Source: an uncultured Eubacteriales bacterium (lineage in GTDB: Bacteria > Bacillota > Clostridia > Oscillospirales > CAG-272). From it: a DNA stretch of 64,000 bases. Location of the stretch: NCBI GenBank assembly GCA_900549725.1, contig URPL01000007.1, forward strand, positions 6,031 through 70,030, in the 5' to 3' direction. Below the pieces are notes generated by a model that was given only the letters and a program-made list of their open reading frames with translations, searched no databases and was not told the origin of the DNA. A program made the position numbers and the translations under genes. This document shows positions 1 through 64,000 of this stretch, piece by piece (within the stretch, counting starts at the first letter, position 1; every line of letters starts with the position of its first letter).

Positions 1-1563
1 CGGCTGGACAACGGCGATGCGCTCCCGCAAAAGGACGGAAAGCTTTCTTCTACCGATACCAAGGAGCTGTATGCGCCGCGCGCCGGCGGATCTCATTTCT
101 ATATGACCGTTGAAATCCCGATTGCAAAGGGTGTGGATCTTTATTATATCAGCGGAGAGCGCATTCTCGATATTGTAATGCAATATAATATGCTCTCGGG
201 AGGGGGTTGCCTTCCGCCGCTTTGGGGGCTTGGGTGTCAATACCGCTGCTATAAGAATTTCGATGCGCAGCAGGCGCTGAATCTGGCAAAAAAGCTGCGC
301 TGCGACCACATTCCATTTGACATGTTCGGGCTTGAGCCCGGCTGGCAGGACCAAAGCTATTCCTGCTCCTATCATTGGTCCGAGGAGCGCTTCCCGCACC
401 CGGAGCAGACCCTGCGGGAGTTTGCAAAGCTAGGATACCGCGTCAGCCTTTGGGAGCATGCCTTTGTGCACCCGAGCTCCGCGCTGTATCGCCCGCTTTT
501 GCCCTATGCCGGAGAATATACCGTTTGGTTCGGGCTGGTGCCCGATTTCTCCATGCCGCAGGCAGAGCAGATCTACGCGGATTTTCACCGGGAGCAGTTT
601 GTCAAAAACGGCGTGGCGGCATTCAAGCTGGATGAATGCGACGACAGCGATTTCTGCGGCGGCTGGTCGTTCCCGGATTGCGCCGATTTCCCGGGCGGAA
701 TGGACGGCGAGCAATACCACAGCATGTTCGGAACGCTATATGCAAAGACGATTCTGCGCGCGCTTGGGGAGAAAAAGACCTTTTCTTTGGTGCGCAATCT
801 CGGCGCGCTTGCCGCTTCCTATCCCTTTGCGCTGTATTCCGATCTTTATGATCATGAATATTATATCATGGCGACGGTCAATTCCGGCTTTTCGGGGCTT
901 TTGTGGTCGCCCGAGGTGCGCGATGCCAACAATGCGTATTATCTGCGCCGCAGGGTACAGACCGCCGTGTTCAGCGCGTTTACGCTGGTGAACGCATGGT
1001 ATCTTGAGCAGACACCGTGGGACGAATTTGACTGCATGGAGCAGGTGCGGGAGCTTTTCCGTTTGCGTATGGCGCTGATCCCGTATCTGTATGAGGCATA
1101 TCATGCCTATCACACAACCGGCAAGCCGCCTGTGCGGGCGCTTGTGTGCGATTTTGAAGAAGAGGAGCAGGCGCGGGAGCAGTGGGATGAATATCTGTTC
1201 GGAGATGCGATGCTGGTTGCCCCCATCACCGATGAAAACAAGGAACGGGATGTTTATCTGCCGCGCGGCGAATGGATCGGCTTTTTTGACGGCAAACGGT
1301 ATGCGGGCGGGGTGCACCATGTAATCACCGATGAGATTCCCGTGTTTGTCAAGGCGGGTTCGCTGATTCCCCTGGCAGATGCGGTGGAGCACATTGAAGA
1401 GCAGACACGTTTTGCGGTGATGCTGCATGCCTTCGGCGATTGCCGAAACAGTGTATGCCGCCTTGCGGACGACGACGCGGACGGAACGGTTTTTTGCATA
1501 GATTCCGTTGCCCGCGGGCGCTTTGGCAAGCGCTATGAGATTGTCGGGCTCAAACAACACTGA
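1..1563 (+). CDS. Glycoside hydrolase family 31 protein (alpha-glucosidase/alpha-xylosidase-like), N-terminus upstream of window
   Basis: Frame 1 is open from nt 1 into the listed ORF 103..1563, so the gene is 5'-truncated by the window edge. The translation has a YicI-like GH31 nucleophile region (GVAAFKLDECDD) and the downstream blocks GLLWSPEVRD and IPYLY. Confidence 0.75.
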   Translation, partial: RLDNGDALPQKDGKLSSTDTKELYAPRAGGSHFYMTVEIPIAKGVDLYYISGERILDIVMQYNMLSGGGCLPPLWGLGCQYRCYKNFDAQQALNLAKKLRCDHIPFDMFGLEPGWQDQSYSCSYHWSEERFPHPEQTLREFAKLGYRVSLWEHAFVHPSSALYRPLLPYAGEYTVWFGLVPDFSMPQAEQIYADFHREQFVKNGVAAFKLDECDDSDFCGGWSFPDCADFPGGMDGEQYHSMFGTLYAKTILRALGEKKTFSLVRNLGALAASYPFALYSDLYDHEYYIMATVNSGFSGLLWSPEVRDANNAYYLRRRVQTAVFSAFTLVNAWYLEQTPWDEFDCMEQVRELFRLRMALIPYLYEAYHAYHTTGKPPVRALVCDFEEEEQAREQWDEYLFGDAMLVAPITDENKERDVYLPRGEWIGFFDGKRYAGGVHHVITDEIPVFVKAGSLIPLADAVEHIEEQTRFAVMLHAFGDCRNSVCRLADDDADGTVFCIDSVARGRFGKRYEIVGLKQH

Positions 1564-1571
1564 AAAATAAG

Positions 1572-1609
1572 AAAAAGTGCCGCTGCATACGCAGCGGCAC
1601 TTAATTTTT
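1572..1609. terminator. Bidirectional intrinsic terminator
   Basis: Perfect 11-bp stem AGTGCCGCTGC / GCAGCGGCACT, loop ATAC, with an A-run upstream and a T-run downstream. Sits between the convergent GH31 and ispH/S1 genes. Confidence 0.8.
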
Positions 1610-1617
1610 GCTCGGAA

Positions 1618-3714
1618 TTATTCGGCGTCGTCTTCAGCAGCTTCTTCCACCGCGTCTGCAACTTCTTCGATGGCTTCGTCTTCGGCTGCATATTCCTCAG
1701 CTTCTTCCTCTGCCTCGGTCTCATAGTCCTCATCATTCAAAAGAGCGCGAATGGAGAGGGAAACCTTCTGTGCATCCATATCAATGCCGACAATCTTTGC
1801 ATCCACAACCTGGCCCTTTTCCAAAACCTCGGCAGGGGATGCGATGCGGTGATCGGTAATCTGCGAGATGTGAATCAAGCCGTCCACACCGGGCACGATT
1901 TCGGCAAATGCGCCGAAGGGCATCATGTTGACGATCTTCACGGAAGCAACGTCGCCGACCTCGTATTGATCGGTGAAGATCTTCCAAGGATTCATTTCCT
2001 CGGTCTTATAGCCAAGGGAAATGCGCTTTTTCTCGGGATCGAAGTCCTTGACAAAGACGTCGATGTGCTGGCCGAGCTCAACCACGGCAGAGGGATGCTT
2101 GATGTGTCTCCAGGACAGCTCGGAGGTATGTACCATACCGTCCACACCGCCAAGATCAACAAAAGCACCGTAGGGCATGAAGCTCTTTACAACACCGTCA
2201 TAATGCTTGCCGACTTCGATATTCTTCCAAAATTCTTCTTCCTTTGCGGCGCGCTCTTCGCGGAGCACTTCGCGGATGGAAGCGACGGCGCGGCGGCGCT
2301 GCTCGTTGATATCGATGATCTTCACGCGCTGCGTGGTGCCCATGAGCTGTGCCATGTCGGCGCCGCGGGGCAGGCCGGACTGGGATGCGGGGATAAACAC
2401 CTTTGTGCCGCAGACATAGATCAGAGCGCCTTTTTCCATGGTCTCAACGATCTTGCCGGTGAGAACGGAGCCCTCTTGATATGCCTTGAGAATATCCTGC
2501 CAGTGGTGAATGCTGTCAACACGCTTTTTGGACAGGGTTGCCGTTCCGTCGACATCACTGACGCGGAACGCGATTGCTTCGATCTCGTCGCCGACTTTGT
2601 ACATCGTCTTGACGTCAACGGTCGGATTGTCCGTAATATCGTCGAAGGACAGAATGCCGGTCACTTTGGAGCCGATATCCACATGGATCTCGGTCGGGGT
2701 GATCGAAGTGATAATGCCCTTAACAACATCTCCTGTATTTAAAGTTTTGAAGGATTCATCCAGCATTTGCTCAAAGGTTTGTTCGTTTGTGTTTTGTTCA
2801 TTCATGGTTTTTCTTACCTCCTGTATAATATCGCGGGGGGTGGAAGCACCCGCGGTAATACCCACAAGACTGTGAGCAGCTAACGAAGGACGCGGCACCT
2901 CGCCTGCTTCTTCGACAAAGAAGGTCTGCGGGCAAAAGCGCTTGCTGATGGCATAGAGCTTTTGCGTATTGGAGGAGCTTTTCCCGCCGACAACCAGCAT
3001 CACATCGGCACGCTTTGCCAAAGCCGCCGTTTCCGATTGTCTGTCTTCCGTAACACTACATATTGTATCAAAAATATTTGCATTTGTATATAGTTTTTTT
3101 AATTTTTTCTGACATTTTTTATATTCCGATAGACTTTGCGTGGTCTGAGAGACCAAAATCAGGCGTTTTTTCTGCGCAAGAGCCTCGGCGTTTGCCGTAA
3201 GATATGCTTCAAACGATGCAAAATCCGCAAAAACTTCGCTGCGGCAGGAGAAATAACTGCGGATTCCTTCCACCTCCGGGTGCCGCTCATCCCCGAAAAT
3301 AAGGCCGAGCGCCTCCTCCGGATGCTCCGAAAACGGGGCAGATTCCTCTTTGGCGATGCGGTGTATTTTTTTGACAAACGGACAGGTGCAGTCCACAACG
3401 GAAAGCGAAGGAGCGCTCTTTTGTACCAGACGCAGATGCTGCTCCTGTGCCTGCGCGATGCCGTGTGTGCGTATGACAAGCACTGTTTTTTTGCCGCCCT
3501 TTGCCGCATTTAATGCGGCTTGCAGCTCTGCTTCATCGGAAAGCACGGTAACGCCCCCGCGCGAAAGCTCAGCGGTGACATGCGGGTTATGAATCAGGCA
3601 GCCGAGGGTATACAGCCTTGCGCCGTCGTTTTCTTCAATCAAAGCGCGAACGGTTTTGACCGCACGCTCCACCCCAAAGCAAAACCCCGCGCTTTTTGCA
3701 AGCTCAATTTTCAT
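1618..3714 (-). CDS. ispH: Bifunctional 4-hydroxy-3-methylbut-2-enyl diphosphate reductase (IspH/LytB) fused to ribosomal-protein-S1-type repeats
   Basis: The N-terminal part begins MKIELAKSAGFCFGVERAV, an IspH signature. The C-terminal part has four S1 OB-fold repeats (GDVVKGIITSITPTEIHVDIG, GSVLTGKIVETMEKGALIYV, GKHYDGVVKSFMPYGAFVDLG, GDVASVKIVNMMPFGAFAEI) and an acidic tail. I moved the start to ATG 3714 (the ORF track gives 3828); it overlaps the plsC stop by 11 nt. Confidence 0.85.
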   Translation of the reverse strand: MKIELAKSAGFCFGVERAVKTVRALIEENDGARLYTLGCLIHNPHVTAELSRGGVTVLSDEAELQAALNAAKGGKKTVLVIRTHGIAQAQEQHLRLVQKSAPSLSVVDCTCPFVKKIHRIAKEESAPFSEHPEEALGLIFGDERHPEVEGIRSYFSCRSEVFADFASFEAYLTANAEALAQKKRLILVSQTTQSLSEYKKCQKKLKKLYTNANIFDTICSVTEDRQSETAALAKRADVMLVVGGKSSSNTQKLYAISKRFCPQTFFVEEAGEVPRPSLAAHSLVGITAGASTPRDIIQEVRKTMNEQNTNEQTFEQMLDESFKTLNTGDVVKGIITSITPTEIHVDIGSKVTGILSFDDITDNPTVDVKTMYKVGDEIEAIAFRVSDVDGTATLSKKRVDSIHHWQDILKAYQEGSVLTGKIVETMEKGALIYVCGTKVFIPASQSGLPRGADMAQLMGTTQRVKIIDINEQRRRAVASIREVLREERAAKEEEFWKNIEVGKHYDGVVKSFMPYGAFVDLGGVDGMVHTSELSWRHIKHPSAVVELGQHIDVFVKDFDPEKKRISLGYKTEEMNPWKIFTDQYEVGDVASVKIVNMMPFGAFAEIVPGVDGLIHISQITDHRIASPAEVLEKGQVVDAKIVGIDMDAQKVSLSIRALLNDEDYETEAEEEAEEYAAEDEAIEEVADAVEEAAEDDAE

Positions 3715-4345
3715 TGCTTTTTTGCGGGGCGGGCGGGGAATATTTGCGCGGCAGAGAGCAAATGCGTGCAAAGAGAAGCTTTGTCGCCGCTTCGTAATCG
3801 CCGTGCTCGTGCTCCGTATTTTCCGCAAGCCCGAGCTCCTGTGGAGAAATAGGCGCGCCGTATACTACGCGAATACGGCGGAAAATGCGCGGGGCAAACC
3901 CTTTTGTGTCAATATAAACGGGCAAAATCGGCACCTGTGCCCGATAGCACAGCATTGCGGCACCGTGATGCGTGGAGGTGAGGGAGGGCTCAACGCCCGG
4001 GCGGCGCGTGCCCTGCGGAAAAATCGCGACCGATTTGCCGTCCTTCAAAAGGGAGATGGCATGGCGCAGGGAAGAGAGATCAGCTGCGCCGCGATTGACG
4101 GGAAACGCCCCGAGGCTGCGAAAAAACGCGCCGAGCAGGGGAATTGCGATCAGTTCTTTTTTCGCCATAAAAAAAAGCTGCTGCCGCACGCCGATTCCGC
4201 TTGTGATAATATCGCTGAAAGAAAGATGATTGGCGCAGAGCAGATACGGCCCCTGCGGCTCGTTTTCCTGCCCTTCAAATTCCACGCGATAAAAGAGCCT
4301 TGCAAAGCCGTAGGCTATTTTCTTCCAAAACGAATATGCGCTCAT
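3704..4345 (-). CDS. plsC: 1-acyl-sn-glycerol-3-phosphate acyltransferase
   Basis: 213 aa with the acyltransferase HX4D motif (NHLSFSD) and an FPQGTR block. ATGA overlap with the cmk stop. Sits in the cmk-plsC-ispH/S1 gene order. Confidence 0.8.
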   Translation of the reverse strand: MSAYSFWKKIAYGFARLFYRVEFEGQENEPQGPYLLCANHLSFSDIITSGIGVRQQLFFMAKKELIAIPLLGAFFRSLGAFPVNRGAADLSSLRHAISLLKDGKSVAIFPQGTRRPGVEPSLTSTHHGAAMLCYRAQVPILPVYIDTKGFAPRIFRRIRVVYGAPISPQELGLAENTEHEHGDYEAATKLLFARICSLPRKYSPPAPQKSNEN

Positions 4346-5025
4346 ACGATCCCCTCGCTCTTTTCGCGGATGATGGAAAGCACGGCGTCCACCGTCTGCT
4401 CAAAATCAAGCGCGGAGCTGTCCAGCATGACCGCGTCCGCCGCGGGCACGCAGGGGGCGACGGCGCGCGTTGCGTCGCGTGCGTCACGCTCCTCCATTTC
4501 GGCAAGAATCTGCGAAAAAGAGACATCCTGTCCGCGCGCCTTCAGCTCCGCAACACGGCGGCGCGCCCGTTCTTTGGCGCTGGCAAAGAGGAAAATCTTT
4601 ACCTTAGCCTGCGGAAAGATCACGGTGCCGATGTCTCTGCCGTCCATAATGATATTATAGCGGCGGGAAAGGCTGCGCTGTGTGTCCAAAAGAAAGGCGC
4701 GCACCTGCGGGATTTTTGAGACGCAGGAGGCATAATGGGAAACAATGTTCTCCCGAATGGCAGTGCTGACGCATTCGCCGTTTAAATAAACCTGCTGTTC
4801 TCCGTTTTCGTCATAGGAAAGATCTACCTGCACCTGCGGCAGCACGGCGCAGACCGCCTGCGCATTCTCCGGGTCGATATTCGCGCGAAAGACAAAAAGC
4901 CCGATAGTGCGATACAGCGCGCCCGTATCGACATAGGTAAATCCCAGCCGCTTTGCAACGCTTTTGGCAACGGTGCTTTTGCCGGCACCGGAGGGCCCGT
5001 CCAGGGCAATTTGAATGAATTCCAT
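4342..5025 (-). CDS. cmk: Cytidylate kinase
   Basis: 227 aa with P-loop GPSGAGKST followed by YVDTGALYR, a typical Cmk N-terminus. Confidence 0.9.
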   Translation of the reverse strand: MEFIQIALDGPSGAGKSTVAKSVAKRLGFTYVDTGALYRTIGLFVFRANIDPENAQAVCAVLPQVQVDLSYDENGEQQVYLNGECVSTAIRENIVSHYASCVSKIPQVRAFLLDTQRSLSRRYNIIMDGRDIGTVIFPQAKVKIFLFASAKERARRRVAELKARGQDVSFSQILAEMEERDARDATRAVAPCVPAADAVMLDSSALDFEQTVDAVLSIIREKSEGIV

Positions 5026-5053
5026 ATCGGTTTCCTTTCCGTTTCTTTTTCAT

Positions 5054-6310
5054 TTATGGGATGAGCGCGGCTGCCTTTCCCGCCGCATTTGCACAGGCAA
5101 AGCAGATTTGCAGATTATATCCGCCCGTATAGGCATCCACATCGATCATCTCGCCCGCAAAGTACAGGCCGCTGCAAAGGCGGGATGCCATGGTGCGCGG
5201 GTCGAGCTCGCGGGTGTCAACGCCGCCGCGGGTGACGATGGCTTCGTCAATAGGGCGAAATTTTGTGGGATGCAGCGTAAAATCCTTGATCACGCGGCAC
5301 AGGGCGCGGCGCTGCTCTTTGGTGATCTGATGCACCTTTTGGTGCGGGGGGATACCGCAGCGGGCAATCACCGGGTCGATCAGGGCACGGGGCAGAAGCG
5401 CCCCGAGCGAATTCTGAAAATCGCGGTTTGCATTTTCCGAGAAATCGGAAAGAATGCGCGCATTTAATGTTTTTTCGTCCAGTGCGGGCTTGAAATCCAG
5501 GTGAACGACAAGGCGTGACAGCTCTTTTTCTTCAAGATCGGCGGAGGCGCTGAGAATCATCGGGCCGGAAACGCCGAAATGCGTGAACAGCATTTCCCCA
5601 AAGTCCGAATATACGGTTTTACCGTCCTGCCCGACGGTGATGCGCAGCGCCGTGTTTTTCGGCGCAAGCCCCGCCATTGCCGCACAATCCTTTTCCGCGC
5701 ATTCTATGGGGATGAGGGAAGGGGCGGGAGAAATGATCGTGTGTCCTGCCTCTTCGGCAAAGCGATAGCCGTCTCCGGTGGAGCCGGTTGCGGGATAGGA
5801 AAGCCCGCCGCAGGCAAGGATCACACAGTCTGCCTGTGCCTCCCCGTGCGCTGTGAGGACTCCGCAGCAGCGCGTTTTGTCCTGCGAGAGCAGGAGCCCT
5901 GTTACCGTTCCATGCACAAGCTCTGCGCCGCATCTTGTAAGATAGCGTTTGAGCGCTCCGACGACATCAGCGGCACGGTCCGAGACGGGAAACACGCGAC
6001 CGCCGCGCTCCGTTTTGAGCGGGCAGCCGAGCGATTCGAACAAATCCATGGTGCCCGATGGAGGAAAGGCATGCAGCGCGCTTTGCAAAAAGCGCGGATT
6101 GCGCCGTGTTGCCTCCAAAACCTCGGAAGCGCTGCAGTTGTTGGTGAGATTACAGCGCCCTTTGCCTGTGATCGCCAGCTTTTTCCCGACGCGGTCATTT
6201 TTTTCATACAGGCGCACGGCGGCACCGCTCTCGGCGGCGCGGCAGGCGGCAAGCATGCCCGCAGGGCCCGCGCCCACCACAATCACGCGGCGCTTTTGTT
6301 CAGTGTGCAC
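5054..6310 (-). CDS. NAD(P)/FAD-dependent oxidoreductase, HI0933/BaiN-like flavoprotein
   Basis: Has the dinucleotide-binding motif VIVVGAGPAGMLAA and a C-terminal TGGYNLQ..AG block. The ORF-track N-terminus (to 6424) runs through the upstream rpiR-like gene. I therefore placed the start at in-frame GTG 6310 (VHTEQKRRVIVVGAG), which overlaps the upstream stop. The start remains uncertain. Confidence 0.7.
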   Translation of the reverse strand: MHTEQKRRVIVVGAGPAGMLAACRAAESGAAVRLYEKNDRVGKKLAITGKGRCNLTNNCSASEVLEATRRNPRFLQSALHAFPPSGTMDLFESLGCPLKTERGGRVFPVSDRAADVVGALKRYLTRCGAELVHGTVTGLLLSQDKTRCCGVLTAHGEAQADCVILACGGLSYPATGSTGDGYRFAEEAGHTIISPAPSLIPIECAEKDCAAMAGLAPKNTALRITVGQDGKTVYSDFGEMLFTHFGVSGPMILSASADLEEKELSRLVVHLDFKPALDEKTLNARILSDFSENANRDFQNSLGALLPRALIDPVIARCGIPPHQKVHQITKEQRRALCRVIKDFTLHPTKFRPIDEAIVTRGGVDTRELDPRTMASRLCSGLYFAGEMIDVDAYTGGYNLQICFACANAAGKAAALIP

Positions 6311-7175
6311 CGTCGTCCTCTTTCTTTTCGTATACGTCGAATTGATCCCACATGCCCTCAAGTGTTGAAAACACGGAGCAAACCTCATCGGATTTCTGCC
6401 GCGTGACTGCGGCAATGAGTGCATTGATCAGAGAGAGCGGCGCAACCAGGGAATCCACAAAGGATGCCATATCGCTCTTTGCGGTTAGGGTGTAATCTGC
6501 AAATTCCGTCAAAGGGGAGGCGCTGTTATCCGTGATGGCAAGCGTGTTTGCACCGTGCGCCTGCATATATTCCATGGCGGCGACCACTCTTTTGGAATAC
6601 CGCGGAAAAGAAATGCCGATAAAGAGATCTCCTTTTTTGGCGCGGAAAATCTGTTCGAACACTTCGCTGCGCGAGGTGGTCTGCAGGAGCTTGACATCCT
6701 CAAAAATCATATTGAAATAAAAATAGAGGAAGGAGGCAAGCGCCGAGGAGGAACGCACCCCCATGATATAAATGCGCTTTGCATGCACAATAGCATTCAC
6801 CGTCGCTTCGAAAGCCGCCCCGTTCAGATGTTCCAGGGTATAGCGGATTTTTTCCATATCTGAAGCGAGAATCTTTTCCGGAACGCTGCCGTCCCCGATG
6901 CGGAAATCGGAAACCTCGATGCGCTGCAGGGCGGTGAGCTTGTTGCGGATCAGCTCCTGCAGAGATTTTTGCAGCTCGGGATAACCGTCAAAGCCGAGCT
7001 CATCCGCAAAGCGGACCACCGTTGATTCCGAAACGCCGACCGTTGCGCCCAGGCGCGAGGCGGTCATATAGGCAGCCTTTTCATAATGCTGCAGCATATA
7101 GGTTCCGATGAGTTTCTGTCCTTTGGAAAACCCGCTCATGCGGGCTTCGATCAGCCGCAAAACGTCTGCTTCCAT
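6300..7175 (-). CDS. MurR/RpiR family transcriptional regulator (HTH + SIS domain)
   Basis: 291 aa with an N-terminal HTH (TASRLGATVGVSESTVVRFADELGF) and a C-terminal SIS-type sugar-phosphate-binding region. Confidence 0.8.
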   Translation of the reverse strand: MEADVLRLIEARMSGFSKGQKLIGTYMLQHYEKAAYMTASRLGATVGVSESTVVRFADELGFDGYPELQKSLQELIRNKLTALQRIEVSDFRIGDGSVPEKILASDMEKIRYTLEHLNGAAFEATVNAIVHAKRIYIMGVRSSSALASFLYFYFNMIFEDVKLLQTTSRSEVFEQIFRAKKGDLFIGISFPRYSKRVVAAMEYMQAHGANTLAITDNSASPLTEFADYTLTAKSDMASFVDSLVAPLSLINALIAAVTRQKSDEVCSVFSTLEGMWDQFDVYEKKEDDGAH

Positions 7176-7196
7176 TTCAGCTTCCTCACTTTTCCT

Positions 7197-8309
7197 TCAG
7201 TCGTTTTTGAGTGCCTGCTCGCGCGGGAGCAAATAACCGAGAGCTACGAGCGCCTCAGCCTCCAAAACAGCACCGCCGGCGGCGCCGCGCAGCGTATTAT
7301 GCGAAATTCCGACAAATTTATAATCAAACAGCGTATCCTCTCTCAGGCGCCCGAGGGAGATGCCCATTCCGCCCTCAAGGTCGCGGTCAAGGCGGGTCTG
7401 CGGGCGGTCGGGTTCTTCAAAATAGGTCAAAAACTGCTTCGGCGCAGAAGGCAGCTCCATTTTTTGCGGCAGGGAGCGATAATTTTTCCAAGCCGTGAGG
7501 ATCTGCTTTTTGGTCGGTTTTTCGGCAAAGCGCACAAAGGTGCAGGCAAGGTGCCCGTTTGTCACGGGGACGCGGATACACTGCGAGGTGATCAGCGGCG
7601 CTTTGGCGCATACAATGCTGCCGTTTTCGATATGCCCCCAGATTTTCAGCGGCTCCTGCTCGCTTTTTTCCTCTTCGCCGCCGATATAAGGAATCACATT
7701 GTCCTGCATCTCCGGCCATTCGCGAAAGGTCTTTCCCGCGCCGGAAATCGCCTGATAGGTAGTAACGACGACCTCGGTCGGCTTATAGTCAAGCAGCGCG
7801 GAGAGCGCGGGAACATAGCTTTGAATGGAGCAGTTCGGCTTGACGGCGATAAAGCCGTATTTTGTGCCGAGGCGTTTGCGCTGAGAGGGAATAACGGCAA
7901 AGTGATCGGCGTTGATCTCCGGAATCACCATGGGAACATCCGGCGTGCCGCGATGCGCGGAGTTGTTGGAAACAACGGGAATCTCCGCTTTGGCATAGCG
8001 CTCCTCCAGCACCTTGATCTCATCCTTTGGCATATTGACCGCGCAGAAGACAAAATCCGTTTTTTCCTGCAGGGAGGCAATATCGCCTGCATCAAGCAGG
8101 CGCATCTCTTTGGCATAGGCGGGAATTTCGCCGCCGAGCTTCCAGCGGCCGCGCACAGCCTCTTCATAGCGCATGCCCGCGCTGCGGGCGCTTGCGGCAA
8201 GCGCGCTGACTTCAAAATAGGGATGGTTTTCCAGCAGCATTACAAAACGCTGACCGACCATTCCGGTAGCGCCGACAATTCCGACGCGCAGTTTTCTATC
8301 CGGTTTCAT
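7197..8309 (-). CDS. asd: Aspartate-semialdehyde dehydrogenase
   Basis: 370 aa with the N-terminal NAD(P) motif GIVGATGMVGQ and an active-site KPNCS block. A consensus promoter lies upstream. Confidence 0.9.
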   Translation of the reverse strand: MKPDRKLRVGIVGATGMVGQRFVMLLENHPYFEVSALAASARSAGMRYEEAVRGRWKLGGEIPAYAKEMRLLDAGDIASLQEKTDFVFCAVNMPKDEIKVLEERYAKAEIPVVSNNSAHRGTPDVPMVIPEINADHFAVIPSQRKRLGTKYGFIAVKPNCSIQSYVPALSALLDYKPTEVVVTTYQAISGAGKTFREWPEMQDNVIPYIGGEEEKSEQEPLKIWGHIENGSIVCAKAPLITSQCIRVPVTNGHLACTFVRFAEKPTKKQILTAWKNYRSLPQKMELPSAPKQFLTYFEEPDRPQTRLDRDLEGGMGISLGRLREDTLFDYKFVGISHNTLRGAAGGAVLEAEALVALGYLLPREQALKND

Positions 8310-8352
8310 AATTCATTTCTCCGATATTTGCAATGATTTTGTATCTCCTAAT

Positions 8353-8381
8353 ATTATAGCAAGATATATGCGGTTTGTCAA
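8353..8381 (-). promoter_or_regulatory. Perfect consensus sigma-A promoter TTGACA-17-TGcTATAAT for asd
   Basis: Minus-strand read: -35 at 8376..8381, a 17-nt spacer ending in TGC, and -10 at 8353..8358. About 37-nt 5'UTR with a GGAGA SD. Confidence 0.6.
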
Positions 8382-8385
8382 AAGA

Positions 8386-8418
8386 TTTTGCAAGTTGTGC
8401 GGCATATAACTTGCAAAA
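8386..8418. repeat. 11-bp perfect inverted repeat TTTTGCAAGTT-N11-AACTTGCAAAA between divergent promoters
   Basis: Arms at 8386..8396 and 8408..8418 are exact reverse complements. The repeat lies 5 nt upstream of the asd -35 and 45 nt upstream of the EIIC-like gene -35. Confidence 0.6.
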
Positions 8419-8462
8419 ATTTTCGATTTGAAAAACGAAAGGAAAGAATTTTTTCCGCCGCG

Positions 8463-8491
8463 TTGACTTTTGCGGTTCAAAATGGTACAAT
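8463..8491 (+). promoter_or_regulatory. Sigma-A promoter TTGACT-17-TGgTACAAT for the EIIC-like/PAP2 unit
   Basis: Read directly from the sequence. Lies 35 nt upstream of GTG 8526. Confidence 0.55.
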
Positions 8492-8525
8492 AAACTCTCA
8501 ATGAATTCAAACAGGGGGCGATTTT

Positions 8526-9584
8526 GTGACGGTTGGAGCGTTTTTGCGCAAAAAGCAGATTGTGCTTTCTCCGAAGCTTTATTTTGTCGATGCCATGGGC
8601 AGTATGGCGCAGGGGCTTTTTGCCTCTCTTTTGATCGGAACGATTTTTTCAACGCTCGGCAAATTTACCGGTCTGCAGTTCTTCGCCATGATTGCCGCCT
8701 ATGCCACAAAAGCGACAGGGGCGGTGATCGGCGTTGCAATCGCCTATGCGCTGAAGGCGCCGCTGCTCGTGCTGCTCAGCGCCGGGGTGGTCGGTATGGC
8801 GGGCAACGACATTGCAACCGCTTTTTTGATCGACGGCGCGGAAAAAAATCTGACCGGCGGGCCGGCAGGGGCGTTTATCGCCGTTGTGATTGCGGCGGAG
8901 CTTGGCAAGCTTGTCAGTAAAGAAACGAAAATCGACATCTTGGTCACCCCGTGCGTTACGCTTCTCAGCGGCGTCGGAATTGCGGCGCTGGTGGGGCCGG
9001 GCGTCGGTTGGGTGATGTATTGGATCGGCAGCTTCCTCAACTATGCGACCGAGATGCAGCCGGTTCTCATGGGCATTGTGATCTCCGCCGCGGTCGGCGT
9101 GATACTCACCCTGCCGATCTCCTCCGCCGCAATCTGCGCCATGATCGGCATCGGCGGAATCGCCGGCGGGGCTGCTGCCGCGGGCTGCTGTGCGCAAATG
9201 GTCGGCTTTGCGGTAATGAGCTTTCGCGAAAACCGCTTCGGCGGGCTGATTGCGCAGGGGCTCGGCACCTCCATGCTGCAAATGGGCAATATTGTGAAGA
9301 ATCCGCGCATTTGGATTCCCCCGACGCTCGCCTCCATGATCACGGGTCCGCTTGCAAGTGCGGTATTCGGGCTGCGCTGCGAGGGCGTTTCCGCCGGAAT
9401 GGGAACCTGCGGCCTGGTCGGTCCGCTCGGTATTCTCACGGCGACGGACCGCACGCCCATGATGTGGGTCGGGCTTTTGCTGGTTTGCTTTGTGCTTCCG
9501 GCAATTCTTTCGGAGGCGTTTGCGCTTTTGCTGCGCCGCATCGGATGGATTCGGGAAAACGATTTGAAGCTTGACCTTTCCTGA
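8526..9584 (+). CDS. Stand-alone PTS EIIC-like polytopic membrane permease
   Basis: 352 aa of Gly/Ala-rich multi-helix membrane protein. GTG start with an AGGGGG SD. The family assignment rests on my recognition of the N-terminal pattern only. No EIIA/EIIB/HPr genes are nearby. Confidence 0.55.
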   Translation: MTVGAFLRKKQIVLSPKLYFVDAMGSMAQGLFASLLIGTIFSTLGKFTGLQFFAMIAAYATKATGAVIGVAIAYALKAPLLVLLSAGVVGMAGNDIATAFLIDGAEKNLTGGPAGAFIAVVIAAELGKLVSKETKIDILVTPCVTLLSGVGIAALVGPGVGWVMYWIGSFLNYATEMQPVLMGIVISAAVGVILTLPISSAAICAMIGIGGIAGGAAAAGCCAQMVGFAVMSFRENRFGGLIAQGLGTSMLQMGNIVKNPRIWIPPTLASMITGPLASAVFGLRCEGVSAGMGTCGLVGPLGILTATDRTPMMWVGLLLVCFVLPAILSEAFALLLRRIGWIRENDLKLDLS

Positions 9585-9601
9585 AAAAGAAAAGAGGAGA
9601 C

Positions 9602-10180
9602 ATGATGAATGTTTTTGAATTCGGGCTGCTGCGCGGGCTGCATGAAGCGCTTGGATGTCCCTTCATGGATTTCTTGATGCCTCTTGTCACAAAGCTCGGC
9701 GACCATGGGATTTTCTGCATCGCCGTTGCCGTGGCGCTGCTGTGCTTCAAAAAGACGCGCCGCGCCGGCGTGATGATGGGCATTGCGCTTTTATGCGGAT
9801 TTATCTGCGGCAATTTGTTCCTCAAAAATGTGGTTGCGCGCCCGCGCCCGTATGATCTGCCGGGGGTGCAGGTCGATCTTTTGGTTGCGAGGCTGCATGA
9901 TTATTCGTTTCCCTCCGGGCACACGCTTGCCTGCTTTGAAATGGCAAGCGTGTTGATGCTGACGCACCGCAAAACCCTTGGCCCGCCGGCGCTTATCATC
10001 GCCGCCGCGGTTGCGTTTTCCCGCCTTTACCTCTTTGTGCATTATCCTACCGATGTTCTCGCGGGGGCACTGCTCGGAACTTTGTTCGGTTTTCTCGGGG
10101 TGTATCTCGGGCGGAGGCTTTACATGCGCGGCGAGATGTTTTTTGCCCGACGCGCCGCGGAGCGGGATACAAAAAAATAA
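9602..10180 (+). CDS. PAP2-family phosphatase (undecaprenyl-diphosphatase/BcrC-like)
   Basis: All three PAP2 motifs are present: KNVVARPRP, FPSGHT and SRLYLFVHYPTD. AGGAG SD. Lies 17 nt downstream of the EIIC-like gene. Confidence 0.75.
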   Translation: MMNVFEFGLLRGLHEALGCPFMDFLMPLVTKLGDHGIFCIAVAVALLCFKKTRRAGVMMGIALLCGFICGNLFLKNVVARPRPYDLPGVQVDLLVARLHDYSFPSGHTLACFEMASVLMLTHRKTLGPPALIIAAAVAFSRLYLFVHYPTDVLAGALLGTLFGFLGVYLGRRLYMRGEMFFARRAAERDTKK

Positions 10181-10195
10181 AGGGCGCAAACCGAC

Positions 10196-10240
10196 AAAAA
10201 ATGCACCCGCTGTCGATGCAGCGGGTGCTCTTTTTGTTTT
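10196..10240. terminator. Bidirectional intrinsic terminator
   Basis: Perfect 10-bp stem GCACCCGCTG / CAGCGGGTGC, with an A-run upstream and TCTTTTTGTTTT downstream. Sits between the convergent PAP2 gene and the 93-aa gene. Confidence 0.75.
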
Positions 10241-10255
10241 GCGATGGGATTTGGC

Positions 10256-10537
10256 TCAGCCTTTCAGCTCATGCGCCAACCATACAAGGCCGGTCTCAAG
10301 CGCCTGAAACAAGCCGTTTTTTTCTCCCTGCTTTAACAGAGAGCGGTCTTTGGTGCTCAGCAGCTGAATAAGCACGCGATCCGGAATTTCGGCATCGCCG
10401 AATTTTTTGTTTGTCAGAACGATCAAAAACAAAACGGCGGGATCATGCATATCCCCGTAGCAAAAGGAGTTTTTCTCTCTCACGAGGGGTTTGCCCTGAT
10501 AGGTCAGATACGTTCCGTCGAGTTTTTTCATTTCCAT
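10256..10537 (-). CDS. Hypothetical small soluble protein (93 aa) upstream of murA
   Basis: AAGGA SD 8 nt upstream of the ATG. Co-directional with murA, 51 nt upstream of it. I recognise no family. Confidence 0.5.
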   Translation of the reverse strand: MEMKKLDGTYLTYQGKPLVREKNSFCYGDMHDPAVLFLIVLTNKKFGDAEIPDRVLIQLLSTKDRSLLKQGEKNGLFQALETGLVWLAHELKG

Positions 10538-10588
10538 AGGATCATTCCTTTCCTTAAGGGATTCCGCGCCGCACGCGCGGCGGAAAAA

Positions 10589-11878
10589 TCAGTTGGCGGT
10601 GTCCATCGAAAAATCATCCGGAACGATCACGCGGCGGATATCCGCGCCGACACCGCGCAGCTTTCCGACCAAATCGTCATAGCCGCGTTCAATATGGTAG
10701 ATGTTTTCGATTTCGCTTTTTCCGTTTGCCGTCAGCGCAGCGATGACAACGGCAGCCCCTGCCCGCAGGTCCACCGCCTGAATCGGCGCGGCCGACAGCG
10801 GCTCGCCGCCTTCGACGATTGCCATTTTACCGTCAACCTTGATTTGTGCGCCCATGCGCTTGAGCTCTTCAACATAACGGAAGCGATTGTCCCAAACGCC
10901 TTCCGTCAGATAGCTTACCCCTTGTGCCAGGCAAAGCAGCACGCAAAGCTGCGGATGCACATCGGTCGGCAGACCGGGGTAGGGCTGTGTTCTTACGTCC
11001 GTGGGGCGGAGCGAGGCAGGACCCGTGACCAGGATCGAGTCGTCAAACTCCTCAATTTGCGCGCCCATTTCCTCAAGCTTTGCGGAAATGGATTCCAAGT
11101 GCTTCGGAATAACATTCCGAATGTGCAGGCGGCCCTTGGTCGCCGCAGCAGCGATCATATAGGTGCCCGCTTCGATCATATCGGGAATGATGGCATAGGT
11201 GCAGCCATACAGCCGATCGACTCCCCGAATTTTGATAACATCCGTTCCGGCGCCGCTGATGCGGGCACCGCAGGAGTTGAGAAAGTTTGCAAGATCGACG
11301 ACATGCGGCTCTCTTGCGGCGTTTTCAATGACGGTGGTTCCCTTGGCACGTGTTGCAGCTATGATCACATTGATCGTTGCGCCCACGGACACCTTGTCAA
11401 AAAACAGGTGAGCAGCATGCAGCCCGTTTGGCGTTTTCGCCTCCAGATAGCCGCCGTCCACGTTGACCTGCGCGCCCAGGGCGCGGAAGCCTTTGATATG
11501 CTGGTCAATCGGTCTGACGCCGAAATCGCAGCCGCCGGGACATCCGACATTTGCGCAGCCGAAGCGCCCCAGCTCGGCGCCCATGATATAATACGAACCG
11601 CGCATTTTTCGGACAAGATCGTACGGGGAAGAACCGCCCCGCACATGACGGGTATCGATCGTGACGGTGTTTTTATCCAGCCGCTTTACAGTCGCCCCCA
11701 TGCTCTGCAGGATCTCAAGGGAGTATGAAACATCTAAAATATTCGGCAGATTCTCCAGTGTGCAGACATCGTCCAGCAGCACCGTGGAGAGAATCACGGG
11801 CACTGCCGCGTTCTTCATGCCGCTGACATCAATGTCACCCATCAAGGGTCTTCCGCCTCGGATGATGTACTTTTCCAT
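10589..11878 (-). CDS. murA: UDP-N-acetylglucosamine 1-carboxyvinyltransferase
   Basis: 429 aa, full-length MurA-like translation ([25 protein letters not shown]..., active-site Cys region [15 protein letters not shown]). Confidence 0.92.
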
Positions 11879-12460
11879 AGGATATTGTTCTCCGTTCTAC
11901 CGCGCCCGTTACCGGGGCGGAGTTTAGGATTTGCACAGGCTGCGCATAGCGGGATATGCGGGCAGTTTTTGCCGCTGTGCGATGCCGTTTGTTTTTCTCT
12001 GTGCGGTGGTGCCCGCGGGGAAAAACAGAGCGGCAGAGTGGTTTGCGCCCGAAAAGCCTTGTGGTGCCAAAGCTGCAAGCATCAAACGCCAAGATACAGT
12101 ATAGCATGCTTTGGGGCGGCAAGGAACCCTTTCTTCTATAAATTCACAGTTAGTTATTTAATACTTAACATTTTATTAACAAGCAAAGCGAAATTCCGTC
12201 ATTTTTTGCGTGAGAAATCGGAGAATATGTTGTATTTTGGCATTCGGCGCCGCTTGAAAGCGCAAAGAAAGCGGAAAAAATACCTCATTTGTATCGTATG
12301 CAGCGCTCGGCGCCGGGGTGCAGTGTATTTTGACTTTGCTGTGGCAAAAGCGAGGTCGAATGCTTTTTGTGGGGGCAATCATTTCGCCGCGAAAATCGCA
12401 GCGGGCAACAACGCCCGGCGCAAAGCTCAGCGGTGCGTATATGGCTTCATGCGCCGCTTT

Positions 12461-13219
12461 TCAGATGCCGAACGGCAGGAACCCTCCGTCCACCCGCAAT
12501 ACCGTTCCCGTTAGAAATGAGGCGCGCACAAGGTATAAAACGGCATCCGCAACATCCTGCGGCGTGCCGAGCCTGCCCAGCGGCGTTGCGGCGGCGAGCG
12601 CCTGCTTTTCCTCGCTTGTATAGCAGTCGAGCATGGGGGTATCGATCACGCCCGGGCAAACGCATAAAACCCGAATGCCGCTCGGCGCAAGCTCAGCCGC
12701 CATTGCGCGGGAAAAGGCAATCACGGCGCCCTTGGAGGCGGAATAAACGGCTTCGCACGAAGCACCGCTTTCGCCCCAGATGGAGCCAATGTTGATGATC
12801 ACGCCGGATTTTTGATGCACCATGGCGGGATAAACGGCATGCGTTGTGTGCAGAACGCCGCCGAAATTGATCTGCATCAGGTGCTGCCATTGCGCGCAGG
12901 TGCGGTCGGTGAGCAGCCCGTTTTGCGCGACGCCTGCGCAGTTGACCAAAAGATCGATTTTTTTGTGCCGCTCCAAAATCTGCCCCACGGCATTTTGCAC
13001 GGACGCTTCCTCCGCAACATCCGCAAAAAGGCTTGTGCAGGCGCAGCCCTTTGCGCGCAGTGTATCACAAAGCGAGAGGGCGCGGTTTTTCCCGCTGTGA
13101 TATAGAACAACGGTGAAATAGCCTGCAAGGGCAAGCGCCTCGCTCACGGCGGCGCCGATTCCGCCCGCGCCGCCGGTGACCACGGCGACGGGCAAGCTTT
13201 GTTTTTTTGTATTTTCCAT
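12461..13219 (-). CDS. SDR-family oxidoreductase (3-oxoacyl-ACP-reductase-like)
   Basis: Has the cofactor motif VTGGAGGIGAAV and a YSASK catalytic block. I moved the start to ATG 13219 (MENTKKQ); the 99-aa N-terminal extension in the ORF track is Arg/Cys-rich junk. Confidence 0.8.
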   Translation of the reverse strand: MENTKKQSLPVAVVTGGAGGIGAAVSEALALAGYFTVVLYHSGKNRALSLCDTLRAKGCACTSLFADVAEEASVQNAVGQILERHKKIDLLVNCAGVAQNGLLTDRTCAQWQHLMQINFGGVLHTTHAVYPAMVHQKSGVIINIGSIWGESGASCEAVYSASKGAVIAFSRAMAAELAPSGIRVLCVCPGVIDTPMLDCYTSEEKQALAAATPLGRLGTPQDVADAVLYLVRASFLTGTVLRVDGGFLPFGI

Positions 13220-13349
13220 AACATCTCCCAAGGGACGGGAATCTATTTCCCGAAAAATTTTCGTTTTTTGTATAAAGCGGCGGCAAATGCGGCAACAGTG
13301 TAATCGGAATTGCTTTGCCGAAAATTGATTTGCCGAAGAGGGAAAAACG

Positions 13350-14039
13350 ATGCAACAAAACAACCAAGCCGTCAAAAACAAAAATCGGGCTGCGCGGCGC
13401 CTTGCGGCTCTTTGCGCGGGCGCGCTCGGCGCGCTTTTGCTTTGCTCGGTGCTGCCCGTATGCGGGGAGCAGAACGTGTACGGAGAGGTGGTGCGCCTGC
13501 ATGTGCTGGCAGCCACGGACAGCGCCGCGGATCAGGCGCTGAAATATGAGGTGCGCGATTTTATTCTGCAGCATTGCCGACAGAGCCTTTGGAAAGAGGC
13601 TGCCGATGCGGCAAAGGCAGTCGCGGCGCTGCGGCAGTGCTGTGGGGAGATCGAAGCGGCAGTCAATGCCTATCTTGCGCGCCGCGGCGCTGGATACGGC
13701 TGCACGGTCGATGTGAAAGAACAGTATTTTTCACGCCGCTGGTACGGCACCATGTGCTTCCCCGCCGGGGAGTATGAAGCGCTTGTGATAACGCTTGGCA
13801 CGGGGCAGGGGAAAAACTGGTGGTGCGTGCTGTATCCGCCGCTGTGCCTGCGTGCCGCAGGGGGAACGGGCGGCGAAAAGGATGAGGGAATCCGTGTCTC
13901 TGCGCAGAATCGCCGCGCGCTGGAAGAGGCAGGGGTGAGCAAAAGCGCAGCGGATATGCTCAGCGACGGCACGCGGCCGCGAATCCGGCTGAAGCTGCGC
14001 CTGGTCGAGATCATCGAGGCGCTGTTTGGGGGAGTATGA
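13350..14039 (+). CDS. spoIIR: Stage II sporulation protein R
   Basis: Signal/anchor sequence followed by the SpoIIR hallmark block VVRLHVLAATDSAADQALKYEVRD, and WWCVLYPPLC later on. Confidence 0.75.
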   Translation: MQQNNQAVKNKNRAARRLAALCAGALGALLLCSVLPVCGEQNVYGEVVRLHVLAATDSAADQALKYEVRDFILQHCRQSLWKEAADAAKAVAALRQCCGEIEAAVNAYLARRGAGYGCTVDVKEQYFSRRWYGTMCFPAGEYEALVITLGTGQGKNWWCVLYPPLCLRAAGGTGGEKDEGIRVSAQNRRALEEAGVSKSAADMLSDGTRPRIRLKLRLVEIIEALFGGV

Positions 14040-14042
14040 GGC

Positions 14043-15401
14043 TTAGTTTTTCAGAGAGTGAATTGGGGCGGGGATACGGCCGCCGCGCCCGATAAAGCGG
14101 GCGGGCGAAACGGTTTTCACCGGCATGATCGGCGCATGGCCGAGCAGCCCGCCGAAATTTACATCTTCACCGGCATGTTTGCCGCAAACGGGAATGAGAC
14201 GGACGGCGGTGGTTTTGGTATTGGCAACGCCGATGGAAATCTCATCTGCGATGATGCCGCAGATTACATCGGCGGGGGTATCTCCCGGTATGGCAATCAT
14301 ATCGAGGCCCACGGAGCAGACGGCGGTCATTGCTTCCAGTTTTTCCAGTGTCAAAATGCCGCGCTGCGCCGCCTCGATCATGCCTGCATCCTCCGAGACG
14401 GGGATAAACGCACCAGATAGCCCGCCGACCTGGGAGGATGCCATAACGCCGCCTTTTTTTACGGCGTCGTTGAGCAGGGCAAGCGCCGCCGTTGTGCCGG
14501 GTCCGCCGCAGCATGCAATGCCCATTTCCTCCAAAATTCTTGCAACGGAATCGCCGATCGCAGGGGTGGGTGCAAGGGAAAGGTCCACAATGCCGAACGG
14601 AACCCCCAGGCGCTTTGCCGCCTCCGAGGCGACGAGCTGTCCGACCCGCGTGATTTTGAAAGCGGTGCGCTTGACGACCTCCGCCAGCGCGCAAAGATCG
14701 CAGTCTCCCGCGCGGGCAATCGCACTCTGCACAACGCCGGGGCCGGAAACGCCGACATTGATCACGCAATCGCCCTCGCCGCAGCCGTGAAAAGCGCCCG
14801 CCATGAAGGGGTTGTCCTCCGGCGCGTTTGCAAATACCACGAGCTTTGCACAGCCGATGGAATCGCGCGCGGCGCTGCGGAGGGCGGTTTCTTTGATCAC
14901 CTCGCCCATTTTTGCAATGGCATCCATGTTGATGCCTGCCTTTGTGGAAGCGACATTGACGGAGGAGCAGACAAGCTCCGTTTCGCACAGCGCCTGCGGA
15001 ATCGCATCAATCAGCGCCCGATCGGCAGGGGTTGTGCCTTTTTGCACAAGCGCGCCGAAGCCGCCGATGAAATTCACGCCGAGCGTTTTTGCGGCGCGGT
15101 CCAGCGTTTTGGCGAGTAAAACATATCCGTCCGAATCGCTTTTTCCGCCGATGAGGGAAAGCGGCGTGACGGAAATGCGCTTGTTGATGATCGGAATGCC
15201 GTATATTTTTTCAAGCTCTTCCCCGGTTTTGACCAGGTGCTCCGCTTTTTTTGTGATCTTGTCATAAATATTCTCTGCCAGGCGCCCGGTATTGTCGCTG
15301 ACGCAGTCAAACAGGGAAATGCCCATGGTGACGGTGCGGATATCGAGATTTTCCTGGCGGATCATATTGACGGTTTCCAGAATGTCGTTGATATTCAGCA
15401 T
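14043..15401 (-). CDS. UPF0210 / DUF711 family protein (function unknown)
   Basis: 452 aa with the N-terminus [30 protein letters not shown], typical of the UPF0210 family. Immediately follows its usual ACT-domain partner gene. Confidence 0.8.
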
Positions 15402-15410
15402 GGCGGCTCC

Positions 15411-15680
15411 TTAAATGCGGTGCATGGAATCGAAAATATCCTCATGCATGGTGTGGATGATAAACCCGTTTTCTTCTCCCAGGCGGTTCATCTGCTCCAC
15501 AAAGACGGGGAAGGGAACGGTGAGCGCGTCGATCTGCACGATCATGATCATTGCAAAATAATCCTGCAGCACGCTTTGCGAAATATCGCTGATATTGGCG
15601 TTGTACTGCGCGCATTTTGCGCTGACCTTGGCGATGATGCCGACGATATCGCGGCCGGTTACGGTAATGACAGCTTTCAT
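15411..15680 (-). CDS. ACT-domain protein (UPF0237 family)
   Basis: 89 aa from ATG 15680 (MKAVITVTGRDIVGIIAKVS) with an AAGGAAG SD. The ORF-track start at 15737 lacks an SD. Confidence 0.75.
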   Translation of the reverse strand: MKAVITVTGRDIVGIIAKVSAKCAQYNANISDISQSVLQDYFAMIMIVQIDALTVPFPVFVEQMNRLGEENGFIIHTMHEDIFDSMHRI

Positions 15681-15804
15681 TTGTTTACTTCCTTTCGGAT
15701 CCGGGGATTTTAACATATTTTTAATAGTGTAGCTCAAAACTGTGTCGAATGCAAGAAAAAACGGTGCGAAATTGTAAAAAAATATGAAACAGAGCGTGTT
15801 TTGC

Positions 15805-15833
15805 CTTGAAAAGACGCCGCCCTTGTGCTATGA
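15805..15833 (+). promoter_or_regulatory. Sigma-A promoter TTGAAA-17-TGcTATGAT
   Basis: Read directly from the sequence. Lies about 60 nt upstream of the membrane-protein start at 15895. Confidence 0.45.
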
Positions 15834-15894
15834 TAATCAGGAAATACCTCCGGAAACACCGAGGCACCGGAGCCAAAAAAAGGGGTTGAACTGT

Positions 15895-16443
15895 ATGGAC
15901 AATATGGAACTGTCCTATCGGATTGAAAAAGCGGTTGAGGGAAATTATAAAACGCAGCGAATTTTGATGCGCTGCCTGATTGTATTTCTGTGCCTTTTGC
16001 CGTTTGCGCTGTTTATCTTTTTCTCCAAGCTTTCCTGGGTCATCTTTTTGATCGTCCCGGTCTGGATCGGTCTGATGCTCAAAGGTGTCGGCCCGCTGCT
16101 GTTTTCCTTTGTGCAGATTCAATATCAGTATACCATCAAGGATATGGGAACCTTCACCTTCTACATCATCCGCGGCTCTCATAAGCCGAAGCTGATCTTC
16201 CAAAGCAAGATCAAGGATTGGAAGAAGATCGCCCCCTTTGCACCCGAGGTGCGCGAGGCGGTGCTGAAAACCCCTGTTGTGTATGATGCGCTTCCCTCCC
16301 AAACGACCTTTAAGGAGGATGCATATTATGCGTTGTTCACCGATGAAAACGGTCAGGAATGCGCCGTGCTGTTTGAGGCGCCCGAAAAGACCGTCAAGGC
16401 ATGCAAGTTTTATAACAGTCAGAACACGGTAACCGCCGGCTGA
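15895..16443 (+). CDS. Hypothetical membrane protein
   Basis: Start taken at MDNMEL (AAAGGGG SD). Two predicted TM helices (LIVFLCLLPFALFIFF, VIFLIVPVWIGLML). No recognisable family. Confidence 0.5.
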   Translation: MDNMELSYRIEKAVEGNYKTQRILMRCLIVFLCLLPFALFIFFSKLSWVIFLIVPVWIGLMLKGVGPLLFSFVQIQYQYTIKDMGTFTFYIIRGSHKPKLIFQSKIKDWKKIAPFAPEVREAVLKTPVVYDALPSQTTFKEDAYYALFTDENGQECAVLFEAPEKTVKACKFYNSQNTVTAG

Positions 16444-16546
16444 GCCTGTTTTGCCCGCCCCGAAGAGCGCCGGCCTGCCCGTCTCTTCGGGGTGTTCATA
16501 TTTTCTCTCCCCTGCGGCATAGAAGTAGTTGAAAGGGGAGAAGAAA

Positions 16547-17083
16547 ATGATGGCAAGAGCAAGAGTATGGTGCTGCGCGGCTGCGGCTGCGCTTTTTTTG
16601 GTATCCTGCGGGCGGGCGGAGAAAAAAACACAGGCGTTTGCGGCGCTGTTTTCCGAGCCGTTTTCCCTGCAGGGCACGCTGAATTATGAAGAAAATGTGC
16701 TGGCGGTTTCCGTTTTGCACGGAGCGGAGAAAACGGTTTTGACGCTGACGGACGGTGCGCTTGCAGGCTGCGGCTTTGCCCTTGAAAAGAGGGACGACGG
16801 CACGGAGCAGCTCAAGGCGTTCTGCGAGGATGTGCAAATGCCGTTTGCGGCGCGGGACGGCATTTTGCAGCTGTTTGCGGCGCTGGCACCGACAGCGGAG
16901 GAGCTGCTGCCGCGCGCCGACGGCTTCGAAAGCACCGGCGGCGTGCGCTATACCGTGCAAAAGGACGGAACGCCGCGCGCCGTGCAATGCGCGGAGCTGA
17001 CATTGCGGATTGAGGCATTTGAGCAAGCCGCGCCGGAGGAACCGGAGGCGGCAGCAAAGGAGACGGAATATGACGGAGTATGA
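16547..17083 (+). CDS. Hypothetical lipoprotein
   Basis: AGGGGAG SD. Signal peptide with lipobox (AALFLVSC). No recognisable family. Overlaps the alr start by 14 nt. Confidence 0.5.
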   Translation: MMARARVWCCAAAAALFLVSCGRAEKKTQAFAALFSEPFSLQGTLNYEENVLAVSVLHGAEKTVLTLTDGALAGCGFALEKRDDGTEQLKAFCEDVQMPFAARDGILQLFAALAPTAEELLPRADGFESTGGVRYTVQKDGTPRAVQCAELTLRIEAFEQAAPEEPEAAAKETEYDGV

Positions 17084-18218
17084 AAAAAACTTCACCCCGC
17101 GCACCTGTGCAATCATTCATGAACGGGCGCTTTGCGAAAATTTCGCTTTGCTGCAAAAGCAGGCAGAGGGCGCGCGCGTTTGCTGCGTGGTGAAGGCGGA
17201 CGCCTACGGCCACGGGACCGAGCGGGTTGTACGGGCGCTGCGGCGCGCAGGGGCGGATTATTTTGCCGTTTCCTGTGTGGAGGAAGCGGCGGCGGTGCGC
17301 GCGGCGCTGGACGGCGCGCGGGAAATCCCGATTCTGATTCTCGGCTATACGCGCCCCTGCCATATTCCCTATCTTGTGCGGGAAAACATCACGCAGGCGC
17401 TGCTCGGGAAAGAATATGCCGAGGCGGTTTTGCCCATGGTGCCCCGCGGCGAGCGGCTGCGGGTGCATATTGCCGTTGATACGGGGATGAACCGCATCGG
17501 ATATGCGCCCGATGAAACCGAGGCGATGCAAAGCCTGTTTGAAAGAGAGCAGCTTTCCGTAGACGGTATTTTTTCGCATTTTTATGCTTCGGACGAGCCG
17601 AAGAGCGCGGCGACCATGCAGCAATATCGATTGTTTTGCGCCTGCGTGCAGGCGGTGCAAAACGCAGTGGGGCGAAAGCTGCTTGTTCACATTGCAAACA
17701 GCGCCGCCATTTCCAATTTTCCCGCCATGCATTGCGACATGGTGCGCGCGGGCATTTCCCTGTACGGCATTAAGCCCTCCGCCCTGACCGCCGTGGACGG
17801 CTTGCAGCCCGTGATGACGCTGATGACGATGCTTTCCCATATTCATACGGCAAAGGCGGGCGAGGTCGTCGGCTACGGTGCGGGATATACCGTTCCGCAT
17901 GCAATGCGCATCGGCACGCTGCCCATCGGCTATGCAGACGGCTATCTGCGCGCATATGCGGGCGGGCATGTATTGATCCGCGGCAAAGCGGCGCCGCTGC
18001 TGGGGCGCATTTGCATGGATCAATGCATGGTCGATCTCAGCGAAATTCCGGATGCCGCGGTGGGAGACGCCGTGGAGCTGTTCGGGCAGGGTGCTCTTAC
18101 GGCGGATACGCTTGCCGCGCGCGCGGGGACGATTCCCTATGAGGTGTTGTGCCTGCTTTCCAAGCGCGTCGTACGCCTGAGCGAGGAGGAAGCGCACGCC
18201 ATCGCGCAGGAACGGTAA
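17070..18218 (+). CDS. alr: Alanine racemase
   Basis: PLP-lysine block VVKADAYGHG and a C-terminal ICMDQCMVD block. Start at ATG 17070 with an AAAGGAG SD. Confidence 0.9.
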   Translation: MTEYEKNFTPRTCAIIHERALCENFALLQKQAEGARVCCVVKADAYGHGTERVVRALRRAGADYFAVSCVEEAAAVRAALDGAREIPILILGYTRPCHIPYLVRENITQALLGKEYAEAVLPMVPRGERLRVHIAVDTGMNRIGYAPDETEAMQSLFEREQLSVDGIFSHFYASDEPKSAATMQQYRLFCACVQAVQNAVGRKLLVHIANSAAISNFPAMHCDMVRAGISLYGIKPSALTAVDGLQPVMTLMTMLSHIHTAKAGEVVGYGAGYTVPHAMRIGTLPIGYADGYLRAYAGGHVLIRGKAAPLLGRICMDQCMVDLSEIPDAAVGDAVELFGQGALTADTLAARAGTIPYEVLCLLSKRVVRLSEEEAHAIAQER

Positions 18219-18243
18219 CGGTTTCGTTTTGTTTTTAAAAACA

Positions 18244-18272
18244 TTGACAATGAAAGAAAAATACGGTATACT
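18244..18272 (+). promoter_or_regulatory. Consensus sigma-A promoter TTGACA-17-TATACT
   Basis: TTGACA at 18244..18249, a 17-nt spacer, TATACT at 18267..18272. Read directly from the sequence. Confidence 0.6.
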
Positions 18273-18278
18273 GTACAC

Positions 18279-18399
18279 AGATAAGCTGAACCGCTGAAAA
18301 CCAAAAGCGAAAGATGCATTGCTGTGTGCATTTTCCGAGAAGATTGATTCGTTTGCGGCACAAAGCAAGGCATTGTTCTTGCTTTGTGCTTTTTTGTTT
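18279..18399 (+). ncRNA. Candidate cis-regulatory leader (attenuator/riboswitch-like) or small RNA
   Basis: A roughly 120-nt unit bounded by the consensus promoter and a perfect 12-bp terminator. The segment TTGCTGTGTGC (18319..18329) can pair 10/11 with the terminator 5' arm, giving an antiterminator. It is itself sequestered in a local ATGCA/TGCAT hairpin (18314..18331). I recognised no Rfam family. Confidence 0.4.
18358..18399 (+). terminator. Intrinsic terminator
   Basis: Perfect 12-bp stem GCACAAAGCAAG / CTTGCTTTGTGC, an 8-nt loop, then TTTTTTGTTTG. Confidence 0.75.
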
Positions 18400-18518
18400 G
18401 TGTCGGAAGTTTGGCTTCAATTTTTAAGGATTTTTGCAGCTTTGTTCGTCTAAATGTTTTGATTGCATAACGAAAGAGGCGATACCAATGAACAATTTGA
18501 CCTGTACTTAACTTAATT

Positions 18519-19172
18519 TTGTTTTCTTTGGTGTCTGTTTTACCACTTGCAGCGTCCGGAAAGGCGTATATTTTTACAATAAACTGGACCGGAACCGGGG
18601 CAATTGACACGACGGCTGCCGGAAGCGAGGAAGTTCTTAGACATTTGTGGAATATGGGATATGATGCAGGAATGTATTTGAATAACAGTGCTTCTGCGGG
18701 CTATTCCGTCATGCCGAATTCTAAAATTTGGGTTATTTCATCGCATGGGGAACAGGGTGTTCTTCATATGGGAGGAAGCTTCGGGGCTTCAGAGCTATAT
18801 GCTGATTCAACAGCCGGCGGTACAAATCGCTCGCTTTCAAATTTAGCGACATCATCACTTTCCGGTGTAAGATTGGTTATGTTCTCAGCTTGCTACAGCG
18901 GAGTTACATCCGGCGAGTATGGAAATTTGGTTAGCATGGTTCGTAACAAAGGTGCGCAGTGTGTTGTAGGCTGGAACGATGCACTTCGAAATTCAACATC
19001 AAATGAATGGATTCGCTTGTTTTTTGAAGAAGCAAACCAGGCACATGAACCGATTTGGGAATGCTTTAATCATGCAGATTATTGGTCAAGCTATTTCGGT
19101 CCATCATATGCCGTGGAAGAATTAAAAAACAGGCATGAGCAAGGAAATATTGCGTTATATCTGTATCAGTAA
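18519..19172 (+). CDS. Small secreted caspase-fold (clan CD / CHAT-like) cysteine-peptidase-like protein
   Basis: His-then-Cys dyad in the clan-CD context: VISSHG (His codon 18744..18746) and LVMFSACYSG (Cys codon 18891..18893), 49 residues apart. The N-terminus looks like the tail of a signal peptide. The ORF track uses TTG 18519, which has no SD, whereas an SD+ATG at 18473..18490 lies in the adjacent frame (see findings). The codon usage is AT-rich, unlike the neighbours. Confidence 0.55.
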   Translation: MFSLVSVLPLAASGKAYIFTINWTGTGAIDTTAAGSEEVLRHLWNMGYDAGMYLNNSASAGYSVMPNSKIWVISSHGEQGVLHMGGSFGASELYADSTAGGTNRSLSNLATSSLSGVRLVMFSACYSGVTSGEYGNLVSMVRNKGAQCVVGWNDALRNSTSNEWIRLFFEEANQAHEPIWECFNHADYWSSYFGPSYAVEELKNRHEQGNIALYLYQ

Positions 19173-19208
19173 CAAATGAATGAAAAGAATGAATATTGGA
19201 GGAAAACA

Positions 19209-19973
19209 ATGAAAAAGGTGATTTTGATTTGCGGCATGGCACTTTTGCTGTGCGCGGTGATTGCAGCCCCGTTTGCCGTGCGCGCGGGGGTGCAAAAGCA
19301 AACGGACCCGCGGGCAAATGGCGACGGAATTTTGCGGCGGCAGGAGGTGCAAAAAACCGTTTCGGTTCCGCTTGCAGCAGGGCAAAGCGCTATGGCACAG
19401 TATGACAAGACCCGCCTGGTCAGCGGCGGATATGCCGATATCTATCGGGATGAAAACGGGAACGACTATATTTTCAGGGGCGGGAATTTGTGTGGATTTT
19501 ATAACAACGGAATTACTTTGCCGGCAAGCGGCTGCACCCCAATCGGCATTGCGGCGGCTGAAGCCGTTGCGCGTGAACAGCTGGCGCTTTTTTTGAAGGA
19601 CGCAGATGCTTATGCGGTAAAACGGGTCTTCGAAAAGGAGAGTTACGGACAATACTATATCACCTTTGCGAAAAAGGTCGGCAATCTCTTCCTTGCAGAC
19701 GGCGCAGAGGTTTGGGTGATGTATGACGGAGCGGTAAAAAGCATTTATCTTGCGCCGGGGCAGAGCGAGCCTGAGACAGACGTTGAGATGCTCTCCGAAA
19801 TCACCGAACAGGATTTGAGCAGCTATGCGCAGACGGCGATGGAACTGCTCTATCCTGATGCGGACGGGATCTTTAAAATGCAGGGATATGAGCTGCGCGG
19901 AGACGGCACGGTTTGGATCACGGGTGATTATATGGGGAGAACGGAGTGTGTGCAGTATGAGGTCGGTCAGTAA
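19209..19973 (+). CDS. Hypothetical secreted protein
   Basis: GGAGG SD. Signal peptide MKKVILICGMALLLCAVIAAPFAVRA. No recognised family. Confidence 0.55.
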   Translation: MKKVILICGMALLLCAVIAAPFAVRAGVQKQTDPRANGDGILRRQEVQKTVSVPLAAGQSAMAQYDKTRLVSGGYADIYRDENGNDYIFRGGNLCGFYNNGITLPASGCTPIGIAAAEAVAREQLALFLKDADAYAVKRVFEKESYGQYYITFAKKVGNLFLADGAEVWVMYDGAVKSIYLAPGQSEPETDVEMLSEITEQDLSSYAQTAMELLYPDADGIFKMQGYELRGDGTVWITGDYMGRTECVQYEVGQ

Positions 19974-20538
19974 GAAGCACTGTCGGAGCATTGCGCTCCT
20001 GCTTGCCGCGGTTTTTCTGTCGGCGGCGGGGCTTTTCTCCTGCGCAGACACAAAAACGAAGAGCGACGCCGATGCCCGCTTTCCCCTGCAGCCGGACAGC
20101 ATTGTGATCGGCAGCGGAGGCAGGGAAATCACCGTCACCGCCGAAGATAAGGCATATGAAGAAATCGTTGCAAGGGTGCAGAAGCTTGTGGAAAAAAGCA
20201 CGGCAGAGTATGCGTTTGACACCTATAAAATGTCGGCATATGACGCGGCGACACAGCAGCCCCTGGCACAGCTTGTCCGGCAGAGGGAAACCTTTGTGGA
20301 GTATTGGTATCAGACGGAAACGGAGCAGCTTCTCCCTGCCGGAAAAGAGGGCGGAGCGGGAGAGGGCGAGCGCATTTCGGTGCGCATGGTGCAGTTTCCG
20401 CTCACGGGGGAATATCATAGAATGTTTTTCGTCGGATATGGGGAAGATGAGCTTTCCTATCTGCCGCCCTTTGGCGATGTGACCGATGATCTATCCCTGA
20501 TTCGCTATGTGCAGGATTTAGTTGCAAAGGCGCAATGA
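19957..20538 (+). CDS. Hypothetical lipoprotein
   Basis: Start taken at MRSVSKKH. Lipobox AAGLFSC. 17-nt overlap with the upstream gene. Followed by a terminator. Confidence 0.55.
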   Translation: MRSVSKKHCRSIALLLAAVFLSAAGLFSCADTKTKSDADARFPLQPDSIVIGSGGREITVTAEDKAYEEIVARVQKLVEKSTAEYAFDTYKMSAYDAATQQPLAQLVRQRETFVEYWYQTETEQLLPAGKEGGAGEGERISVRMVQFPLTGEYHRMFFVGYGEDELSYLPPFGDVTDDLSLIRYVQDLVAKAQ

Positions 20539-20544
20539 TAATTG

Positions 20545-20574
20545 CGGGGGCCGCGGGTGCGGCTCCCGTTTTTT
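20545..20574 (+). terminator. Intrinsic terminator
   Basis: Stem CGGGGGCCGC / GCGGCTCCCG (one G-U pair), loop GGGT, then TTTTTT. Confidence 0.65.
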
Positions 20575-20578
20575 AGGC

Positions 20579-21433
20579 TTACGGCGCAAGGCTCTGCAGC
20601 GCCGTGAGCGGCAGACGCAGCACGTTTTCGCACATGCCGCGCTGCGCCATGAGATATTTTACCGGCGCGGGGCTGGTTTGGGAGAACAGCAGCCTGATCA
20701 GCGGTATGGCGTCCTTTTGCAGCTGCGCCGCCGCTGCGGTATCCCGCTTGAAAAATGCGCGGCAAAGCGCTGCGACAAGGCGGGGCTCAAGGTTTGACAG
20801 CACGGAAAACACCCCTGCCCCGCCCAGGGAAAGAAACGGCACGCAAAGATCATCGCATCCGCAATAGATATCGAGTAGATCCGAGCAGCGTGAAAACAGC
20901 TCTGCGGCATAGCCCATATCGCCGCTTGCCTCCTTGATGCCGACAATGCGCGGGTGCTGCGCAATCTTTGCGATCTGCTCGGTTTGCATGCGCACCCCCG
21001 TGCGCGCGGGCACCTGATATAAAATAACCGGCACGGTCGCGGCATCTGCAACGGCATAAAAATGCGCCGATATGCCCTCCGTTGTTCCTTTGTTATAATA
21101 CGGCGTGATGTGCAGCAGGGCGTCTGCCCCCGCATTTTGCGCCGCCTTTGTTTTTTCAATTGCCGCCGCGGTGCTGTTGCTGCCTGCCCCTGCAATCACG
21201 GGGACGCGCCCGTTTGCCGTTTTCACGGCGCCTTCGATGCAGCGCCGCTGTTCCGCATCCGTGAGCGTTGTGCTCTCGCCCGTCGTTCCGGCGACAAGCA
21301 GCGCCGCGCTTCCTGCCGCAATCTGCGCCTCGCACAGCGCGCAGAAAGCGCCGAGGTCCAAAGCGCCGCTTTGCGAAAACGGCGTAATCAGGGCGCAGCA
21401 TGCCCCCTTGAATGTCGGCTGCGTGTTCTTCAT
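20579..21433 (-). CDS. dapA: 4-hydroxy-tetrahydrodipicolinate synthase
   Basis: DapA-like blocks ALITPF, LLVAGTTGESTTLT and GIKEASGD. Start set at the second ATG (MKNT), which has better SD spacing. Confidence 0.88.
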   Translation of the reverse strand: MKNTQPTFKGACCALITPFSQSGALDLGAFCALCEAQIAAGSAALLVAGTTGESTTLTDAEQRRCIEGAVKTANGRVPVIAGAGSNSTAAAIEKTKAAQNAGADALLHITPYYNKGTTEGISAHFYAVADAATVPVILYQVPARTGVRMQTEQIAKIAQHPRIVGIKEASGDMGYAAELFSRCSDLLDIYCGCDDLCVPFLSLGGAGVFSVLSNLEPRLVAALCRAFFKRDTAAAAQLQKDAIPLIRLLFSQTSPAPVKYLMAQRGMCENVLRLPLTALQSLAP

Positions 21434-21596
21434 GGCTCCCATCCTCCCTCTTTATTAACAGAATATGCGGCAGCGGCGCGGGAGGTTTTCGGAAAAATTC
21501 ACGGCTTGCCCCTTTTCTTTTTCGGCGCTTTGTGGTATACTGCAAGATGAATGACCGGGCGCATGGGCGCACGAAAAAGCAAAGGACGGCACAAAA

Positions 21597-22655
21597 ATGG
21601 CTGAAACGGGATATTCCACAAGCGATTACGATTACGAGCTTCCGCCCGGGCTCATCGCGCAGACACCCACGCCCGTGCGGGATGCCTCGCGCCTTTTGGT
21701 GCTGAACCGAAAGGACGGCTCGGTGGAGCATCGTATTTTTCATGATATCATTGCGTATCTGAATCCCGGCGATACCCTTGTGATCAACGATTCCAAGGTG
21801 ATTCCCGCGCGCCTTTACGGAGAGCGCATCGGGAAGACGACGCGCACCCCCGCCGAGGTGGTTTTGCTGCGGCAAAGGGAGAGCGATGTGTGGGAGGCGA
21901 TTGTGCGGCCGGGGAAGCGGCTGCGCCGGGGCGACCGCATGGCGCTTGCCGAAGAGGGCGTTTTCGTGCAGATCGAAGCGGTGCTTGAGGACGGAAACCG
22001 CCTGGTGCGTTTTTTGTATGATAAAAACGAATATCCGACGATTTATGCCCTTTTGGATAAGCTCGGCAATATGCCCCTGCCCCCTTATATTCATGAAAAG
22101 CTGGCGGACAAAAACCGCTATCAGACCGTATATGCAAAGGAAGAAGGCTCGGCGGCGGCGCCCACGGCGGGGCTGCATTTTACCCCGGAGCTGCTTGAGC
22201 GCATCCGCGAAAAGGGAATTGATATTGTTCCCGTGATGCTGCATGTGGGGCTCGGGACTTTCCGCCCTGTCAAGGAGGACGATGTGCGGCGGCACAAAAT
22301 GCATTCCGAATTTATCACCGTGACCGAGGAGGCGGCGCAGCGCATCAACGCAACGCGTGCGCGCGGCGGCAGGATTATCGCCGTCGGCACCACCTCCGTG
22401 CGCACTCTGGAAAGCGCGGCGGACGAAGCGGGCATTGTGCACCCCATTGCCGCCGACACCTCCATCTTTATTTACCCCGGCTATCATTTTCGCGCGGTGG
22501 ATGCCATGATCACCAATTTTCATCTGCCGAAGAGCACGCTTTTGATGCTCATTTCCGCCTTTGCCGACCGCAAGACCGTTCTGCGTACCTATGAAGAGGC
22601 GGTGCGGCAGGAATATCGCTTCTTTTCCTTCGGCGATGCAATGTTCATTCAATAA
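21597..22655 (+). CDS. queA: S-adenosylmethionine:tRNA ribosyltransferase-isomerase
   Basis: 352 aa. Has YDYELPPGLIAQTP, the PLPPYI block and a C-terminal FFSFGDAMFI. Confidence 0.92.
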   Translation: MAETGYSTSDYDYELPPGLIAQTPTPVRDASRLLVLNRKDGSVEHRIFHDIIAYLNPGDTLVINDSKVIPARLYGERIGKTTRTPAEVVLLRQRESDVWEAIVRPGKRLRRGDRMALAEEGVFVQIEAVLEDGNRLVRFLYDKNEYPTIYALLDKLGNMPLPPYIHEKLADKNRYQTVYAKEEGSAAAPTAGLHFTPELLERIREKGIDIVPVMLHVGLGTFRPVKEDDVRRHKMHSEFITVTEEAAQRINATRARGGRIIAVGTTSVRTLESAADEAGIVHPIAADTSIFIYPGYHFRAVDAMITNFHLPKSTLLMLISAFADRKTVLRTYEEAVRQEYRFFSFGDAMFIQ

Positions 22656-22728
22656 AAACGCAGAAAATGCGCGATGCCGCGCCCGTCTTTGCGCCGGGGG
22701 GACATCTTTCCGAAAGGATGTGAAACGG

Positions 22729-23694
22729 ATGCTGCAAAAGCTTGTTGCCGTTGTCGGCCCGACCGCGACGGGGAAAACCGCGCTTTCCGTCCGCCTTGCC
22801 AAGCGCTTTTGCGCAGAGGTGGTTTCCTTTGATTCCATGCAGATCTATCGCGGCCTTTCCATTGCAAGCGCAAAGCCGACCGAGGAGGAAATGGGCGGCG
22901 TGCCGCACCATATGTTTGACATCTGCGATACAGACGAGCCGTTTTCCGTCGCCGACTATGTTTCCATGGCGCAAAGAGAGGTGCAGGATATCTCGGCGCG
23001 CGGCGCTTTGCCGATTCTTTGCGGCGGCACGGGGCTGTATCTTGATTCGTTTTTGCGCGGAGAAGAAGCGCTGAAAAACACGGGGGGAGATCCGCAGCTG
23101 CGCGCGGCGCTGACCGAAGAATTTGAAAAAAACGGGATTGCGCCGCTGTATGAGCGCCTGCGGCGGCAGGACCCGCAGGCTGCCGAAAAAATTCATCCGA
23201 ACAATACGCGCCGTGTGATTCGCGCGCTTGAAATCTGCGAGAGCACAGGGATGAAAAAAAGCGAATGGGACGCCCGCTCCCGCGCCGCAGGGCAGAGATA
23301 TGCGGTCTGCAAAATCGGTATTGCCTATCATGATCGCACGCTGCTGTGGCAGCGAATTGAGCAAAGGGTGGATGCAATGTTCCGTGCGGGGCTTTGGCAG
23401 GAGATTTTGACGCTGTATGAAAGCGGGCGCCTGCCCAAGGACGCAACGGCGGCGCAGGCAATCGGCTGCAAGGAAATCATTCGCTGCATCGGGCGGGGAG
23501 AACCGCCGGAAAAGGCGCGGCAGGATATCATCATTGCAACGCGGCAGTATGCCAAGCGGCAAATGACCTGGTTTCGGCGCGACGGGGCGACGCATTGGCT
23601 CTATGCCGATGCATTTCCGTGCACGCAGGCGCTGTGGGAAGCGGCGGAGGAAATCGTATCCGCATTTTTGAAGGAGGACGGCAATGGAAAATAA
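22729..23694 (+). CDS. miaA: tRNA dimethylallyltransferase
   Basis: Start at MLQKLVAVVGPTATGKTALS (P-loop). Has QIYRGLSIASAKP and a YAKRQMTWFR block. Confidence 0.9.
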   Translation: MLQKLVAVVGPTATGKTALSVRLAKRFCAEVVSFDSMQIYRGLSIASAKPTEEEMGGVPHHMFDICDTDEPFSVADYVSMAQREVQDISARGALPILCGGTGLYLDSFLRGEEALKNTGGDPQLRAALTEEFEKNGIAPLYERLRRQDPQAAEKIHPNNTRRVIRALEICESTGMKKSEWDARSRAAGQRYAVCKIGIAYHDRTLLWQRIEQRVDAMFRAGLWQEILTLYESGRLPKDATAAQAIGCKEIIRCIGRGEPPEKARQDIIIATRQYAKRQMTWFRRDGATHWLYADAFPCTQALWEAAEEIVSAFLKEDGNGK

Positions 23695-24943
23695 AAAGCT
23701 TTGGAATGCCCTGAAATATTTTTTACTGACCTTGCTTTGCATCGGCCTTGTCTCCTATATCATTTATCATCTTGTGCTCAGCCTTGACGATTCCGTGCAG
23801 ACCGTGCCGACCACGCTTGTCACGGCGGAGGAAACGGTTTCCCAGGAGGGCTATATTTTCCGCACGGAGCAGATTGTTTACGCAACGCCCGGCAGCTTTT
23901 CCTATCGCATCGATGACGGCAAACGCGCGGCAAAGGGCGTGGCGCTGCTCGATGTGTACGATTCCGATACCTCTGCCGCGGCGCAGACGGAGTTAAAGAT
24001 GCTTGACCGCAGGATCACGCGCCTGAAAAACAGCAATCTGCAGCAGGGCATGCAGTATTCCGACACAACCATCATCGACAATGAAATCAGCGATCTTTAT
24101 TATACGATTTTGCAGAAGGTGCGCAACGGGGAGATGGATTTTGCCGTACAGAAAACGGCGGATTTTGTTTCTTCGCTGAATCGCCGCCGCATTATCACCG
24201 GGAAAATCGGAGATTATAATGAGCAGATCGCGGCGCTGGAGGCGCAGCGCGATGAGTTGGTGCGGCAAACGGGCGATGTGAAGGAAACGGTATATGCCAA
24301 GGAATCCGGCTATTTCTTCTCGGATATCGATGGCTTTGAAAATATGTTTACCACGGCAAAGGTAAGCTGGATGACGCCGGAGGAATACGACGCATTGATT
24401 CATGCGGAGGCGGATTATTCCGTTTCGCAGGGGGAGGATGGCACCGTCGCCGCCGGAAAGCTTGTCACCGATTTTCAATGGTATCTTACGGCGCAGGTGA
24501 GCCTTGATCAGCTCCGCTATTACAACGAAGCGCAGACCTATACGGTAATTTTCCCGTATAACTCGGATAAGCGCATCTCCATGCGGCTTGAAAAAATTCT
24601 GCAGTCAACCGATAATGATTCCATTGTTTTGCTGCTTGCAACACGCACAAACCCGGAGGGGTTCAACTATCTGCGGCGGCAGACCATTCAGATCGTGCGC
24701 GAGGAGACCTCCGGGTATCGCGTGCCCATTTCCGCCGTGCGCATGCAGGACGGCGTGCAGGGCGTTTATGTGTTGAGGGGATATGAGGTGGTTTTCAAAG
24801 AAATAGAAACGATTTTGGAAACCGACGGATATTTTATTGTCAAGGAAAACGACGGCACACCGGAAAGCCGCGGCAAGCTTGCATTAAACGATCAGATCAT
24901 TATTTCGGGCAAGAATCTCTATGTCGGCAAAATCGTTTCCTGA
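23684..24943 (+). CDS. HlyD-like membrane-anchored coiled-coil protein (division-cluster associated)
   Basis: N-terminal TM helix (FLLTLLCIGLVSYIIYHLV), a central coiled-coil and a beta-rich C-terminus. Sits directly upstream of yggS. The family call comes from architecture only. Confidence 0.55.
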   Translation: MENKKLWNALKYFLLTLLCIGLVSYIIYHLVLSLDDSVQTVPTTLVTAEETVSQEGYIFRTEQIVYATPGSFSYRIDDGKRAAKGVALLDVYDSDTSAAAQTELKMLDRRITRLKNSNLQQGMQYSDTTIIDNEISDLYYTILQKVRNGEMDFAVQKTADFVSSLNRRRIITGKIGDYNEQIAALEAQRDELVRQTGDVKETVYAKESGYFFSDIDGFENMFTTAKVSWMTPEEYDALIHAEADYSVSQGEDGTVAAGKLVTDFQWYLTAQVSLDQLRYYNEAQTYTVIFPYNSDKRISMRLEKILQSTDNDSIVLLLATRTNPEGFNYLRRQTIQIVREETSGYRVPISAVRMQDGVQGVYVLRGYEVVFKEIETILETDGYFIVKENDGTPESRGKLALNDQIIISGKNLYVGKIVS

Positions 24944-24956
24944 GGAGGAAAAACAA

Positions 24957-25664
24957 ATGGAGAGCATTTCCGAGCGCATTGCGTTTTATCGCGAGCGCAT
25001 TGAAACGCTGCGCGCGCAGCACCATATAGAAAAGCCGGTTGAGCTGATGGCGGTAACGAAATTCGTCACGCCGGAGCGCATCAATGAAGCAATTGAGCAG
25101 GGCGGCATCCGCCTCATCGGAGAAAACCGCCCGCAGGAGCTTGTGCGGAAATATGACGCGCTGCATCTTGACGGGGTGCGGGTGCATCAGATCGGCACGC
25201 TGCAAAAAAACAAGGTCAAATATGTGCTGGGGCGTGTTTGCATGATCGAATCGCTGGATTCCGTCGCTCTGGCAGCCGAGATCGACCGCCTGGCAAAAAA
25301 CAGGGGGCTTTCGCCCATAGAATGCCTGCTGGAGGTCAACATCGGGCAGGAGGAGAATAAAGGCGGCATTTTGCCGCAGGAGCTTTTTTCGGTTTACGAG
25401 CAAATTGCAGCGTTTTCACATATAAGCGTGCGCGGGCTGATGACCATTGCCCCCTTTACTGCCGACCGTGCGCAGCGCACTGCCTATTTTTCGCAAACGG
25501 AAAAGCTTTATGAGCGGCTCTGTAAGGACTATCTTCCGCCGAGAACGCAGCCGCTGCTCTCCATGGGCATGACGGAGTCCTTTGAGGAGGCGATCCTGTG
25601 CGGGGCGGATCTTGTACGCATCGGGACCGGAATTTTTGGGGCAAGAACCACGGCAAATCCGTAA
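24957..25664 (+). CDS. yggS: YggS-family pyridoxal-phosphate homeostasis protein
   Basis: GAGGAGG SD. Has the VTKF PLP-lysine region, the IGTLQKNKVKYV block and SMGMTESFEEAI. Confidence 0.85.
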   Translation: MESISERIAFYRERIETLRAQHHIEKPVELMAVTKFVTPERINEAIEQGGIRLIGENRPQELVRKYDALHLDGVRVHQIGTLQKNKVKYVLGRVCMIESLDSVALAAEIDRLAKNRGLSPIECLLEVNIGQEENKGGILPQELFSVYEQIAAFSHISVRGLMTIAPFTADRAQRTAYFSQTEKLYERLCKDYLPPRTQPLLSMGMTESFEEAILCGADLVRIGTGIFGARTTANP

Positions 25665-25806
25665 TTGTGAACAAAATGTAAAATTCGGGCTTTCTTGCCG
25701 AAATATGATGGCAAACGGAAAAACATATGATATAATGGACGAAGATGTACTATTGTGCTGTTTTTCACGATTTTCAAATACAACACAGGATCGGGAGGAA
25801 GAAAAA

Positions 25807-26331
25807 ATGGGCTTGGTTGATAAGTTCAAGAGCTTTGTCGGCGCGGACGACACATATGAAGATGAAATGATGGACGGCGATCTGTTTGAGGATGAAGATC
25901 CCTCTTACGGCGCCCAGCAGCAAACCGCGGCAGAGGAGCCGGCAAGACGCCAGAGTGCGCAGCCCTCTTCCGCCGGATATCAGTCTTCCGCTTCCATGGG
26001 CATGAGCTCTGCAATTGAGCTGCGCGTCATGAAGCCGACGGATTATGCCAGCGTGACGCAGATTGCGGATAATTTACTGGCAAGACGCACCGTTGTGCTC
26101 AATCTGGAGGCGACCAATAAGGACACCGCGCGCCGCCTGATCGATTTTCTCAGCGGCGTTGCATACTCCATTCAGGGGCAGTTAAAGCGCGTTGCAAACA
26201 ACACATTCGTGATCACTCCGAATAATGTGGATGTTTCCGGCGAACAATTGAGAAGCGAGAAGAAGGAAGAGCCAAAGCCCGAGCCGCAGCCCGCTGCCGC
26301 TCCGGCGGACGATTTGTATTCGAATCTGTAA
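25807..26331 (+). CDS. sepF: Cell division protein SepF
   Basis: GGGAGG SD. Starts MGLVDKFKSFVG and has the conserved core VVLNLEATNKDTARRLIDFLSGVAYSIQG. Confidence 0.88.
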   Translation: MGLVDKFKSFVGADDTYEDEMMDGDLFEDEDPSYGAQQQTAAEEPARRQSAQPSSAGYQSSASMGMSSAIELRVMKPTDYASVTQIADNLLARRTVVLNLEATNKDTARRLIDFLSGVAYSIQGQLKRVANNTFVITPNNVDVSGEQLRSEKKEEPKPEPQPAAAPADDLYSNL

Positions 26332-26385
26332 TGCTCGCCCGCTTTTGCGGGGGGAAATATGGACCGAAGGAGCGCTTGATACCAT

Positions 26386-26664
26386 TTGGAGACTTTTTTC
26401 TATTTGCTTGCAAGGCTGTTTTATTACTTAATCGGCGCGGTTGAGATTTGTCTTTTGATTCGTGCGGTGCTTTCGTGGTTTCCGGGTGAATTTGAGGGCG
26501 CATTTATTGACTTTCTGTATACCGTGACGGAGACCGTGGTGGCGCCGATGCGCTTTTTGCTGGAGCGGTTTGAAACGGTGCGGCAAAGCCCGATCGATCT
26601 CTCCTTTTTTGCGACCGTGTTGGTCCTTTCCTTTGTGCAAATCGGCTTGCAGGCGGTGATATGA
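26386..26664 (+). CDS. yggT: YggT-family membrane protein
   Basis: 92 aa with a LIRAVLSWFP block and two TM helices. Sits in the ylmG position of the cluster. Confidence 0.75.
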   Translation: METFFYLLARLFYYLIGAVEICLLIRAVLSWFPGEFEGAFIDFLYTVTETVVAPMRFLLERFETVRQSPIDLSFFATVLVLSFVQIGLQAVI

Positions 26665-27509
26665 TGCAGATGAACAATGTCGCTTTCGGCGCGGGAGAGG
26701 AAGAGCGTTATCTTCTTTCCCGCGTGGACGACGGCTTGGAGCGCGCACGGCGCGGCACGCTTTTTATCAGCGATTTTCTGAACGGGCGCGAGCAGGCGCT
26801 GATTTCTGCGCGGCTTTGCGCGCTCGGTCTGCATGCGGAAAAAGAATATCTGTTTTTCGGCGGATATCCCTATGCCGAGAGACAGGTATTGTTTTTGTTT
26901 CCGGAGTATTTTGCAGTATATGAAGATGCGGCACGGCAAAGCGCATATCTTTTCGAGGCGGCACGGGAAAGCGGTGCCGTCAGGGCGCTTTCAATACAGG
27001 GCAGCGGTTATCGGGAACTGTCGCACCGCGACTATTTGGGCAGCTTGACATCGCTCGGCATTGAGCGGTTTGTGATAGGCGATATTGTCCCATGTGACCC
27101 GTATAGTGCCGTTGCCTTTTTTTGTGAAAAAATCGCGGGGTTTGTGCAAAACGAGCTGCGCCGCATCGGCAGAGATGCGGTGAGCGTGAGAGATGTAACG
27201 GATGCGGTGCAGCGCGGGCAGCTGCTTGCGGCGGATCCGCATCGGTACGAAGAGCTTACATTTACCGTGGCAAGCCCCAGGCTTGACGGGTTGATTGCGG
27301 GGATGCTGGGGCTTTCCCGCGAGGTGGCGCAGCAGCTCATCCGCAGGGGTCTGGTCGAGATCGACCATGAAACGGTCGAAAAATGCGATGCAATGCCAAA
27401 GCCCCCCTGCCTGCTTGGTGTGCGGGGATACGGGCGATATCGCTTTTCGCAGATCGGCACGCAGAGCCGCCGCGGCCGATGGCGCATCACGGCGCAAAAA
27501 TATCTTTGA
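26661..27509 (+). CDS. ylmH: YlmH-like RNA-binding (S4-domain) protein
   Basis: ATGA overlap with yggT. Position and length match ylmH. C-terminal S4-like segment RLDGLIAGMLGLSREVAQQLIRRGLV. Confidence 0.7.
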   Translation: MMQMNNVAFGAGEEERYLLSRVDDGLERARRGTLFISDFLNGREQALISARLCALGLHAEKEYLFFGGYPYAERQVLFLFPEYFAVYEDAARQSAYLFEAARESGAVRALSIQGSGYRELSHRDYLGSLTSLGIERFVIGDIVPCDPYSAVAFFCEKIAGFVQNELRRIGRDAVSVRDVTDAVQRGQLLAADPHRYEELTFTVASPRLDGLIAGMLGLSREVAQQLIRRGLVEIDHETVEKCDAMPKPPCLLGVRGYGRYRFSQIGTQSRRGRWRITAQKYL

Positions 27510-27548
27510 TGCAGATTTGAGCTATGCTCCAAGAAAGGAAGGCACACA

Positions 27549-28943
27549 ATGATTCCTCCGCATGAGATCAACAACAAAGAATTTTCCAGAGTCGTTCGCG
27601 GCTATTCCATTCCGGAGGTGGACGAATATATCGCTTACCTGCGCGAGCAATATACGGAGCTGTATCGTGAAAACGATGCTTTGCAGCGCCGCCTTTCCCA
27701 AGCGGAGGCGGAGCTTGGCGAACTGAAAGCGGAAGAATCCGATATCCGAGCCGCGCTGATTACGGCGCAGAAGGCAGGCAAGAAGATCATTACCGATGCC
27801 AATGCACGCGCCGGCCGCATTACTATGCAGACGCGAATCGATTGCGAAAAAATATTGGAGGATTTCCGCCGCGAAAGCGCTCAGGAGCGCGAAACGCTTT
27901 CCGTGCTCAAGGGGCAGGTTGCAAATCTGAAGCAGCGGCTGTTTGAAATGTATTCCTCGCATATTTCCATGATTGAGCAGATTACGCCCAATATCAATGA
28001 AGATATTGCAAAAATGTCCGCCATTACGGATGATGAATATGCGGCTTCCCTGGCGGCTGAAATTCGCGGGAAGAGCGGAGTGGACGAAATTGTACCGACC
28101 TCGGTCGGTGCGGATGAAACCGTGAGCGACGAAGAGCTGGCGGCGCTTGCGCGCGTGTTCGGCGATTTGTCTGCAAAGGCTCCGGAGGCGCTTTTTGCCA
28201 AGCAGGACGGGAATGCCGACGGAAGCGAAGCCGAAGAGGCGGACAAAGCCGCGGCGGCGCAAACCGTGGTAGAAACGGAAATTGAGCCGGAAATCGAACC
28301 GACTGCCGATGCGGAGCCCTTGACAACGACTGCCGAGCCTCAGATTCCGCTTGCGGTGGATGAGGCGGAGGAATTGCTTTCGCTGCTGCGCCGCAAGGCA
28401 GAGGAAAAGCAGGCGGCGGAACAGGCGGCGCAGCAAGACGCGCAGGAAGATATCCAGGGCGAAATGCCGACAGCAGAGCCGGGGGAGGCTGCCGCGCCGG
28501 ACGAAGAAACGGCATCGGCCGGTGCCGCCGATGCACAGACGGAGGCGCCGATCGAAGCAGCGCCGGAACAGACGCTTTCCCTTCAGGCGGAGGATGCCTT
28601 TGCGGCACAGCCGGAGCAAGCCGATGCGCCGCAGAAAAAAGAAGAGGCGGCGCAGCAGGAAACGACCGTGCAAGCCGCACAGATACAGCAGCATACGGAA
28701 ACCGCCGCCGCACCGGAAAACGATGCAGAAAAGGAAGAGAACGAAGAAAACGAGGATATTTTCGATACGCTGCGGCGGCTGAATGAAGTATTCGGCGCGG
28801 AAGAGACGGAGGATGATGCCTCGGCACGGGAATTTTTCGATTCTTTGTCTTCTCCTGCGCAAAAGAAGGAAGAGGACGACCCGACCGAGCTGAGCATTGA
28901 GGAGCAGCTGCGCCGCGCCTATCCGAATCACGAAAACGAATAA
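27549..28943 (+). CDS. divIVA: DivIVA-domain protein with long acidic low-complexity tail
   Basis: N-terminus IPPHEINNKEFSRVVRGYSIPEVDEYI (the DivIVA lipid-binding domain), then a coiled-coil, then about 275 aa of E/A/Q/D-rich tail. Confidence 0.8.
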   Translation: MIPPHEINNKEFSRVVRGYSIPEVDEYIAYLREQYTELYRENDALQRRLSQAEAELGELKAEESDIRAALITAQKAGKKIITDANARAGRITMQTRIDCEKILEDFRRESAQERETLSVLKGQVANLKQRLFEMYSSHISMIEQITPNINEDIAKMSAITDDEYAASLAAEIRGKSGVDEIVPTSVGADETVSDEELAALARVFGDLSAKAPEALFAKQDGNADGSEAEEADKAAAAQTVVETEIEPEIEPTADAEPLTTTAEPQIPLAVDEAEELLSLLRRKAEEKQAAEQAAQQDAQEDIQGEMPTAEPGEAAAPDEETASAGAADAQTEAPIEAAPEQTLSLQAEDAFAAQPEQADAPQKKEEAAQQETTVQAAQIQQHTETAAAPENDAEKEENEENEDIFDTLRRLNEVFGAEETEDDASAREFFDSLSSPAQKKEEDDPTELSIEEQLRRAYPNHENE

Positions 28944-29014
28944 ACCGATTGTAGGTATCACTGGATTCTGAAAGAAACTGTTCATCGGGAAAGCACGAAA
29001 GGATTTTGAGAACC

Positions 29015-31849
29015 ATGCCAAAGGATTATACAAAGACGCTGAATCTGCCGAACACCTCGTTTGCCATGCGTGCAAATTTGCCGCTTAGAGAGGGCGAGAT
29101 GCTTGCGCATTTCGATGAAATCGATCTGTATCATAAAATGCTGCGGAAAAACGAGGGGAAGAAGCCCTTCGTTTTGCACGACGGCCCTCCGTTTTCCAAC
29201 GGCAATATTCATATGGGCACCGCGATGAATAAAATCTTAAAGGATTTTATCGTCAAATATCATGCAATGACGGGATATTATACCCCGTATGTTCCCGGTT
29301 GGGACAACCACGGCATGCCTATCGAAAGCGCGATCATCAAGAAAAACAAGCTCGACCGCAAAAAAATGACCGTGCCGGAATTTCGCCGTGCCTGTGAAAG
29401 CTTTGCCGCCGATTTTGTTTCGATTCAGTGCGAGCAGTTCCGCCGTCTCGGCGTTACGGGGGATTGGGAGAACCCGTATCTGACAATGAAGCCGGAGTTT
29501 GAGGCAAGAGAGCTGCGCGTATTCGGCAAAATGTATGAAAAGGGCTATATTTATAAAGGGCTCAAACCTGTTTACTGGTGCCCGCATGACGAAACCGCGC
29601 TGGCGGAGGCAGAGATCGATTATAAGGATGTGCCATGCACCTCGATCTATGTCAAATTCCGCACGGTGGATGATAAGGGGCTGTTCCGCCCGCTGTGCGG
29701 CGATTTGCCCGTTTATTTCATTATCTGGACCACAACGACATGGACACTGCCCGGCAACCTTGCCATTGCGCTGCACCCGGCGGAGGAATATGCGCTCATC
29801 CGCGCGGGAGAGTGCTGTTATGTAACGGCTGCGGCGCTTGCCGAAAAGACCATGAAGGCCGGCGGCATTGAGCAATACGAGATTCTCGGCACATTCCGCG
29901 GCAAGGAGCTTGAATTTGCAAAGGCGCGCCACCCGTTCCTTGAGCGCGACAGCGTAATCGTCAATGCCGACTATGTTACCATGGACAGCGGTACCGGCTG
30001 CGTGCATACGGCGCCCGGCTTCGGTGCGGACGACTATATCACGTGCCGCCGCTACAATATGGATATCATCGTTCCCGTGGACGACCGCGGATATCAGACC
30101 GAAGAGGCAGGGAAATATGCGGGGCTGTATTATGAAAAGTCCAATGAGGTGATCCTTGCGGATATGAAGGAGAGCGGTGCGCTGTTTGCGAGCGAAGAAT
30201 TCGTGCACTCGTATCCGCATTGCTGGAGATGCAAGCATCCGATCATCTTCCGCGCAACGCCGCAATGGTTCTGCTCCGTCGCCGCATTCCGCGATGAAGC
30301 GATCAAGGCATGCGCCGATGTGGAATGGATTCCAGCCTGGGGCGGAGAGCGTATGGTGCAGATGATACGCGAAAGAGCCGATTGGTGCATTTCCCGTCAG
30401 CGCCATTGGGGGCTTCCCATTCCCGTGTTCTATTGCGCGGATTGCGGGCAGGTAATCTGTAACGAAACAACGATTGACCATCTGAGCAAGCTCTTCGGGG
30501 AGCACGGCTCCAATGTATGGTTTGAAAAGAGCGCCGAGGAGCTTTTACCGCAGGGCTATGTCTGCGAAAAATGCGGCGGAACGCATTTTGCGAAAGAGAC
30601 GGATACGCTGGACGGCTGGTTTGATTCCGGCTCCTCCCATTTTTCCGTTTTGGAAAATAAGCCCGGCATGACCTGGCCGGCAGATCTGTATCTTGAGGGC
30701 GCCGACCAGTATCGCGGCTGGTTCCAATCCTCCATGCTGACCGCCGTTGCCGCAAGGGGGCAGGGGGCACCGTATCGCTCCGTGTTGACGCACGGCTGGG
30801 TTGTGGACGGCGAAGGGAAGCAGATGCACAAATCGCTCGGCAATGCCGTTGCCGCAGAGGATGTTGTGAAAAAATACGGCGCTGATCTTTTGCGCCTGTG
30901 GGTTGCTTCCTCCGATTACCGCGTGGATGTGCGGGTATCCGATGCGATTTTCAAGCAGCTTTCCGATGCATACCGCAAGATCCGCAACACTGCGCGCATC
31001 CTTTTGGCGGACCTTGGAGACGCCGGAACGGATTTTGTGCCAGACCGCGATCTTCTGCCCGCAGAAAAGCTGCTGCCCATTGACCGTTGGCTGCTTGCCA
31101 GACTCAATCGGCTGATTGCCACAGCACGCGCCGCTTATGAGAGCTATGAATTCCATTTGATCTATCATGCGGTATACAATTTCTGCACCACGGAGCTTTC
31201 CAAGCTTTATATCGATATCACCAAGGATCGCATGTATGCGGAGCTGAAAAACTCCGAGGCGCGCCGTGCCGCGCAAACGGCAATGTTCTATGCCCTTGAT
31301 ACGCTTACCAGGCTGATTGCCCCGCTTTTGGCATTTACTGCAGACGAGATCTGGCAGGCAATGCCGCACCGCGCTGCGGATAACGCAGAACATGTGATTC
31401 TCAATGAGATGCCTGCACTTTGCAAGGACTGGGAGTGCCCCGAAATCGAAACGCATTATGAAAATCTGTTCCGCATCCGCGATGATGTTATGAAAGCACT
31501 GGAAACGGCGCGCGCGGACAAGGTGATCGGCAAGAGCCTGGATGCAGACCTTGTGATCTACGCCGACGGTGAAAACTATGCTCTGCTTGACAGCTTCCGC
31601 GCGGAGCTGCCGACGCTGTTCATCGTATCCGCCGTGCAGCTGAACCTCAGGGACGGCAGCGAGCAGAACACGTTTTGCGGCGAGAGCGGGCTTACCGTTA
31701 AGGTGCAGCCGGCTGCCGGCGAGCGCTGTGACCGTTGCTGGAATTACAGCGCTGAGTGCACGCAGGATGAAGCGGCGGAGGGAGAAGAGAGCGCGCATGT
31801 TTGCCCGCGTTGCGCTGCTGTTTTGCGTCAAATTCGTCAGAGCCGCTGA
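29015..31849 (+). CDS. ileS: Isoleucine--tRNA ligase
   Basis: HIGH-type motif (PFSNGNIHMGT), KMSKS-type motif (KQMHKSLG) and a C-terminal Zn ribbon CDRCW..CPRC. Start at ATG 29015. Confidence 0.95.
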   Translation: MPKDYTKTLNLPNTSFAMRANLPLREGEMLAHFDEIDLYHKMLRKNEGKKPFVLHDGPPFSNGNIHMGTAMNKILKDFIVKYHAMTGYYTPYVPGWDNHGMPIESAIIKKNKLDRKKMTVPEFRRACESFAADFVSIQCEQFRRLGVTGDWENPYLTMKPEFEARELRVFGKMYEKGYIYKGLKPVYWCPHDETALAEAEIDYKDVPCTSIYVKFRTVDDKGLFRPLCGDLPVYFIIWTTTTWTLPGNLAIALHPAEEYALIRAGECCYVTAAALAEKTMKAGGIEQYEILGTFRGKELEFAKARHPFLERDSVIVNADYVTMDSGTGCVHTAPGFGADDYITCRRYNMDIIVPVDDRGYQTEEAGKYAGLYYEKSNEVILADMKESGALFASEEFVHSYPHCWRCKHPIIFRATPQWFCSVAAFRDEAIKACADVEWIPAWGGERMVQMIRERADWCISRQRHWGLPIPVFYCADCGQVICNETTIDHLSKLFGEHGSNVWFEKSAEELLPQGYVCEKCGGTHFAKETDTLDGWFDSGSSHFSVLENKPGMTWPADLYLEGADQYRGWFQSSMLTAVAARGQGAPYRSVLTHGWVVDGEGKQMHKSLGNAVAAEDVVKKYGADLLRLWVASSDYRVDVRVSDAIFKQLSDAYRKIRNTARILLADLGDAGTDFVPDRDLLPAEKLLPIDRWLLARLNRLIATARAAYESYEFHLIYHAVYNFCTTELSKLYIDITKDRMYAELKNSEARRAAQTAMFYALDTLTRLIAPLLAFTADEIWQAMPHRAADNAEHVILNEMPALCKDWECPEIETHYENLFRIRDDVMKALETARADKVIGKSLDADLVIYADGENYALLDSFRAELPTLFIVSAVQLNLRDGSEQNTFCGESGLTVKVQPAAGERCDRCWNYSAECTQDEAAEGEESAHVCPRCAAVLRQIRQSR

Positions 31850-31961
31850 TTGCACGCATTTTTTGCGGGGTATGTCCGTATGGGCTGCCCCGCAAATTTC
31901 GTTATATTTGCAAAAAAACGCGCATGGCTGCTTGCTTTGCCGTGCGGCACAGGGGGGCTAT

Positions 31962-32522
31962 ATGACAAACAGAGAAAAACTGGAGGCGGCGGCGCAGCGC
32001 TGCGCTGCATGCGAGGGCTGCGCACTTTGCAAAACGCGCACGCATTTGGTCTACGGCACGGGAAACCCGGAGGCAAGCCTTGTTTTTGTCGGAGAAGCGC
32101 CGGGCGAAAAAGAGGATCTTGCCGGCATTCCTTTTGTCGGGCCCGCCGGGCAGCTGTTTGATTTATATTTGGATGCGGTCGGCTTGCATCGCGAGCAGGT
32201 ATATATCTGCAATATTCTCAAGTGCCGCCCGCCGCACAATCGCGATCCGCTGTCAGAGGAAATGGGCATCTGCATGGAGCATCTGCGTGAGCAGATCAAA
32301 ATCATTGCCCCGAAGCTGATCGTGTGCCTCGGCAGAATCGCCGCGGGGCAGCTGATCAAGCCCGATTTCAAGGTGACAAGGGAGCACGGTGCCTTTTTTG
32401 AAAAGGGACAGTTTACCCTGTGCGGGATCTATCATCCCTCTGCGCTTTTGCGCGATCCTTCTAAAAGAGAGGATATGTACCGCGATATGAAACAGATCGC
32501 GCAGCGGTATCGGCAGCTGTAA
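31962..32522 (+). CDS. Uracil-DNA glycosylase, family 4
   Basis: Fe-S Cys cluster region (CAACEGCALC), plus GEAPGEKED, FVGPAGQLFD and HPSALLR motifs. Confidence 0.85.
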   Translation: MTNREKLEAAAQRCAACEGCALCKTRTHLVYGTGNPEASLVFVGEAPGEKEDLAGIPFVGPAGQLFDLYLDAVGLHREQVYICNILKCRPPHNRDPLSEEMGICMEHLREQIKIIAPKLIVCLGRIAAGQLIKPDFKVTREHGAFFEKGQFTLCGIYHPSALLRDPSKREDMYRDMKQIAQRYRQL

Positions 32523-32552
32523 GGCTGGCGGCTTGTGCAAAGGATTTTTACA

Positions 32553-33491
32553 ATGTCAATACTTTCCCTGATTGAACTTGTCGGCGGTTTTTTGCTTGTG
32601 ATTGCCGTCGGATTTCTTTTTTCCGCCCTTGGCTTTTTTCCGGGGGATTTTACAAAAAAGCTTTCCCGCGTTGTGCTGTGTGTGCTGCAGCCGTTTATGC
32701 TGTTCACGGCGCTGCTCGGCATTCCTTATTCGGCGCAGGCGCTGAAAAAAGGTCTGTTTGTGATGCTGCTCAGCCTTGCGGTGCACGGTGTGCTCGGGCT
32801 GATCGGTTTTCTTGCCGCAAAACCGCTGAAAAACCGCGCGGAGCAAAAATTGATGCGCTTTTGCACCATGTTTACAAACGGCGGATTTCTGGGCTTTCCC
32901 GTGTTGATGGCGCTGCTCGGTGCGCAGGGCAAATTTTTTGGGGCTTTTTGGGTGGTTGTGTTCAACACGCTGAGCTGGACCTGGGGGCTTGCCATTATGC
33001 GCCGCGGCGACCCGGACGCCGAGGTCTTTTCTTTTCGTAAGCTGTTCAATTTCGGCTCTGTGCCGTGTCTGCTCGGAATTGCCGCATATGCCGTACAGCT
33101 GCCTGTTCCGCAATTTCTGCTGGACACCATGACAAAGCTCGGCGATACATGTGCTCCGCTTGTGCTCCTGATCATCGGGGCGAATCTGCAGAAAATTCAG
33201 CCGAAACGGTCGATCCTTGATCCAAAGGCGTTCTATCTTGCCGCAGTACGACTGTTGCTGTGCCCCGTCGTCGTCGCCGCGCTTTGCAGGCTCTGCCGCA
33301 TTCCGGACGATTTTTCGATTTTGTGTCTGATTATGTCTTCGCTGCCGAGCGCCTCCATGTGTGTGATGTTTGCGGAGGTTTATGATGTGCATCCCGAAAT
33401 TGCCTCGCGCAATGTGGGCATCGTGACGGCGCTTTCCTGTTTTTCCATTCCGCTTGCGCTGTTTCTCGGGCAGCGGATTTTAGCGCTTTGA
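32553..33491 (+). CDS. AEC (auxin-efflux-carrier) family transporter
   Basis: About 312 aa and roughly 10 TM helices, with typical AEC length and hydrophobic pattern. Followed by a strong terminator. Confidence 0.7.
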   Translation: MSILSLIELVGGFLLVIAVGFLFSALGFFPGDFTKKLSRVVLCVLQPFMLFTALLGIPYSAQALKKGLFVMLLSLAVHGVLGLIGFLAAKPLKNRAEQKLMRFCTMFTNGGFLGFPVLMALLGAQGKFFGAFWVVVFNTLSWTWGLAIMRRGDPDAEVFSFRKLFNFGSVPCLLGIAAYAVQLPVPQFLLDTMTKLGDTCAPLVLLIIGANLQKIQPKRSILDPKAFYLAAVRLLLCPVVVAALCRLCRIPDDFSILCLIMSSLPSASMCVMFAEVYDVHPEIASRNVGIVTALSCFSIPLALFLGQRILAL

Positions 33492-33503
33492 ACCGAAAAA
33501 TTG

Positions 33504-33531
33504 ACGGCTGTCGGGACGACAGCCGTTTTTT
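33504..33531 (+). terminator. Intrinsic terminator
   Basis: Perfect 10-bp arms ACGGCTGTCG / CGACAGCCGT, then TTTTTT. Confidence 0.8.
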
Positions 33532-33563
33532 ACTGAATTTTCTAATTTGTTTTTGATAAGGGG

Positions 33564-33592
33564 TTGACATGCGTTCATTTTATGTGTATAAT
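33564..33592 (+). promoter_or_regulatory. Perfect consensus sigma-A promoter TTGACA-17-TATAAT
   Basis: TTGACA at 33564..33569, a 17-nt spacer, TATAAT at 33587..33592. Lies 52 nt upstream of the SBP start. Confidence 0.65.
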
Positions 33593-33643
33593 ATGCAGTA
33601 AATGAACAACACAATGTTCTGAATAACGATGGGAGAGATTTTG

Positions 33644-34636
33644 ATGTTGAAAAAGATAGTTTTTATTTTTTTGAGTGCGGTGCTTTTGCTCGGCTCGGTG
33701 ATGCTTGCTTCCTGCGAAAAGAAAAAGGTTGTCACGGTGTATGCAACCTGCGAGGATTATCGCATTGAAAACGCGCAGAAAATGTTTGATGAAAAGTTTC
33801 CGGAACTTGAGGTGCGGGTGGAATACAAGTCCACGGGTGACCTTTCCTCCAAGCTGATCGCCGAGGGTGAAAAAACCGATTGTGATATTATCATGGAGCT
33901 GGAAAACGCTTACATGGAAAAAATAGCTGACAATCTTGCAACCCTTGACGGTGTCGATTTCAGTGTATATCAGGAAAGCCTGATCCCGGCAAGCCATAAA
34001 TATGTGCCGCTGATTGTTTCAAGCGGGGCAATTATCATAAGCCCCTCAGTTCTGAATGCAAAAGGTTTACCTACGCCAACCGGTTATGATGATCTGTTAA
34101 AAGAAGAATACAAGGGATTGATTTCCATGCCGAGTCCGAAGAGCTCCAGCACGGGCTACATGTTTTTGTTGAATTTGGTGAATGCTTGGGGCGAGGAAAA
34201 AGCGTTTGAATATTTCGATCGGCTTTCCGAGAATATCTCGGGTGCCGGTTTTACCTCTTCCGGTTCCGGCCCGGTACAGGCACTTAAGCTTGGCGAAGCG
34301 GCTATTGCACTCGGTATGACCTCGCAGGCAGTTGTTGAAATCAATGATAACGGCGCGGATTTCACCGTTCAGTATTTTGAAGAAGGTGCGCCCTATGATG
34401 TATATTCCAGTGCGATCATGAAGGGACATGAAAGCGATGCGGATGTGATGCGCGTGTTTGAATATCTTGTTTCCGATGTTACCCCTGCAGATAAAGAGCT
34501 GTATGCGCCGGAAACGATTTACAAAGACCGCACCTTTACAAAGCCCAACTATCCGCAAACCATCCCCTACGGCGATATGACGGGATTGGAAGATATCACC
34601 TGCAAGGAAGGACTTTTGAACAAGTGGAAATACTGA
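33644..34636 (+). CDS. ABC transporter substrate-binding lipoprotein (Fe3+/thiamine/2-aminoethylphosphonate-type cluster)
   Basis: GGGAGAG SD and lipobox VMLASC. A single-lobe-pair SBP of about 330 aa. The family placement is inferred from architecture and operon type. Confidence 0.7.
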   Translation: MLKKIVFIFLSAVLLLGSVMLASCEKKKVVTVYATCEDYRIENAQKMFDEKFPELEVRVEYKSTGDLSSKLIAEGEKTDCDIIMELENAYMEKIADNLATLDGVDFSVYQESLIPASHKYVPLIVSSGAIIISPSVLNAKGLPTPTGYDDLLKEEYKGLISMPSPKSSSTGYMFLLNLVNAWGEEKAFEYFDRLSENISGAGFTSSGSGPVQALKLGEAAIALGMTSQAVVEINDNGADFTVQYFEEGAPYDVYSSAIMKGHESDADVMRVFEYLVSDVTPADKELYAPETIYKDRTFTKPNYPQTIPYGDMTGLEDITCKEGLLNKWKY

Positions 34637-35376
34637 GAGCGGAGCACCTGAAAAAAAACTATGCCGGCGTAACGGCGCTGGACGATGTTGATTTTTCGGT
34701 GCAGGAGGGCGAATTTCTTTCCATTTTAGGGCCCTCCGGCTGCGGCAAAACAACGCTTTTGCGCATTTTGATTGGGCTGCTTGCGCCGGACGAGGGGCGA
34801 GTGCTTCTGCACGACGAGGATATCACGCAAAATGCGCCCGACCGCCGGCAGATGGGCATTGTGTTTCAAAACTATGCGCTGTTTGAAAACATGACCGTTC
34901 GACGCAATATCGAATATGCCATGAAGCTGCGCCCCGCGCTGCGCGCCAAGGCTTCGCAGCGCGCGACGGAGCTGATGGAGCGCGTGGGGCTCACAGAGCA
35001 TGCCGAAAAATATCCGGCGCAGCTTTCCGGCGGGCAGCAGCAGCGCGTCGCCATTGCGCGCACGCTGGCGCTCAGCCCTGCAATCATTCTGTTTGACGAG
35101 CCGATGAGCGCCCTGGATGTGGAAACGCGCCTCGCGCTGCGCCGCGAGCTGAAAACGATTCAGAAGGATCTGGGCACAACGATGATCTACATCACGCACG
35201 ACCAGGAGGAGGCGTTTGCCCTGTCCGACCGCATTATGGTGATGGGGAATGCAAAAATTCATCAGCTTGATACGCCCGCGCAGATTCTGGATGCGCCTGC
35301 GAACGAGTATGTGCGCCGCTTTGTGATTGATAATCTCAAGGCAAAAATCGATTCTCTTGCCAAATACATGCGGTAA
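34624..35376 (+). CDS. ABC transporter ATP-binding protein
   Basis: Walker A GPSGCGKTT, signature LSGGQQQR and Walker B ILFDEP. GTG start overlapping the SBP stop. No C-terminal regulatory (TOBE) domain. Confidence 0.85.
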   Translation: MEILRAEHLKKNYAGVTALDDVDFSVQEGEFLSILGPSGCGKTTLLRILIGLLAPDEGRVLLHDEDITQNAPDRRQMGIVFQNYALFENMTVRRNIEYAMKLRPALRAKASQRATELMERVGLTEHAEKYPAQLSGGQQQRVAIARTLALSPAIILFDEPMSALDVETRLALRRELKTIQKDLGTTMIYITHDQEEAFALSDRIMVMGNAKIHQLDTPAQILDAPANEYVRRFVIDNLKAKIDSLAKYMR

Positions 35377-35387
35377 GGGGGCGCGCC

Positions 35388-36995
35388 ATGCAAACTGTGA
35401 AAAAAACGGGCGGTGTGTTTCGAACCGCCACGGTGCTCCTGCTGTGTTGCTTTTTCCTGCTCTTTGTGATTTGCCCGCTGGGGGCGATGCTGTTAAATCT
35501 CGGCAAGGCGGATCTCGGAGCGTTGCTCCAAGACGGCTCCATTCGCACGGCGGCGGGTCATTCGTTGCTGGTTTCTCTGTGCGCAACCGTGATTTCCATT
35601 GCGGTTGCGGCGGTAGCTGCGGTATGCGTCAGCCGCACGGCGGTGCGGCTGAAATCCTTTTTCTCCGTTTTGATTCTTTTGCCTATGCTCATTCCGTCAA
35701 TTTCACACGGCATGGGGCTGACAATCCTGTTTGGGCAAAACGGAACGCTGACAAAGTTACTTGGCATGCAAAACGGTATTTACGGCTTTCCCGGGATCGT
35801 GGTCGGCTCTGTGATGTATGCCTTTCCGGTTGCATTCCTCATGATCTGCGATATTCTGCGATATGAGGATGCAACGCCGTATGAAGCGGCAAGAGTGCTC
35901 GGCATCGGCAAAGCTCGCCGCTTTTGCGCGATTACGCTGCCGTATCTGACAAAACCAATGATCAGCGTATTTTTTGCCGTATTCACGATGATTATCACGG
36001 ATTACGGCGTGCCGCTGATGATCGGCGGCAAATATAAAACGCTGCCGGTTTTGATGTATGAAGAGGTCATCGGGCGGCAGGATTTTGCAAAGGGGAGCTT
36101 TTTCGGCGTGATTTTGCTGCTGCCCGCTGTGATTGCATTTTTTGTGGATTTATTCTGCAAAAACGATCGCCGCAGCGGCTCGGTTGCAAGAGAGTTCACC
36201 CTATCGAAAAAGTTCGTGCGCGATGCGCTTGCCTTTGTGTATCTTGCGGTGCTTTCCGTCTGCGTGATTTATCCGATCGCTTCTTTTGCGGAGCTTGCCT
36301 TCACCAAGGCATATCCGATCGATCTGACCTTCACGCTGCACCATGTGCAGAATACCTTCCGCAAGGGCGCGGGCGATTATCTGCTCAATTCCGTGCTCAT
36401 TGCCTGCGGAACTGCGCTGCTCGGCACGGCGACGGCATTTCTCAGCGCCTGCTTTACGGCGCGTGATCGCGCGCGCGGCTCCCGCTTTTTGCACCTGATG
36501 TCCATTTTGTCGCTTGCCATTCCTGGCATTGTGCTCGGGCTTTCCTATGTGCTGTTTTTCAGCGGGACATTTCTCTATGCAACGCTGGCAATTCTGATCC
36601 TCGCCAATACGATCCACTTTTTCTCCTCCCCGTATCTGATGATGTACAACAGCATTGGAAAGCTCAGCCCGAATTTGGAGGCGGCTGCCGCAACGCTCGG
36701 CATCAAAAAGGCGCGTTTGATTTTTGATATTATTCTGCCGCAGACGCGCTCTACATTGGCTGAAATGTTTTCGTATTTCTTTGTCAACTCCATGATGACC
36801 ATTTCCGCCGTTGCGTTTTTGGCAACGCTTACGACAAAGCCGATTGCGCTGATGATTCCGCAGTTTGAGGCGCAGATGCTGCTTGAGGCATCGGCATTTG
36901 TTTCCGTTTTGATTTTGGCGGTTAATCTGCTGCTCAAGGGCGCGGTGGCGCTTTTGAAGAGAGGTATGGAGCGGCGCAGAACGACCGCCCGCTGA
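35388..36995 (+). CDS. ABC transporter permease, fused double-domain (FbpB/ThiP/PhnUV-like)
   Basis: 535 aa of polytopic protein made of two tandem permease halves. Confidence 0.8.
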   Translation: MQTVKKTGGVFRTATVLLLCCFFLLFVICPLGAMLLNLGKADLGALLQDGSIRTAAGHSLLVSLCATVISIAVAAVAAVCVSRTAVRLKSFFSVLILLPMLIPSISHGMGLTILFGQNGTLTKLLGMQNGIYGFPGIVVGSVMYAFPVAFLMICDILRYEDATPYEAARVLGIGKARRFCAITLPYLTKPMISVFFAVFTMIITDYGVPLMIGGKYKTLPVLMYEEVIGRQDFAKGSFFGVILLLPAVIAFFVDLFCKNDRRSGSVAREFTLSKKFVRDALAFVYLAVLSVCVIYPIASFAELAFTKAYPIDLTFTLHHVQNTFRKGAGDYLLNSVLIACGTALLGTATAFLSACFTARDRARGSRFLHLMSILSLAIPGIVLGLSYVLFFSGTFLYATLAILILANTIHFFSSPYLMMYNSIGKLSPNLEAAAATLGIKKARLIFDIILPQTRSTLAEMFSYFFVNSMMTISAVAFLATLTTKPIALMIPQFEAQMLLEASAFVSVLILAVNLLLKGAVALLKRGMERRRTTAR

Positions 36996-37018
36996 AAAAC
37001 CGGAAAAGGAGATATAAC

Positions 37019-37903
37019 ATGCTGACAAAAAAACAATTTGATATTCTTACCGCGCTTGAAGCCGACGCAAAATTGACGCAGCGCGCCTTGGCGCAGAAAA
37101 CGGGCATGTCTCTCGGGACGGCGAATAAAACGCTTGGCGAGCTGAGCGCCCTTGGATATACAAAGGACGGCGCGCTGACGGAAAGCGCCCGTGCAGCGCT
37201 TGAGCCGTATCGCGTGAAGCGGGCAATTTTCATTGCCGCGGGCTTTGGCTCGCGTTTGGTGCCGATCACGCTGAATACCCCAAAGCCTCTGGTGCGCGTC
37301 AAAGGCAGGCGCATCATCGAAAGCCTGCTGGATGCCGTGGTTGCGGCGGGGATTGAGGAAATTTATATTGTGCGCGGGTATCTTTCCGAACAGTTTGACC
37401 AGCTGCTTTATAAATACCCGACGATTAAGTTTATCGAAAACCCGGCGTATAATGAGGCAAACAACATCTCCTCCATGATGTGCGCGCGCTATCTTTTGCA
37501 AAGCGCATATGTTTTTGAAGCGGATCTTTTGCTGTATAACCCGACACTGATTACAAAATATCAATATTCCACCAATTATCTCGGCGTGCCCGTTGCAATG
37601 ACGAACGACTGGTGCTTTACCGTGAAAAACGGCTATATCACGCATCTTGGCGTCGGCGGCAGGGATTGCTGTCATATGTTCGGCATTTCCTATTGGAGCG
37701 CCGAGGACGGCGCAAAGCTTGCAGGGCATATTGAAAAGGTGTATCAGTCGCCCGGCGGGAAAGAGCGCTATTGGGATCAGGTCGCTTTTGACTATTATCC
37801 CTCCGAATATAAAATTTCCGTTCGCGAATGCAGCTTTGAGGATATTGTGGAAATCGATACTTTCCGCGAGCTCAAGCAGTTGGACGAGACATACGATGTA
37901 TAA
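37019..37903 (+). CDS. Winged-HTH fused to LicC-family cytidylyltransferase (phosphocholine/phosphonate-type NTP transferase)
   Basis: The N-terminal ~65 aa are MarR-like wHTH (FDILTALEADAKLTQRALAQKTGMSLGTANKTLGEL). The remainder is LicC-like: AIFIAAGFGSRLVPITLNTPKPLV, YIVRGYLSEQFDQL, YNEANNISS, YWDQV and EIDTFRELKQLD. Confidence 0.8.
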   Translation: MLTKKQFDILTALEADAKLTQRALAQKTGMSLGTANKTLGELSALGYTKDGALTESARAALEPYRVKRAIFIAAGFGSRLVPITLNTPKPLVRVKGRRIIESLLDAVVAAGIEEIYIVRGYLSEQFDQLLYKYPTIKFIENPAYNEANNISSMMCARYLLQSAYVFEADLLLYNPTLITKYQYSTNYLGVPVAMTNDWCFTVKNGYITHLGVGGRDCCHMFGISYWSAEDGAKLAGHIEKVYQSPGGKERYWDQVAFDYYPSEYKISVRECSFEDIVEIDTFRELKQLDETYDV

Positions 37904-37917
37904 AAATCGAAAAAGCG

Positions 37918-37949
37918 AAAAAATGCTCCCCGTGCGGGGAGCATTTTTT
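37918..37949. terminator. Bidirectional intrinsic terminator
   Basis: AAAAAATGCTCCCC / GGGGAGCATTTTTT with loop GTGC, between the convergent licC-like and GH16 genes. Confidence 0.8.
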
Positions 37950-37967
37950 CTGTGTTTCCGTGTTTGT

Positions 37968-39710
37968 TCAGGGGCGCGCCGCGTCGTTTAAATAGATCGG
38001 CGGATAGCTCTGCATATACTCCTTCAGCTGATAGACATGCACATAATCGATGATAAACTCTGCGGGAAAATCGTCAAGATCAAGACTGCCGAGCTTATCG
38101 TCGTTAAAATATGCGCTGTCGGAAGCCATAATCTGCAAAAGCATGTTTCCGGGGGAATCGCTGATGCCCTCGGTCAGGGTGCCGTAGTAATACCCATCCA
38201 CAAAGAAGGAATAGCCCTCTTTGGTCCACAGCATGCCGTAGGTATGATACTCGTTGTCCAGCGTGGAGAGCGGCAAATATGCGCCGAGCTTTGTGTTGGG
38301 TGCGGTACCGGGAACGCGGCTATAAAGATAGGTCTGCGCCACAATACGGTCGTCGTTGTTTTCGGGGCCGTACGGCGTGCCGTTTTCATCCGTTTTCCAT
38401 TGCCATGTTCCGTTTGGCAGAATCTCGGCGGAGCCGCCGGGACGGCCGTGCGTCCATACGGTGGAGGTCATTTGTCCGGAGCGCCCGTTGCTGTCGCGCT
38501 GGCCGGGGTAGCTTTCAAACATATCGACCTCGATCAGCTGCGTGAGATATTCGTTGAAATAACGCGGGTCATTGCGGTGCGCTGCAAATTCTTCAGCCGT
38601 GCGCAATCCGTTTTGATAGCTGCGCATCCAAAAGGCGGTATTTGTGCCGGAGGCGGTGGGCAGCTTGCAACGGATCTCATAATAGCCATAGGTTTGCCAA
38701 AAGCTTTCGGTGGTGTCGATCGCAGGAATTACGCTCTTTGCCTGCCCGTCGCCGTATTTGGTTTCCCTCAGCACAAGGTTGCCGTTGCCGTCCGTATAAA
38801 TATGCTCGGAGAGAAACGCATCAAGATCATTGCCGTATTGCGCTCTGAGCTCTTCCTGCAGCGAGGCAGGCTCCAAGATCAGCTGGTTGAAATCGGCTCT
38901 GCCGTCCAGATAGCGCCAAACGGATTTGTCGTACTCATTTCCGTCAAAATCCTGTACAAAGGTAGGAATCAAAGCGGAGCCGGTTAAAAGATAGCATTCG
39001 GGAGTGCTGTTATAGTAGTTAAACAGGCGGTGCGCCATGGCGGCGGCTTCCGCACGGGTCGCGTTGCCGCGGGGCACGAAGGTGCCGCTTCCTTTGCCGT
39101 ACATCATCTGCATGGCGCTGAGTGCGCTGACAGCCTTGCGTGCCCAGCCGGAAATTTGGGCGGCATCGGTATAGGTTGCTTCCAGATCAACGGAATAGCC
39201 GCTCAGATCAACCTTGCAGTATTTCGAAATGAAGTTATAAAGAATCAAAGCGAGCTGTTCGCGGGTGATATTGTCGTTCGGGGCAAAAATGCCGTCGCCC
39301 ATACCGCTCACGATTTTGTTTTCCGCAGCCCACTGCACGGCGGGGTAAAACCATTTTCCTTCCGGAACATCGGAAAAGTCTGTTGTTTTCGTAACCGTGA
39401 CATCCACGCCGATTTTATTCATCAAGGCGCGCAGAATCTGCACATACATTGCACGGGAGAGCGTGACGGAGGGGTTAAAATAGGCGGAATCGCCCATGTT
39501 TGTCATGATTCCGTTGTCCACAGCCCATTTGATGTCGTTGTATGCCCATCCCTGCCCGACATCGGTCAGGTAGGAAAAGTCATTGAGCGGTCTTGCCCAA
39601 TTGCCCGCGGAAAAAGCGGAGGCGATGAGCGTGCCGCACAAAAGCACCGCGGCAAGCGCAAATGCGCAAAAGCGCAGCGCGCGGGCGGATAACAGGCTTC
39701 TTTTTTTCAT
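37968..39710 (-). CDS. Cell-surface SLH-domain protein with C-terminal GH16-type glycoside hydrolase domain
   Basis: Signal peptide, then three SLH repeats (WAYNDIKWAVDNGIMTNMG.., WFYPAVQWAAENKIVSGMG.., ISGWARKAVSALSAMQMMYGKG..). GH16 beta-bulge-type catalytic motif E-V-D-M-F-E (codons 38514..38531). AAGGAGG SD 11 nt after the kinase stop. Confidence 0.8.
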   Translation of the reverse strand: MKKRSLLSARALRFCAFALAAVLLCGTLIASAFSAGNWARPLNDFSYLTDVGQGWAYNDIKWAVDNGIMTNMGDSAYFNPSVTLSRAMYVQILRALMNKIGVDVTVTKTTDFSDVPEGKWFYPAVQWAAENKIVSGMGDGIFAPNDNITREQLALILYNFISKYCKVDLSGYSVDLEATYTDAAQISGWARKAVSALSAMQMMYGKGSGTFVPRGNATRAEAAAMAHRLFNYYNSTPECYLLTGSALIPTFVQDFDGNEYDKSVWRYLDGRADFNQLILEPASLQEELRAQYGNDLDAFLSEHIYTDGNGNLVLRETKYGDGQAKSVIPAIDTTESFWQTYGYYEIRCKLPTASGTNTAFWMRSYQNGLRTAEEFAAHRNDPRYFNEYLTQLIEVDMFESYPGQRDSNGRSGQMTSTVWTHGRPGGSAEILPNGTWQWKTDENGTPYGPENNDDRIVAQTYLYSRVPGTAPNTKLGAYLPLSTLDNEYHTYGMLWTKEGYSFFVDGYYYGTLTEGISDSPGNMLLQIMASDSAYFNDDKLGSLDLDDFPAEFIIDYVHVYQLKEYMQSYPPIYLNDAARP

Positions 39711-39721
39711 AAATAACCTCC

Positions 39722-41059
39722 TTATTCGTAGCGAATATTGGCTTGCAGGGTTTTAAACGGCGCAAGGGAAGCGGCGGCTGCGCCGAACAGGGCGGCACCG
39801 TAGGCTGCTTCCTCACGGTGCGCGGGAACTTGCATGGGGAGCGTCATGGCGTCTTCAAACAGGCGCCGCAGCACGGCGCTTTTGCGAATGCCGTTGCCCG
39901 AGCCGTACAAATGCTCGGCGGCGGGCAGCCCGAAGGAACGATAATAGTCAAGCAATTCGTTTGCCATGCCGTGCATTACGCCGCCGACAAAATCGGTCGG
40001 GGTGAAATTGCGGTCGGAGAGGTTTTCGATGCTTGCGCGTTTTTTCGGGTCCTCCCGCGTTCCGCAAAAACTGGTGGAAAAGCGGATGGGGTCGGGCAGG
40101 GAAAAGATTTCTTCCGCCAGGCGGTCGATGATGGGATATTGCGGCTCGTCGTGCCCAAAGAGCGCAGCATAGGAACGGAAGAACTGCTCCAGCAGCGCCA
40201 GCGCCCGCCCGCCGCAAAGAGAGCAGCCGCAGACCAGGGAAAGCCCGTCGATATACGGGCGAATCTCACCGCTTTTCACGCCGCTTGGGGCGGCGCAGAT
40301 CACGGAGACCTGGCTTCCCGTGCCGACATTGAATAAAACGGAGCCCTCTGCGCTGCCGACGGTGCCGAGAATGCTTGCCTGGTTATCGCCGATCGCCAAG
40401 GAAACGGGAATGCCGCGATAGGTGCCGAGCGTCTCGGTCTTTGTGCTGACTGGGGGCAGAATCCCGCAGGAAAACAGTGCTTTGCAGGCATTGCGGTCGA
40501 AATCGCCCGCTGCCCTATCATAAAGCCCGAGGCTTGCGGCGTCGCTTGCGTGCATCAGCGGCGTTTTTTTGCCGCACAGGTGCATGGAAAGCGCATCATG
40601 AATCGTGCACAGCTGCCGGGCGCCCGCGGGCACGGTGCCTTCCAGGACGGCATGTGTATGCGTTGCAAGCCCGTATCCCGCGCTGATTGTATATCCCGTG
40701 CACGAACGAATCCTGGCAAGGGTCGTCTCCCCGTTTGCAAGCGGCTGCGCAGCGCGCTGGTCCTGCCAGGTATAAAGCGGGCCAAGGGGTGCGCCGTCTT
40801 TATCAAGATATACAATGCCGTGCATTTGCCCGGTGATGCCGATTGCGGCGATGGGGGCGAAGGCATCGCAAAGCTCGTCGATCATCGAAACGGCTCTGTC
40901 CAAAATGGCAGTTGCATCCTGAACGCGGGCATAGGGCGCAAAGCCCGATAAAAAGGGTTCGGACGGGACGGTCACCGCATGCAGCACGGTGCCGTCGCCG
41001 CTGTTTACCACAACGGCGCTGAGCGTCGTTGTGCCGATATCAAAACCGATGGTATGCAT
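39722..41059 (-). CDS. FGGY-family carbohydrate kinase (short, sedoheptulokinase/xylulokinase-like)
   Basis: 445 aa with GFDIGTTTLSAVVV, IGITGQMHGIVYLD, YTWQDQRA and IGDNQASILGT, which are FGGY signatures. Starts 8 nt after the GRE stop. Confidence 0.75.
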   Translation of the reverse strand: MHTIGFDIGTTTLSAVVVNSGDGTVLHAVTVPSEPFLSGFAPYARVQDATAILDRAVSMIDELCDAFAPIAAIGITGQMHGIVYLDKDGAPLGPLYTWQDQRAAQPLANGETTLARIRSCTGYTISAGYGLATHTHAVLEGTVPAGARQLCTIHDALSMHLCGKKTPLMHASDAASLGLYDRAAGDFDRNACKALFSCGILPPVSTKTETLGTYRGIPVSLAIGDNQASILGTVGSAEGSVLFNVGTGSQVSVICAAPSGVKSGEIRPYIDGLSLVCGCSLCGGRALALLEQFFRSYAALFGHDEPQYPIIDRLAEEIFSLPDPIRFSTSFCGTREDPKKRASIENLSDRNFTPTDFVGGVMHGMANELLDYYRSFGLPAAEHLYGSGNGIRKSAVLRRLFEDAMTLPMQVPAHREEAAYGAALFGAAAASLAPFKTLQANIRYE

Positions 41060-41067
41060 GGGGCACC

Positions 41068-43434
41068 TCAGCAGCGGGTGGAGCCAAGATCGAGGCGTGT
41101 GATGATATCCTGCTGAATTGCGGGGGAAAGGTCCAAAAAGTTGACAAAGGTGCCGTGAATGCGCATGATGTAAACGCCGCTGGGCGCATATTTTTTCGGA
41201 TCTGCCAAAACCTTGCGCAGGATTTCCGGCGTTGTTACATTGACATACAGATAAAACGGCGCGATTTTTTTATAATAGTCGTTGAAGAACAGCGGCTTGC
41301 AGACGCGGTCCGCAAACTGCTCGCCCTTTTCCTCATAGCTTTTTGCGGGGAAGAGGTTGGGGTCGATGCCGAAATGAGAGGCATATCCGCCGCAGAATTT
41401 CTCAAAGGGCAGCTTCCAGGTGGAAAGCGTACGGAAGCCGAGCCCCATGTGTGCGTCTCCGTACAGCGGGTCAACGCCGTAGTTGAGCATATCACGGGCT
41501 TTGCGTCCCGTGGGCAGCGCGCCCACCCAATAGCCGTAGAGCAAATGGGTGGAGGGGGTGGAAAAATCGGGGCGGAACGGGTTGCCCCAGTTATTCTTTG
41601 CGGCGCGCACCATATCGGCGATTTTGGAGGTCAGGGCAACGGTTTCTTCATCCGCCTCATCCTCATTGTTGCCGAATTTCGGGCAGGCAAGCAGCCATTG
41701 CCGCAGCTCTTCATAGCCCTCAAAGTTGCATTTCAGCGCGTCGAGCAGCGTTTTCGCATCCTGCGGGCGCTCGCGCAGCAAGTGATCGACTGCGACAAAG
41801 GAATCCGCAACAACGGTATTGCCGTGAATCAGGCAGCCGCTGCCGTTATATTCCGTGCCCTGATGCTCCGTGTCGCGCATGTCGTAGCCGCTCTTTACGC
41901 CGCCCATGAGAATGGAGAGAAACGGCACGGGCAAAAGCGAAACGGCATGCGTCGCCTCATTGGCGGACTCGGTCATTTTATCAATATAGAATTGCGCGTT
42001 TTCATAGAAGCGCTCACGCAGATGCGTCAGCTTTTCTATAGCGCTTTCCTTTTTGCATACGGAGCCGATCTCTTTGCCCGTAATGGCGGAAATGCCGTCG
42101 GTGAGGGTCAGCTCCAAAATTTTTCCGAGATTGAGCCAGCAGTTTGTTGTGTTGCCGTTGTCCTTGCCCATAATCAGCGGCTCCTGGCAGCCGGCAATGG
42201 AATAATCGGGCAGATCGCTCTCCTTGACGCCGGCGCGGCGCAGCACCGCAAATACGGAATCATCATTGAACAGCGAGGGCGTCAGGGCGCCGGGGGTGAA
42301 GAAGAAGCGGCCCATTTCGCGGTAGAGCTCGGCGGGGGTGTTTTTGTGCAGCTTTACGGAGAGAATCGGCTGCGGCAAATTCATATCATAATATGCATCA
42401 AACAGCGCATAGGAGGTCGGGCAGGTCAGGTCGTTTCCTGCGGTATCTCTGCCGCCGATGATGAGATTTTGAGAGATTGCCCAGGAGCGGTCGCCGACAT
42501 TGAAGAAGACCAAAAGATGCTTGAGAAGCGCCGCCGCGTCTGCACGGTCAAGTCCGTCATGCGCGCGGTAGGGCTCAAAAATGCGATCCGCATTGCCAAC
42601 GGAAAAGGCAAAGGGGTTAGGGGATTGCTCAAGGCACATCAGCTGCCAGCACAGCATAAAGGACTGAATGGCCTCATACATCGTCTCGGCGCCGTAGGCG
42701 GGGACCTTTTCCAGCGTCTGCACCATTTGCTGCAGCTGCGTGCGGCGCGGCGCATCGGCGGTTTTCATTTGCTCTCTTGCGATGGCTGCATAGCGCCCTG
42801 CCAAAATCAAAAGAGCATCCACACTGAGCAGCATTGCGCGGTATTCCGCAGCCTGTGCGTCGTCGCAGGGGGCGCTTTGGCGCTGCTCGATCTCTTCGCG
42901 CACAGCGCAGATGCCGCGGGCGAGAACCCGGCGCATATCGGGAATGACATGGCCGGTCACCTGCTCCATAAAATAGGCGACCTCGGCGGTATATTGTTCG
43001 CTCTTTGCATAGGTTGTGCTCAGCGCCTCGGCATAGGCGCCGTTGGCATCGTGCGCGCGGACGGCGTCGATGCGTTCCTTGGTGATTTCCTCGTTCGGTT
43101 CAATATCTCCGAGCACCGCAATCGGGTCGCAATAGCCCGCGAAGGATTCCACACGGAAGGATGGGTTGATCAGGGCATAGCTGCGCGCAAAGGCGTCGCG
43201 CTGTGTTCCCGCAAAAATCGCGTTTTCGGAAATGGAGAGCGGCAGCTCCTCGCATACCTTTTTCAAAAGATATGCCGCCTGTACCGCGGCGGGTTCATCC
43301 TTACATTCCGCTTCATGCGCAATGCGGATTTCCTTGGATAAAAACCATCCGTCCAGACGCTTGCGCGCGCGCTCCTCCTTGAAAAGCGCCTTTGCCATTT
43401 CGGTCAGGCGCTCGGCTGTTGCAATTTTGTTCAT
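41068..43434 (-). CDS. Glycyl radical enzyme, PFL2/eliminase-like, unassigned specificity
   Basis: 788 aa. Cys loop IAGCQEP (Cys416 codon 42187..42189, Glu418). C-terminal glycine loop YIMRIHGTFVNFLDLSPAIQQDIITR (Gly761 codon 41152..41154), which aligns to the canonical RVxG[YF]..F..L...Q.dii.R. The N-terminal region is typical of the PFL2 family. Confidence 0.88.
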   Translation of the reverse strand: MNKIATAERLTEMAKALFKEERARKRLDGWFLSKEIRIAHEAECKDEPAAVQAAYLLKKVCEELPLSISENAIFAGTQRDAFARSYALINPSFRVESFAGYCDPIAVLGDIEPNEEITKERIDAVRAHDANGAYAEALSTTYAKSEQYTAEVAYFMEQVTGHVIPDMRRVLARGICAVREEIEQRQSAPCDDAQAAEYRAMLLSVDALLILAGRYAAIAREQMKTADAPRRTQLQQMVQTLEKVPAYGAETMYEAIQSFMLCWQLMCLEQSPNPFAFSVGNADRIFEPYRAHDGLDRADAAALLKHLLVFFNVGDRSWAISQNLIIGGRDTAGNDLTCPTSYALFDAYYDMNLPQPILSVKLHKNTPAELYREMGRFFFTPGALTPSLFNDDSVFAVLRRAGVKESDLPDYSIAGCQEPLIMGKDNGNTTNCWLNLGKILELTLTDGISAITGKEIGSVCKKESAIEKLTHLRERFYENAQFYIDKMTESANEATHAVSLLPVPFLSILMGGVKSGYDMRDTEHQGTEYNGSGCLIHGNTVVADSFVAVDHLLRERPQDAKTLLDALKCNFEGYEELRQWLLACPKFGNNEDEADEETVALTSKIADMVRAAKNNWGNPFRPDFSTPSTHLLYGYWVGALPTGRKARDMLNYGVDPLYGDAHMGLGFRTLSTWKLPFEKFCGGYASHFGIDPNLFPAKSYEEKGEQFADRVCKPLFFNDYYKKIAPFYLYVNVTTPEILRKVLADPKKYAPSGVYIMRIHGTFVNFLDLSPAIQQDIITRLDLGSTRC

Positions 43435-43455
43435 GGTAATGCTTCCTTTCTGTGC

Positions 43456-44178
43456 TTAGGTATGGACAATGTGAATTCCGGCATCGGTAAAGGTTTGCTC
43501 AAAAAAGGCTACGGTATCCTTTGAGACAAACGCATCGTGCATTTGATAGGGCTTGCCGATCTTGCTCCATTTCTCTTTGCCGTATTCGTGATATGGCAGA
43601 ATCTCAACGGAAAATTTTCCCGGAAGCGCTGCAAAAAAGCGGAGAAAGCCCTTGGCGTCTTCTTTTGCATCGTTGAAGGTGTGAATCAGGGGGATGCGAA
43701 CCACGGTCGGCACCGGGGAAGCGGAAAGCGCCGCAAAATTCTCTTTGAGGCCGTCAAGCGTGCCGCCGGTCACGGCATGCAGCTTTTCCGGGTCATAGTG
43801 CTTGCAGTCACACATCAGGCAGTCAAGCCATGGCAAAAGCGCATTGAGATGCGGCAGGGAAAGATTGCTTTCGATCGCCGTTGAAATACCGCTTTCGTGC
43901 AGCCCCTGCAAGAGCTCCCGCGCAGCTTGCCATTGCAGCAGGACCTCGCCGCCAGTCAGCGTCACGCCGCCGCCGTCGATCATCATCGGCAGGCAGCTTT
44001 TTGCCTCCCTGATCAAATCTGCGGTGTCGCATTCCTTTGCGGCGCGGCCGGGGTCCATCCCCTCGGGATTGGAGCACCAGGGGCAATGCCAGTTGCAGCC
44101 CTGCAAATGGTAGACAAGGCGATTGCCCGGGCCGTCCTGTGAGTAGTTGAATCCTTTTTGAAAATAGCGTATTTTCAT
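43456..44178 (-). CDS. Glycyl-radical enzyme activating protein (radical SAM), PFL-AE-like short form
   Basis: CX3CX2C motif CNWHCPWC, DGPGNR and a GGVTLTGGE SAM motif. About 240 aa with no ferredoxin-like Cys-rich insert. Start set at the second ATG 44178 (AAGGA SD). ATG 44211 would lie at or next to the predicted TSS. Confidence 0.85.
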   Translation of the reverse strand: MKIRYFQKGFNYSQDGPGNRLVYHLQGCNWHCPWCSNPEGMDPGRAAKECDTADLIREAKSCLPMMIDGGGVTLTGGEVLLQWQAARELLQGLHESGISTAIESNLSLPHLNALLPWLDCLMCDCKHYDPEKLHAVTGGTLDGLKENFAALSASPVPTVVRIPLIHTFNDAKEDAKGFLRFFAALPGKFSVEILPYHEYGKEKWSKIGKPYQMHDAFVSKDTVAFFEQTFTDAGIHIVHT

Positions 44179-44219
44179 GGCAGCAGTCCTTATCGGGAAC
44201 GGTTTTCCCATCTTTATTC

Positions 44220-44248
44220 ATTATAGCAAAGCCATATGAAAAAGGCAA
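44220..44248 (-). promoter_or_regulatory. Sigma-A promoter with extended -10 (TTGCCT-17-TGcTATAAT) for the GRE operon
   Basis: Read on the minus strand: -35 TTGCCT (44243..44248), a 17-nt spacer ending in TGC, and -10 TATAAT (44220..44225). Confidence 0.55.
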
Positions 44249-44321
44249 TAGAGCACAGGAAAAAACGCGCTTTTTTTCGCAAAAAAACGGCTGCACACCG
44301 CGAAGGTGAATAACTGTTTTC

Positions 44322-45737
44322 TTATGCGCCTGCCTGCGCTTTTTTTACAACTGCGACCCTGGAAAAATCAAAATGCAGATAATAAAGAAGCATTGTCACG
44401 GCGCAGCAGAACCACCCCAGCGGATACCCAAGACCGATGTGCAAAAGTTCATTGGAGATATAGTGCGACATGGTGAAAAGATAGATCTGCCGAATGCCGA
44501 TAAAGCAGGTGAGCATGATAATCATCGGGGCGCGGCTGTTGCCCGCTCCCCGCAGAGAGGCGGCAAAGATCTGATTGACCGAGCAGCACAAATAAAACGG
44601 CGTGATGCCGCGCAAAAGGCGCGTCGCCTGTGCAACGACGGCTGCATCCCGATTGAACACGGACGCCCAAAACGGAGCAAACAGCATCACGGGCAGAATG
44701 ATCAAAGCGGTGCAAAACAGCGACATGAAAAAGGCTGTGCGGGTACCGCGCTTTGCGCGGTCGACATTGCCGCTGCCGAGATTTTGACCCACAAAGGTGG
44801 AAACGGAGAGCGCCAGTGACTGCACCGGCAAAAAGATGAATTGGTCGATCTTTGTATAAGAGGTCCATGCGCCGAGGCAAATTTCCTGTGCGCCGTTTGC
44901 GCCGCCGATATAGCTTTGCACAAAAACATTGGAAAGCGCGGTCAGCGCCATTTGCAGTGCCGAGGGGATGCCGATGCGGATGATTTCCTTTAGCATCTGT
45001 GCATCGAAACGGAGCGCCGAGAGCTCTAATTTGACACAGGAAGTTGTGCGAAAAAGGACAAACAAAACCATTGCGGCGCTGAGCAGCTGCCCGATGACCG
45101 TTGCAAGCGCAACGCCCGCAACGCCCATGGAAAAAACGTTGACAAACAAAAGATCAAGCACGGTATTGGCAGCGGCGCAGACGATCAGAAACAGCAGCGG
45201 CCGCACGGAATCCCCGACGGCGCGCAGAATGCCCGCGCCCATGTTATAAAGCATCAGCCCTCCGACCCCGGAAAAATATATAATCAGATAGGTTTTTGCA
45301 TGGGGGTAGACTGCGCCGAGCTCTCCCTCGTTTGCAAGCATCAGCCGCAAAATCCAAGGGGTGAGCAAAACACCGAGCAGCGTGAAAGCCACGATCAGAC
45401 ACAGCGTCATCAGCATGGAGGAATGCACGGCTTTTTTGACCCCCGCTGTATCCTTTGCGCCGAAATGCTGCGAAATGACGACGCCCGCGCCGCTTGCAAG
45501 ACCGGAAAAAAGCCCGATGAGGATATTGATGATCGGTCCGACGCTTCCGACGGCGGCGTATGCTTCGTTGATGCCTGTTTGCCCGATGACCCAGGTATCC
45601 ACCATATTGTAAAACTGCTGAAACAGGTTGCCGATGAGCAGCGGCAGCGCAAAAAGCAGCAGATTTTTGGTGATAGAGCCTTTTGTCATATCAAGATCGC
45701 GGTTTTTGCGCAGAAATGAAAGTGCCTTTGTTGCCAT
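44322..45737 (-). CDS. MATE-family efflux transporter
   Basis: 471 aa and 12 TM helices, with the typical MATE N-terminus (ITKNLLLFALPLLIGNLFQQFYNMVDTWVIGQ). Confidence 0.85.
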   Translation of the reverse strand: MATKALSFLRKNRDLDMTKGSITKNLLLFALPLLIGNLFQQFYNMVDTWVIGQTGINEAYAAVGSVGPIINILIGLFSGLASGAGVVISQHFGAKDTAGVKKAVHSSMLMTLCLIVAFTLLGVLLTPWILRLMLANEGELGAVYPHAKTYLIIYFSGVGGLMLYNMGAGILRAVGDSVRPLLFLIVCAAANTVLDLLFVNVFSMGVAGVALATVIGQLLSAAMVLFVLFRTTSCVKLELSALRFDAQMLKEIIRIGIPSALQMALTALSNVFVQSYIGGANGAQEICLGAWTSYTKIDQFIFLPVQSLALSVSTFVGQNLGSGNVDRAKRGTRTAFFMSLFCTALIILPVMLFAPFWASVFNRDAAVVAQATRLLRGITPFYLCCSVNQIFAASLRGAGNSRAPMIIMLTCFIGIRQIYLFTMSHYISNELLHIGLGYPLGWFCCAVTMLLYYLHFDFSRVAVVKKAQAGA

Positions 45738-45838
45738 GGCGAAAAGAAAACCGTCCTTTTCCGGAAAATTGCCTTTATTATAGCATAACTCGCTGAAAAT
45801 GACAAGATTTTTCCCGCACGGAAAATAGCGTTTTTCTC

Positions 45839-45867
45839 TTGACCTTTCCCTGCAAAAGTGGTATGCT
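45839..45867 (+). promoter_or_regulatory. Sigma-A promoter TTGACC-17-TGgTATGCT upstream of trkA
   Basis: Read directly from the sequence. About 65-nt 5'UTR with an AAAGGAG SD before GTG 45933. Confidence 0.5.
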
Positions 45868-45932
45868 TTATGCTGGATTGATATAGGGATCGATTTTCTG
45901 ATATCGACCTAAAACATCAAAGGAGAGCTATT

Positions 45933-47291
45933 GTGAAAATCGTGATTGCCGGTATCGGCAAGGTCGGTGCAAGCCTGACAAGGCAGCTATGCGACGAAGG
46001 GAACGATCTGACGCTGATCGATTCGGACGCGGCTGTTTTGGAAGCAACGATGGAGCAGCATGATGTGATGGCAGTCGTGGGGAATTGCGCAACGCGCACG
46101 ACTTTGGAGCAGGCGGGCATTGAGGATGCGGACCTTTTGATCGCTTCCAGCGGGGAAGACGAGGTGAACCTTTTGTGCTGCATGGTGGCGCATGCACTGA
46201 ACCCGAAGCTTCATACCATTGCCCGCATCCGCAATCCGGAGTATACCGATCAGATCTGGCAGATGCGCGATACCTTTGCGCTTTCCCTGACGGTGAATCC
46301 GGAGCGGCGCGCTGCGCAGGAGATCGAGCGGCTTTTGAAATACCCCGGCTTCCTTAAGCGCGACAGCTTTGCAAAGGGGCGTTCGGAAATTGTGGAGCTG
46401 CGCATTGAGCGGGATTCGCTGCTTTGCAATGTGCCGCTGAAGGATATGGGGCGGCTTACAAAATGCAAAACGCTGGTTTGCGTGGTGTTACGCCACGGAG
46501 AAGCCATTGTTCCTTCGGGCGATTTTGTGCTTGCAGAGGGGGATCGCATTTTTGTTACGGCACCTCTGAATGAATTGACGGCGCTCTTGCGCAGCCTGAA
46601 AATCACAACACGCCGCGTGCGCCGCGTGCTTATCTGCGGCGGAGGCAAGATCGGATATTATCTTGCAGCGCAGCTCAGCCGTGACGGTGTTGCCGTGCAG
46701 CTTTTGGAGCGGGATGAGAAAAAATGTGAGCAGCTTGCTGCGCAGCTTCCGCAGGCGGATGTTGTGTGCGCGGACGCTGCCAATTTGCAGATTTTGGAGA
46801 GCGAGGGCATTGCAAACTGCGATGCATTTGTGATGCTGACGGGGATGGACGAGCTGAATATCATCCTTTCTCTGTACGGCAAAAATCTCGGTGTGCCGCA
46901 GGTGATTGCAAAGCTTTCGCATTTTAACAACAATGCCGTGCTGAACGGACTTTCGCTCGGCAGCATCGTGTGCCCGGATGAGCTGTGCTGCAGCACGATC
47001 GTGCGTTATGTCCGCGCAATGAAAAATCAGGCGGGAGCTGCGCAATCGGTGCATTTTATTGCCGATCGCCGCGCGGAGGCGGCGGAATTTCGCATTGAAA
47101 AAGGAGCACCGCATTGTGAGGAACCCTTAAAGCAGCTCAGGTTGCGCGACAATCTGCTGATCGCCTCCATTACGCGGCACGGCAAAACGGTGATCCCGGA
47201 CGGCGAAAGCTACTTTACCGAGGGCGACAGCGTTGTGGTTGTGACAACGGGAAAAAATGTATTGTATCGCTTTTCCGATATTTTTGCCTGA
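45933..47291 (+). CDS. trkA: Trk system potassium uptake protein TrkA (two RCK/NAD-binding modules)
   Basis: KIVIAGIGKVGASL and a second VLICGGGKIGYYLA Rossmann motif. 452 aa. Confidence 0.9.
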   Translation: MKIVIAGIGKVGASLTRQLCDEGNDLTLIDSDAAVLEATMEQHDVMAVVGNCATRTTLEQAGIEDADLLIASSGEDEVNLLCCMVAHALNPKLHTIARIRNPEYTDQIWQMRDTFALSLTVNPERRAAQEIERLLKYPGFLKRDSFAKGRSEIVELRIERDSLLCNVPLKDMGRLTKCKTLVCVVLRHGEAIVPSGDFVLAEGDRIFVTAPLNELTALLRSLKITTRRVRRVLICGGGKIGYYLAAQLSRDGVAVQLLERDEKKCEQLAAQLPQADVVCADAANLQILESEGIANCDAFVMLTGMDELNIILSLYGKNLGVPQVIAKLSHFNNNAVLNGLSLGSIVCPDELCCSTIVRYVRAMKNQAGAAQSVHFIADRRAEAAEFRIEKGAPHCEEPLKQLRLRDNLLIASITRHGKTVIPDGESYFTEGDSVVVVTTGKNVLYRFSDIFA

Positions 47292-47310
47292 GGTATAAGG
47301 AGCGTTTTAC

Positions 47311-48759
47311 ATGAATTATCGCATTATTTTCCGCTTGCTCGGGCAGATTTTGCTGGTGGAGGCAGTTTTTTTGCTCCCCTCTGCCGGTCTTTGCTTTTTC
47401 GATGGACAGGGGAACAGCGCCGCTGCCTTTTTGCTCAGCGCGCTTGCCTGCGCCGTGTGCGGCTCTGTTTTCTTTCTCATCGGCAGAAAAGCCAACCGTA
47501 CCTTTTTTGCAAGAGAGGGGTTTGTCTGTGTCGGGCTTTCGTGGATCGTGATGAGCCTGTTCGGTGCGCTGCCGTTTTTCCTTTCCGGGGAGATTCCCTC
47601 CTATCTTGATGCCCTGTTTGAAATCGTTTCCGGGTTCACCACAACCGGTTCCTCAATTTTGCCGAATGTGGAGGCGCTTTCGCGCGGGGTGCTTTTGTGG
47701 CGCTCATTCAGCCATTGGCTGGGCGGCATGGGCGTGCTTGTGTTTCTTTTGGCAATCGCGCCCGGCGAAAAAGGCGGCTTTTCGCTGCATCTTTTGCGTG
47801 CGGAGAGCCCGGGGCCGAATGTCGGCAAGCTGGTGCCGAAAATGAAGCGCACGGCGCTGATTCTCTATTTGCTTTATATCGTTTTAACCGTCTGCAACCT
47901 GATATTTCTTCTGTGCGGCGGCATGCCGTGGTTTGATGCGCTTTGCACCGCGTTCGGCACGGCAGGTACAGGGGGCTTCGGCATCTGCGCGGACAGCATG
48001 GCATCCTACAGCCCGTATCTGCAAACGGTGACCACAGTATTTATGTTCCTGTTCGGCGTGAATTTCACGCTGTATTATTGGGCGGTGCTGCGGCAATTCC
48101 GCAGCATTGCAAAAAACGAGGAAATTCGCCTGTATCTCGGGCTTGCCGTGCTTTCCACGGCTGTGATTGCATGGAATATTGCGCCGCAGCTCGGCAGCGT
48201 GCGCTCAGCGATTCATCATGCTGCTTTTCAGGTTTCCAGCGTGATGACGACAACGGGTTTTTCCACGGCTGATTTCAATGCATGGCCCAATCTCTCCAAG
48301 ACGATTCTGTTGCTTTTGATGATTATCGGTGCATGTGCGGGCAGCACCGGCGGCGGGCTCAAATGCGCCCGTGTGGTGCTTCTTTGGAAGAACTTCAAGC
48401 GCAATATCCGCAAAATTCTGCACCCGCAGAGCGTGAAGCTGGTACGCGCGGACGGCGTTGTTGTGAACGAAGAGGTCATGAAGGCGACAAATCTTTACCT
48501 TGTGACCTATACCGGGATTTTGCTTTTCAGCTGGCTCGTCATTTCCTTCGACGGCTTTGATATCGAAACAAATCTTTCTGCGGTGTTCTCCTGCTTCAAC
48601 AACATCGGGCCGGGGCTCGGTGTTGTAGGGCCGATGGGCAATTTTGCGGCCTTCGGTGTGTTATCCAAGCTTGTTTTGATTTTTGATATGCTTGCGGGGC
48701 GGCTTGAGCTGTTCCCGATTTTGGTGCTGCTTGCCCCCTCCACCTGGCGGCGCAGATAA
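47311..48759 (+). CDS. trkH: TrkH-family potassium transporter
   Basis: 482 aa polytopic protein with repeated selectivity-filter-like TTTG/TAGTGGFG/TTTGFS/STGGG segments. Confidence 0.9.
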   Translation: MNYRIIFRLLGQILLVEAVFLLPSAGLCFFDGQGNSAAAFLLSALACAVCGSVFFLIGRKANRTFFAREGFVCVGLSWIVMSLFGALPFFLSGEIPSYLDALFEIVSGFTTTGSSILPNVEALSRGVLLWRSFSHWLGGMGVLVFLLAIAPGEKGGFSLHLLRAESPGPNVGKLVPKMKRTALILYLLYIVLTVCNLIFLLCGGMPWFDALCTAFGTAGTGGFGICADSMASYSPYLQTVTTVFMFLFGVNFTLYYWAVLRQFRSIAKNEEIRLYLGLAVLSTAVIAWNIAPQLGSVRSAIHHAAFQVSSVMTTTGFSTADFNAWPNLSKTILLLLMIIGACAGSTGGGLKCARVVLLWKNFKRNIRKILHPQSVKLVRADGVVVNEEVMKATNLYLVTYTGILLFSWLVISFDGFDIETNLSAVFSCFNNIGPGLGVVGPMGNFAAFGVLSKLVLIFDMLAGRLELFPILVLLAPSTWRRR

Positions 48760-48778
48760 AATGCAAAAGGAGAAAACC

Positions 48779-49231
48779 ATGGAGAGCGGACGAATTTTGG
48801 GTGTGGATCTTGGAGATGCGAGAACAGGGCTTGCCCTGTCCGATCCATCCGGTTTTTTGGCAGGCGGAATCGGCATGATTCAAAGCGGCTGGATGGAAGG
48901 GGTTGCAAAAGAGGTGGCAAAAACGGCGCAGGAGCGGGGCGCGGTGAGGATTGTTGTCGGCATGCCGGTCAATATGAACGGAACCCGGGGGCCACGCTGC
49001 GAAAAGGTGCAGGCGTTTTGCGCGCTGTTGCGCGGCATGACGGAAATCCCCGTGGAGCTGTTTGATGAGCGGCTCTCCACCTGCGAGGCACACCGCTTTT
49101 TAAGCGAAACGGGGACACGCGGAAAAAAGCGCCGCGGCGTCGTCGACACGCTTTCTGCTCAGATCATTTTGCAGGATTATCTGGATCGGCAGAAAAAAGA
49201 GAGAAAAAAAGAAACGGAGGAAAAGGCGTGA
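48779..49231 (+). CDS. ruvX: Holliday-junction resolvase-like RuvX/YqgF
   Basis: AAAGGAG SD. Starts MESGRILGVDLGDARTGLALSD and has SAQIILQDYLD near the C-terminus. Confidence 0.85.
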   Translation: MESGRILGVDLGDARTGLALSDPSGFLAGGIGMIQSGWMEGVAKEVAKTAQERGAVRIVVGMPVNMNGTRGPRCEKVQAFCALLRGMTEIPVELFDERLSTCEAHRFLSETGTRGKKRRGVVDTLSAQIILQDYLDRQKKERKKETEEKA

Positions 49232-50076
49232 ATACGGCACGAAAACCCGTTGCAAGGCAGGGAAGCGACCCGCTCTTTGAGACACGACATATGCGGCAGA
49301 TCACGGTTTTGTCGCTCATTGTCATGCTGCTGCTCGGCGCTTTGATTTCCGTCGGCCTCGGCGCTCTGACCGCGCACTTTGCAAGCGATGTTGTTCACAA
49401 AACCCTGTATGCCGTTTTGAAAACAGTGTGCGGGATTGCGGAGCCGCTGCTCCAATTTTTCGCCTTCGGCATTTTGGGATATTCCGTGATGCGCTGGGGC
49501 TTTTCCAAAAGCAGCCGCATCTTTTTACTCGTGCTTTGCTGCGTTTTTGTGCAGCAGCTCGGCTCGTTTGTCTCTCTTTGCGTTTATTACACGCCGAAGA
49601 TTGCGTTTGAATCGATTTTGCCGAGCCAGTCTCTTGTGCTGCTGCTCAATCTTTGTATTGTTCTTTTGGAGGTTGGGGTGCAGGCGGCATTTTGTGCGAT
49701 CTACCGTGCAAAACATACCGATAAGGCCGTGATGTCCGTCGGTATCACAAAGAAAAATGCGTTTTCCCGCAAAAATCCGCTCTCCCGCGTTTATTTCGTG
49801 ATGAATCTGTTGGCTGTTTTGTTCAGCTTGATTCCCGCGGTCCTGCAGGCGATTTCGGATTATCGGGAGCTCGGCTTTTTCCAGAATCTCAGTGAGTTTT
49901 TTACATTTATCATGCCGTTTTTATGGATTGTGCTGTTCTTCTTCCTCGGCTATGTCTTTTTGTGCCTGGGCGGCTATACGGCAACGCGCTGCTTGACGGC
50001 GCTGCGCAGGCGGCAAACCGCATCGGGCGCAGCCCCCGGAGAAAAACAGACGCCGGGAGCGGAAAGCGGAAAGTGA
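49228..50076 (+). CDS. Hypothetical polytopic membrane protein
   Basis: GTG start overlapping the ruvX stop. At least 6 hydrophobic helices. No recognised family. The start is uncertain. Confidence 0.5.
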   Translation: MNTARKPVARQGSDPLFETRHMRQITVLSLIVMLLLGALISVGLGALTAHFASDVVHKTLYAVLKTVCGIAEPLLQFFAFGILGYSVMRWGFSKSSRIFLLVLCCVFVQQLGSFVSLCVYYTPKIAFESILPSQSLVLLLNLCIVLLEVGVQAAFCAIYRAKHTDKAVMSVGITKKNAFSRKNPLSRVYFVMNLLAVLFSLIPAVLQAISDYRELGFFQNLSEFFTFIMPFLWIVLFFFLGYVFLCLGGYTATRCLTALRRRQTASGAAPGEKQTPGAESGK

Positions 50077-50086
50077 GCAACGGCAT

Positions 50087-50587
50087 ATGGAGTTGAAAGC
50101 GGTGCGGCTTTGCCAGGCGCGGGAGGAAGATATTTCCGCCTGCCTTGCAATTTATAATACCTCTATTCAAAATACAACGATCACCTTTGAAGAGGAACCG
50201 CTCTTGATGCCGGCTTTTACGGCGCGCGTGCGCAGAATTACGGAGCAATAACCGTTTTTCCTTGCCAAAAGCGGTGAAAAGGTGCGCGGCTATGCCTATC
50301 TTGACCGCTACAATGAGTGCAGCGCCTATTGCTGCACGGCGGATCTCTACGTTTACCTCGCGCAGGATGCCCGCGGGCACGGAATCGGTGCGCTCCTTTA
50401 TAAAGCGATTGAAGAAGCGGGGCGGGCAATGGGGCTGCACAGCATAGTTTCCATTGTTACGGGAGAGAACACGGGCAGCGTGCACTTTCATGAGAAAATG
50501 GGATTTTGCCGCGTCGGAAAAATCGCGGAGGAGGGCCCAAGATTCGGGTGCCGCCCGGATATGTTTTTCTATCAGAAGCTGCTGTGA
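50087..50587 (+). pseudogene. GNAT acetyltransferase (phosphinothricin-N-acetyltransferase-like) interrupted by an in-frame TAA
   Basis: ATG 50087 opens a 54-codon segment (MELKAVRLCQAREEDISACLAIYN...RVRRITEQ) that ends at TAA 50249..50251. The same frame then continues PFFLAKSGEKVRGYAYLDRYNE...ARGHGIGALLYKAIE...HEKMGFCRVG to the stop at 50587. Together these make a normal ~166-aa GNAT, and the stop sits where family members carry Tyr (TAT/TAC). Confidence 0.65.
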
Positions 50588-50701
50588 GATCATGCGCGGC
50601 GATATATCCGCTTTGACCGTCGGCGTTTGCAAAGTCATTGTGCATAAAAAGAGAGAACCGCATTTGCCTTGGGCAGATACGGTTCTCTTTTTTCGGAATA
50701 G

Positions 50702-51319
50702 TTACGCGCGGATGTGGTCCTCAATGCGCGTAAAAATCATTTCAAGCGCCACCAGGTTTTTTCCGCCCTCCGGAATGATCAGATCGGCATTTTTACGGCT
50801 GGGCTGCACGTATTGCTCATGCATGGGCTTGACGGTTTCAAGATACTGATTGATCACGCTGTCCAGCGAACGCCCGCGGTCGCGCACGTCGCGGCGGATG
50901 CGCCGCAAAATGCGGACATCGGCATCCGTATCTACAAAAAGCTTGATATCCATGTGCGAGCAAAGCGCCTCATCTGCAAAAATCAGAATACCTTCCACAA
51001 TGATGACCTGCGTCGGCTCAATATGCTCCGTTTTTTCGGAGCGATTGTGCACGGTGTAGTCATAAACGGGGCAATCAATCGGAATCCCGGCGCGCAAAAG
51101 CTTGAGATGCTCGATCAAAAGCTCGGTTTCAAAAGCCTCGGGGCAATCATAGTTGAGCGCTGCCCGCTGCTCATAGTCAAGATCGGGATGGGCACGGTAA
51201 TAGTTATCATGGCGGATCACCGTCACATCCTCGCCGAAATGCCGCACGATTTGCTTTGTCAGGGTAGTTTTTCCGCTGCCGGTGCCCCCGGCAATGCCGA
51301 TCAGAATAGGGGGATTCAT
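50702..51319 (-). CDS. udk: Uridine kinase
   Basis: Start at MNPPILIGIAGGTGSGKTT (P-loop). Has a DNYY block and a PEGG block. Confidence 0.9.
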   Translation of the reverse strand: MNPPILIGIAGGTGSGKTTLTKQIVRHFGEDVTVIRHDNYYRAHPDLDYEQRAALNYDCPEAFETELLIEHLKLLRAGIPIDCPVYDYTVHNRSEKTEHIEPTQVIIVEGILIFADEALCSHMDIKLFVDTDADVRILRRIRRDVRDRGRSLDSVINQYLETVKPMHEQYVQPSRKNADLIIPEGGKNLVALEMIFTRIEDHIRA

Positions 51320-51348
51320 GTTTTTTTCCTTTCTTGTCTGCCGCTTGG

Positions 51349-52656
51349 TTATTCTGCATGAATGGTTTTGAAAATCAGGGGAATCGGCTCCGGCGCTTCC
51401 TCCGAGAAACGGAGCGCACCGCAAAATTCCGCGGCAGCGTCGTCAAATAATGCGGGATCGTTGGCATACAGCGTGGCAATCACATCGCCGCTGCGGAGGC
51501 AGTCGCCCGTTTTGGCATGCAGCAAAATGCCGGCACCCGGGTCGATACGGTCTTCCTTTTTTGCTCTGCCCGCACCGAGCAGCACGGAGGAAATTCCGAT
51601 TTGCTCGGTATTCATATGGCAAAGATAGCCGTCCCGATCACTCAGAATGTCAAAATGATGGGTTGCCTGCGGCAGGAGCGCGGGGTTTTCCACGGCTTTG
51701 CGGTCGCCGCCCTGTGCCTCGATCCATTCGCAGAATTTTGCAAATGCTTTGCCGCTGTCGATTGCGTCCCTCACAGCTGCCTCTGCTGCCTCGCGCGGCA
51801 GCTGCAGGCAGAGCATCGTCATTTCCGTCGCAAGGTCGCAGCACAGCGTGCGCAGATCCTGCGGGCCTTCTCCGCGCAAAACGGAAATCGCTTCTTTGAC
51901 CTCAAGCGCGTTCCCGATCGCATTGCCCAGCGGCAGATCCATATCGGTGATGACGGCGGTCATACGGCGCCCGTTCAGCGTGCCGATGCGCACCATTTCT
52001 TTTGCAAGGGTTTCCGCCTGCTGCGGCGTTTTACAAAACGAGCCGCTGCCGCATTTGACATCCAGGACAATGGAGTGCGCGCCCGCCGCCAGCTTTTTCG
52101 ACATGATGCTGGAGACGATGAGGGGAATGGAATTGACTGTCGCCGTAACATCCCGCAGGGCATACAGCTTTTTATCCGCCGGGGCAAGATTTGCCGTTTG
52201 CCCGACCACCGCGACGCCGATGCGCTCCACCTGACTCAGAAAAGCCTCTTCCGAAAGCGCGGTTTTGTAGCCGGGGATGGATTCCAGCTTATCCACCGTG
52301 CCGCCGGTATGACCCAGGCCGCGCCCAGAGACCTTTGCAACCTTGCCGCCCAGCGAGGCGACAATGGGGGCTAAAATCAGCGTTGTTTTGTCGCCGACAC
52401 CGCCCGTTGAGTGTTTATCCACGGAGAATGTTCCGAATCGCTCCAGGTTGATGCGGTCGCCCGAGTCTGCCATGGCATCGGTCAGAACCGCCGTTTCCTC
52501 TGCGCTCATGCCGCGGAAGAAAACTGCCATGGCAAATGCAGCCATTTGATAATCCGGGACGGTTCCTGCGGTATATTCTTTGATCAGCGTGCGGAGCTCT
52601 TCCTCCGTCAGCGCTTCGCCGTCCCGCTTTTTTGCAATCAAATCATACATACGCAT
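51349..52656 (-). CDS. pdp: Pyrimidine-nucleoside (thymidine) phosphorylase
   Basis: 435 aa. Has MRMYDLIAKKRDG, DKHSTGGVGDKTTL and a SGRGLGHTGGTVDKLE block. Confidence 0.9.
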   Translation of the reverse strand: MRMYDLIAKKRDGEALTEEELRTLIKEYTAGTVPDYQMAAFAMAVFFRGMSAEETAVLTDAMADSGDRINLERFGTFSVDKHSTGGVGDKTTLILAPIVASLGGKVAKVSGRGLGHTGGTVDKLESIPGYKTALSEEAFLSQVERIGVAVVGQTANLAPADKKLYALRDVTATVNSIPLIVSSIMSKKLAAGAHSIVLDVKCGSGSFCKTPQQAETLAKEMVRIGTLNGRRMTAVITDMDLPLGNAIGNALEVKEAISVLRGEGPQDLRTLCCDLATEMTMLCLQLPREAAEAAVRDAIDSGKAFAKFCEWIEAQGGDRKAVENPALLPQATHHFDILSDRDGYLCHMNTEQIGISSVLLGAGRAKKEDRIDPGAGILLHAKTGDCLRSGDVIATLYANDPALFDDAAAEFCGALRFSEEAPEPIPLIFKTIHAE

Positions 52657-52686
52657 GATGCGTTTCCTCCTTTTCCTAAAAAACGA

Positions 52687-53631
52687 TCAGCGTTGTCCTT
52701 TGTCGTAAGGAATGCCCTCTGCTTTCGGCGCGCGCGATTTCTTGGAGGCAAAGGCGAGCACGAGCAGGGAAATTACATACGGCATCATGTTGTAAACGGC
52801 GCTGCCGATGTTGAGATCTGCCAAAAACGAAATGCCGGAATAGGTGTTGGAAAGCGCGCGGCACAGCCCGAAGAGCAGCGCTGCAAGAGCAATGCGCACG
52901 GGCTTCCACTGCCCGAAGATCATCACGGCGAGGGAAAGGAAGCCAAAGCCCATAACGCCGCCTTCGAATTTCCATTCGCTGACCCCGGCGACAATATAGG
53001 TGATGCCGCCGAGCCCGCCGAGCGCGCCGGAAATCAGAACGCCCGCATAGCGCATTTTATGCACATTGATGCCGACGCTGTCGGCAGCCTGCGGATGTTC
53101 GCCGCATGCCATCAGGCGCAGACCGAAGCGGGTCTTATACAGCGTGATATATGCGGCGATCAAAACAACAAGCGTCAAAACGCAGAACCAGTTGCTCTCA
53201 AAAGAGCCGATTTTAAAGACGAGATGCTGCTTTGGCTCAATATAGCGAACCACGGCGCTGCCGGAGTTTCCGCCGGCATTGATTGCCTTGATAATAACGA
53301 CCGCAGCGGCGGTTGCCAGCATATTCAGCGCGGTGCCGATGATGGTTTGGTCGGCGCGGAAGCGGATGCATGCAACGCCGAGAAACAGGGAATAGAACAT
53401 TCCAAGGGCAACGGAGGCGACAACGGCAAGCACAAAGTATAAAAAGCCGGGAGCGCTCGGCGCCGCCTCATACAGAAACCGCATTGCCAAAGAGCCGCCC
53501 ATTGCACCAACGACCATGATGCCCTCAAGCCCGAGGTTGATTACGCCGGAGCGCTCGGAAAAGCACCCGCCAAGGGCGACAAGAATCAAAACGGAGGCAT
53601 ACAGCAGGGTATATTGCAGCAATAATGTCAT
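52687..53631 (-). CDS. ABC transporter permease (BMP/nucleoside-type)
   Basis: 314 aa polytopic protein. 4-nt overlap with the upstream permease. Part of the BMP-type importer. Confidence 0.8.
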   Translation of the reverse strand: MTLLLQYTLLYASVLILVALGGCFSERSGVINLGLEGIMVVGAMGGSLAMRFLYEAAPSAPGFLYFVLAVVASVALGMFYSLFLGVACIRFRADQTIIGTALNMLATAAAVVIIKAINAGGNSGSAVVRYIEPKQHLVFKIGSFESNWFCVLTLVVLIAAYITLYKTRFGLRLMACGEHPQAADSVGINVHKMRYAGVLISGALGGLGGITYIVAGVSEWKFEGGVMGFGFLSLAVMIFGQWKPVRIALAALLFGLCRALSNTYSGISFLADLNIGSAVYNMMPYVISLLVLAFASKKSRAPKAEGIPYDKGQR

Positions 53632-54779
53632 TTTGCATCTCCTCCTTCCGGGTTTTTCGCGGCGTTATCTGCGGCGGCCTTCGCCTGTCTTTCTTTCTCT
53701 TCTTTTCTTTGCAGAATGCGGTTAAACGCATATTTGGTGAAGAGCACGAAGCCGCACAGATAAATGATGATCGCGGAAATGAGCTGCGAAATTTCGGAGC
53801 TGTACAAATTCGTATCAACATGCATGCCGCCGTCGGTGATATGCTGAATGAAGAACGAAGAGAAAATGCTGCCGACGGGGTTCAAACCGCCGAGAAATGC
53901 GGCTGCAATCCCGTTGAAGCCCATGTTCGGCACGGAGGAGCTGGAGCAGCTCCATTGTTCAATGCCCGTGAGGTAGAACAGTCCTGCGCCGCAGCCTGCC
54001 AATGCACCGCCGATGACAAGCGCAATGACAATATTCCATTTTTCCGGCATGCCGGCATATTTGGCGGCATTTTTGTTAAATCCGGTTGCTTTGAGCTCAT
54101 AACCGAAGCGGGTTTTTTCAAGCACCACCCAAACCAAGACGGCAAGCAGAACCGCAATGAGCAGGGCAATGGTGACATATTTGTTGTTATTGAACAGCTT
54201 TTCAAGCCCGAGTGACGGCATAATCGCAGTTTTGGGAAGACCTTTTGTATAGGGGCTTGTCGGCTCTTTGACCGCGGTCAGCAGCACATTGGTGCAATAC
54301 AGCGCAATCCAGTTCAGCATGATTCCGCTGATAACCTCATTGACATTGCAATATGCCTTGAGCAGACCGCTGATGCAGCCGAGCAGCGCGCCGGCTGCAA
54401 CGGCAAGCAAAAGGCAAGTCCACCAGGGCAGCCCGAGCGCAATCGCGCCGTACAGCGACAAGGCGATGCCCGCGCAGTATTGCCCTGCCGCGCCGATGTT
54501 GAAAAGGCCGACCTTATAGCAGAACAGAATGGAAAGAGAGCAAAGAATCAGAGGTGCCGTTTTGACCAGGGTATTGCCGAGGTTTTTCAAAATCAGGGCT
54601 TTTTTTGTGTAACCCAAAAAATTCTTTGTCAGATCCAGAATGCTTTTCCACGCGCCCTCCGGGTTGATGCAGAGCAGCACAATGTAGCCGATAAAAAGCC
54701 CCAAAAGAATGCAGAGCAGGGAAGCGAAAACAGATTGCAGCCCGTCGTTTTTCAGCAATTTACGAAGCCGTGTTTTCAT
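53628..54779 (-). CDS. ABC transporter permease (BMP/nucleoside-type)
   Basis: 383 aa polytopic protein. 4-nt overlap with the ATPase gene. Confidence 0.8.
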   Translation of the reverse strand: MKTRLRKLLKNDGLQSVFASLLCILLGLFIGYIVLLCINPEGAWKSILDLTKNFLGYTKKALILKNLGNTLVKTAPLILCSLSILFCYKVGLFNIGAAGQYCAGIALSLYGAIALGLPWWTCLLLAVAAGALLGCISGLLKAYCNVNEVISGIMLNWIALYCTNVLLTAVKEPTSPYTKGLPKTAIMPSLGLEKLFNNNKYVTIALLIAVLLAVLVWVVLEKTRFGYELKATGFNKNAAKYAGMPEKWNIVIALVIGGALAGCGAGLFYLTGIEQWSCSSSSVPNMGFNGIAAAFLGGLNPVGSIFSSFFIQHITDGGMHVDTNLYSSEISQLISAIIIYLCGFVLFTKYAFNRILQRKEEKERQAKAAADNAAKNPEGGDAK

Positions 54780-56308
54780 ACGGTTGCCCTCCTTTTTGCA
54801 CCGGACATGTAAAGACCGAGCTCCTCCGGCGTTGTTGTTTTCGGGTCAAGCTCGCCGACGATCTCGCCCTCATACATCACCAAAATACGGTCGGAAACGC
54901 TGAGAACCTCGTCAAGCTCCAGCGAAACGAGCAAAACTGCCTTGCCGGCATCCCGCTGCGCAACGAGCTCTTTGTGGATGAATTCGATCGCGCCGACATC
55001 CAAGCCACGTGTGGGCTGCACAGCGATGAGCAGGGAAGGGGCGCGGTCCAGTTCTCTTGCAACAATAGCTTTTTGCTGGTTCCCGCCGGACATGGAGCGT
55101 GCCTTTGTGATAGGTCCCTGCCCTGAGCGAATATCAAAGGAATCGATGAGACGCTGTGCATATTCCGTGATATTTTTCCGCTTCAAAAAACCGGCGTGTG
55201 AGCAGAATTGCGGTTCATAATAGCGCTGCAGAACAAGATTTTCAGCAAGTGTGTAATCCAGCACAAGACCGTGCTTGTGGCGGTCTTCGGGAATGTGGCT
55301 CATATGCAGCTTGCTCCTGCGGCGGATGGAGGCATTTGTAATATCGGTTCCGCTTAGAGTGATTTTTCCGCTTTTTGCTTTTTCAAGGCCGGTCAGCCCG
55401 TAAACAAGCTCCGTCTGCCCGTTTCCGTCGATGCCGGCAATGCATACGATCTCGCCCGCGCGCGCCTCAAAGGAAACATTGCGTACGCTTTCTTTTTTAT
55501 TACCCAGGCTGTGCATGGTGAGCCCCTGCACGCAAAGGATCGGCTCCTTCGGCTGCGCCGGCTCTTTATGCACCTCAAATTCGACATTTCTGCCAACCAT
55601 CATGCGGGAAAGCTCTTCCTTGGAGGTATCCTTGATGGAAACGGTGCCGACATATTTGCCCTTGCGCAAAACGGTGCAGCGATCGGCAACACTCATGATT
55701 TCGTTGAGCTTGTGAGAGATGAAGAGAATAGATTTTCCCTCTTTCGCGAGGTTTTTCATAATCTGCATCAGCTCGTCGATCTCCTGCGGGGTCAAAACGG
55801 CGGTCGGCTCGTCAAAAATAAGAATATCATTGTCGCGATACAGCATTTTCAGAATTTCCGTGCGCTGCTGCATGCCGACGGTGATATTTTCGATGATTGC
55901 ATCGGGGTCGATAAAAAGCCCATATTTTTCGGAGAGAGCTGTCACTTTTTTGCGCGCTTCCGATTTTTTGAGAAAGCCGAGTGTGTTTGGCTCAACGCCA
56001 AGGATAATATTGTCCAGAACGGAGAAGCATTCCACCAGCTTGAAATGCTGATGCACCATGCCGATGCCCAGCGCGTTGGCATCGTTCGGATCGCGGATCT
56101 CCACGGGCTTTCCGTCTTTGCGGATCTCGCCCTGTTCCGCCTGATACAGCCCGAACAGCACGCTCATCAGCGTGGATTTTCCCGCGCCGTTTTCGCCGAG
56201 CAGGGCATGAATTTCGCCCTTTTTCAACTGCAGGGAAATATTATCGTTGGCGATGATACCGGGAAAGCGCTTGGTAATGCCGAGCATTTCAATTGCATAC
56301 TGTTCCAT
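54776..56308 (-). CDS. ABC transporter ATP-binding protein, tandem-cassette (nucleoside/sugar type)
   Basis: 510 aa with two cassettes. First Walker A GENGAGKST and signature VGMQQR. Second signature MSGGNQQK. Confidence 0.88.
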   Translation of the reverse strand: MEQYAIEMLGITKRFPGIIANDNISLQLKKGEIHALLGENGAGKSTLMSVLFGLYQAEQGEIRKDGKPVEIRDPNDANALGIGMVHQHFKLVECFSVLDNIILGVEPNTLGFLKKSEARKKVTALSEKYGLFIDPDAIIENITVGMQQRTEILKMLYRDNDILIFDEPTAVLTPQEIDELMQIMKNLAKEGKSILFISHKLNEIMSVADRCTVLRKGKYVGTVSIKDTSKEELSRMMVGRNVEFEVHKEPAQPKEPILCVQGLTMHSLGNKKESVRNVSFEARAGEIVCIAGIDGNGQTELVYGLTGLEKAKSGKITLSGTDITNASIRRRSKLHMSHIPEDRHKHGLVLDYTLAENLVLQRYYEPQFCSHAGFLKRKNITEYAQRLIDSFDIRSGQGPITKARSMSGGNQQKAIVARELDRAPSLLIAVQPTRGLDVGAIEFIHKELVAQRDAGKAVLLVSLELDEVLSVSDRILVMYEGEIVGELDPKTTTPEELGLYMSGAKRRATV

Positions 56309-56358
56309 GTGTCATCTGCCCTTCTTCTTTGTCGTTTTTTGAGTTTTCTTCGTTTTTG

Positions 56359-56391
56359 AAAAAAAGCGGGGGTGCCCAAAAGGACACCCCC
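56359..56391 (-). terminator. Intercistronic intrinsic terminator/attenuator between SBP and ATPase genes
   Basis: On the minus-strand RNA: GGGGGUGUCC-UUUU-GGGCACCCCC (10 bp including one G-U), followed by GC + UUUUUUU. On the plus strand the same position is a C-A mismatch, which supports minus-strand function. Confidence 0.65.
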
Positions 56392-56480
56392 ACACCGGTT
56401 TTTGCTATTGTGCCCATTCAACTTCAGGGAGCCATTCTCCGTGCCGATTCGGCGCGGGGGACGCATGCAAAGCGGAGTGC

Positions 56481-57722
56481 TTAGCCGATGATTCTGCCCT
56501 GGTCGCTGAGTTTGGTGTTGGTGACTGCCGGCAAAGCGGAGGTGTCATTGGAAACCTTGATGGTGCCGTCGAACATCTTCTTCACAAGTGCCTTATAGTC
56601 ATCCTGCGTGAATTTGCCTTCTGCCCACTGAGTGGATTCATACGGAAGCTGAACATAGTTCTTTTCCACATCTTCGCCGACCAGACCGAGGGTTTCGATC
56701 TTGCCTGCGTATTTTTGCCAGTTGCCGTTGATGATGATATCGGTCAGAGTGTCATAGGTTGCGGGATACAGACCCTTCATGGCGGAGGTGACGGTAGTAC
56801 CTGCGCCGTAGCCATCATCAATGATACCCTGCTGGTCAACATCGACGCCGATGAGCTTGCCGCCGACCTTCTTTGCAGCATCAGCCGCGGAGGTGTAGAT
56901 ACCGCCGCCGCATGCAAAGACGACCTGGGTTCCGTTCTGATACCAGGTATCCATCACAGCCGTGATCGCCGGATCGCCCTGGAACAGACCGCCGTAGACA
57001 TAGTTCATATCAATGGTGATGCCCAGTTCCTTTGCGGCTGCGTCAGCACCCTGAACAAAACCGGAACCGTAGCGGATAACTGCGGGAACTGCCATACCGC
57101 CGAGGAAGCCGAGCTTGGTGTAGCCCAGTTTCACGGCTGCATAACCTGCCATGTAACCCGGGAGCTCTTCCTGGTAGATTGCACTGTAAACATTGCTCAT
57201 GTCAACATAATCTTCCAGCTTCCAGTTGGAAGGGTCATAGTCATACTTTTCGCCCTTTGCGGTAACGCCTGCTTCCAGCAGATCGCCAAGACCCACGTCA
57301 AGCGCCACAAATTTGACATCTTTGTAGTTCGGGGCAGCTTCCACAATAGCGCCTGCGAATGCATAACCCGGCATCACGATGACATTGTAGCCTTCATCGA
57401 TTGCTGCTTCGATCATGCTGACGCGGTCTGCGGTGGTGTTGCCGACGGGCTTGAAATACTTGAAGCCGAGCTTGTACTCCTCACAGAAAGCCTTGCAGGC
57501 TTCATAGGTGGACTGGTTAAACGACTGGTCCGTAATATCGCCGTAGTCGGTAACCATTGCGACCATGTAGCCCTCACCGGGTTTCGGCTCGGAAGAGGAG
57601 TCCTGGGAAGAGGAGCCCTGGCTGCCGGAATCATCCGTGTCGGCATCAGTCGGTTTGCACGCTGCGAGGAACATTGCGCTCATCATCAGCAATGCAAGAA
57701 CAAGAGCAAGAACTTTTTTCAT
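56481..57722 (-). CDS. BMP-family ABC transporter substrate-binding lipoprotein (nucleoside-binding type)
   Basis: Lipobox MFLAAC, a Ser/Asp-rich linker and a BMP/PnrA-like body (MVTDYGDITDQSFNQ..). Confidence 0.85.
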   Translation of the reverse strand: MKKVLALVLALLMMSAMFLAACKPTDADTDDSGSQGSSSQDSSSEPKPGEGYMVAMVTDYGDITDQSFNQSTYEACKAFCEEYKLGFKYFKPVGNTTADRVSMIEAAIDEGYNVIVMPGYAFAGAIVEAAPNYKDVKFVALDVGLGDLLEAGVTAKGEKYDYDPSNWKLEDYVDMSNVYSAIYQEELPGYMAGYAAVKLGYTKLGFLGGMAVPAVIRYGSGFVQGADAAAKELGITIDMNYVYGGLFQGDPAITAVMDTWYQNGTQVVFACGGGIYTSAADAAKKVGGKLIGVDVDQQGIIDDGYGAGTTVTSAMKGLYPATYDTLTDIIINGNWQKYAGKIETLGLVGEDVEKNYVQLPYESTQWAEGKFTQDDYKALVKKMFDGTIKVSNDTSALPAVTNTKLSDQGRIIG

Positions 57723-57773
57723 ACGAAGAAATCCTCCATTCGTTTTTTTTGAGTTACGAACTTGCTAACACTT

Positions 57774-57801
57774 ATTATACCAATTATACGCATTTTGTCA
57801 A
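57774..57801 (-). promoter_or_regulatory. Sigma-A promoter TTGACA-16-TGgTATAAT for the BMP-ABC/pdp/udk unit
   Basis: Read on the minus strand: -35 at 57796..57801 and -10 at 57774..57779, with a TG extension. Confidence 0.55.
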
Positions 57802-57877
57802 CTATTTTTGTAAAAAAACAATATCGGTCGGCAAAACGTTCCTTTTGCGATTGTGTAGTTTGTACAAATACCGGAAA

Positions 57878-58624
57878 TCACTTTTGTTCGGCTCGCACAG
57901 CGACTTCCAGTGCAAGCTCAATCATCTGCGAAAAGCTGCTCTGGCGCGCGTCGGAATCCAGCGCTTCCCCGGTGAAAATGTGGTCGGAAACGGTGCAGAT
58001 CGCAAGCGCGTTTTTTCCGTTGTATGCTGCATTCATATAGAGCGCAGCCGCCTCCATTTCCACGGCGAGCACGCCCATGGAGCGGTAGACCTCATTGGCA
58101 TCGCTGCGGGCATTGTAAAATGCGTCGGAGGACATGAGATTGCCGATATGCGCCGGCAATTTGCGCTCGGTACAAACATCGGCGGCTTCTTTGAGCAGAG
58201 CATAAGAGCAGATCGGCGCATAGGTGCCGGGGTAGTTGAACTGTGCGGCATAGCCCGAATCGGTGCAGGCGCCCATGCCGAGGATAATATCGCGCAGCCG
58301 GACATTCGCGGCAAGCGCCCCGGCGGAGCCGACGCGGATGATATTTTCCACGCCGAAGAAACGATACAGCTCATTGGAATAAATGCCGATGGAGGGCATG
58401 CCCATGCCGCTCGCCATCACGCTGACGGGCACGCCGTGATAGGTGCCGGTGTAGCCCTGCACACCGCGCACGTTGTTGACAAGGTGCGCGTTTCCCAAAA
58501 AGTTTTCCGCAATGAATTTGGAGCGCAGCGGGTCGCCCGGCATTAAAACGGTTTTGGCAAAATCATCGGGGGTTGCCTTGATGTGCGGGGTCGGATACGG
58601 AAGCTTTGTCATTTTCTTGTCCAT
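57878..58624 (-). CDS. deoD: Purine nucleoside phosphorylase DeoD-type
   Basis: Has TPHIKATPDDFAKTVLMPGDPLRSKFIAENFL and GMGMPSIGIYSNEL. The alternative start at ATG 58612 cannot be excluded. Confidence 0.88.
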   Translation of the reverse strand: MDKKMTKLPYPTPHIKATPDDFAKTVLMPGDPLRSKFIAENFLGNAHLVNNVRGVQGYTGTYHGVPVSVMASGMGMPSIGIYSNELYRFFGVENIIRVGSAGALAANVRLRDIILGMGACTDSGYAAQFNYPGTYAPICSYALLKEAADVCTERKLPAHIGNLMSSDAFYNARSDANEVYRSMGVLAVEMEAAALYMNAAYNGKNALAICTVSDHIFTGEALDSDARQSSFSQMIELALEVAVRAEQK

Positions 58625-58651
58625 CCTTTCAAAAATATTCGCTTAGAGCAT

Positions 58652-59311
58652 TCAAGGGTTTTTTTCTTTTTTTGCGATTCCGACGACGCGGCTTGTCCCA
58701 AGGCGCGAGGCGCCCAGCGATAAAAATTCCTCGGCATCGGCAAGAGAGGAGATGCCGCCCGCCGCTTTGATCTTTACATGCGGCTCGACATACTTTGCAA
58801 ACAGGGCAACATCCGCCGGCGTTGCGCCGCCGCCCGCAAAACCGGTTGAGGTTTTGATATAGTCCGCGCCGGAGGCGGAAACGATGCGGCACATGCGGAT
58901 CTTTTCTTCCTCCGTGAGCAGGCATGTCTCGATAATAACCTTGAGCAGCTTGCCGGCGCAGGCGCGTTTGACGGCGCGAATTTCTTCCAGAACCGCCTCG
59001 TCCCGCCCGGCGCGCAGCATGCCGATGTTAATCACCATATCAATCTCATCGGCGCCGTTTGCCACCGCCTGCGCAGCTTCAAAGCATTTGACCTCGGTCG
59101 TCATATAACCGTTTGGAAAGCCGATCACGGTGCAGATGGGAAGCTTGCCGCCGACATAGTCCGCCGCCAAACGGACATAGCAGGGCGGGATGCAGGCGCT
59201 GGCACAGCCGTATTCCATGGCATCGTCCAGCACGGTGCGAATTTCGGCAAAGGTCGCGTCCTGCCGCAACAGGGTGTGGTCAACATGGGACAGAATTTCT
59301 TTGAGCTGCAT
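58652..59311 (-). CDS. deoC: Deoxyribose-phosphate aldolase
   Basis: 219 aa. Has [16 protein letters not shown] and the Schiff-base Lys region YIKTSTGF. Confidence 0.9.
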
Positions 59312-59329
59312 AAAACATTCCTCCGTTTT

Positions 59330-59917
59330 TTATTTTTGCGCCTCTTGCGTTGCAATGGCTTTTTGATAACAATGATAGCACATGGCAATATAGCTGTCGT
59401 TTCCGCCGAGAAAGACCTGCGAGCCCTGTGTTACCACCCGTCCCTTTTTGTCAAGGCGCGCATTGACGATCGCTTTTGCGCCGCAGGAGCAAACGGTTTT
59501 GATCTCCGTGACGGAATCCGCAATTTCGAACAGGCGGCGGCTGCCGGGGAACAGCTGCGTGCGGAAGTCCGTGCGCAGCCCGAAGCACAGCACGGGGATA
59601 TTATCGCGGTCCACCAGCGTGCGGAAGGCATCGATCTGCGCAGGGGTGAAGAATTGGCATTCGTCCACAATGATAACATCGGTCTTGTCCGCCCGCGCCG
59701 CATAGGCGCGCAGAATATCCGTTTCCGGCGCGGCGACCCACGCATGTGCCTCAAGGCCGATGCGCGAGCGCACAATGTCCGCGCCGTCGCGGCTGTCAGT
59801 TTGCGGCTTGATCAGCCACACGTGCATCCCGCGTTCTTCATAATTGAATTTGGTAATCAGCGCCTGTGCGGTTTTGGAGCTGCCCATCGCCCCGTATTTG
59901 AAATAAAGCTTTGCCAT
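59330..59917 (-). CDS. tdk: Thymidine kinase
   Basis: Start at MAKLYFKYGAMGSSKTAQAL (P-loop). C-terminal Zn site CSCG..CYHC. Confidence 0.9.
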   Translation of the reverse strand: MAKLYFKYGAMGSSKTAQALITKFNYEERGMHVWLIKPQTDSRDGADIVRSRIGLEAHAWVAAPETDILRAYAARADKTDVIIVDECQFFTPAQIDAFRTLVDRDNIPVLCFGLRTDFRTQLFPGSRRLFEIADSVTEIKTVCSCGAKAIVNARLDKKGRVVTQGSQVFLGGNDSYIAMCYHCYQKAIATQEAQK

Positions 59918-59921
59918 GTCG

Positions 59922-60794
59922 TCAATTCTCCTTTGTCTCCTCAAACTTTGCGTTTTGCATCAGCCAGCGGCAAACGCCGTCCTGCGTGTTCGGGGGGCAG
60001 ATCTCATCGGCGATTTCCCTGAGCTCACCGATCGCATTTTCGACGGCGATGCAATGGTTTGCCGCGGCAAACAGGGGCAGATCGTTTTTATGATCTCCGA
60101 AGGCGGTGATGCGGGTAAACCCGCGGCTTTTTGCCAGGGCAAGTGCGGCGTTGTATTTTGAGGCATGCTCATCGAAAATTTCAAGATATTGAAAACCCGG
60201 ATGATAAATGTCCTCGTAATATTCGAATTTTGTGTGCGGAATTTTGCGGATGCGGTCAATCCACGGATCCAGCGCTTCTTTGGTGTTGGTATAGGTGAAA
60301 TAGACAACTCCGCGCCCGCAAAGCGACGCAAAATCGGACAACGGCGTGAATACTTTCCCGAAGTGTTTTTTACGATGTTCCATATATTCCCGCGCGGCAG
60401 ATGTGTCAATTTCGGTATAATAGGTACTGAGGCGATTGTTTTCCACGGTATGAAAAAAGCCGTGAATCCCGGCATCGCGGCAAAGCGCCGAAATGCCGCG
60501 AAACGCATCGTCCGTAAGATATTGCACCGATTCATACCTCCCTGTGCCGAGGTGATAGAGGCAGCTGCCGTTGAGCAGGATCAGGGGCAGGGAAAAATGC
60601 AGTGCGCGCAGAATCGGCGCCGCGCTTGCGGCGGTGCGCGCCGTTGCGCAGGAGAGCGGAAGCCCGCGGTCGAGCAGCGCATTCAGATGCGTTTGCGTAA
60701 AATCCGAGACGATGCCCTGCGGCGCCAAAAGCGTGCCGTCAAGATCGGTCAGATACAGTGTTTTCTCTTCCGTGAAACTCACCCTTTCCGACAA
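59922..60794 (-). CDS. Cof-type HAD-IIB family hydrolase (sugar/nucleotide phosphatase-like)
   Basis: Motif I LTDLDGTLL and a C-terminal GD.KND motif (FGDHKNDLPLF). Confidence 0.8.
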   Translation of the reverse strand: MSERVSFTEEKTLYLTDLDGTLLAPQGIVSDFTQTHLNALLDRGLPLSCATARTAASAAPILRALHFSLPLILLNGSCLYHLGTGRYESVQYLTDDAFRGISALCRDAGIHGFFHTVENNRLSTYYTEIDTSAAREYMEHRKKHFGKVFTPLSDFASLCGRGVVYFTYTNTKEALDPWIDRIRKIPHTKFEYYEDIYHPGFQYLEIFDEHASKYNAALALAKSRGFTRITAFGDHKNDLPLFAAANHCIAVENAIGELREIADEICPPNTQDGVCRWLMQNAKFEETKEN

Positions 60795-60806
60795 GATTTT
60801 TCCCTG

Positions 60807-62222
60807 TCAAAGAGAATTTACAATTTTACAGAATATATTCCCGCGCTCCTCGAAATTTGCAAAGCAATCAAAGCTTGCGCAGGCGGGGGAGAGCACAACC
60901 GCATCGCCCGCAGCCGCCAAAGCCGCGGCGCGGCGGACCGCTGCCTCAAAATCCGGTTCCGTGCAGCGCGGGACTGCAGCGGCGACGGCGCCGTCCCCCT
61001 CTGCAAGCGCTTTTTCGATCAGAGGCGCGGAAGCTCCCGTGAGCACGACTGCTTTTGCATGCTGAGAAACGGGGCGGCAAAGCGGCTCATAGGAGACCTT
61101 TTTATCATAGCCGCCGAGAATCAGAATTACGTTTTTACCGAATGTGGAAAGCGCGGCGCGGGTGCGCGCGGGAGAGGAATCGATGGAGCTGTTGTAAAAG
61201 AGCACCCCGTCTTTCTTCCGCACAAGCTGCAGCCGATGCGCAACACCGGAAAAGGTATCAATCACGCGCTGCATTTTTTCATGCGGGACGAAATCCTCCG
61301 TCAGGGCGGCGGCGGTCATGATGTTTTCAAGGTTATGCCGCCCGGGAAGCAGAACATGCGCGGTATCCAAAACCGCGCGCTCGCCGAAACGGTCGCGCCG
61401 GATGATGCTGCTTTTGCGCAGAAAATAAACCGCTTTGATATTCGGGGCGCAAAGCTGAGGCTCTTTTTCGGAAGAAAAGAGGATCACCTGCCCGGGCGCC
61501 GTTGATACAAGCGCCGCGGTCTGCGGGTTTTGCGCGTTCAGCACGAGCACATCGCAGGCGCTTTGCCCGAGAAAGATATTTTTCTTGGCATCGATATATT
61601 CCTGCATATCGGTGTGCCAGTTGAGGTGGTTCGGCGTGATATTGGTCAGTGCGGCACGCGCAATGCGCGGGCGCATACCGAAAAGCTGAAAACTGGAAAG
61701 CTCGGCGGCGACAAAATCTTCTTTTGTGATCGCCTCGATCTGCGGGAGCAGCGGCGTGCCGATATTGCCGCCCAAAAAAACGCGGCGCGGCGTGTTTTCC
61801 GCGGCTGCACGCAGGAAAAGAGAGGTCAGGGTCGTTGTGGTGGTTTTTCCGTCGCTGCCGGTCACGGCGAACACGGGGCAGGGGCAAAACCGTAAAAACA
61901 GCTCCATTTCGCTGCTGAGCACGGCGCCGTTATCAACAGCCTTTTGCAGTTGCGGCAGATCGGGGCGGACCCCCGGACTTTTGAGCAGGAGCGACTCGGT
62001 GATATTCTCAAGGTAGTCTTCGCCGAAACGACAGGCAACGTCGCGGGCGCGCAGCTGCCCGATCAGCTCCTTTGCAGCTGCGGGATCGCGGCGGTCCCGC
62101 GCGGTGACACGGGCGCCGTGGCGCAGCAGAAAATCAATGACGGGGCGATTGCTGATGCCGACGCCGATTACACCGACGGAGCGGTTGTTCAAAGAAGCAC
62201 AAAATGCGCGTAAATCTTCCAA
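60807..62222 (-). CDS. murD: UDP-N-acetylmuramoyl-L-alanine--D-glutamate ligase
   Basis: Has GVIGVGISNRP, the P-loop VTGSDGKTTTT and a Mur ligase C-terminal domain. Confidence 0.9.
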   Translation of the reverse strand: MEDLRAFCASLNNRSVGVIGVGISNRPVIDFLLRHGARVTARDRRDPAAAKELIGQLRARDVACRFGEDYLENITESLLLKSPGVRPDLPQLQKAVDNGAVLSSEMELFLRFCPCPVFAVTGSDGKTTTTTLTSLFLRAAAENTPRRVFLGGNIGTPLLPQIEAITKEDFVAAELSSFQLFGMRPRIARAALTNITPNHLNWHTDMQEYIDAKKNIFLGQSACDVLVLNAQNPQTAALVSTAPGQVILFSSEKEPQLCAPNIKAVYFLRKSSIIRRDRFGERAVLDTAHVLLPGRHNLENIMTAAALTEDFVPHEKMQRVIDTFSGVAHRLQLVRKKDGVLFYNSSIDSSPARTRAALSTFGKNVILILGGYDKKVSYEPLCRPVSQHAKAVVLTGASAPLIEKALAEGDGAVAAAVPRCTEPDFEAAVRRAAALAAAGDAVVLSPACASFDCFANFEERGNIFCKIVNSL

Positions 62223-62414
62223 AACGGGTTCTCTCCTTCATTCTGTGTGCCGCGGGCGCGGATTCGGGCGCTGAGCGGGCGAACAACGCGCATGCACGGT
62301 GCATACAATATCATATTAGCACATTTGTCTGCGTTTGTCTACTGCAACTTTTTTCGACAAACGGCGAGCAAAAAACACACGGGCGGAATTTTGATAAAGT
62401 ATGGTGATAAAAAT

Positions 62415-62597
62415 ATGAAGCAAAAAAACGGAAAAGAACTGCCGCGGGCGCTTTCCATGGCGTTCCTTTGCGACCCGAAAGCCTTCACGCGGTTTTTGGC
62501 AATGGATGAGCGCGCGCAAAGTGCCGTCGTCATCCGCGCACAGGATATGGAGAGCGGCAAAGCGCTTCAGGCGTTTGTACACCGCATCGGGCAATAA
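62415..62597 (+). CDS. Hypothetical 60-aa protein (weak call)
   Basis: ATG preceded by GGTGA 7 nt upstream and followed directly by the bidirectional terminator. No family recognised. It could be non-coding. Confidence 0.3.
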   Translation: MKQKNGKELPRALSMAFLCDPKAFTRFLAMDERAQSAVVIRAQDMESGKALQAFVHRIGQ

Positions 62598-62632
62598 AAA
62601 ATCGCCGTCTTTTCGAAAAAGGCGGCGATTTT
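62595..62632. terminator. Bidirectional intrinsic terminator
   Basis: ATCGCCGTCTTTT / AAAAGGCGGCGAT, about 12 bp including one G-U pair, flanked by an A-run and a T-run. Sits between the small ORF and convergent serA. Confidence 0.75.
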
Positions 62633-62648
62633 GAAAAAGCGGTGAATT

Positions 62649-63818
62649 TTATCGAAGAATATTGACGCGGATGATACCGTCGATCGCGCGGAGGCGTTCT
62701 GCCGTATCCTGCGGGATTTCTCCGATGATCTCGACAATGGTGTACGCATACTCTTTTTTGGAGCGGTTGACCATGTTTTCAATGTTGATATTTTCCTGCG
62801 CAAGCACGGCGGTAATCTGCGTGAGCATGGCAGGGATGTTCTTATGGCACAGGCAGATGCGCAGATCTCCGCTGTGCGGCAGGGAAACATCGGGATAATT
62901 GACGCTGTGCGTGATATTGCCCATCTCCAAAAAATCGCGCAGCTCGTTGACCGCCATCACGGCGCAGTTGTCTTCGCTCTCTTCGGTGGAGGCACCGAGG
63001 TGGGGAATTGCGATTAAATTTTTCGCGCCGAGAATTTCTTCGGTGGGGAAATCGGTCACATATTTTGCAATTTTCCCGCTTTCCAGCCCCGCTTTGATAT
63101 CGGCGGCGACGGCAAGATCTGCACGGGAGAAATTCAAAAGGCGCACGCCGTCTTTCATCTTTGCAATGTTGGCGGCGCAAAGCGTGCCTTTGGTTTCCGG
63201 CGTTGCGGGAATGTGCAGCGTGATATAATCACAGCTTGCGAAAATTTCATCCATGGAGGCGGCGCGTCGAATGCTGCGGGAAAGCTTCCAGGCGGATTCC
63301 ACCGTTAAGAATTTATCGTAGCCGACGACCTCCATCCCGAGCGCCACGGCAGCGTTTGCCACCAAAACGCCGATGGCGCCGAGCCCGATCACACCCAGGC
63401 GCTTGCCTGCGATCTCATGCCCGGCAAAGCGGCTTTTGCCCTTTTCCACCTGCTTTGCAACGGTTGCCTCGGGCGTGTCTTTTAAGGTGTTTGCCCAGTT
63501 AATGCCGTCCGTGATATCGCGGGAGGCAAGCATCAGCCCCGCAATGACAAGCTCTTTGACGGCGTTGGCGTTTGCCCCGGGGGTGTTGAATACGACGATG
63601 CCGGCATCGGCGCATTGCTCCAGGGGAATATTGTTGACCCCCGCGCCGGCGCGCGCAATGGCGCGCAGGTTTTCCCCAAGCGGCATATCGTGCATGGAGG
63701 CGGAGCGCACCAATATCGCATCGGGATTTTCAATGCTGTCGCCGACGGCGTATTTGCTGCGGTCGAACAGATCCGTCCCGCATTGTGCAATTTTATTCAG
63801 CAGCAAAATATTGTACAT
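62649..63818 (-). CDS. serA: D-3-phosphoglycerate dehydrogenase with C-terminal ACT domain
   Basis: Start at MYNILLLNKI (AAAGAGGAAA SD). NAD motif GLGAIGVLVA, catalytic HLGASTEE and an ACT-like C-terminus. Confidence 0.88.
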   Translation of the reverse strand: MYNILLLNKIAQCGTDLFDRSKYAVGDSIENPDAILVRSASMHDMPLGENLRAIARAGAGVNNIPLEQCADAGIVVFNTPGANANAVKELVIAGLMLASRDITDGINWANTLKDTPEATVAKQVEKGKSRFAGHEIAGKRLGVIGLGAIGVLVANAAVALGMEVVGYDKFLTVESAWKLSRSIRRAASMDEIFASCDYITLHIPATPETKGTLCAANIAKMKDGVRLLNFSRADLAVAADIKAGLESGKIAKYVTDFPTEEILGAKNLIAIPHLGASTEESEDNCAVMAVNELRDFLEMGNITHSVNYPDVSLPHSGDLRICLCHKNIPAMLTQITAVLAQENINIENMVNRSKKEYAYTIVEIIGEIPQDTAERLRAIDGIIRVNILR

Positions 63819-63849
63819 AGTTTCCTCTTTTCCGACAGTTGCGCGGCGC

Positions 63850-64000
63850 TTATACCTTCGGGTTTTCCGCCGCAAATTTCCGCATGAAGGCGACCAGCGC
63901 CTGCACACCCTCGATCGGCATTGCATTATAAATGGAGGCGCGCATGCCGCCGACGCTGCGGTGCCCCTTGACATTGGCAAGACCGGCTGCCCCTGCCTCT
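63850..64000 (-). CDS. serC: Phosphoserine aminotransferase, C-terminal fragment (gene continues beyond window)
   Basis: My own translation of the minus strand gives ...[43 protein letters not shown], with the stop at 63850..63852. This is a classic SerC C-terminus. It is not in the ORF track because it is shorter than 60 aa within the window. Confidence 0.8.

Follow-up and report, generated by a model that had tools for sequence, protein, structure and literature searches.

What is gained by joining, in one operon, an ABC importer and a cytidylyltransferase that carries its own DNA-binding domain? This question is raised by a four-gene unit lying in the 64-kb stretch of DNA analysed here (the window). 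Zwitterionic head groups (phosphocholine, phosphoethanolamine, 2-aminoethylphosphonate or 2-AEP) displayed on bacterial surfaces influence recognition by the immune system, the resistance of the cell to antimicrobial peptides and the adsorption of phages, and to our knowledge the known head-group routes come from a few pathogens. The original prediction was that this operon imports a phospho- or phosphono-head-group compound and activates it directly. The LicC/PntC type predicted for the enzyme and the organophosphate type predicted for the binding protein support it, and we consider it fairly probable that the operon forms an autonomous salvage module, under its own control, for a small head group of the amino-alkyl phosphate or phosphonate kind.

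The four genes are read from the + strand and encode a substrate-binding lipoprotein, an ATPase, a double permease and a winged helix-turn-helix (wHTH)-cytidylyltransferase, with a promoter at the 5′ side and a bidirectional terminator at the 3′ side. The features are as follows.

33564..33592 (+): sigma-70-type promoter, -35 TTGACA at 33564-33569, 17-nt spacer, -10 TATAAT at 33587-33592
33573..33607 (no strand): operator-like inverted repeat, GTTCATTT-N19-AAATGAAC, 35 bp, straddling the -10 box
33629..34636 (+): substrate-binding lipoprotein ORF, 335 aa, probable true start at 33644
34624..35376 (+): ABC ATPase ORF, 250 aa, 13-nt overlap with the binding-protein ORF
35388..36995 (+): fused double permease ORF, 535 aa, two BPD_transp_1 domains
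37019..37903 (+): wHTH and cytidylyltransferase ORF, 294 aa
37019..37204 (+): winged helix-turn-helix domain, residues 1-62 of the 294-aa protein
37205..37903 (+): LicC/PntC-fold cytidylyltransferase domain, residues 63-294 of the same protein
37917..37950 (no strand): bidirectional intrinsic terminator, 15-bp stem with 7 G-C pairs and T-runs on both strands

This layout is the one originally described. The promoter, announced as perfect, scores 12/12 and is the sole perfect site in the scanned 32.5-39 kb; lipoprotein, short ATPase, fused double permease and 294-aa protein were all recovered from ORFs and Pfam; and the terminator, with its T-runs in both directions, is common to the operon and to the convergent downstream gene, which encodes an SLH/GH16 protein. 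The upstream gene is closed by its own terminator at 33503-33527. For the binding protein, ATG 33644 is most likely the start, rather than 33629, because a GGGAGAG Shine-Dalgarno lies 6 nt upstream of it and homologues are 330 aa long. From this ATG the signal peptide reads MLKKIV...LASC, and the lipobox Cys shows little or no variation in the family.

The 294-aa protein had been read as a MarR-like winged helix preceding a LicC core. Pfam places HTH_24 (E 1.3e-9) and MarR_2 (E 1e-6) at residues 2-47 and NTP_transferase from residue 69, and the AF2 model of the winged helix shows three helices then a beta hairpin (pLDDT >89), in agreement with this reading; F7, G33 and N36 of the winged helix are invariant in the family. 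Among the LicC blocks originally quoted, AAGFGSRLVPITLNTPKPLV and YWD (251-253) are present, but the last one is EIDTFRE and not EIDxxxD. The best solved relative is S. pneumoniae LicC (1jyk), matching residues 62-291 at E 6.6e-31 when the single sequence is used and at 5.6e-39 when the family profile is used, and the next-best is PntC (6pd1, E 8e-15). Sugar-1-phosphate enzymes match at 1e-7 or weaker, over the N-terminal ~60 residues only. In Foldseek, LicC aligns with a TM of 0.88 at 32% identity, against 15-18% identity for RmlA-type enzymes. A placement of the transferase among sugar-1-phosphate nucleotidyltransferases had been named as counting against the prediction; LicC and PntC are instead ahead by both sequence and structure, and the domain appears to group with them. 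The neighbour-joining tree of the enzyme is star-like, without resolved placement, and with its OCR-derived PntC references is of qualitative use only.

Catalytic features are fully conserved. In 51 homologues, the GxGxR...PK signature (G75, G77, R79, K89) and the Mg2+/catalytic residues D169, E278 and D280, which correspond to D107, E216 and D218 of LicC, are invariant; R79, K89, D169, E278 and D280 are the catalytic residues. Also kept are the amine-holding acidic and aromatic side chains, with roles taken from the literature (E167, D253, W198, Y251). Fold and catalytic residues are thus common to LicC and to the enzyme here, but only the latter has a DNA-binding domain.

The substrate pocket gives a mixed picture. 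The choline pocket of LicC is incomplete: A147 stands in for Y85 and E167 for D105, whereas W198, Y251 and D253 are kept. Seven discriminating positions were compared with the PntC of Atopobium rimae (Ari) and Olsenella uli (Oul), whose sequences derive from an OCR'd supplementary figure. Positions 150-151 (I150-S151), 167 (E167) and 197 (D197) match PntC; positions 147 (A147) and 199 are small, unlike LicC; position 251 is a LicC-like Tyr, and position 254 matches neither. Characterised PntC enzymes come from A. rimae, O. uli and Treponema denticola, and Ari-PntC prefers AEP over phosphocholine 440-fold (Rice et al. 2019, PMC6697681). With these enzymes the window protein seems to have in common a small or Lys residue replacing Tyr85, I-S replacing F/I-Y, Glu replacing Asp105, the D-W-(C/V/A) motif and the C-terminal (L/F)DxxY motif, and in both cases the route would need no kinase; the overall identity of about 35-37% is similar to that with LicC, and Tyr251 is as in LicC. 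PntC genes lie in pepM biosynthetic clusters and are often fused to AEP transaminase or Ppm (PMC6697681), while here no phosphonate biosynthesis gene turned up among the Pfam-scanned window ORFs and the annotated neighbour clusters, and the substrate would come in through the importer. On balance the pocket seems to resemble that of 2-AEP-specific PntC more than that of LicC, and this resemblance favours phosphoethanolamine or 2-AEP over phosphocholine as ligand.

A classical Lic-type pathway without the kinase has to be weighed at this point: phosphocholine would be imported and converted by a true LicC to CDP-choline, for teichoic acids that anchor choline-binding proteins. We hold this rather unlikely. 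LicC is indeed the closest solved structure, its choline-pocket residues W136, Y190, W191 and D192 are conserved in the 294-aa protein (Y251, W252 and D253 matching the last three), and among the relatives there are PF01633 kinase domains, LicD (loci L088 and L094) and, in the Eggerthellaceae locus L092, two proteins with choline-binding repeats following a fused relative. The aromatic-box Tyr and the Asp105 equivalent are, however, changed as in AEP-specific PntC, and the NNISS, EAD and DW(C/V/A) motifs match Ari/Oul PntC. Moreover, fusions of cytidylyltransferase and kinase that are truly LicC-like (P0255, P0220 d1) keep a Y / IY / E197 signature that the window protein does not have, and the ORFs covered by Pfam scanning (26.6-64 kb and four upstream ORFs) include no protein with choline-binding repeats. 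With two choline-pocket positions different and a pocket signature nearer to AEP-specific PntC, a reading of the enzyme as a LicC specific for phosphocholine is not warranted.

The importer points in the same direction as the preferred reading, the uptake of an amino-alkyl phosphate or phosphonate. Pfam matches the binding protein with SBP_bac_6, SBP_bac_1 and SBP_bac_11 and the ATPase with ABC_tran (E 1.5e-38), without C-terminal regulatory domain, and finds two BPD_transp_1 stretches in the permease. For each component the best-scoring NCBIfam model belongs to the "putative 2-AEP transporter" set PhnS2/PhnT2/PhnU2 (TIGR03261/03265/03262; E 3e-46 for the binding protein), with scores that are all below the equivalog cut-offs (158/393, 321/458 and 378/593 bits, respectively) and with PhnT2 matched over only positions 3-235 of 353.

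A profile search of the binding protein against PhnS, ThiB and FbpA had been proposed with the prediction. Against PDB, the family profile retrieves VcA0625 (2e-38), AfuA (2e-35) and P5PA (6e-30) ahead of FbpA (about 1e-9), PhnS (3e-8) and ThiB (8e-5), and Foldseek ranks these relatives in the same order. There is thus no firm clustering with iron or thiamine binders; a ferric (FbpA) or thiamine (ThiB) binder was rejected with about 1e-9 and 8e-5 against 1e-30 to 1e-38 for organophosphate binders, and the pairing of a sugar-nucleotide enzyme with an importer of iron or thiamine was rejected on profile and fold ranking. The binding protein groups with AfuA, P5PA and VcA0625, which are organophosphate binders, and with the PhnS2 model; phosphorylated metabolites are the ligands of all its nearest relatives of solved structure.

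Alignment mapping onto AfuA separates two parts of the pocket. Equivalents of the phosphate-binding S37, S148-T150 and S184-G185 are conserved in the profile alignment, as motifs STG (69-70), S173-x-T175 and S211-G212, and these Ser/Thr/Gly motifs at helix N-termini are shared with AfuABC, P5PA and VcA0625, the best profile and structural matches. The sugar- or ring-binding residues of the AfuA group (Y103, H205, D206, E229) are in contrast replaced; the last three align with S232 (variable), Q233 and a variable residue, and at pocket positions there are two conserved Glu, E42 and E92. An AfuA-like importer of hexose phosphate or PLP was rejected, since the ring-binding residues are not conserved. 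The three-part architecture with a fused double permease is common to AfuABC, P5PA, VcA0625 and PhnS2-T2-U2. Compared with the PhnS2-T2-U2 models, the ATPase here has no C-terminal domain and scores stay under the cut-offs; compared with AfuABC and PhnS2-type importers in general, the importer is coupled here to an activating enzyme and not to catabolism.

Homologues of the enzyme number thousands in public protein collections, mostly from uncultured Oscillospirales, Christensenellales and Treponema. The module is common among gut anaerobes and is found in at least 336 species-level genomes. Of 80 related species genomes, roughly 50 have the ABC trio adjoining the gene of the wHTH enzyme, with otherwise different surroundings; these carriers of all four genes are Clostridia and termite Treponema, and about 25 of the 80 loci have no adjacent importer. 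Recurrent neighbours, often co-directional with the module, are a YidC::Glyphos_transf (TagF-like) gene (30/80 loci) and a gene for a sulfatase-family membrane protein (24/80), both absent from the 64-kb window and both without sequence match in PDB. Candidate downstream transferases thus stand next to the module in other genomes, and from this association the YidC::TagF-like transferase and the sulfatase-family protein are likely consumers of the activated head group; the consumer is likely TagF-like and not necessarily LicD.

LicA, LicB and LicD are not recurrent in the 80 loci, LicD occurring only beside kinase-fused relatives. Their absence from the window, noted from the start, stands after Pfam scanning of 26.6-64 kb and of four ORFs of 0-26 kb, the rest of 0-26 kb being inspected by eye. 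The window ORFs scanned with Pfam contain no PepM-family match, and no phosphonate-biosynthesis gene is found in the annotated part of the recurrent neighbour clusters of the 80 loci. A downstream glycyl-radical enzyme that might have linked the region to choline as a choline TMA-lyase was rejected (CutC, 147 bits against a cut-off of 1050). Relatives up to 54% identical carry a fused choline/ethanolamine kinase (PF01633). In L091 and L094, two of the four kinase-type loci examined, the place of the ABC importer is taken by an APC permease, and L091 also has the YidC::TagF-like and sulfatase-family partners.

Could the activated compound serve membrane phospholipid synthesis, as in the CDP-choline/CDP-ethanolamine route of Treponema denticola LicCA, and not a wall polymer? 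The enzyme family occurs in Treponema, CDP-amine donors are used for lipids in spirochaetes, and the sulfatase-family partner, judged from its Pfam family, resembles enzymes moving head groups from lipids. We nevertheless find this very unlikely: among neighbour clusters present in at least 4 of the 80 loci, other than the annotated ones, none is a possible CDP-alcohol phosphatidyltransferase, and the neighbours found are TagF-like proteins, LicD, glycosyltransferases and flippases. Most improbable is that an organophosphate or phosphonate is scavenged as P, N or C source, the 294-aa protein being mainly a repressor whose transferase-like domain only senses the ligand: the named models nearest to the importer are those of catabolic 2-AEP systems, relatives of the AfuA type import nutrients and the transferase copy beside the winged helix in H-C-K-C fusions has lost pocket residues and could be a sensor, but the window domain groups with the C-terminal H-C-K-C copy, which keeps them, and not with this degenerate copy, all its catalytic residues are invariant, recurrent neighbours are envelope-biosynthesis genes, and the annotated part of their clusters includes no phosphonatase, C-P lyase or phosphatase.

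Autoregulation had been suggested from the DNA-binding fusion alone, and it gains support because a conserved inverted repeat, a putative operator over the -10 box, accompanies the winged-helix enzyme across three phyla. The family consensus is TGTTCA-N23-TGAACA. The repeat is the only exact match in the window, where a third half-site (TGTTC) lies at 33615-33619, and with the same spacing it heads the cluster in about 38 related loci; 52 matches are counted in 1.22 Mb for about 6 expected. Of the four kinase-fused relatives examined, three have it immediately upstream and the fourth has abutting half-sites. An automated test retrieved 28 exact and 14 one-mismatch sites in 69 loci, compared to 1.3% of random windows, an under-count since the simple ORF caller misplaces some gene starts; about one third of testable loci, including the Ruminococcus group, have no recognisable operator.

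Two other readings of the repeat were rejected: an RNA hairpin or riboswitch, since the left arm lies between -35 and -10 and would stay untranscribed, and a LexA (Cheo) box, to which half-site orientation and spacing do not fit in our reading of the sequence. The features of an enzyme-repressor are present, a wHTH domain and a conserved inverted repeat over the -10 box, with DNA binding predicted. As in BirA and NadR, a DNA-binding domain and an enzyme that transfers nucleotidyl groups in the same pathway are joined in one protein, and the predicted operator overlaps the promoter of pathway or transport genes; folds and chemistry are however unrelated, and half-sites here are 30 bp apart. This centre-to-centre spacing is unusual for a MarR-type dimer and counts against the scheme, as does the fact that LicC and Ari-PntC are monomers in solution.

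Building on the observed gene content, folds, conserved catalytic and phosphate-binding residues, synteny and conserved operator, we infer the ligand, direction of regulation, effector and final acceptor in the following scheme. The lipoprotein would capture an already phosphorylated compound outside the cell, possibly phosphoethanolamine or 2-AEP and less likely phosphocholine, which the double permease and short ATPase would import. The C-terminal LicC/PntC-fold domain would join it to CTP, giving CDP-X or CMP-X with no need for a kinase. A transferase encoded elsewhere in the genome would then use the activated head group to decorate a polymer or lipid of the envelope; the candidate in many relatives is the YidC-fused TagF-like phosphotransferase with the sulfatase-family membrane enzyme, and in kinase-type relatives sometimes LicD. 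The enzyme would repress its own operon because its winged helix would bind TGTTCA-N23-TGAACA over the -10 box, and repression would probably respond to substrate or product, following the same logic as BirA or NadR.

The salvage, CTP activation and envelope transfer proposed here follow the logic of the Lic-1 pathway of S. pneumoniae and H. influenzae (LicB permease, LicA kinase, LicC, LicD). In contrast to Lic-1, there is no LicB-type permease or kinase, the ABC importer appears to deliver an already phosphorylated compound, the choline pocket differs at two residues, a TagF-like enzyme and not LicD is the likely partner for transfer, and the module is an operon separate from its consumers. 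In the literature searched there is no description of the module, of a phosphocholine or phosphoethanolamine ABC importer or of CMP-AEP scavenging. We judge the module to be an undescribed variation on the Lic pathway, with as new elements the inverted repeat, the two recurrent envelope neighbours and the kinase-fused/APC-permease relatives.

More tentatively, gut and termite-gut anaerobes may share an undescribed envelope-decoration pathway in which one protein, a BirA-like repressor-cytidylyltransferase, would serve as sensor and activating enzyme for scavenged phosphoethanolamine, 2-AEP or phosphocholine. Supply would be ensured either by an AfuA-like ABC importer of the phospho-compound or by an APC permease and a fused kinase; the recipients would be a previously unrecognised YidC-fused TagF-like phosphotransferase and a sulfatase-family enzyme, and the half-sites of the regulator would flank the -10 box three helical turns apart. 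Our results suggest that many commensals may take a ready-made head group from the gut lumen, skipping the kinase, that one metabolic enzyme may also act as the transcription factor controlling its own supply, and that YidC-fused TagF-like enzymes may act on head groups different from glycerol or ribitol phosphate. Once its operator and ligand were defined, the system could also yield a compact sensor part for use in anaerobes. Finally, the link between transport, regulation and activation is found elsewhere within single polypeptides, as permease::wHTH::cytidylyltransferase fusions (P0135, P0128).

Positions 33564 to 37950 form a compact unit carrying its own transcription signals. It encodes an ABC importer and a 294-aa protein joining a winged helix (wHTH) to a cytidylyltransferase domain, and we consider it fairly probable that this is an autoregulated operon for the uptake of a small amino-alkyl phosph(on)ate, which is then activated by attachment of CMP for use in the cell envelope. 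Its elements and its upstream neighbour are:

33503-33527, terminator of the upstream gene, which encodes an AEC-family membrane transporter
33564-33592, plus strand, perfect sigma-70-type promoter (TTGACA 33564-33569, 17 nt, TATAAT 33587-33592; score 12/12)
33629-34636, plus strand, ORF 1, solute-binding protein (Pfam)
34624-35376, plus strand, ORF 2, ABC ATPase (Pfam), overlapping ORF 1 by 13 nt
35388-36995, plus strand, ORF 3, permease with two BPD_transp_1 domains (Pfam)
37019-37903, plus strand, ORF 4, HTH_24/MarR_2 at residues 2-47, then NTP_transferase from residue 69 (Pfam)
37917-37950, terminator with a 15-bp stem, predicted on both strands and common to the operon and a convergent SLH/GH16 gene

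The promoter is the sole 12/12 site within the scanned 32.5-39 kb. The true start of the binding protein is probably ATG 33644, which is preceded at 6 nt by a GGGAGAG ribosome-binding site; homologues are 330 aa long. The signal peptide closes in a lipobox, LASC, with a Cys that varies little or not at all. Promoter, ORFs, Pfam domains and two-strand terminator bear out the operon as described in the original prediction.

Among all PDB sequences, LicC of S. pneumoniae matched residues 62-290 of the 294-aa protein over its full length, with E 6.6e-31 for the single sequence and 5.6e-39 using a 51-member family profile. The second-best match came from Treponema denticola, whose PntC domain is phosphonate-specific (8e-15); matches to sugar-1-phosphate enzymes were weaker than that to PntC and confined to the N-terminal nucleotide-binding ~60 residues. 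An AlphaFold model (pLDDT 93) gave the same ranking by fold, with LicC (TM 0.88, 32% identity, E 2e-21) followed by PntC (E 2e-14), RmlA-type enzymes showing 15-18% identity. The N-terminus of this model, a three-helix bundle and a beta hairpin, is a winged helix. Since the G75-x-G77-x-R79...K89 signature is invariant in the family alignment, as are D169, E278 and D280 (LicC D107, E216 and D218), the transferase domain looks like a working enzyme and not a degenerate sensor. The LicC sequence blocks claimed beforehand are present except the last, which reads EIDTFRE instead of EIDxxxD.

For the three importer components, the best NCBIfam models were PhnS2, PhnT2 and PhnU2 ('putative 2-aminoethylphosphonate ABC transporter'), with scores all well below the curated cut-offs (158/393, 321/458 and 378/593 bits, respectively). 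The ATPase covers just the first 235 of the 353 PhnT2 profile positions, and therefore misses the usual C-terminal domain. A profile of 34 binding-protein orthologues was searched against the PDB:

Best PDB matches of the 34-member binding-protein profile (E-value)
VcA0625 (glucose-6-phosphate binder), 2e-38
AfuA (hexose/heptose phosphates), 2e-35
P5PA (pyridoxal phosphate), 6e-30
Ferric FbpA, about 1e-9
Salmonella PhnS, 3e-8
ThiB, 8e-5

Foldseek, run with a model of high confidence (pLDDT 93), ranked them identically. An iron or thiamine binder is thereby ruled out, the E-values of FbpA and ThiB lying far from the 2e-38 to 6e-30 of the organophosphate binders; clustering with such proteins, which would have spoken against the original prediction, was not seen. 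Ligand contacts of AfuA and P5PA (PMC4546632, PMC8427247) were mapped through the profile-PDB alignment. The phosphate-binding Ser/Thr/Gly motifs are kept (STG at 69-70, S173-x-T175, S211-G212), the ring contacts Y103, H205, D206 and E229 are lost, and AfuA pocket positions T11 and T60 are replaced by E42 (invariant) and E92 (at least nearly invariant). On these grounds the protein is a predicted organophosphate binder with new specificity, whose acidic pocket would suit a cationic amine. At one related locus (L066, 5277-7567), two tandem binding-protein genes precede the ATPase gene, which hints at more than one ligand per single translocator.

To map the head-group pocket, LicC residues were taken from Rice et al. 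(PMC6697681), after correcting the PDB chain for its offset of 20 from their native numbering:

Choline pocket of LicC and corresponding residues of the window protein
Y85, A147
D105, E167
W136, W198
Y190, Y251
W191, W252
D192, D253

LicC prefers phosphocholine 200-fold over 2-aminoethylphosphonate (AEP) and 2700-fold over phosphoethanolamine, AEP-specific Tde-PntC has Glu at LicC positions D105 and D192, and Ari-PntC is nearer LicC, yet has a 440-fold AEP preference (Rice et al., PMC6697681). Ari/Oul PntC and the window family have motifs in common, as read from the supplementary alignment of that paper, recovered as OCR text:

Pocket motifs (motif 1; motif 2; motif 3; C-terminus)
Ari/Oul PntC (OCR text): IENxEY..KNNISS; CEAD; T(D/G)DW(A/V)F; FDxxY
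Window family: IENPAYNEANNISS; FEAD; TNDWCF; LDETY
LicC: YNNFYS; IDAD; TNEWFL; absent

Across ~100 domains, the pocket positions define two types. LicC belongs to the first, as do LicC-LicA-like fusions; the window family belongs to the second, together with Ari/Oul PntC and with the C-terminal copy of the transferase in larger fusion proteins. Global identity to the window protein is non-discriminating (Oul 37%, Ari 35%, Spn-LicC 34%) and a neighbour-joining tree is star-like. We infer that choline would fit this pocket less well than a small primary amine, namely phosphoethanolamine or the isosteric 2-AEP. By our rough judgement, one of these two compounds is slightly favoured as the ligand; phosphocholine, for which the LicC-like Trp, Tyr and Asp residues of the pocket speak and A147 and the shared PntC motifs do not, is rather unlikely, and some other compound takes what is left.

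Homologues of the wHTH-transferase number in the thousands at 65-80% identity and occur in at least 336 species-representative genomes, mostly of uncultured Oscillospirales, Christensenellales, Ruminococcus-like Clostridia and termite-gut Treponema. Clostridium methylpentosum DSM 5476 (locus L035) is one carrier in culture. In a survey of 80 loci that took in 10 kb of DNA on each side, the ABC trio adjoined the wHTH-transferase gene in roughly 50, usually upstream, sometimes downstream and once divergently, within variable wider surroundings. Two representative proteins, P0135 (858 aa) and P0128, are direct permease::wHTH::transferase fusions; they may be genuine or read-through gene calls, and either way show that the double permease and wHTH-transferase genes are tightly coupled. 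Recurrent neighbours were a protein of ~700 aa in which a YidC-type insertase domain is joined to a TagF-like CDP-glycerol glycerophosphotransferase domain (PF02096 + PF04464; 30/80 loci), a membrane protein of ~620 aa belonging to the sulfatase/LtaS/EptA superfamily (24/80) and a signal peptidase (14/80). Several genomes carry the co-directional array sulfatase-like, small TM protein, signal peptidase, YidC::TagF-like, binding protein, ATPase, permease, wHTH-transferase. Neither the YidC::TagF-like nor the sulfatase-like partner was found in the window by tblastn and Pfam scans, nor did either have a PDB sequence match.

When 1.8 billion cluster representatives were searched exhaustively with HMMER, 234 clusters scored E below 1e-30. 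Among the best 150, whose architectures were read, 58 are wHTH-transferases and about 10 wHTH-transferase-kinases, some of which have the transferase twice; LicCA-like transferase-kinase proteins of both domain orders are also found. The fused kinase is a choline/ethanolamine kinase (PF01633), and one transferase-kinase (P0142) shares 54% identity with the catalytic domain of the window protein. Four kinase-bearing loci have the following neighbours:

L088: LicD, polysaccharide genes, Amidohydro_3
L091: APC-family permease, Amidohydro_3, the same sulfatase-like and YidC::TagF-like pair
L092 (Eggerthellaceae): Amidohydro_3, two proteins with choline-binding repeats
L094: LicD, glycosyltransferase genes, APC permease, Amidohydro_3

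One pathway thus seems to have two interchangeable front ends, a permease and kinase acting on a free amino-alcohol or an ABC importer acting on a phospho-compound; with the latter, the window would need neither LicA nor LicB. Since a kinase is pointless for a phosphonate, these fusions argue for phosphate esters as substrates in at least some members of the family. The ~860-900-aa proteins P0121, P0306 and P0359 of loci L091, L092 and L094 consist of wHTH, transferase, choline/ethanolamine kinase and second transferase. In their first transferase copy, the Trp and the acidic residues of the pocket are gone (R147, H150, S167), and the pocket of the second copy is of the window type. An APC permease lies alongside in two of the three loci, and a ~520-aa Amidohydro_3 protein in all three.

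An inverted repeat, GTTCATTT-N19-AAATGAAC, spans the -10 box at 33573-33607 and is the single exact GTTCA-N25-TGAAC of the 64-kb window. In the 80 loci plus the window (1.22 Mb), the repeat with a 23-27 nt spacer occurs 52 times versus about 6 expected, and in about 38 loci it lies just 5' of the first cluster gene, be it that of the binding protein, the wHTH enzyme itself, the YidC::TagF-like protein or an APC permease. An automated conservative test gave 28 exact and 14 one-mismatch sites in 69 testable loci, versus 1.3% of random windows; about a third of loci have no recognisable site. The consensus reads TGTTCA-N23-TGAACA, and its inner flanks are rich in A/T. The same repeat stands directly 5' of wHTH-transferase-kinase genes at L088, L091 and L092, and at L094 the half-sites abut (ATGTTCATGAACAT). 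Because the predicted operator accompanies the winged helix in Firmicutes, Spirochaetes and Actinobacteria, whatever the transporter type, there is good comparative evidence that the 294-aa enzyme would also be the repressor of its own operon, and the autoregulation originally proposed gains support from this site over the -10 box. The half-site spacing of 30 bp is not explained by the model, LicC and Ari-PntC being monomers in solution (Rice et al., PMC6697681).

Other candidate sites were observed. A second, oppositely oriented pair, TGAACA-ACACAA-TGTTCT, lies just past the operator at 33603-33620, and a similar string, (T/A)TCAACAACACAA(A/T)(A/G)GTTACAA, occurs ~150 nt 5' of the YidC::TagF-like gene in six Ruminococcus-type loci (L037, L039-L042, L046) from which the main operator is absent; it may represent a variant of the binding site, or be shared by chance among close relatives. 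Five loci (L036, L043, L045, L055, L071) carry two operator copies 81 nt apart, 5' of the binding-protein gene.

Enzyme, importer, neighbour and operator comparisons together support in outline the earlier reading of a head-group import and activation module. Like the Lic pathway, it would salvage a head group, use CTP to activate it and pass it on to the envelope; unlike the Lic-1 locus, it has an incomplete choline pocket compared with LicC, and no LicA, LicB or LicD was found in the window (Pfam at 26.6-64 kb, mostly translations read by eye at 0-26 kb). The pocket resembles that of PntC in part, but no PepM family was hit by the window ORFs scanned with Pfam, and the recurrent neighbours that were annotated are not genes of phosphonate biosynthesis; the importer is related to PhnS2T2U2, but scores below the model cut-offs; and the binding protein, in contrast to AfuA, misses the sugar motif. 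In the open-access literature searched, we found no description of the ABC importer-wHTH-transferase module, its operator or its YidC::TagF-like partner. Judging from sequence comparison, we would classify the module as a widespread, self-regulated, kinase-independent variant on the known Lic-like pathway theme.

Further features of the window are:

18519-19172 and 19176-19973, plus strand, two adjacent ORFs without Pfam match
37968-39710, minus strand, 580-aa secreted protein with S-layer-homology (SLH) repeats and a GH16 domain, converging on the operon terminator
39722-44211, minus strand, cluster of a glycyl-radical enzyme (788 aa), radical-SAM activase and FGGY sugar kinase
50702-59311, minus strand, nucleoside salvage block (uridine kinase, pyrimidine-nucleoside phosphorylase, Bmp/PnrA-type ABC importer, purine nucleoside phosphorylase-family protein, DeoC)

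SLH domains bind pyruvylated wall polysaccharide, and the SLH/GH16 protein is informative on the envelope type of the source organism. The glycyl-radical enzyme falls far under the cut-offs for PFL, CutC, HypD and sulfopropanediol dehydratase (best 241 bits vs 678). The salvage block is unconnected with the operon, though it feeds pyrimidine nucleotide pools. Finally, the ORF at 18519-19172 may be foreign DNA, since its third-position GC is 0.38 versus about 0.6-0.7 elsewhere.

Follow-up and report, generated by a model that had tools for sequence, protein, structure and literature searches.

A predicted glycyl radical enzyme, its activase and an FGGY kinase form a conserved, uncharacterised gene module in many gut and rumen Clostridia

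The window analysed here is a 64,000-nucleotide (64-kb) stretch of DNA from an uncultured Eubacteriales bacterium. The open reading frame listing places four genes side by side on its minus strand, in the order activase, glycyl radical enzyme (GRE), FGGY kinase and SLH/GH16 protein (Table 1). Pfam matches are Radical_SAM/Fer4_12 for the activase, PFL-like (362 bits) for the GRE, FGGY_N/FGGY_C for the kinase and SLH plus Glyco_hydro_16 for the last gene. The genes are separated by gaps of 21, 8 and 11 nt, and the third gap, GGAGGTTATTT, lies immediately 3' of the TAA stop of the kinase. Across the region scanned, the promoter shares the best score (10/12) with three further sites, and it alone pairs a perfect TATAAT with an upstream TG. 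At the other end, the terminator (−29.5 kcal/mol, z = −8.1 versus shuffles) is common to the four-gene unit and a convergent HTH/NTP-transferase gene. A scan of the three internal junctions found no 10/12 promoter and no terminator of comparable strength. Open reading frames and scans bear out the initial annotation of four packed, co-directional genes bracketed by a promoter and a terminator, and the locus is predicted to be one promoter-to-terminator unit.

Table 1 Features of the locus and their positions in the window
Feature	Position	Strand	Basis
Extended −10 sigma-70-type promoter, TTGCCT-17 nt-TGcTATAAT, 5' of activase	44220..44248	-	Promoter scan, sequence reading
GRE-activating radical-SAM enzyme, minimal form	43456..44178	-	Pfam, NCBIfam, motif reading, homologue alignment
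GRE, 788 aa, uncharacterised clade	41068..43434	-	Pfam, PDB sequence search, conservation, AF2/Foldseek
GRE motif TGHVIP	42940-42957	-	Motif reading
GRE Cys loop AGCQEP	42178-42195	-	Motif reading
GRE Gly loop RIHGTF	41146-41163	-	Motif reading
Divergent FGGY-family carbohydrate kinase, 445 aa	39722..41059	-	Pfam, NCBIfam, model, locus survey
Signal peptide, three SLH repeats and divergent GH16 domain, 580 aa	37968..39710	-	Pfam, motif reading, homologue search
GH16 catalytic motif EVDMFE	38514-38531	-	Motif reading
Bidirectional intrinsic terminator, 15-bp stem, T-runs on both strands	37917..37950	.	Terminator scan, folding

The activase carries a single CX3CX2C motif (CNWHCPWC at 44074-44097) and no auxiliary Cys-rich insert, the TIGR02494 match being split into two stretches that bypass the insert, in agreement with its earlier description as minimal. 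Its longest open reading frame, 43456-44211, would encode 251 aa, with an ATG at 44211 only 9 nt downstream of the −10 hexamer. The likelier start, and the one correction to the anatomy first described, is the ATG at 44178 (240 aa): it lies 8 nt downstream of an AAGGA, and both gene callers and alignments of homologues favour it.

The GRE keeps the hallmarks of eliminases and isomerases, namely an invariant AGCQEP Cys loop, the GHV histidine and the RIHGTF Gly loop, and its Gly, Cys-X-Glu and His positions align to the glycine, C433/E435 and H164 of glycerol dehydratase. Of its 788 positions, 282 are at least 98% conserved, among them AGCQEPL, TGHVIP and RIHGTFVNFLDLS, and of 294 near-invariant columns only 2 differ in the window copy; by these comparisons the enzyme looks active and under selection. 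The AF2 model (pTM 0.88) reaches a TM of approximately 0.8 to eliminase and isomerase GREs. Identity is 23–28% to glycerol dehydratase, PflD and YbiW and 16–23% to the remaining characterised GREs compared by Foldseek. The best PDB matches (approximately 200 bits, 23–28% identity) and the NCBIfam equivalogs, all far below cut-off, uphold the view that the GRE is unassigned: together with its relatives it forms a tight clade, missed by the Pfam Gly_radical model, that on sequence grounds lies outside all characterised function clades. Only its motifs suggest which type of bond the GRE cleaves, because the fold search puts it equally far from dehydratases, C–N/C–S lyases and isomerases.

The kinase retains the invariant DIGTTT, GDNQAS and GTGSQ motifs for ATP and catalysis, departs from its family at 2 of 77 near-invariant columns and is modelled (pLDDT 94) with an FGGY fold at TM 0.82–0.85, so that it, too, appears active. 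The match to the NCBIfam XylB-like model is weak (101 versus a cut-off of 380).

We surveyed 80 species-level related loci, with denominators of 75 for the activase and kinase and 70 for a gene encoding a PMI-like cupin isomerase. All 75 have the activase upstream of the GRE, and 69 have the kinase downstream, within 200 nt and directly adjacent in 62, which substantiates the proposed tie between kinase and GRE. A sister species (L001) has a three-gene layout identical to that of the window. Activase, GRE and FGGY kinase are, as judged from these comparisons, a conserved and uncharacterised module of many gut and rumen Clostridia. The kinase is missing in the other six loci, GH32-linked ones among them, so the GRE may not strictly require a phosphorylated substrate.

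The usual fourth gene of related loci, in 55 of 70, encodes the PMI-like cupin isomerase, which aligns to B. subtilis PMI and carries QAHPD, GKAESW and VHA motifs. This canonical partner had been overlooked, as had the identity of the glycosidase that recurs beside the module, which is GH32 and not GH16. The 64-kb window yielded no PMI-like cupin gene, so the pathway may be incomplete here or finished elsewhere in the genome. Fuller loci also have a CUT2 ABC transporter, a DUF4432 mutarotase-like protein, ROK proteins and a GmhA-like SIS protein nearby; others carry XylB, GH32 or a xylose-isomerase-like TIM barrel. The sugar theme recurs around distant GRE relatives (32–36% identity), which are adjoined by FGGY kinases, a cupin GPI, an aldehyde:ferredoxin oxidoreductase and sugar ABC transporters. 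Housekeeping genes flank most related loci, and no consistent aldolase, dehydrogenase or transporter linkage was found across them.

From the gene order, conservation, motifs and folds of the module we infer what chemistry it performs, whether kinase or GRE acts first and which class of substrate it uses. The module probably breaks a C–O bond in a sugar or polyol, and we give a probability of roughly 0.6 to a kinase-coupled radical C–O cleavage pathway for a monosaccharide, polyol or anhydro-sugar. It is moderately likely that the first three genes make up a self-contained radical sugar-catabolic module. The minimal activase would use its [4Fe-4S] cluster and SAM to remove a hydrogen from the GRE at Gly761 (RIHG761TF), and the glycyl radical would generate a thiyl radical on Cys416. 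Cys416 would then take a hydrogen from a carbon of the sugar, polyol or anhydro-alditol that bears a hydroxyl, while Glu418 of the Cys-X-Glu motif, aided by His162 of the GHV motif, would deprotonate the hydroxyl. The adjacent C–O bond, to water or to a ring oxygen, would break, and return of the hydrogen would give a deoxy-carbonyl product. The FGGY kinase would phosphorylate the primary hydroxyl of the substrate, as the PTS does for E. coli YbiW/PflD; action on the product instead is less likely. In most relatives the PMI-like cupin would connect the pathway to glycolysis as an aldose/ketose-phosphate isomerase.

The initial annotation had instead proposed that the surface GH16 frees an unusual beta-glycan-derived (anhydro-)sugar, which is imported and passed to the FGGY kinase and then the GRE. 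The catalytic motif is intact, a signal peptide and SLH anchor are present, GC3 is like that of the neighbouring genes, and the gap to the kinase holds its own Shine-Dalgarno, with no promoter or terminator between; the gene is probably co-transcribed with the module. However, none of the 80 related loci has an SLH/GH16 gene, including the sister locus (83% GRE identity), in which a spacer and then feoAB come after the kinase, and GH16 is hence no part of the system. The homologue search returned no full-length GH16 homologue outside its own species, the unit has no transporter, and the module is kept in lineages without an adjoining glycosidase. By the test that the initial annotation itself set, absence from homologous loci, the GH16 half of its hypothesis fails. 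The beta-glycan link is not supported, which leaves this route very unlikely, and the gene is best described as a species-specific arrival between kinase and terminator, outside the conserved module and probably without functional necessity for it. Least probable of all is that the window copy is a decaying remnant whose function went with the PMI-like gene. GRE pseudogenes do occur in other lineages (L041, L090/91), but the window copy keeps nearly all family-invariant residues, its three module genes, promoter, Shine-Dalgarno sequences and terminator are intact, the sister species shares the layout, and an isomerase could be encoded at another genomic site.

Two further readings concern the substrate. 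The module might handle a ketose or a GH32-released sugar (from fructans or an unusual fructoside), possibly a heptulose, given that GH32 adjoins it in L035, L048, L051, L059 and L073 (about 5 of 80 loci) as well as L090/91, that in L092 a kinase homologue fused to MerR is flanked by GH3 and GH32, that L085 has a GmhA-like SIS isomerase, and that JGI labels one kinase homologue a sedoheptulokinase. That label is an automatic annotation, though, GH32 is present in only about 6% of loci, three of them without the kinase, no GH32 gene was found in the window, and the kinase scores as weakly XylB-like; we regard this link as unlikely. A GRE that turns an unphosphorylated polyol into a deoxy-aldehyde, with the kinase on the product or a parallel branch, is similarly doubtful. 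By sequence, glycerol dehydratase 1r8w matches best (198.6 bits), and by fold it is second to 2f3o; propanediol dehydratase 9rco is third and fourth in the fold search, the GRE preserves His164 and the CXE motif, an aldehyde:ferredoxin oxidoreductase adjoins a distant GRE relative in L101, and six loci lack the kinase. Against this, the N-G-H-S segment and Asp447 of glycerol dehydratase, which we take to contact the substrate, align to N-P-F-A and Thr430, TIGR01774 scores 241, well below its cut-off of 678, genes for a 1,3-propanediol-type dehydrogenase, an aldehyde dehydrogenase or a microcompartment are all absent, and the close kinase adjacency fits the phosphosugar precedent better.

Kinase-coupled C–O cleavage, our preferred reading, can be set beside several known systems. 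Isomerase, FGGY kinase and aldolase act in the L-rhamnose (RhaMABD) and L-fucose (FucUIKA) pathways. The fuller loci likewise join an FGGY kinase, an aldose-ketose isomerase, a mutarotase-like protein and a CUT2 ABC transporter, but their isomerase is a PMI-type cupin, and they lack an aldolase and have the GRE at the place of the C–C-cleaving step. The best-scoring solved relatives are C. butyricum DhaB1 (1r8w, 199 bits) and 1,2-propanediol dehydratase (5i2g, 9rco; 175 bits), approximately 23% identical to the window GRE and alike in overall fold and catalytic residues; unlike those systems, the window locus has no diol-pathway genes and its activase has no ferredoxin-like insert. A. fulgidus PFL2 (2f3o), the top Foldseek match (TM 0.83) and second-best sequence match (192 bits, 23% identity), is likewise a GRE without assigned function (PMC13450708); it is archaeal and sits in another genomic context, so no functional information is transferable.

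A precedent for GREs that use phosphorylated anhydro-alditols (PMC13450708) is E. coli YbiW and PflD, the C–O lyases/isomerases of 1,5-anhydroglucitol-6-P and 1,5-anhydromannitol-6-P in 'anhydroglycolysis' (Ma et al. 2024, described in PMC13450708 and PMC12441222). The initial annotation had linked them to dehydration of anhydrohexitol-6-phosphates delivered by a PTS; the substrates and their delivery hold, whereas these two papers (PMC13450708, PMC12441222) present ring-opening isomerases that yield 1-deoxy-fructose-6-P, not dehydratases. Both are PFL-like, as is the window GRE, and share with it a CXE Cys loop and the pairing with a cognate activase; both belong to a sugar pathway in which a primary hydroxyl is phosphorylated before radical C–O cleavage, as proposed here. 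The folds match at TM 0.78–0.80, but the window GRE shares only 24% identity with YbiW and 28% with PflD, the PflD equivalog model scores 159 versus a cut-off of 1109, and the Gly loop reads RIHGT in place of RVAGY. The window locus has no PTS or fructose-6-P aldolase neighbours; the FGGY kinase, joined in relatives by the PMI-like cupin, replaces them.

The glycyl radical enzyme (GRE) encoded in the window belongs to a GRE clade that is widespread, unassigned and marked by a distinctive set of partners. Its gene is packed together with those of a radical-SAM activase, an FGGY kinase and a protein that combines SLH repeats with a GH16 domain, with intergenic gaps of 21, 8 and 11 nt, the last of which (GGAGGTTATTT) lies immediately 3' of the kinase stop codon. 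A consensus scan located one promoter and one bidirectional terminator with a 15-bp stem (folding energy -29.5 kcal/mol; z = -8.1 against shuffles), and found no signal of comparable strength at the internal junctions. The open reading frames and the scan thus bear out the initial annotation, which had described four co-directional genes with short gaps, one promoter and one terminator. No riboswitch or other Rfam match was found in 37000-46000. The terminator is common to this unit and a convergent gene on the plus strand.

Features of the GRE gene unit and its surroundings in the window
Feature	Position	Strand	Detail
Promoter	44248..44220		TTGCCT-17-TATAAT, TG before -10
Radical-SAM activase, longest ORF	43456-44211	minus	
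PFL-like protein (GRE)	41068-43434	minus	788 aa
Low-pLDDT GRE segment, residues 84-106	about 43117-43185		
Low-pLDDT GRE segment, residues 627-634	about 41533-41556		
Low-pLDDT GRE segment, residues 650-668	about 41431-41487		
FGGY kinase	39722-41059	minus	445 aa
SLH repeats and GH16 domain	37968-39710	minus	580 aa
GH16-domain region	37968-38990		~330 aa
Bidirectional terminator	37917-37950		
Convergent gene	37019-37903	plus	winged-helix HTH (HTH_24/MarR-like) fused to a nucleotidyl-transferase domain

The GRE matches the PFL-like model PF02901 with 362 bits. The Pfam Gly_radical model (PF01228) matches neither this protein nor any of its 120 best homologues (P0001-P0120), whereas it does recognise sister GRE clades, which are no more than 43% identical. 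Despite this missing match, Gly761 is the predicted radical glycine: it lies in RIHGTF and aligns with the G of RVAGY in glycerol dehydratase (PDB 1r8w) and in YbiW and PflD, the E. coli GREs that act on phosphorylated anhydro-alditols. RIHGTF, a variant form of the RVxG[FWY]-type loop, is invariant among 72 family members, and the radical-glycine loop (RIHGTFVNFLDLS) is invariant in the clade. Cys433 and His164 of glycerol dehydratase have their aligned counterparts in Cys416, which lies in the invariant AGCQEPL, and in the histidine of GHV, respectively. The family also keeps an invariant Cys-X-Glu motif (C416-Q-E418), which on the Cys loop is common to GRE 1,2-eliminases and isomerases (PMC13450708). 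Across the 72-member alignment, 282 of the 788 positions are at least 98% conserved, all three motifs included. The window GRE deviates at only 2 of 294 near-invariant columns, so this copy is not decaying.

Some other lineages carry GRE pseudogenes or recoded genes: one homologous locus has an in-frame TAG at codon 145 (L041, 5865-5867), and two independent assemblies (L090, at about 7110-7130, and L091, at the same site) have a 1-nt deletion in the codons of the invariant GHV.

The AF2 model of the GRE (pLDDT 82.7, pTM 0.88) has the PFL-like ten-stranded barrel fold and aligns to over 50 GRE chains with TM 0.75-0.83, with 2f3o, 1r8w, HypD, propanediol dehydratase, PflD, CutC and IslA matching about equally well; against solved eliminases and isomerases the TM is ~0.8 at 19-23% identity. 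Three segments of the model have pLDDT below 50 though they are among the most conserved of the protein (for example RSYALINPSFRVESFAGYCDP), and these may be mobile elements specific to the family, lying close to the active site or to the surface where the activase docks.

The enzyme is remote from every substrate-defined subclass that was considered (glycerol dehydratase, propanediol dehydratase, HypD, CutC, IslA/IseG, HpsG/HpfG, HplG and YbiW/PflD): no NCBIfam equivalog is reached, and every score is far under its cut-off (HypD 186/1100, HpsG 177/1000, PflD 159/1109, CutC 147/1050). Glycerol dehydratase is the best solved relative by sequence, at 199 bits, and identity to solved members is 16-28% (to E. 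coli PflD 28%, to YbiW 24%). These scores and identities uphold the earlier view that the GRE lies outside the characterised function clades. Among 1.84 billion cluster representatives, its family makes up two or three clusters at the 50% level, with identities of 61% and 57%, followed by sparse sister clusters at 43%, 36% and 32-34% and the general GRE background below, at ~200 bits. By a hand tally, about two dozen full-length 50%-identity clusters outscore any characterised GRE. NCBIfam, PDB sequence searches and Foldseek, the last run with AF2 models of both GRE and kinase, returned superfamily-level matches only. Taken together, motifs, fold, sub-cut-off scores and cluster distances identify a true GRE of the eliminase/isomerase type that is outside any assigned clade.

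For the activase, a start at ATG 44178 and a length of 240 aa are most likely, given that gene callers choose this codon, that AAGGA lies 8 nt upstream of it and that homologue alignments start at residues 8-14 of the longer ORF; ATG 44211 is 9 nt past the -10 hexamer. The protein carries CX3CX2C as CNWHCPWC and matches TIGR02494 and TIGR02493 with E-values of 7e-48 and 1e-40, both under the curated cut-offs. Activases of the GRE family are mostly ~235-250 aa long with 4-9 Cys and without the auxiliary-cluster insert, and one subclade has ~290-300 aa and 10-15 Cys, as seen when L034, L036, L040, L041, L048, L051, L059, L068, L073 and L076 were compared with the other loci. The presence of two activase forms in one GRE family implies that a ferredoxin-like domain was lost or gained within it.

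The kinase matches FGGY_N (PF00370, 79 bits) and FGGY_C (PF02782, 27.2 bits), and its model (pLDDT 94) predicts an FGGY fold of the ASKHA type with confidence, reaching TM 0.82-0.85 against xylulokinase, glycerol kinase and gluconate kinase. The phosphate, catalytic (GDNQAS) and adenosine motifs are all invariant, as are D7, G9-T10, G224-D-N-Q-A228 and G246-T-G248. It falls in no substrate-defined equivalog among XylB, GlpK, GntK, AraB, FucK, RhaB and LsrK, the best score being 101 bits for XylB against a cut-off of 380, and is 19-24% identical to solved kinases; one homologue is labelled 'sedoheptulokinase' by automatic annotation. We also considered another role for the FGGY-like protein, that of an ASKHA-type ATP-dependent electron activator (BcrAD/BadFG-like), and rejected this reading because only one Cys is invariant and all kinase motifs are intact. 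In several kinase homologues of 572-580 aa (P0130, P0126, P0203, P0213) a MerR-type HTH is fused N-terminally, and one of these (P0130; L092, 2710-4452) lies between GH3 and GH32 genes. Such a fusion may be a sugar-sensing kinase-regulator.

Scanning one genome per species gave 80 loci whose GREs are 59-83% identical to that of the window; nearly all belong to Acutalibacteraceae, Oscillospiraceae, Lachnospiraceae and relatives from gut and rumen. Counted over the loci with enough flank, the activase is upstream of the GRE in 75/75, the FGGY kinase is downstream in 69/75 (62 within 200 nt), and a 352-aa cupin follows the kinase in 55/70. The kinase therefore stands as a GRE partner, as had been proposed. 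The cupin is a divergent class I phosphomannose isomerase (PMI; TIGR00218 80 bits against a cut-off of 116) that aligns to B. subtilis PMI 1qwr with the motifs QAHPD, GKAESW and VHA, which we take to be the metal-ligand motifs of type-I PMIs. In 29 loci the PMI-like gene is followed by that of a 226-aa protein with no match in Pfam or NCBIfam. Beyond the four-gene core the loci are flanked mainly by genes of housekeeping functions (pyrimidine biosynthesis, alanine racemase, panCD, clpPX, tRNA synthetases), which give no clue to the role of the module.

The initial annotation had also linked the GH16 protein to the function of the GRE, through a proposed beta-glycan-derived sugar, and this part is not supported. 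The GH16 beta-jelly-roll domain is recognizable by PF00722 (42.7 bits against a cut-off of 22), keeps the catalytic ExDxxE as EVDMFE at residues 394-399 and has weak similarity to laminarinases 3iln and 5wut; its region is longer than typical GH16 domains. SLH or GH16 is found in 0/80 loci, and the closest relative (L001, with an 83%-identical GRE) keeps the order MATE-activase-GRE-kinase and then has a 680-bp spacer and feoAB instead. Among 5.8 billion proteins, the SLH/GH16 protein has a single homologue cluster that matches over its whole length (98% identity), evidently of its own species; outside that species there is no full-length homologue, and other matches reach only the SLH third. 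The GC3 of the gene (0.65, against 0.64-0.69 in its neighbours) gives no compositional sign of horizontal transfer. Given the empty neighbour count, feoAB in L001 and the species-restricted homologues, the GH16 gene is lineage-specific, inside the transcription unit and not a component of the system, and dropping it from the model avoids a misleading beta-glycan hypothesis.

The fuller loci point to carbohydrate metabolism. Those of Hydrogenoanaerobacterium (L085/L076) combine a CUT2 monosaccharide ABC transporter and a two-component regulator with ROK proteins, a GmhA-like SIS isomerase and a DUF4432 mutarotase-like protein. In L068 there is a true xylulokinase along with a CUT2 transporter, L073 has two GH32 genes and a xylose-isomerase-like TIM barrel, and GH32 recurs in L035, L048, L051, L059 and L090/91. 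GREs at greater distance (32-36% identity) likewise come with FGGY kinases. One such locus (L094) has XylB and a CUT1 transporter. Another (L101, 5108-17679; GRE 32% identical) combines two tandem GRE-activase pairs and an FGGY kinase with an aldehyde:ferredoxin oxidoreductase, a 2-hydroxyacid dehydrogenase and a cupin glucose-6-P isomerase, and in a third (L099, 24-14499; GRE 32% identical) the FGGY kinase is accompanied by split TPP enzymes and a RuBisCO-like protein as well as by FBP aldolase, SIS, PfkB and lyxose isomerase. Across a wider superclade, GREs thus recur together with an FGGY kinase and an aldose-ketose isomerase.

A mechanism can be modelled on the GRE paradigm and on the YbiW/PflD precedent, in which PTS-phosphorylated 1,5-anhydrohexitols are ring-opened to 1-deoxy-fructose-6-P (PMC13450708, PMC12441222); its chemistry, step order and substrate are what we infer from these. 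The kinase would phosphorylate a neutral sugar, polyol or anhydro-alditol, and the GRE would then cleave the C-O bond beside a hydroxyl-bearing carbon in a thiyl-radical-initiated, Glu418-assisted reaction. In relatives, the PMI-like isomerase would link the GRE product to glycolysis. Six loci have no kinase, the loci have no consistent aldolase or dehydrogenase, and the window has no isomerase gene; these three observations make the kinase-first order less secure, and with them the pathway has gaps.

GREs catalyse key anaerobic reactions of the gut, among them TMA formation, the breakdown of hydroxyproline and of sulfonates, and the use of anhydroglucitol. Whole GRE clades are still unassigned according to a 2026 review (PMC13450708). 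The present clade is highly conserved, with at least 80 Oscillospirales and Lachnospirales species of the gut and rumen carrying it, and since PF01228 is blind to it, GRE censuses that require the Gly_radical domain miss it. That this clade and its FGGY-linked sister clades constitute a new substrate class of sugar-active GREs is a tentative proposal, which we consider rather unlikely in either of two versions. The class may represent a second, kinase-dependent 'radical glycolysis' of a common, overlooked gut sugar, polyol or anhydro-sugar or, more radically, the phosphate installed by the kinase may itself leave in a radical 1,2-elimination. With a fixed set of partners, an FGGY kinase and a PMI-like isomerase, the search for the substrate becomes tractable, and the substrate, if identified, would extend the metabolic map of poorly cultured gut Clostridia by a carbohydrate route.

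With regard to known systems, the 2026 review of GREs describes no FGGY-kinase-linked enzyme (PMC13450708), and an incomplete literature search found no paper joining the two. Glycerol or propanediol dehydratase is closest by sequence but fails as a match on model score and on a replaced segment, presumed to have a role in the pocket. The E. coli loci of YbiW/PflD carry frwCBD/ptsA/fsaB and fsaA; unlike these, the window and the related loci have neither PTS components nor fructose-6-P aldolase. Although it fails as a match on identity, on equivalog score and on these missing PTS/FSA genes, the anhydroglycolysis of YbiW/PflD is the closest working analogue.

Follow-up and report, generated by a model that had tools for sequence, protein, structure and literature searches.

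Locus and gene content

The window, the 64,000-nt stretch of contig URPL01000007.1 (assembly GCA_900549725.1) that was analyzed, carries a glycyl radical enzyme (GRE) gene flanked by an activase gene and a sugar kinase gene, all three on the minus strand. The GRE gene (41068..43434) is intact and encodes a 788-aa protein assigned to the eliminase/isomerase type using PF02901, an AlphaFold2 (AF2) model, and Foldseek. The activase gene (43456..44211), located 21 nt upstream, encodes a short-form radical SAM glycyl-radical activating enzyme, 251 aa long if translation begins at the ATG at 44211. The true start is probably the ATG at 44178 (Met12), giving 240 aa; clade homologs align from Met12, and an AAGGA Shine-Dalgarno-like site lies upstream of it. 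The kinase gene (39722..41059) follows the GRE stop by 8 nt and encodes a divergent FGGY-family sugar kinase of 445 aa (Pfam FGGY_N and FGGY_C), with XylB as the best NCBIfam match (101 bits, cut-off 380).

An SLH-anchored GH16 glycoside hydrolase of 580 aa (37968..39710, minus strand; three Pfam SLH domains and GH16) with weak laminarinase-like PDB matches is encoded next. Its gene has a strong Shine-Dalgarno site, starts 11 nt past the stop codon of the kinase gene, and is probably co-transcribed; it was a singleton among 85 related loci and is genome-specific, outside the conserved cassette. A strong bidirectional terminator-like hairpin of 15 pairs (37917..37950) after the GH16 gene is likely the end of the transcription unit. 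Upstream of the activase gene, a promoter-like site (TTGCCT-17-TATAAT, extended TG; 44220..44248, minus strand) was picked up by a consensus scan alone, with 10/12 matches.

Glycyl radical enzyme

PF02901 was matched by residues 40-634 of the GRE (1e-107). The AF2 model (pLDDT 92.2, pTM 0.93) has the PFL-like ten-stranded beta/alpha barrel, with TM-scores of 0.80-0.85 to 50 solved GRE chains, and the glycyl radical domain has block pLDDT values of mostly 78-95 that are low only at the last residues. The top Foldseek matches were all C-O, C-N, or C-S eliminases or isomerases (TM 0.83-0.85; 0.85 for 1r8w, 2f3o, and 5i2g). Sequence matches scored 198 bits to 1r8w, 192 bits to 2f3o, and 166 bits to 8id0, and the closest solved relatives are just 20-25% identical. 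The best E. coli match was PflD (28% identity), with PflB at 22%. The GRE scored 241.5 bits against TIGR01774 (PFL2/glycerol dehydratase subfamily; cut-off 678.2) and 41 bits against TIGR01255 (pyruvate formate-lyase; cut-off 994). Scores to the HypD, CutC, HpsG, and PFL equivalogs were all ≤186 bits, with cut-offs of about 1000 (HypD 186/1100, HpsG 177/1000, CutC 147/1050), and the curated cut-off was reached for none of the TIGR01774 equivalogs (HypD, CutC, HpsG/HpfG, and indoleacetate decarboxylase).

The Gly loop reads R758-I-H760-G761-T762-F763 (41146..41163, minus strand), in which RIHGT begins at residue 758 and Gly761 (codon 41152..41154) is the predicted radical site. The Cys loop reads A414-G-C416-Q417-E418-P419 (42178..42195, minus strand), with Cys416 (42187..42189) as the predicted thiyl site and Glu418 (42181..42183) as the predicted catalytic base of a CXE motif. 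These positions had been assigned by eye in an earlier sequence-only reading, and the same ones were found in HMMER alignments to 1r8w and Archaeoglobus fulgidus PFL2, where Gly761 is paired with the radical Gly of each (RVAGY, RVAGW) and Cys416/Glu418 with the Cys and Glu of GCVEP. In alignments, Gly761 matches the radical Gly of 1r8w, 2f3o, PflB, PflD, and YbiW. That reading also described His at Gly-1 and Thr at Gly+1, a conserved downstream L...Q.DII.R, and a C-x-E loop in place of the Cys-Cys of PFL, all of which held up. The published GRE fingerprint includes x6-8[FL]x4Qx2[IV]x2R downstream of the Gly (PMC13450708). The GRE has this part as FVNFLD-L-SPAI-Q-QD-I-IT-R, invariant in the clade, together with Arg at Gly-3 (R758...L767...Q774..I777..R780). 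The strict RVxG[FWY] part is broken, with Thr762 at Gly+1 and the aromatic Phe763 at Gly+2. PF01228 (Gly_radical) gave no match at E ≤ 10 to the last 150 residues, against 71-102 bits in sister clades, and the precomputed Pfam annotation of all 120 close homologs holds PF02901 only. With this failure and a non-aromatic Gly+1, activation or radical storage may be non-canonical in the GRE.

The Cys loop AGCQEP has no adjacent Cys-Cys as in PFL (ACCVSP in PflB); its C416-Q417-E418, invariant in the clade, fits the CXE motif that defines the 1,2-eliminase/isomerase class of GREs (PMC13450708), and Cys416 is accompanied by the adjoining activase gene. His162 (42949..42951, minus strand), within T-G-H-V, aligns with the G-H-V of glycerol dehydratase (GDH), whose His164 was proposed to protonate the leaving hydroxyl (PMC13450708), and is present in ≥90% of a 107-sequence alignment. 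Mapping of the active site onto GDH, as suggested earlier, was borne out for the catalytic residues: Gly761, Cys416, Glu418, and His162 all align with those of GDH and are invariant in the clade, as are all six Gly-loop residues in a 29-sequence clade alignment. It broke down at the substrate positions, where H281/S282 correspond to F/A and W445/H446/D447 to N/T/T, and transfer of any known reaction is therefore impossible.

Activase

The activase matched Pfam Radical_SAM (1.6e-14) and Fer4_12 and contains the CNWHCPWC, DGPGNR, and TGGE motifs of GRE-activating enzymes. CNWHCPWC (44074..44097, minus strand), conserved as CN.xCPWC among clade activases, holds the CX3CX2C cysteines (Cys39, Cys43, and Cys46 in 251-aa numbering) that ligate the [4Fe-4S] cluster for SAM cleavage. 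The spacing from CX3CX2C to GGE is 40 residues in both the window activase and E. coli PflA, compared with 95-98 when YbiY and the activases of sister clades are taken together; those of the sister clades, at 95-97, have two CX2CX2CX3C motifs in the ferredoxin insert. Neither a CX2CX2CX3C motif nor a ferredoxin-like Cys-rich insert, which can hold up to eight Cys in other activases, was found in the window activase. TIGR02494 (PFLE_PFLC, the type to which most GRE activases belong and which has a ferredoxin-like domain) matched in two separate stretches, leaving out the insert (163.3, cut-off 174.35); TIGR02493 (PFLA) matched in one stretch and stayed below its cut-off (139.2 vs 231.75).

The description of the activase in the sequence-only reading, about 240 aa with CNWHCPWC alone, was thus accurate. 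Its likening to the PFL-activating enzyme stands for length and spacing but not for descent. The window activase is 45% identical to an insert-bearing clade activase, with the alignment extending to either side of the insert, and 30% identical to PflA, about the same as to PflC. Because it is orthologous to clade activases that keep the insert, the alignments indicate that it became short by losing it. PflA and the class III RNR activase are the sole known GRE activases without an auxiliary domain (2026 review); PflA reads DGPGIR where the window activase reads DGPGNR. The ferredoxin-less form is not a trait of the whole clade: the spacing is 38-41 in 51/77 clade activases, including that of the window, and 45-57 in another 9, and 17 keep an insert with four conserved Cys (CP...CX2CX3-4C; spacing 85-88). 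Long forms sit mostly on earlier branches of a neighbor-joining tree. Within the clade, auxiliary clusters would have been lost step by step, ending in the ferredoxin-less activase, and the E. coli PflC insert is likewise reduced to one motif.

Clade and gene neighborhood

RIHGTF and [IV]AGCQEP were kept in 120/120 nearest homologs (67-99% identity) and in all sampled sequences down to 50% identity, with RIHGTY in one as the sole exception; this conservation means that the signature is not due to chance. Relatives of the GRE were found at ~550 or more loci in species-representative genomes. In databases they are named just "pyruvate formate lyase family protein," "formate C-acetyltransferase," or "hypothetical," and no characterized member of the clade was found. 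Since the family is named generically, its solved relatives are 20-25% identical, and the scores are far below curated cut-offs, sequence comparison places the GRE in a large clade distinct from the curated families, as had been proposed. The hosts are gut, rumen, and digester Clostridia of hundreds of species, in families that include the abundant but little-studied gut groups Acutalibacteraceae, Oscillospiraceae, and Christensenellales, and Christensenella tenuis, Claveliimonas bilis, and bacterium 1XD8-76 are cultured carriers.

Tabulation of the Gly-1, Gly+1, and Cys-loop residues in 222 sequences gave 77 in which a Gly-1 His is combined with a Cys+1 Gln, 145 with neither, and 0 mixed. By these alignments, His at Gly-1 with Cys-Gln-Glu is the mark of a wider superclade, whose other branches have Gly loops of RVHG[YF]S, RVHGM[SN], or RIHGQY, and Thr-Phe at Gly+1 and Gly+2 is the one part of the signature that is specific to the window's clade. 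What had been called a mixed signature does depart from the canon but is layered instead. The co-occurrence of His and Gln reflects one clade origin and is not independent proof of physical coupling. Other features specific to the superclade are His537, a strand reading TPST[HN], and indels, among them an insertion of PNP and a deletion of 11 residues.

The neighborhoods of 85 related loci were surveyed. The activase-GRE-FGGY kinase cassette was found in 77 of them. The activase gene occupies -1 in 76 loci and the kinase gene +1 in 73, and each of the two is present in 77 loci overall. A phosphomannose-isomerase (PMI)-like gene, the product of which matches TIGR00218 and PDB 1qwr, is at +2 in 49 of the 52 loci that have such a gene, and 16 loci include a ROK regulator. 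The PMI-like gene is absent from the window locus and its 83% relative, so the PMI step is not universal. A transporter is absent from the cassette at most loci; sugar ABC transporters are added at the Hydrogenoanaerobacterium and Christensenella tenuis loci. No aldehyde or 1,3-propanediol dehydrogenase and no microcompartment shell gene was among the annotated clusters recurring in the 85 loci, and no F6P-type aldolase was in the cassette. In the sister clades, RVHGM GREs neighbor a long activase and an FGGY kinase, an RVHGY GRE neighbors an FGGY kinase, aldolase, PfkB, and lyxose isomerase, and the Moorella RVHGF GRE neighbors two PfkB kinases, PMI type I, and a ribose-type ABC transporter.

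Proposed function and alternatives

The window protein is a genuine, intact GRE with a pared-down activase and a sugar kinase. By analogy with characterized systems, the three genes probably form a working catabolic module of a minimal activase, a 1,2-eliminase/isomerase-class GRE acting on a sugar-like substrate, and an FGGY kinase, and the GRE most likely carries out radical C-O cleavage (elimination or isomerization) of that substrate. The proposed chemical steps follow characterized GREs, with residue roles from PMC13450708. The single [4Fe-4S] cluster of the activase would cleave SAM reductively, and the 5'-deoxyadenosyl radical would take H from Gly761. The glycyl radical would then oxidize Cys416 to a thiyl radical that abstracts H from a hydroxyl-bearing carbon of the substrate, Glu418 would deprotonate the hydroxyl, and, with His162 acting as the acid, the neighboring C-O bond would break to yield a deoxy-carbonyl product. 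The kinase would phosphorylate either the substrate or the product of the GRE, and in most relatives the PMI-like enzyme may then connect the pathway to hexose phosphates.

A specific sub-case is a PflD/YbiW-type ring-opening isomerase, in which the kinase would come first and supply the GRE with a phosphorylated anhydro-sugar. The GRE isomerases of anhydroglycolysis (8ID0, 8YJO, and 8ID7; 25-28% identity, TM 0.83-0.85) share with the window GRE the CXE-type Cys loop and a carbohydrate context with phosphorylation, and the neighboring sugar kinase, sugar transporter, and ROK regulator, the rank of E. coli PflD, and the match to Streptococcus dysgalactiae PflD with bound 1,5-anhydromannitol-6-phosphate (8id0; TM 0.83, 25% identity) point the same way. 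PflD is, however, not nearer to the GRE than glycerol dehydratase, and the Gly loop of both PflD and YbiW is the canonical RVAGYS. E. coli pflD occurs with PTS components and ybiW beside fsaA (F6P aldolase) and a sugar phosphatase, whereas the clade pairs an FGGY kinase with a PMI-like isomerase in place of such an aldolase. FGGY kinases usually act on open-chain ketoses and polyols, not pyranoid anhydro-sugars. This sub-case is considered unlikely. An orthologue of B12-independent glycerol dehydratase (Clostridium butyricum, 1R8W) or 1,2-propanediol dehydratase (5I2G, 9RCO), with cosmetic motif differences, is less probable still. These enzymes are the best sequence and structure matches and share the fold (TM 0.85), radical Gly, Cys-x-Glu, and His164 equivalent, but identity is merely 23-24% and the TIGR01774 score is far short of its cut-off. 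They have RVAGYS and Val in the Cys loop where the window GRE has RIHGTF and Gln, their glycerol-binding positions differ, and the superclade indels set the GRE apart. Their partners are aldehyde-handling enzymes or a microcompartment rather than a sugar kinase, and the window activase lacks the ferredoxin-like domain of those systems. The second-best match, A. fulgidus PFL2 (2F3O; TM 0.85), is likewise uncharacterized with a debated function; it is archaeal and has canonical RVAGWS and GCVE, unlike the window GRE.

A decaying or non-radical relic would explain the silent PF01228 and the non-aromatic Gly+1, but it is very improbable for a protein in which Gly761, Cys416, Glu418, His162, and the full downstream fingerprint are invariant at 62-83% identity, the glycyl radical domain is confidently modeled, relatives occupy so many loci, and a cognate activase is kept beside the GRE in 77 of the 85 surveyed loci. 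Slightly less credible still is a radical on Thr762, with Phe763 as the +1 aromatic. Aminoacyl radical enzymes, with Ala, Ser, or Thr for the radical Gly, are known (JACS 2024, PMC11528403), come from the eliminase part of the tree, and, like the window clade, break RVxG[FWY], for which reason they were overlooked by motif-based screens; motifs like RVATWT are among the distant matches, and the RIHGQY of an Atribacteria branch also has its aromatic at +2. The window GRE, however, keeps an invariant Gly under the radical Gly in all alignments and deviates at Gly-1, Gly+1, and Cys+1; with Thr as the radical site, Arg would fall at -4 and only 5 residues would separate the site from [FL], fewer than x6-8 allows. 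The sister branches with RVHG[YF]S are canonical except for His, and Gln as the radical site in RIHGQY is implausible. The database names and the PflA-like activase length and spacing would suit a pyruvate or 2-ketoacid formate-lyase, but this is the least credible reading, given the one Cys followed by Gln-Glu, the TIGR01255 score, the low identity to PflB, and an activase orthologous to insert-bearing clade activases and not to PflA.

Significance

His760 and Gln417 would be signatures of a wider sugar-associated superclade, with the window's clade marked by Thr762/Phe763 and by strong divergence of its glycyl radical domain. We tentatively suggest that the His(Gly-1)/Cys-Gln-Glu superclade could be a new functional class of GREs carrying out radical conversion of a hexose-type sugar or sugar phosphate beyond the eliminase/isomerase reactions of the 2026 review, with His760-Gln417 as a polar pair at the Gly-Cys radical relay and activases of one orthologous lineage forming a natural series in which the auxiliary [4Fe-4S] clusters number two, one, or none. 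The lineage supplies matched two-, one-, and zero-cluster orthologues for comparison and, through stepwise domain shedding, small activases to try. If the series is real, the ferredoxin-like domain would be dispensable for installing the glycyl radical, and the clade would be a tractable system for learning its role.

GREs are detected in genomes by matching the RVxG[FWY] fingerprint and by the Pfam model of the Gly_radical domain. The window's clade fails both, so surveys based on them probably undercount it; it is open to testing now, as cultured carriers exist. Because the fixed partner of the GRE is a sugar kinase, usually with a PMI-like enzyme, the clade likely represents a hitherto unrecognized anaerobic carbohydrate pathway in families of gut Clostridia.

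Gene organization at the window locus

The radical SAM activase gene (43456..44211, minus strand) is the first of three tightly spaced genes. The gene for the 788-aa PFL-like protein, the glycyl radical enzyme (GRE; 41068..43434, minus strand), starts 21 nt downstream of it, and an FGGY-family kinase gene (39722..41059, minus strand) starts 8 nt beyond the GRE gene. A gene for an SLH-anchored GH16 glycoside hydrolase (37968..39710, minus strand), preceded by a strong Shine-Dalgarno site, begins 11 nt beyond the kinase stop. The four genes are probably one transcript because of the tight spacing, a promoter-like site just upstream of the activase gene (44248..44220), and a terminator-like hairpin, the only strong one, after the GH16 gene (37917..37950). 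No second GRE or activase was found within the 64-kb window. The GH16 gene was rejected as a pointer to the substrate source of the family because, of the 85 loci compared, it is present at the window locus alone and its resemblance to laminarinases is weak. Beyond the hairpin, a PhnU2-like putative 2-aminoethylphosphonate ABC permease (35388..36995, plus strand; 378 bits, below the cut-off) precedes a gene that fuses a winged-helix HTH domain to a LicC/MurU-like nucleotidyltransferase (37019..37903, plus strand). The pair may serve as a module for phosphonate or choline-type decoration of the cell surface.

Residues, fold, and divergence of the GRE

A sequence-only reading had assigned the radical Gly and the Cys loop by eye, and both assignments were exact: RIHGT begins at residue 758 with the Gly761 codon at 41152..41154, and Cys416 is encoded at 42187..42189 with Glu418 two residues on. 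In HMMER alignments with glycerol dehydratase (1r8w) and Archaeoglobus fulgidus PFL2 (2f3o), Gly761 fell under the radical Gly and Cys416/Glu418 under GCVEP; His162 fell opposite His164, a catalytic residue of the dehydratase. The published GRE fingerprint is RVxG[FWY]x6-8[FL]x4Qx2[IV]x2R (PMC13450708; PMC11528403). The window GRE agrees with it at all positions except the Gly+1 aromatic, which is replaced by Thr; Ile takes the place of the fingerprint Val, and His occupies the free "x" position.

PF02901 was the sole Pfam match. PF01228 (Gly_radical) gave no match to the last 150 residues, even at E ≤ 10, and scored 71-102 bits against sister-clade proteins. Among curated NCBIfam models, TIGR01774 scored 241 bits (cut-off 678), the HypD, HpsG, CutC, and PFL models scored below it, and every model was far under its cut-off. 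At the sequence level, the divergence reaches past the Gly loop. An AlphaFold2 model built from a 107-sequence alignment had a mean pLDDT of 92.2 and a pTM of 0.93, and superposed at TM 0.83-0.85 and 20-25% identity on glycerol dehydratase, PFL2, propanediol dehydratases, N-methyl-hydroxyproline dehydratases, PflD, CutC, and HypD; the predicted fold is canonical despite the divergence. The positions that bind glycerol in glycerol dehydratase are replaced in the aligned window residues. The putative pocket-lining segments contain many invariant Asn, Thr, Ser, Asp, and His residues (for example, GKDNGNTTN and STPSTH), which fits a polyhydroxylated substrate without identifying one.

A layered signature

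RIHGTF and [IV]AGCQEP were present in all 120 closest database proteins (67-99% identity). The earlier proposal of a distinct GRE clade is supported. Of 222 aligned full-length GREs spanning close and distant homologs, 77 had both His at Gly-1 and Ala-Gly-Cys-Gln-Glu, 145 had neither, and none had a mixture. The proteins with both features make up a superclade of four branches: RIHGT[FY], the window's clade (50-100% identity to the window protein); RIHGQY from Atribacteria (42%); RVHGM[SN] (about 35%); and R[VI]HG[YF]S (about 31-34%). Because His at Gly-1 and Cys-Gln-Glu co-occur across all four, His760 and Gln417 read as traits of the superclade. By the same alignment, the Gly+1 aromatic is lost in several branches, being replaced by Thr, Gln, or Met, and Thr-Phe at Gly+1/+2 is confined to the window's clade. 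The "mixed signature" of the sequence-only reading is better described as layered, with His/Gln superclade-wide and Thr-Phe clade-specific. Other superclade marks missing from canonical GREs are a two-residue insertion in EQ[ST]PNP[FY]AFS, an 11-residue deletion ahead of SQN, His537 in GxLxHG, and a TPST[HN] strand.

That His and Gln occur together shows shared ancestry and conservation and does not prove physical coupling; the covariation was not counted as statistical evidence of coupling because it has a single clade origin, and a His760-Gln417 contact is put forward as a proposal.

In a 746-aa homolog (P0127, 41% identity to the window GRE), seen on a single Logan contig, neither catalytic signature survives: the Gly loop reads RVPGAI, and the Cys loop reads VGDELP and contains no Cys. 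This protein may be a degenerate or repurposed paralogue. The distant matches included homologs of aminoacyl radical enzymes in which Ala or Thr replaces the radical Gly, namely RVAAYV (P0191 and P0364), RVSTYS (P0227 and P0386), RVATWT (P0370 and P0374), and RVATYS (P0384 and P0388). In several of them the Cys loop is also unusual (for example, GCMQP, GCFEA, or GCFLP).

Activase forms

The window activase has the motifs CNWHCPWC, DGPGNR, and GGE. The spacing from the cluster motif to GGE is 40 residues, compared with 40 in Escherichia coli PflA, 98 in YbiY, and 70 in PflC. TIGR02493 (PFL-AE) aligned in one stretch and TIGR02494 (general GRE activase) in two stretches that skipped the insert, both below the cut-off. 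From this spacing and these alignments the auxiliary domain is absent, so the description of the activase as ferredoxin-less was borne out. According to a June 2026 review, PFL-AE and RNR-AE are the sole GRE activases known without this domain (PMC13450708).

The window activase is 45% identical to the activase of a Hydrogenoanaerobacterium locus (L001), aligning on both sides of the insert in that protein, and about 30% identical to PflA and likewise to PflC, which rules out PflA orthology. Among 77 clade activases, the spacing is 85-88 in 17, with a conserved C-P...C-x2-C-x3-4-C insert; 45-57 in nine, with remnants of the insert; and 38-41 in 51, with none. Sister-clade activases have a spacing of 95-97, two complete CX2CX2CX3C-P motifs, and Fer4 Pfam matches. 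In the 85-88 forms, one of the four Cys aligns with the Cys-Pro of motif 1 and the other three with Cys one to three of motif 2. In two-cluster ferredoxins, these four residues ligate a single cluster, and the insert would be one-cluster-like. A rough neighbor-joining tree placed insert-bearing activases mostly on earlier branches and short activases in several places, the window's branch among them. By these comparisons, the short activase originated by loss, and about a fifth of clade members retain a one-cluster-like insert. A partly reduced auxiliary domain has precedent in a well-known genome, since E. coli PflC (L092, 5259-6137) has a reduced insert (spacing of 70, 10 Cys, and a single CxxCxxC...CP motif); pflC adjoins pflD, the anhydromannitol-6-phosphate isomerase gene. 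Thr762 is not an adaptation to the short activase, because RIHGTF is identical whichever activase form accompanies the GRE.

The RIHGT-clade activases (residues 18-38 of the window activase, L001, and Christensenella tenuis L071) have a common N-terminal signature, FQKGFNYSQDGPGNRLVYHLQGCN, with Asn where other GRE activases, sister clades included, carry Ile in DGPGIR. This Asn may have co-evolved with the change in the Gly loop.

Genomic context and distribution

Across 85 loci, the neighbors of the GRE gene were an activase (77 loci; position -1 in 76), an FGGY kinase (77; +1 in 73), a 352-aa cupin (52; +2 in 49), a 220-aa protein with no family match (28; +3 in 25), and a divergent ROK regulator (16; -2 in 14). 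The cupin is a relative of class I phosphomannose isomerase (PMI; TIGR00218, 81 bits; PDB 1qwr, 3e-16), and its Q-x-H, E, and H motifs are positioned relative to one another as expected. The remaining common neighbors, pyrimidine-biosynthesis and housekeeping genes, were rejected as functional partners and attributed to shared synteny. The window and its 83% relative have a minimal cassette without the PMI-like gene; the PMI-like, 220-aa, and ROK genes were not found within the window. Additional genes were a DUF4432 protein, a SIS protein, ROK proteins, and a ribose-type ABC transporter in Hydrogenoanaerobacterium, and a sugar-binding protein, an ABC transporter, a Zn-dependent alcohol dehydrogenase, and URO-D-like proteins in C. 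tenuis.

Sister-clade loci had a similar sugar-related context: an FGGY kinase after the activase; an FGGY kinase with class II aldolase, PfkB, SIS, and lyxose isomerase genes; a ROK regulator with a GFO/IDH oxidoreductase; and, in Moorella, two PfkB kinases, a type I PMI, and a ribose-type transporter. At the sister-GRE locus L089 (7969-9135 and neighbors), a RuBisCO-like protein directly follows an RVHGY-type GRE, and an E1/transketolase-like pair with SIS, PfkB, and lyxose-isomerase genes completes an unusual sugar-phosphate cluster. URO-D-family genes (PF01208) recur near superclade GREs, at L088 (1368-2495), at L089 (12720-13808), in three copies in C. tenuis (L071; 2040-3203, 7761-9035, and 17474-18673), and on the P0313 contig. 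PF01208 also includes methylcobamide methyltransferases. These genes could be functionally linked to superclade GREs, for example in methylated-sugar handling, or the association could be coincidental.

In a scan that took a single genome from each species, at least 556 loci were found to encode a relative. The best 80 of these were mostly from Acutalibacteraceae, Oscillospiraceae, Christensenellales, and unclassified Clostridia, with ruminant gut, human gut, and digesters as sources. C. tenuis NSJ-35, bacterium 1XD8-76, and Claveliimonas bilis are among the carriers represented by isolate genomes; for the carrier Hydrogenoanaerobacterium sp., the source is an assembly only. Database names of relatives were generic ("pyruvate formate lyase family protein," "formate C-acetyltransferase," or "hypothetical").

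Likely role

The characterized GREs cataloged in the June 2026 review include none of the window type (PMC13450708), and a literature search for a characterized clade member found none. A rumen sulfoquinovose paper considered as a lead to clade function deals with other enzymes. The window locus is best filed as an uncharacterized variant inside the GRE eliminase/isomerase class rather than as a new kind of system. The gene context, the conserved Gly, Cys, Glu, and His, and the predicted eliminase-type fold support radical C-O cleavage of a sugar-like molecule, coupled to phosphorylation, as the putative activity. The clade is abundant, yet standard GRE criteria do not see its members; it points toward an unrecognized anaerobic sugar pathway and offers a natural series for study of the activase auxiliary domain.
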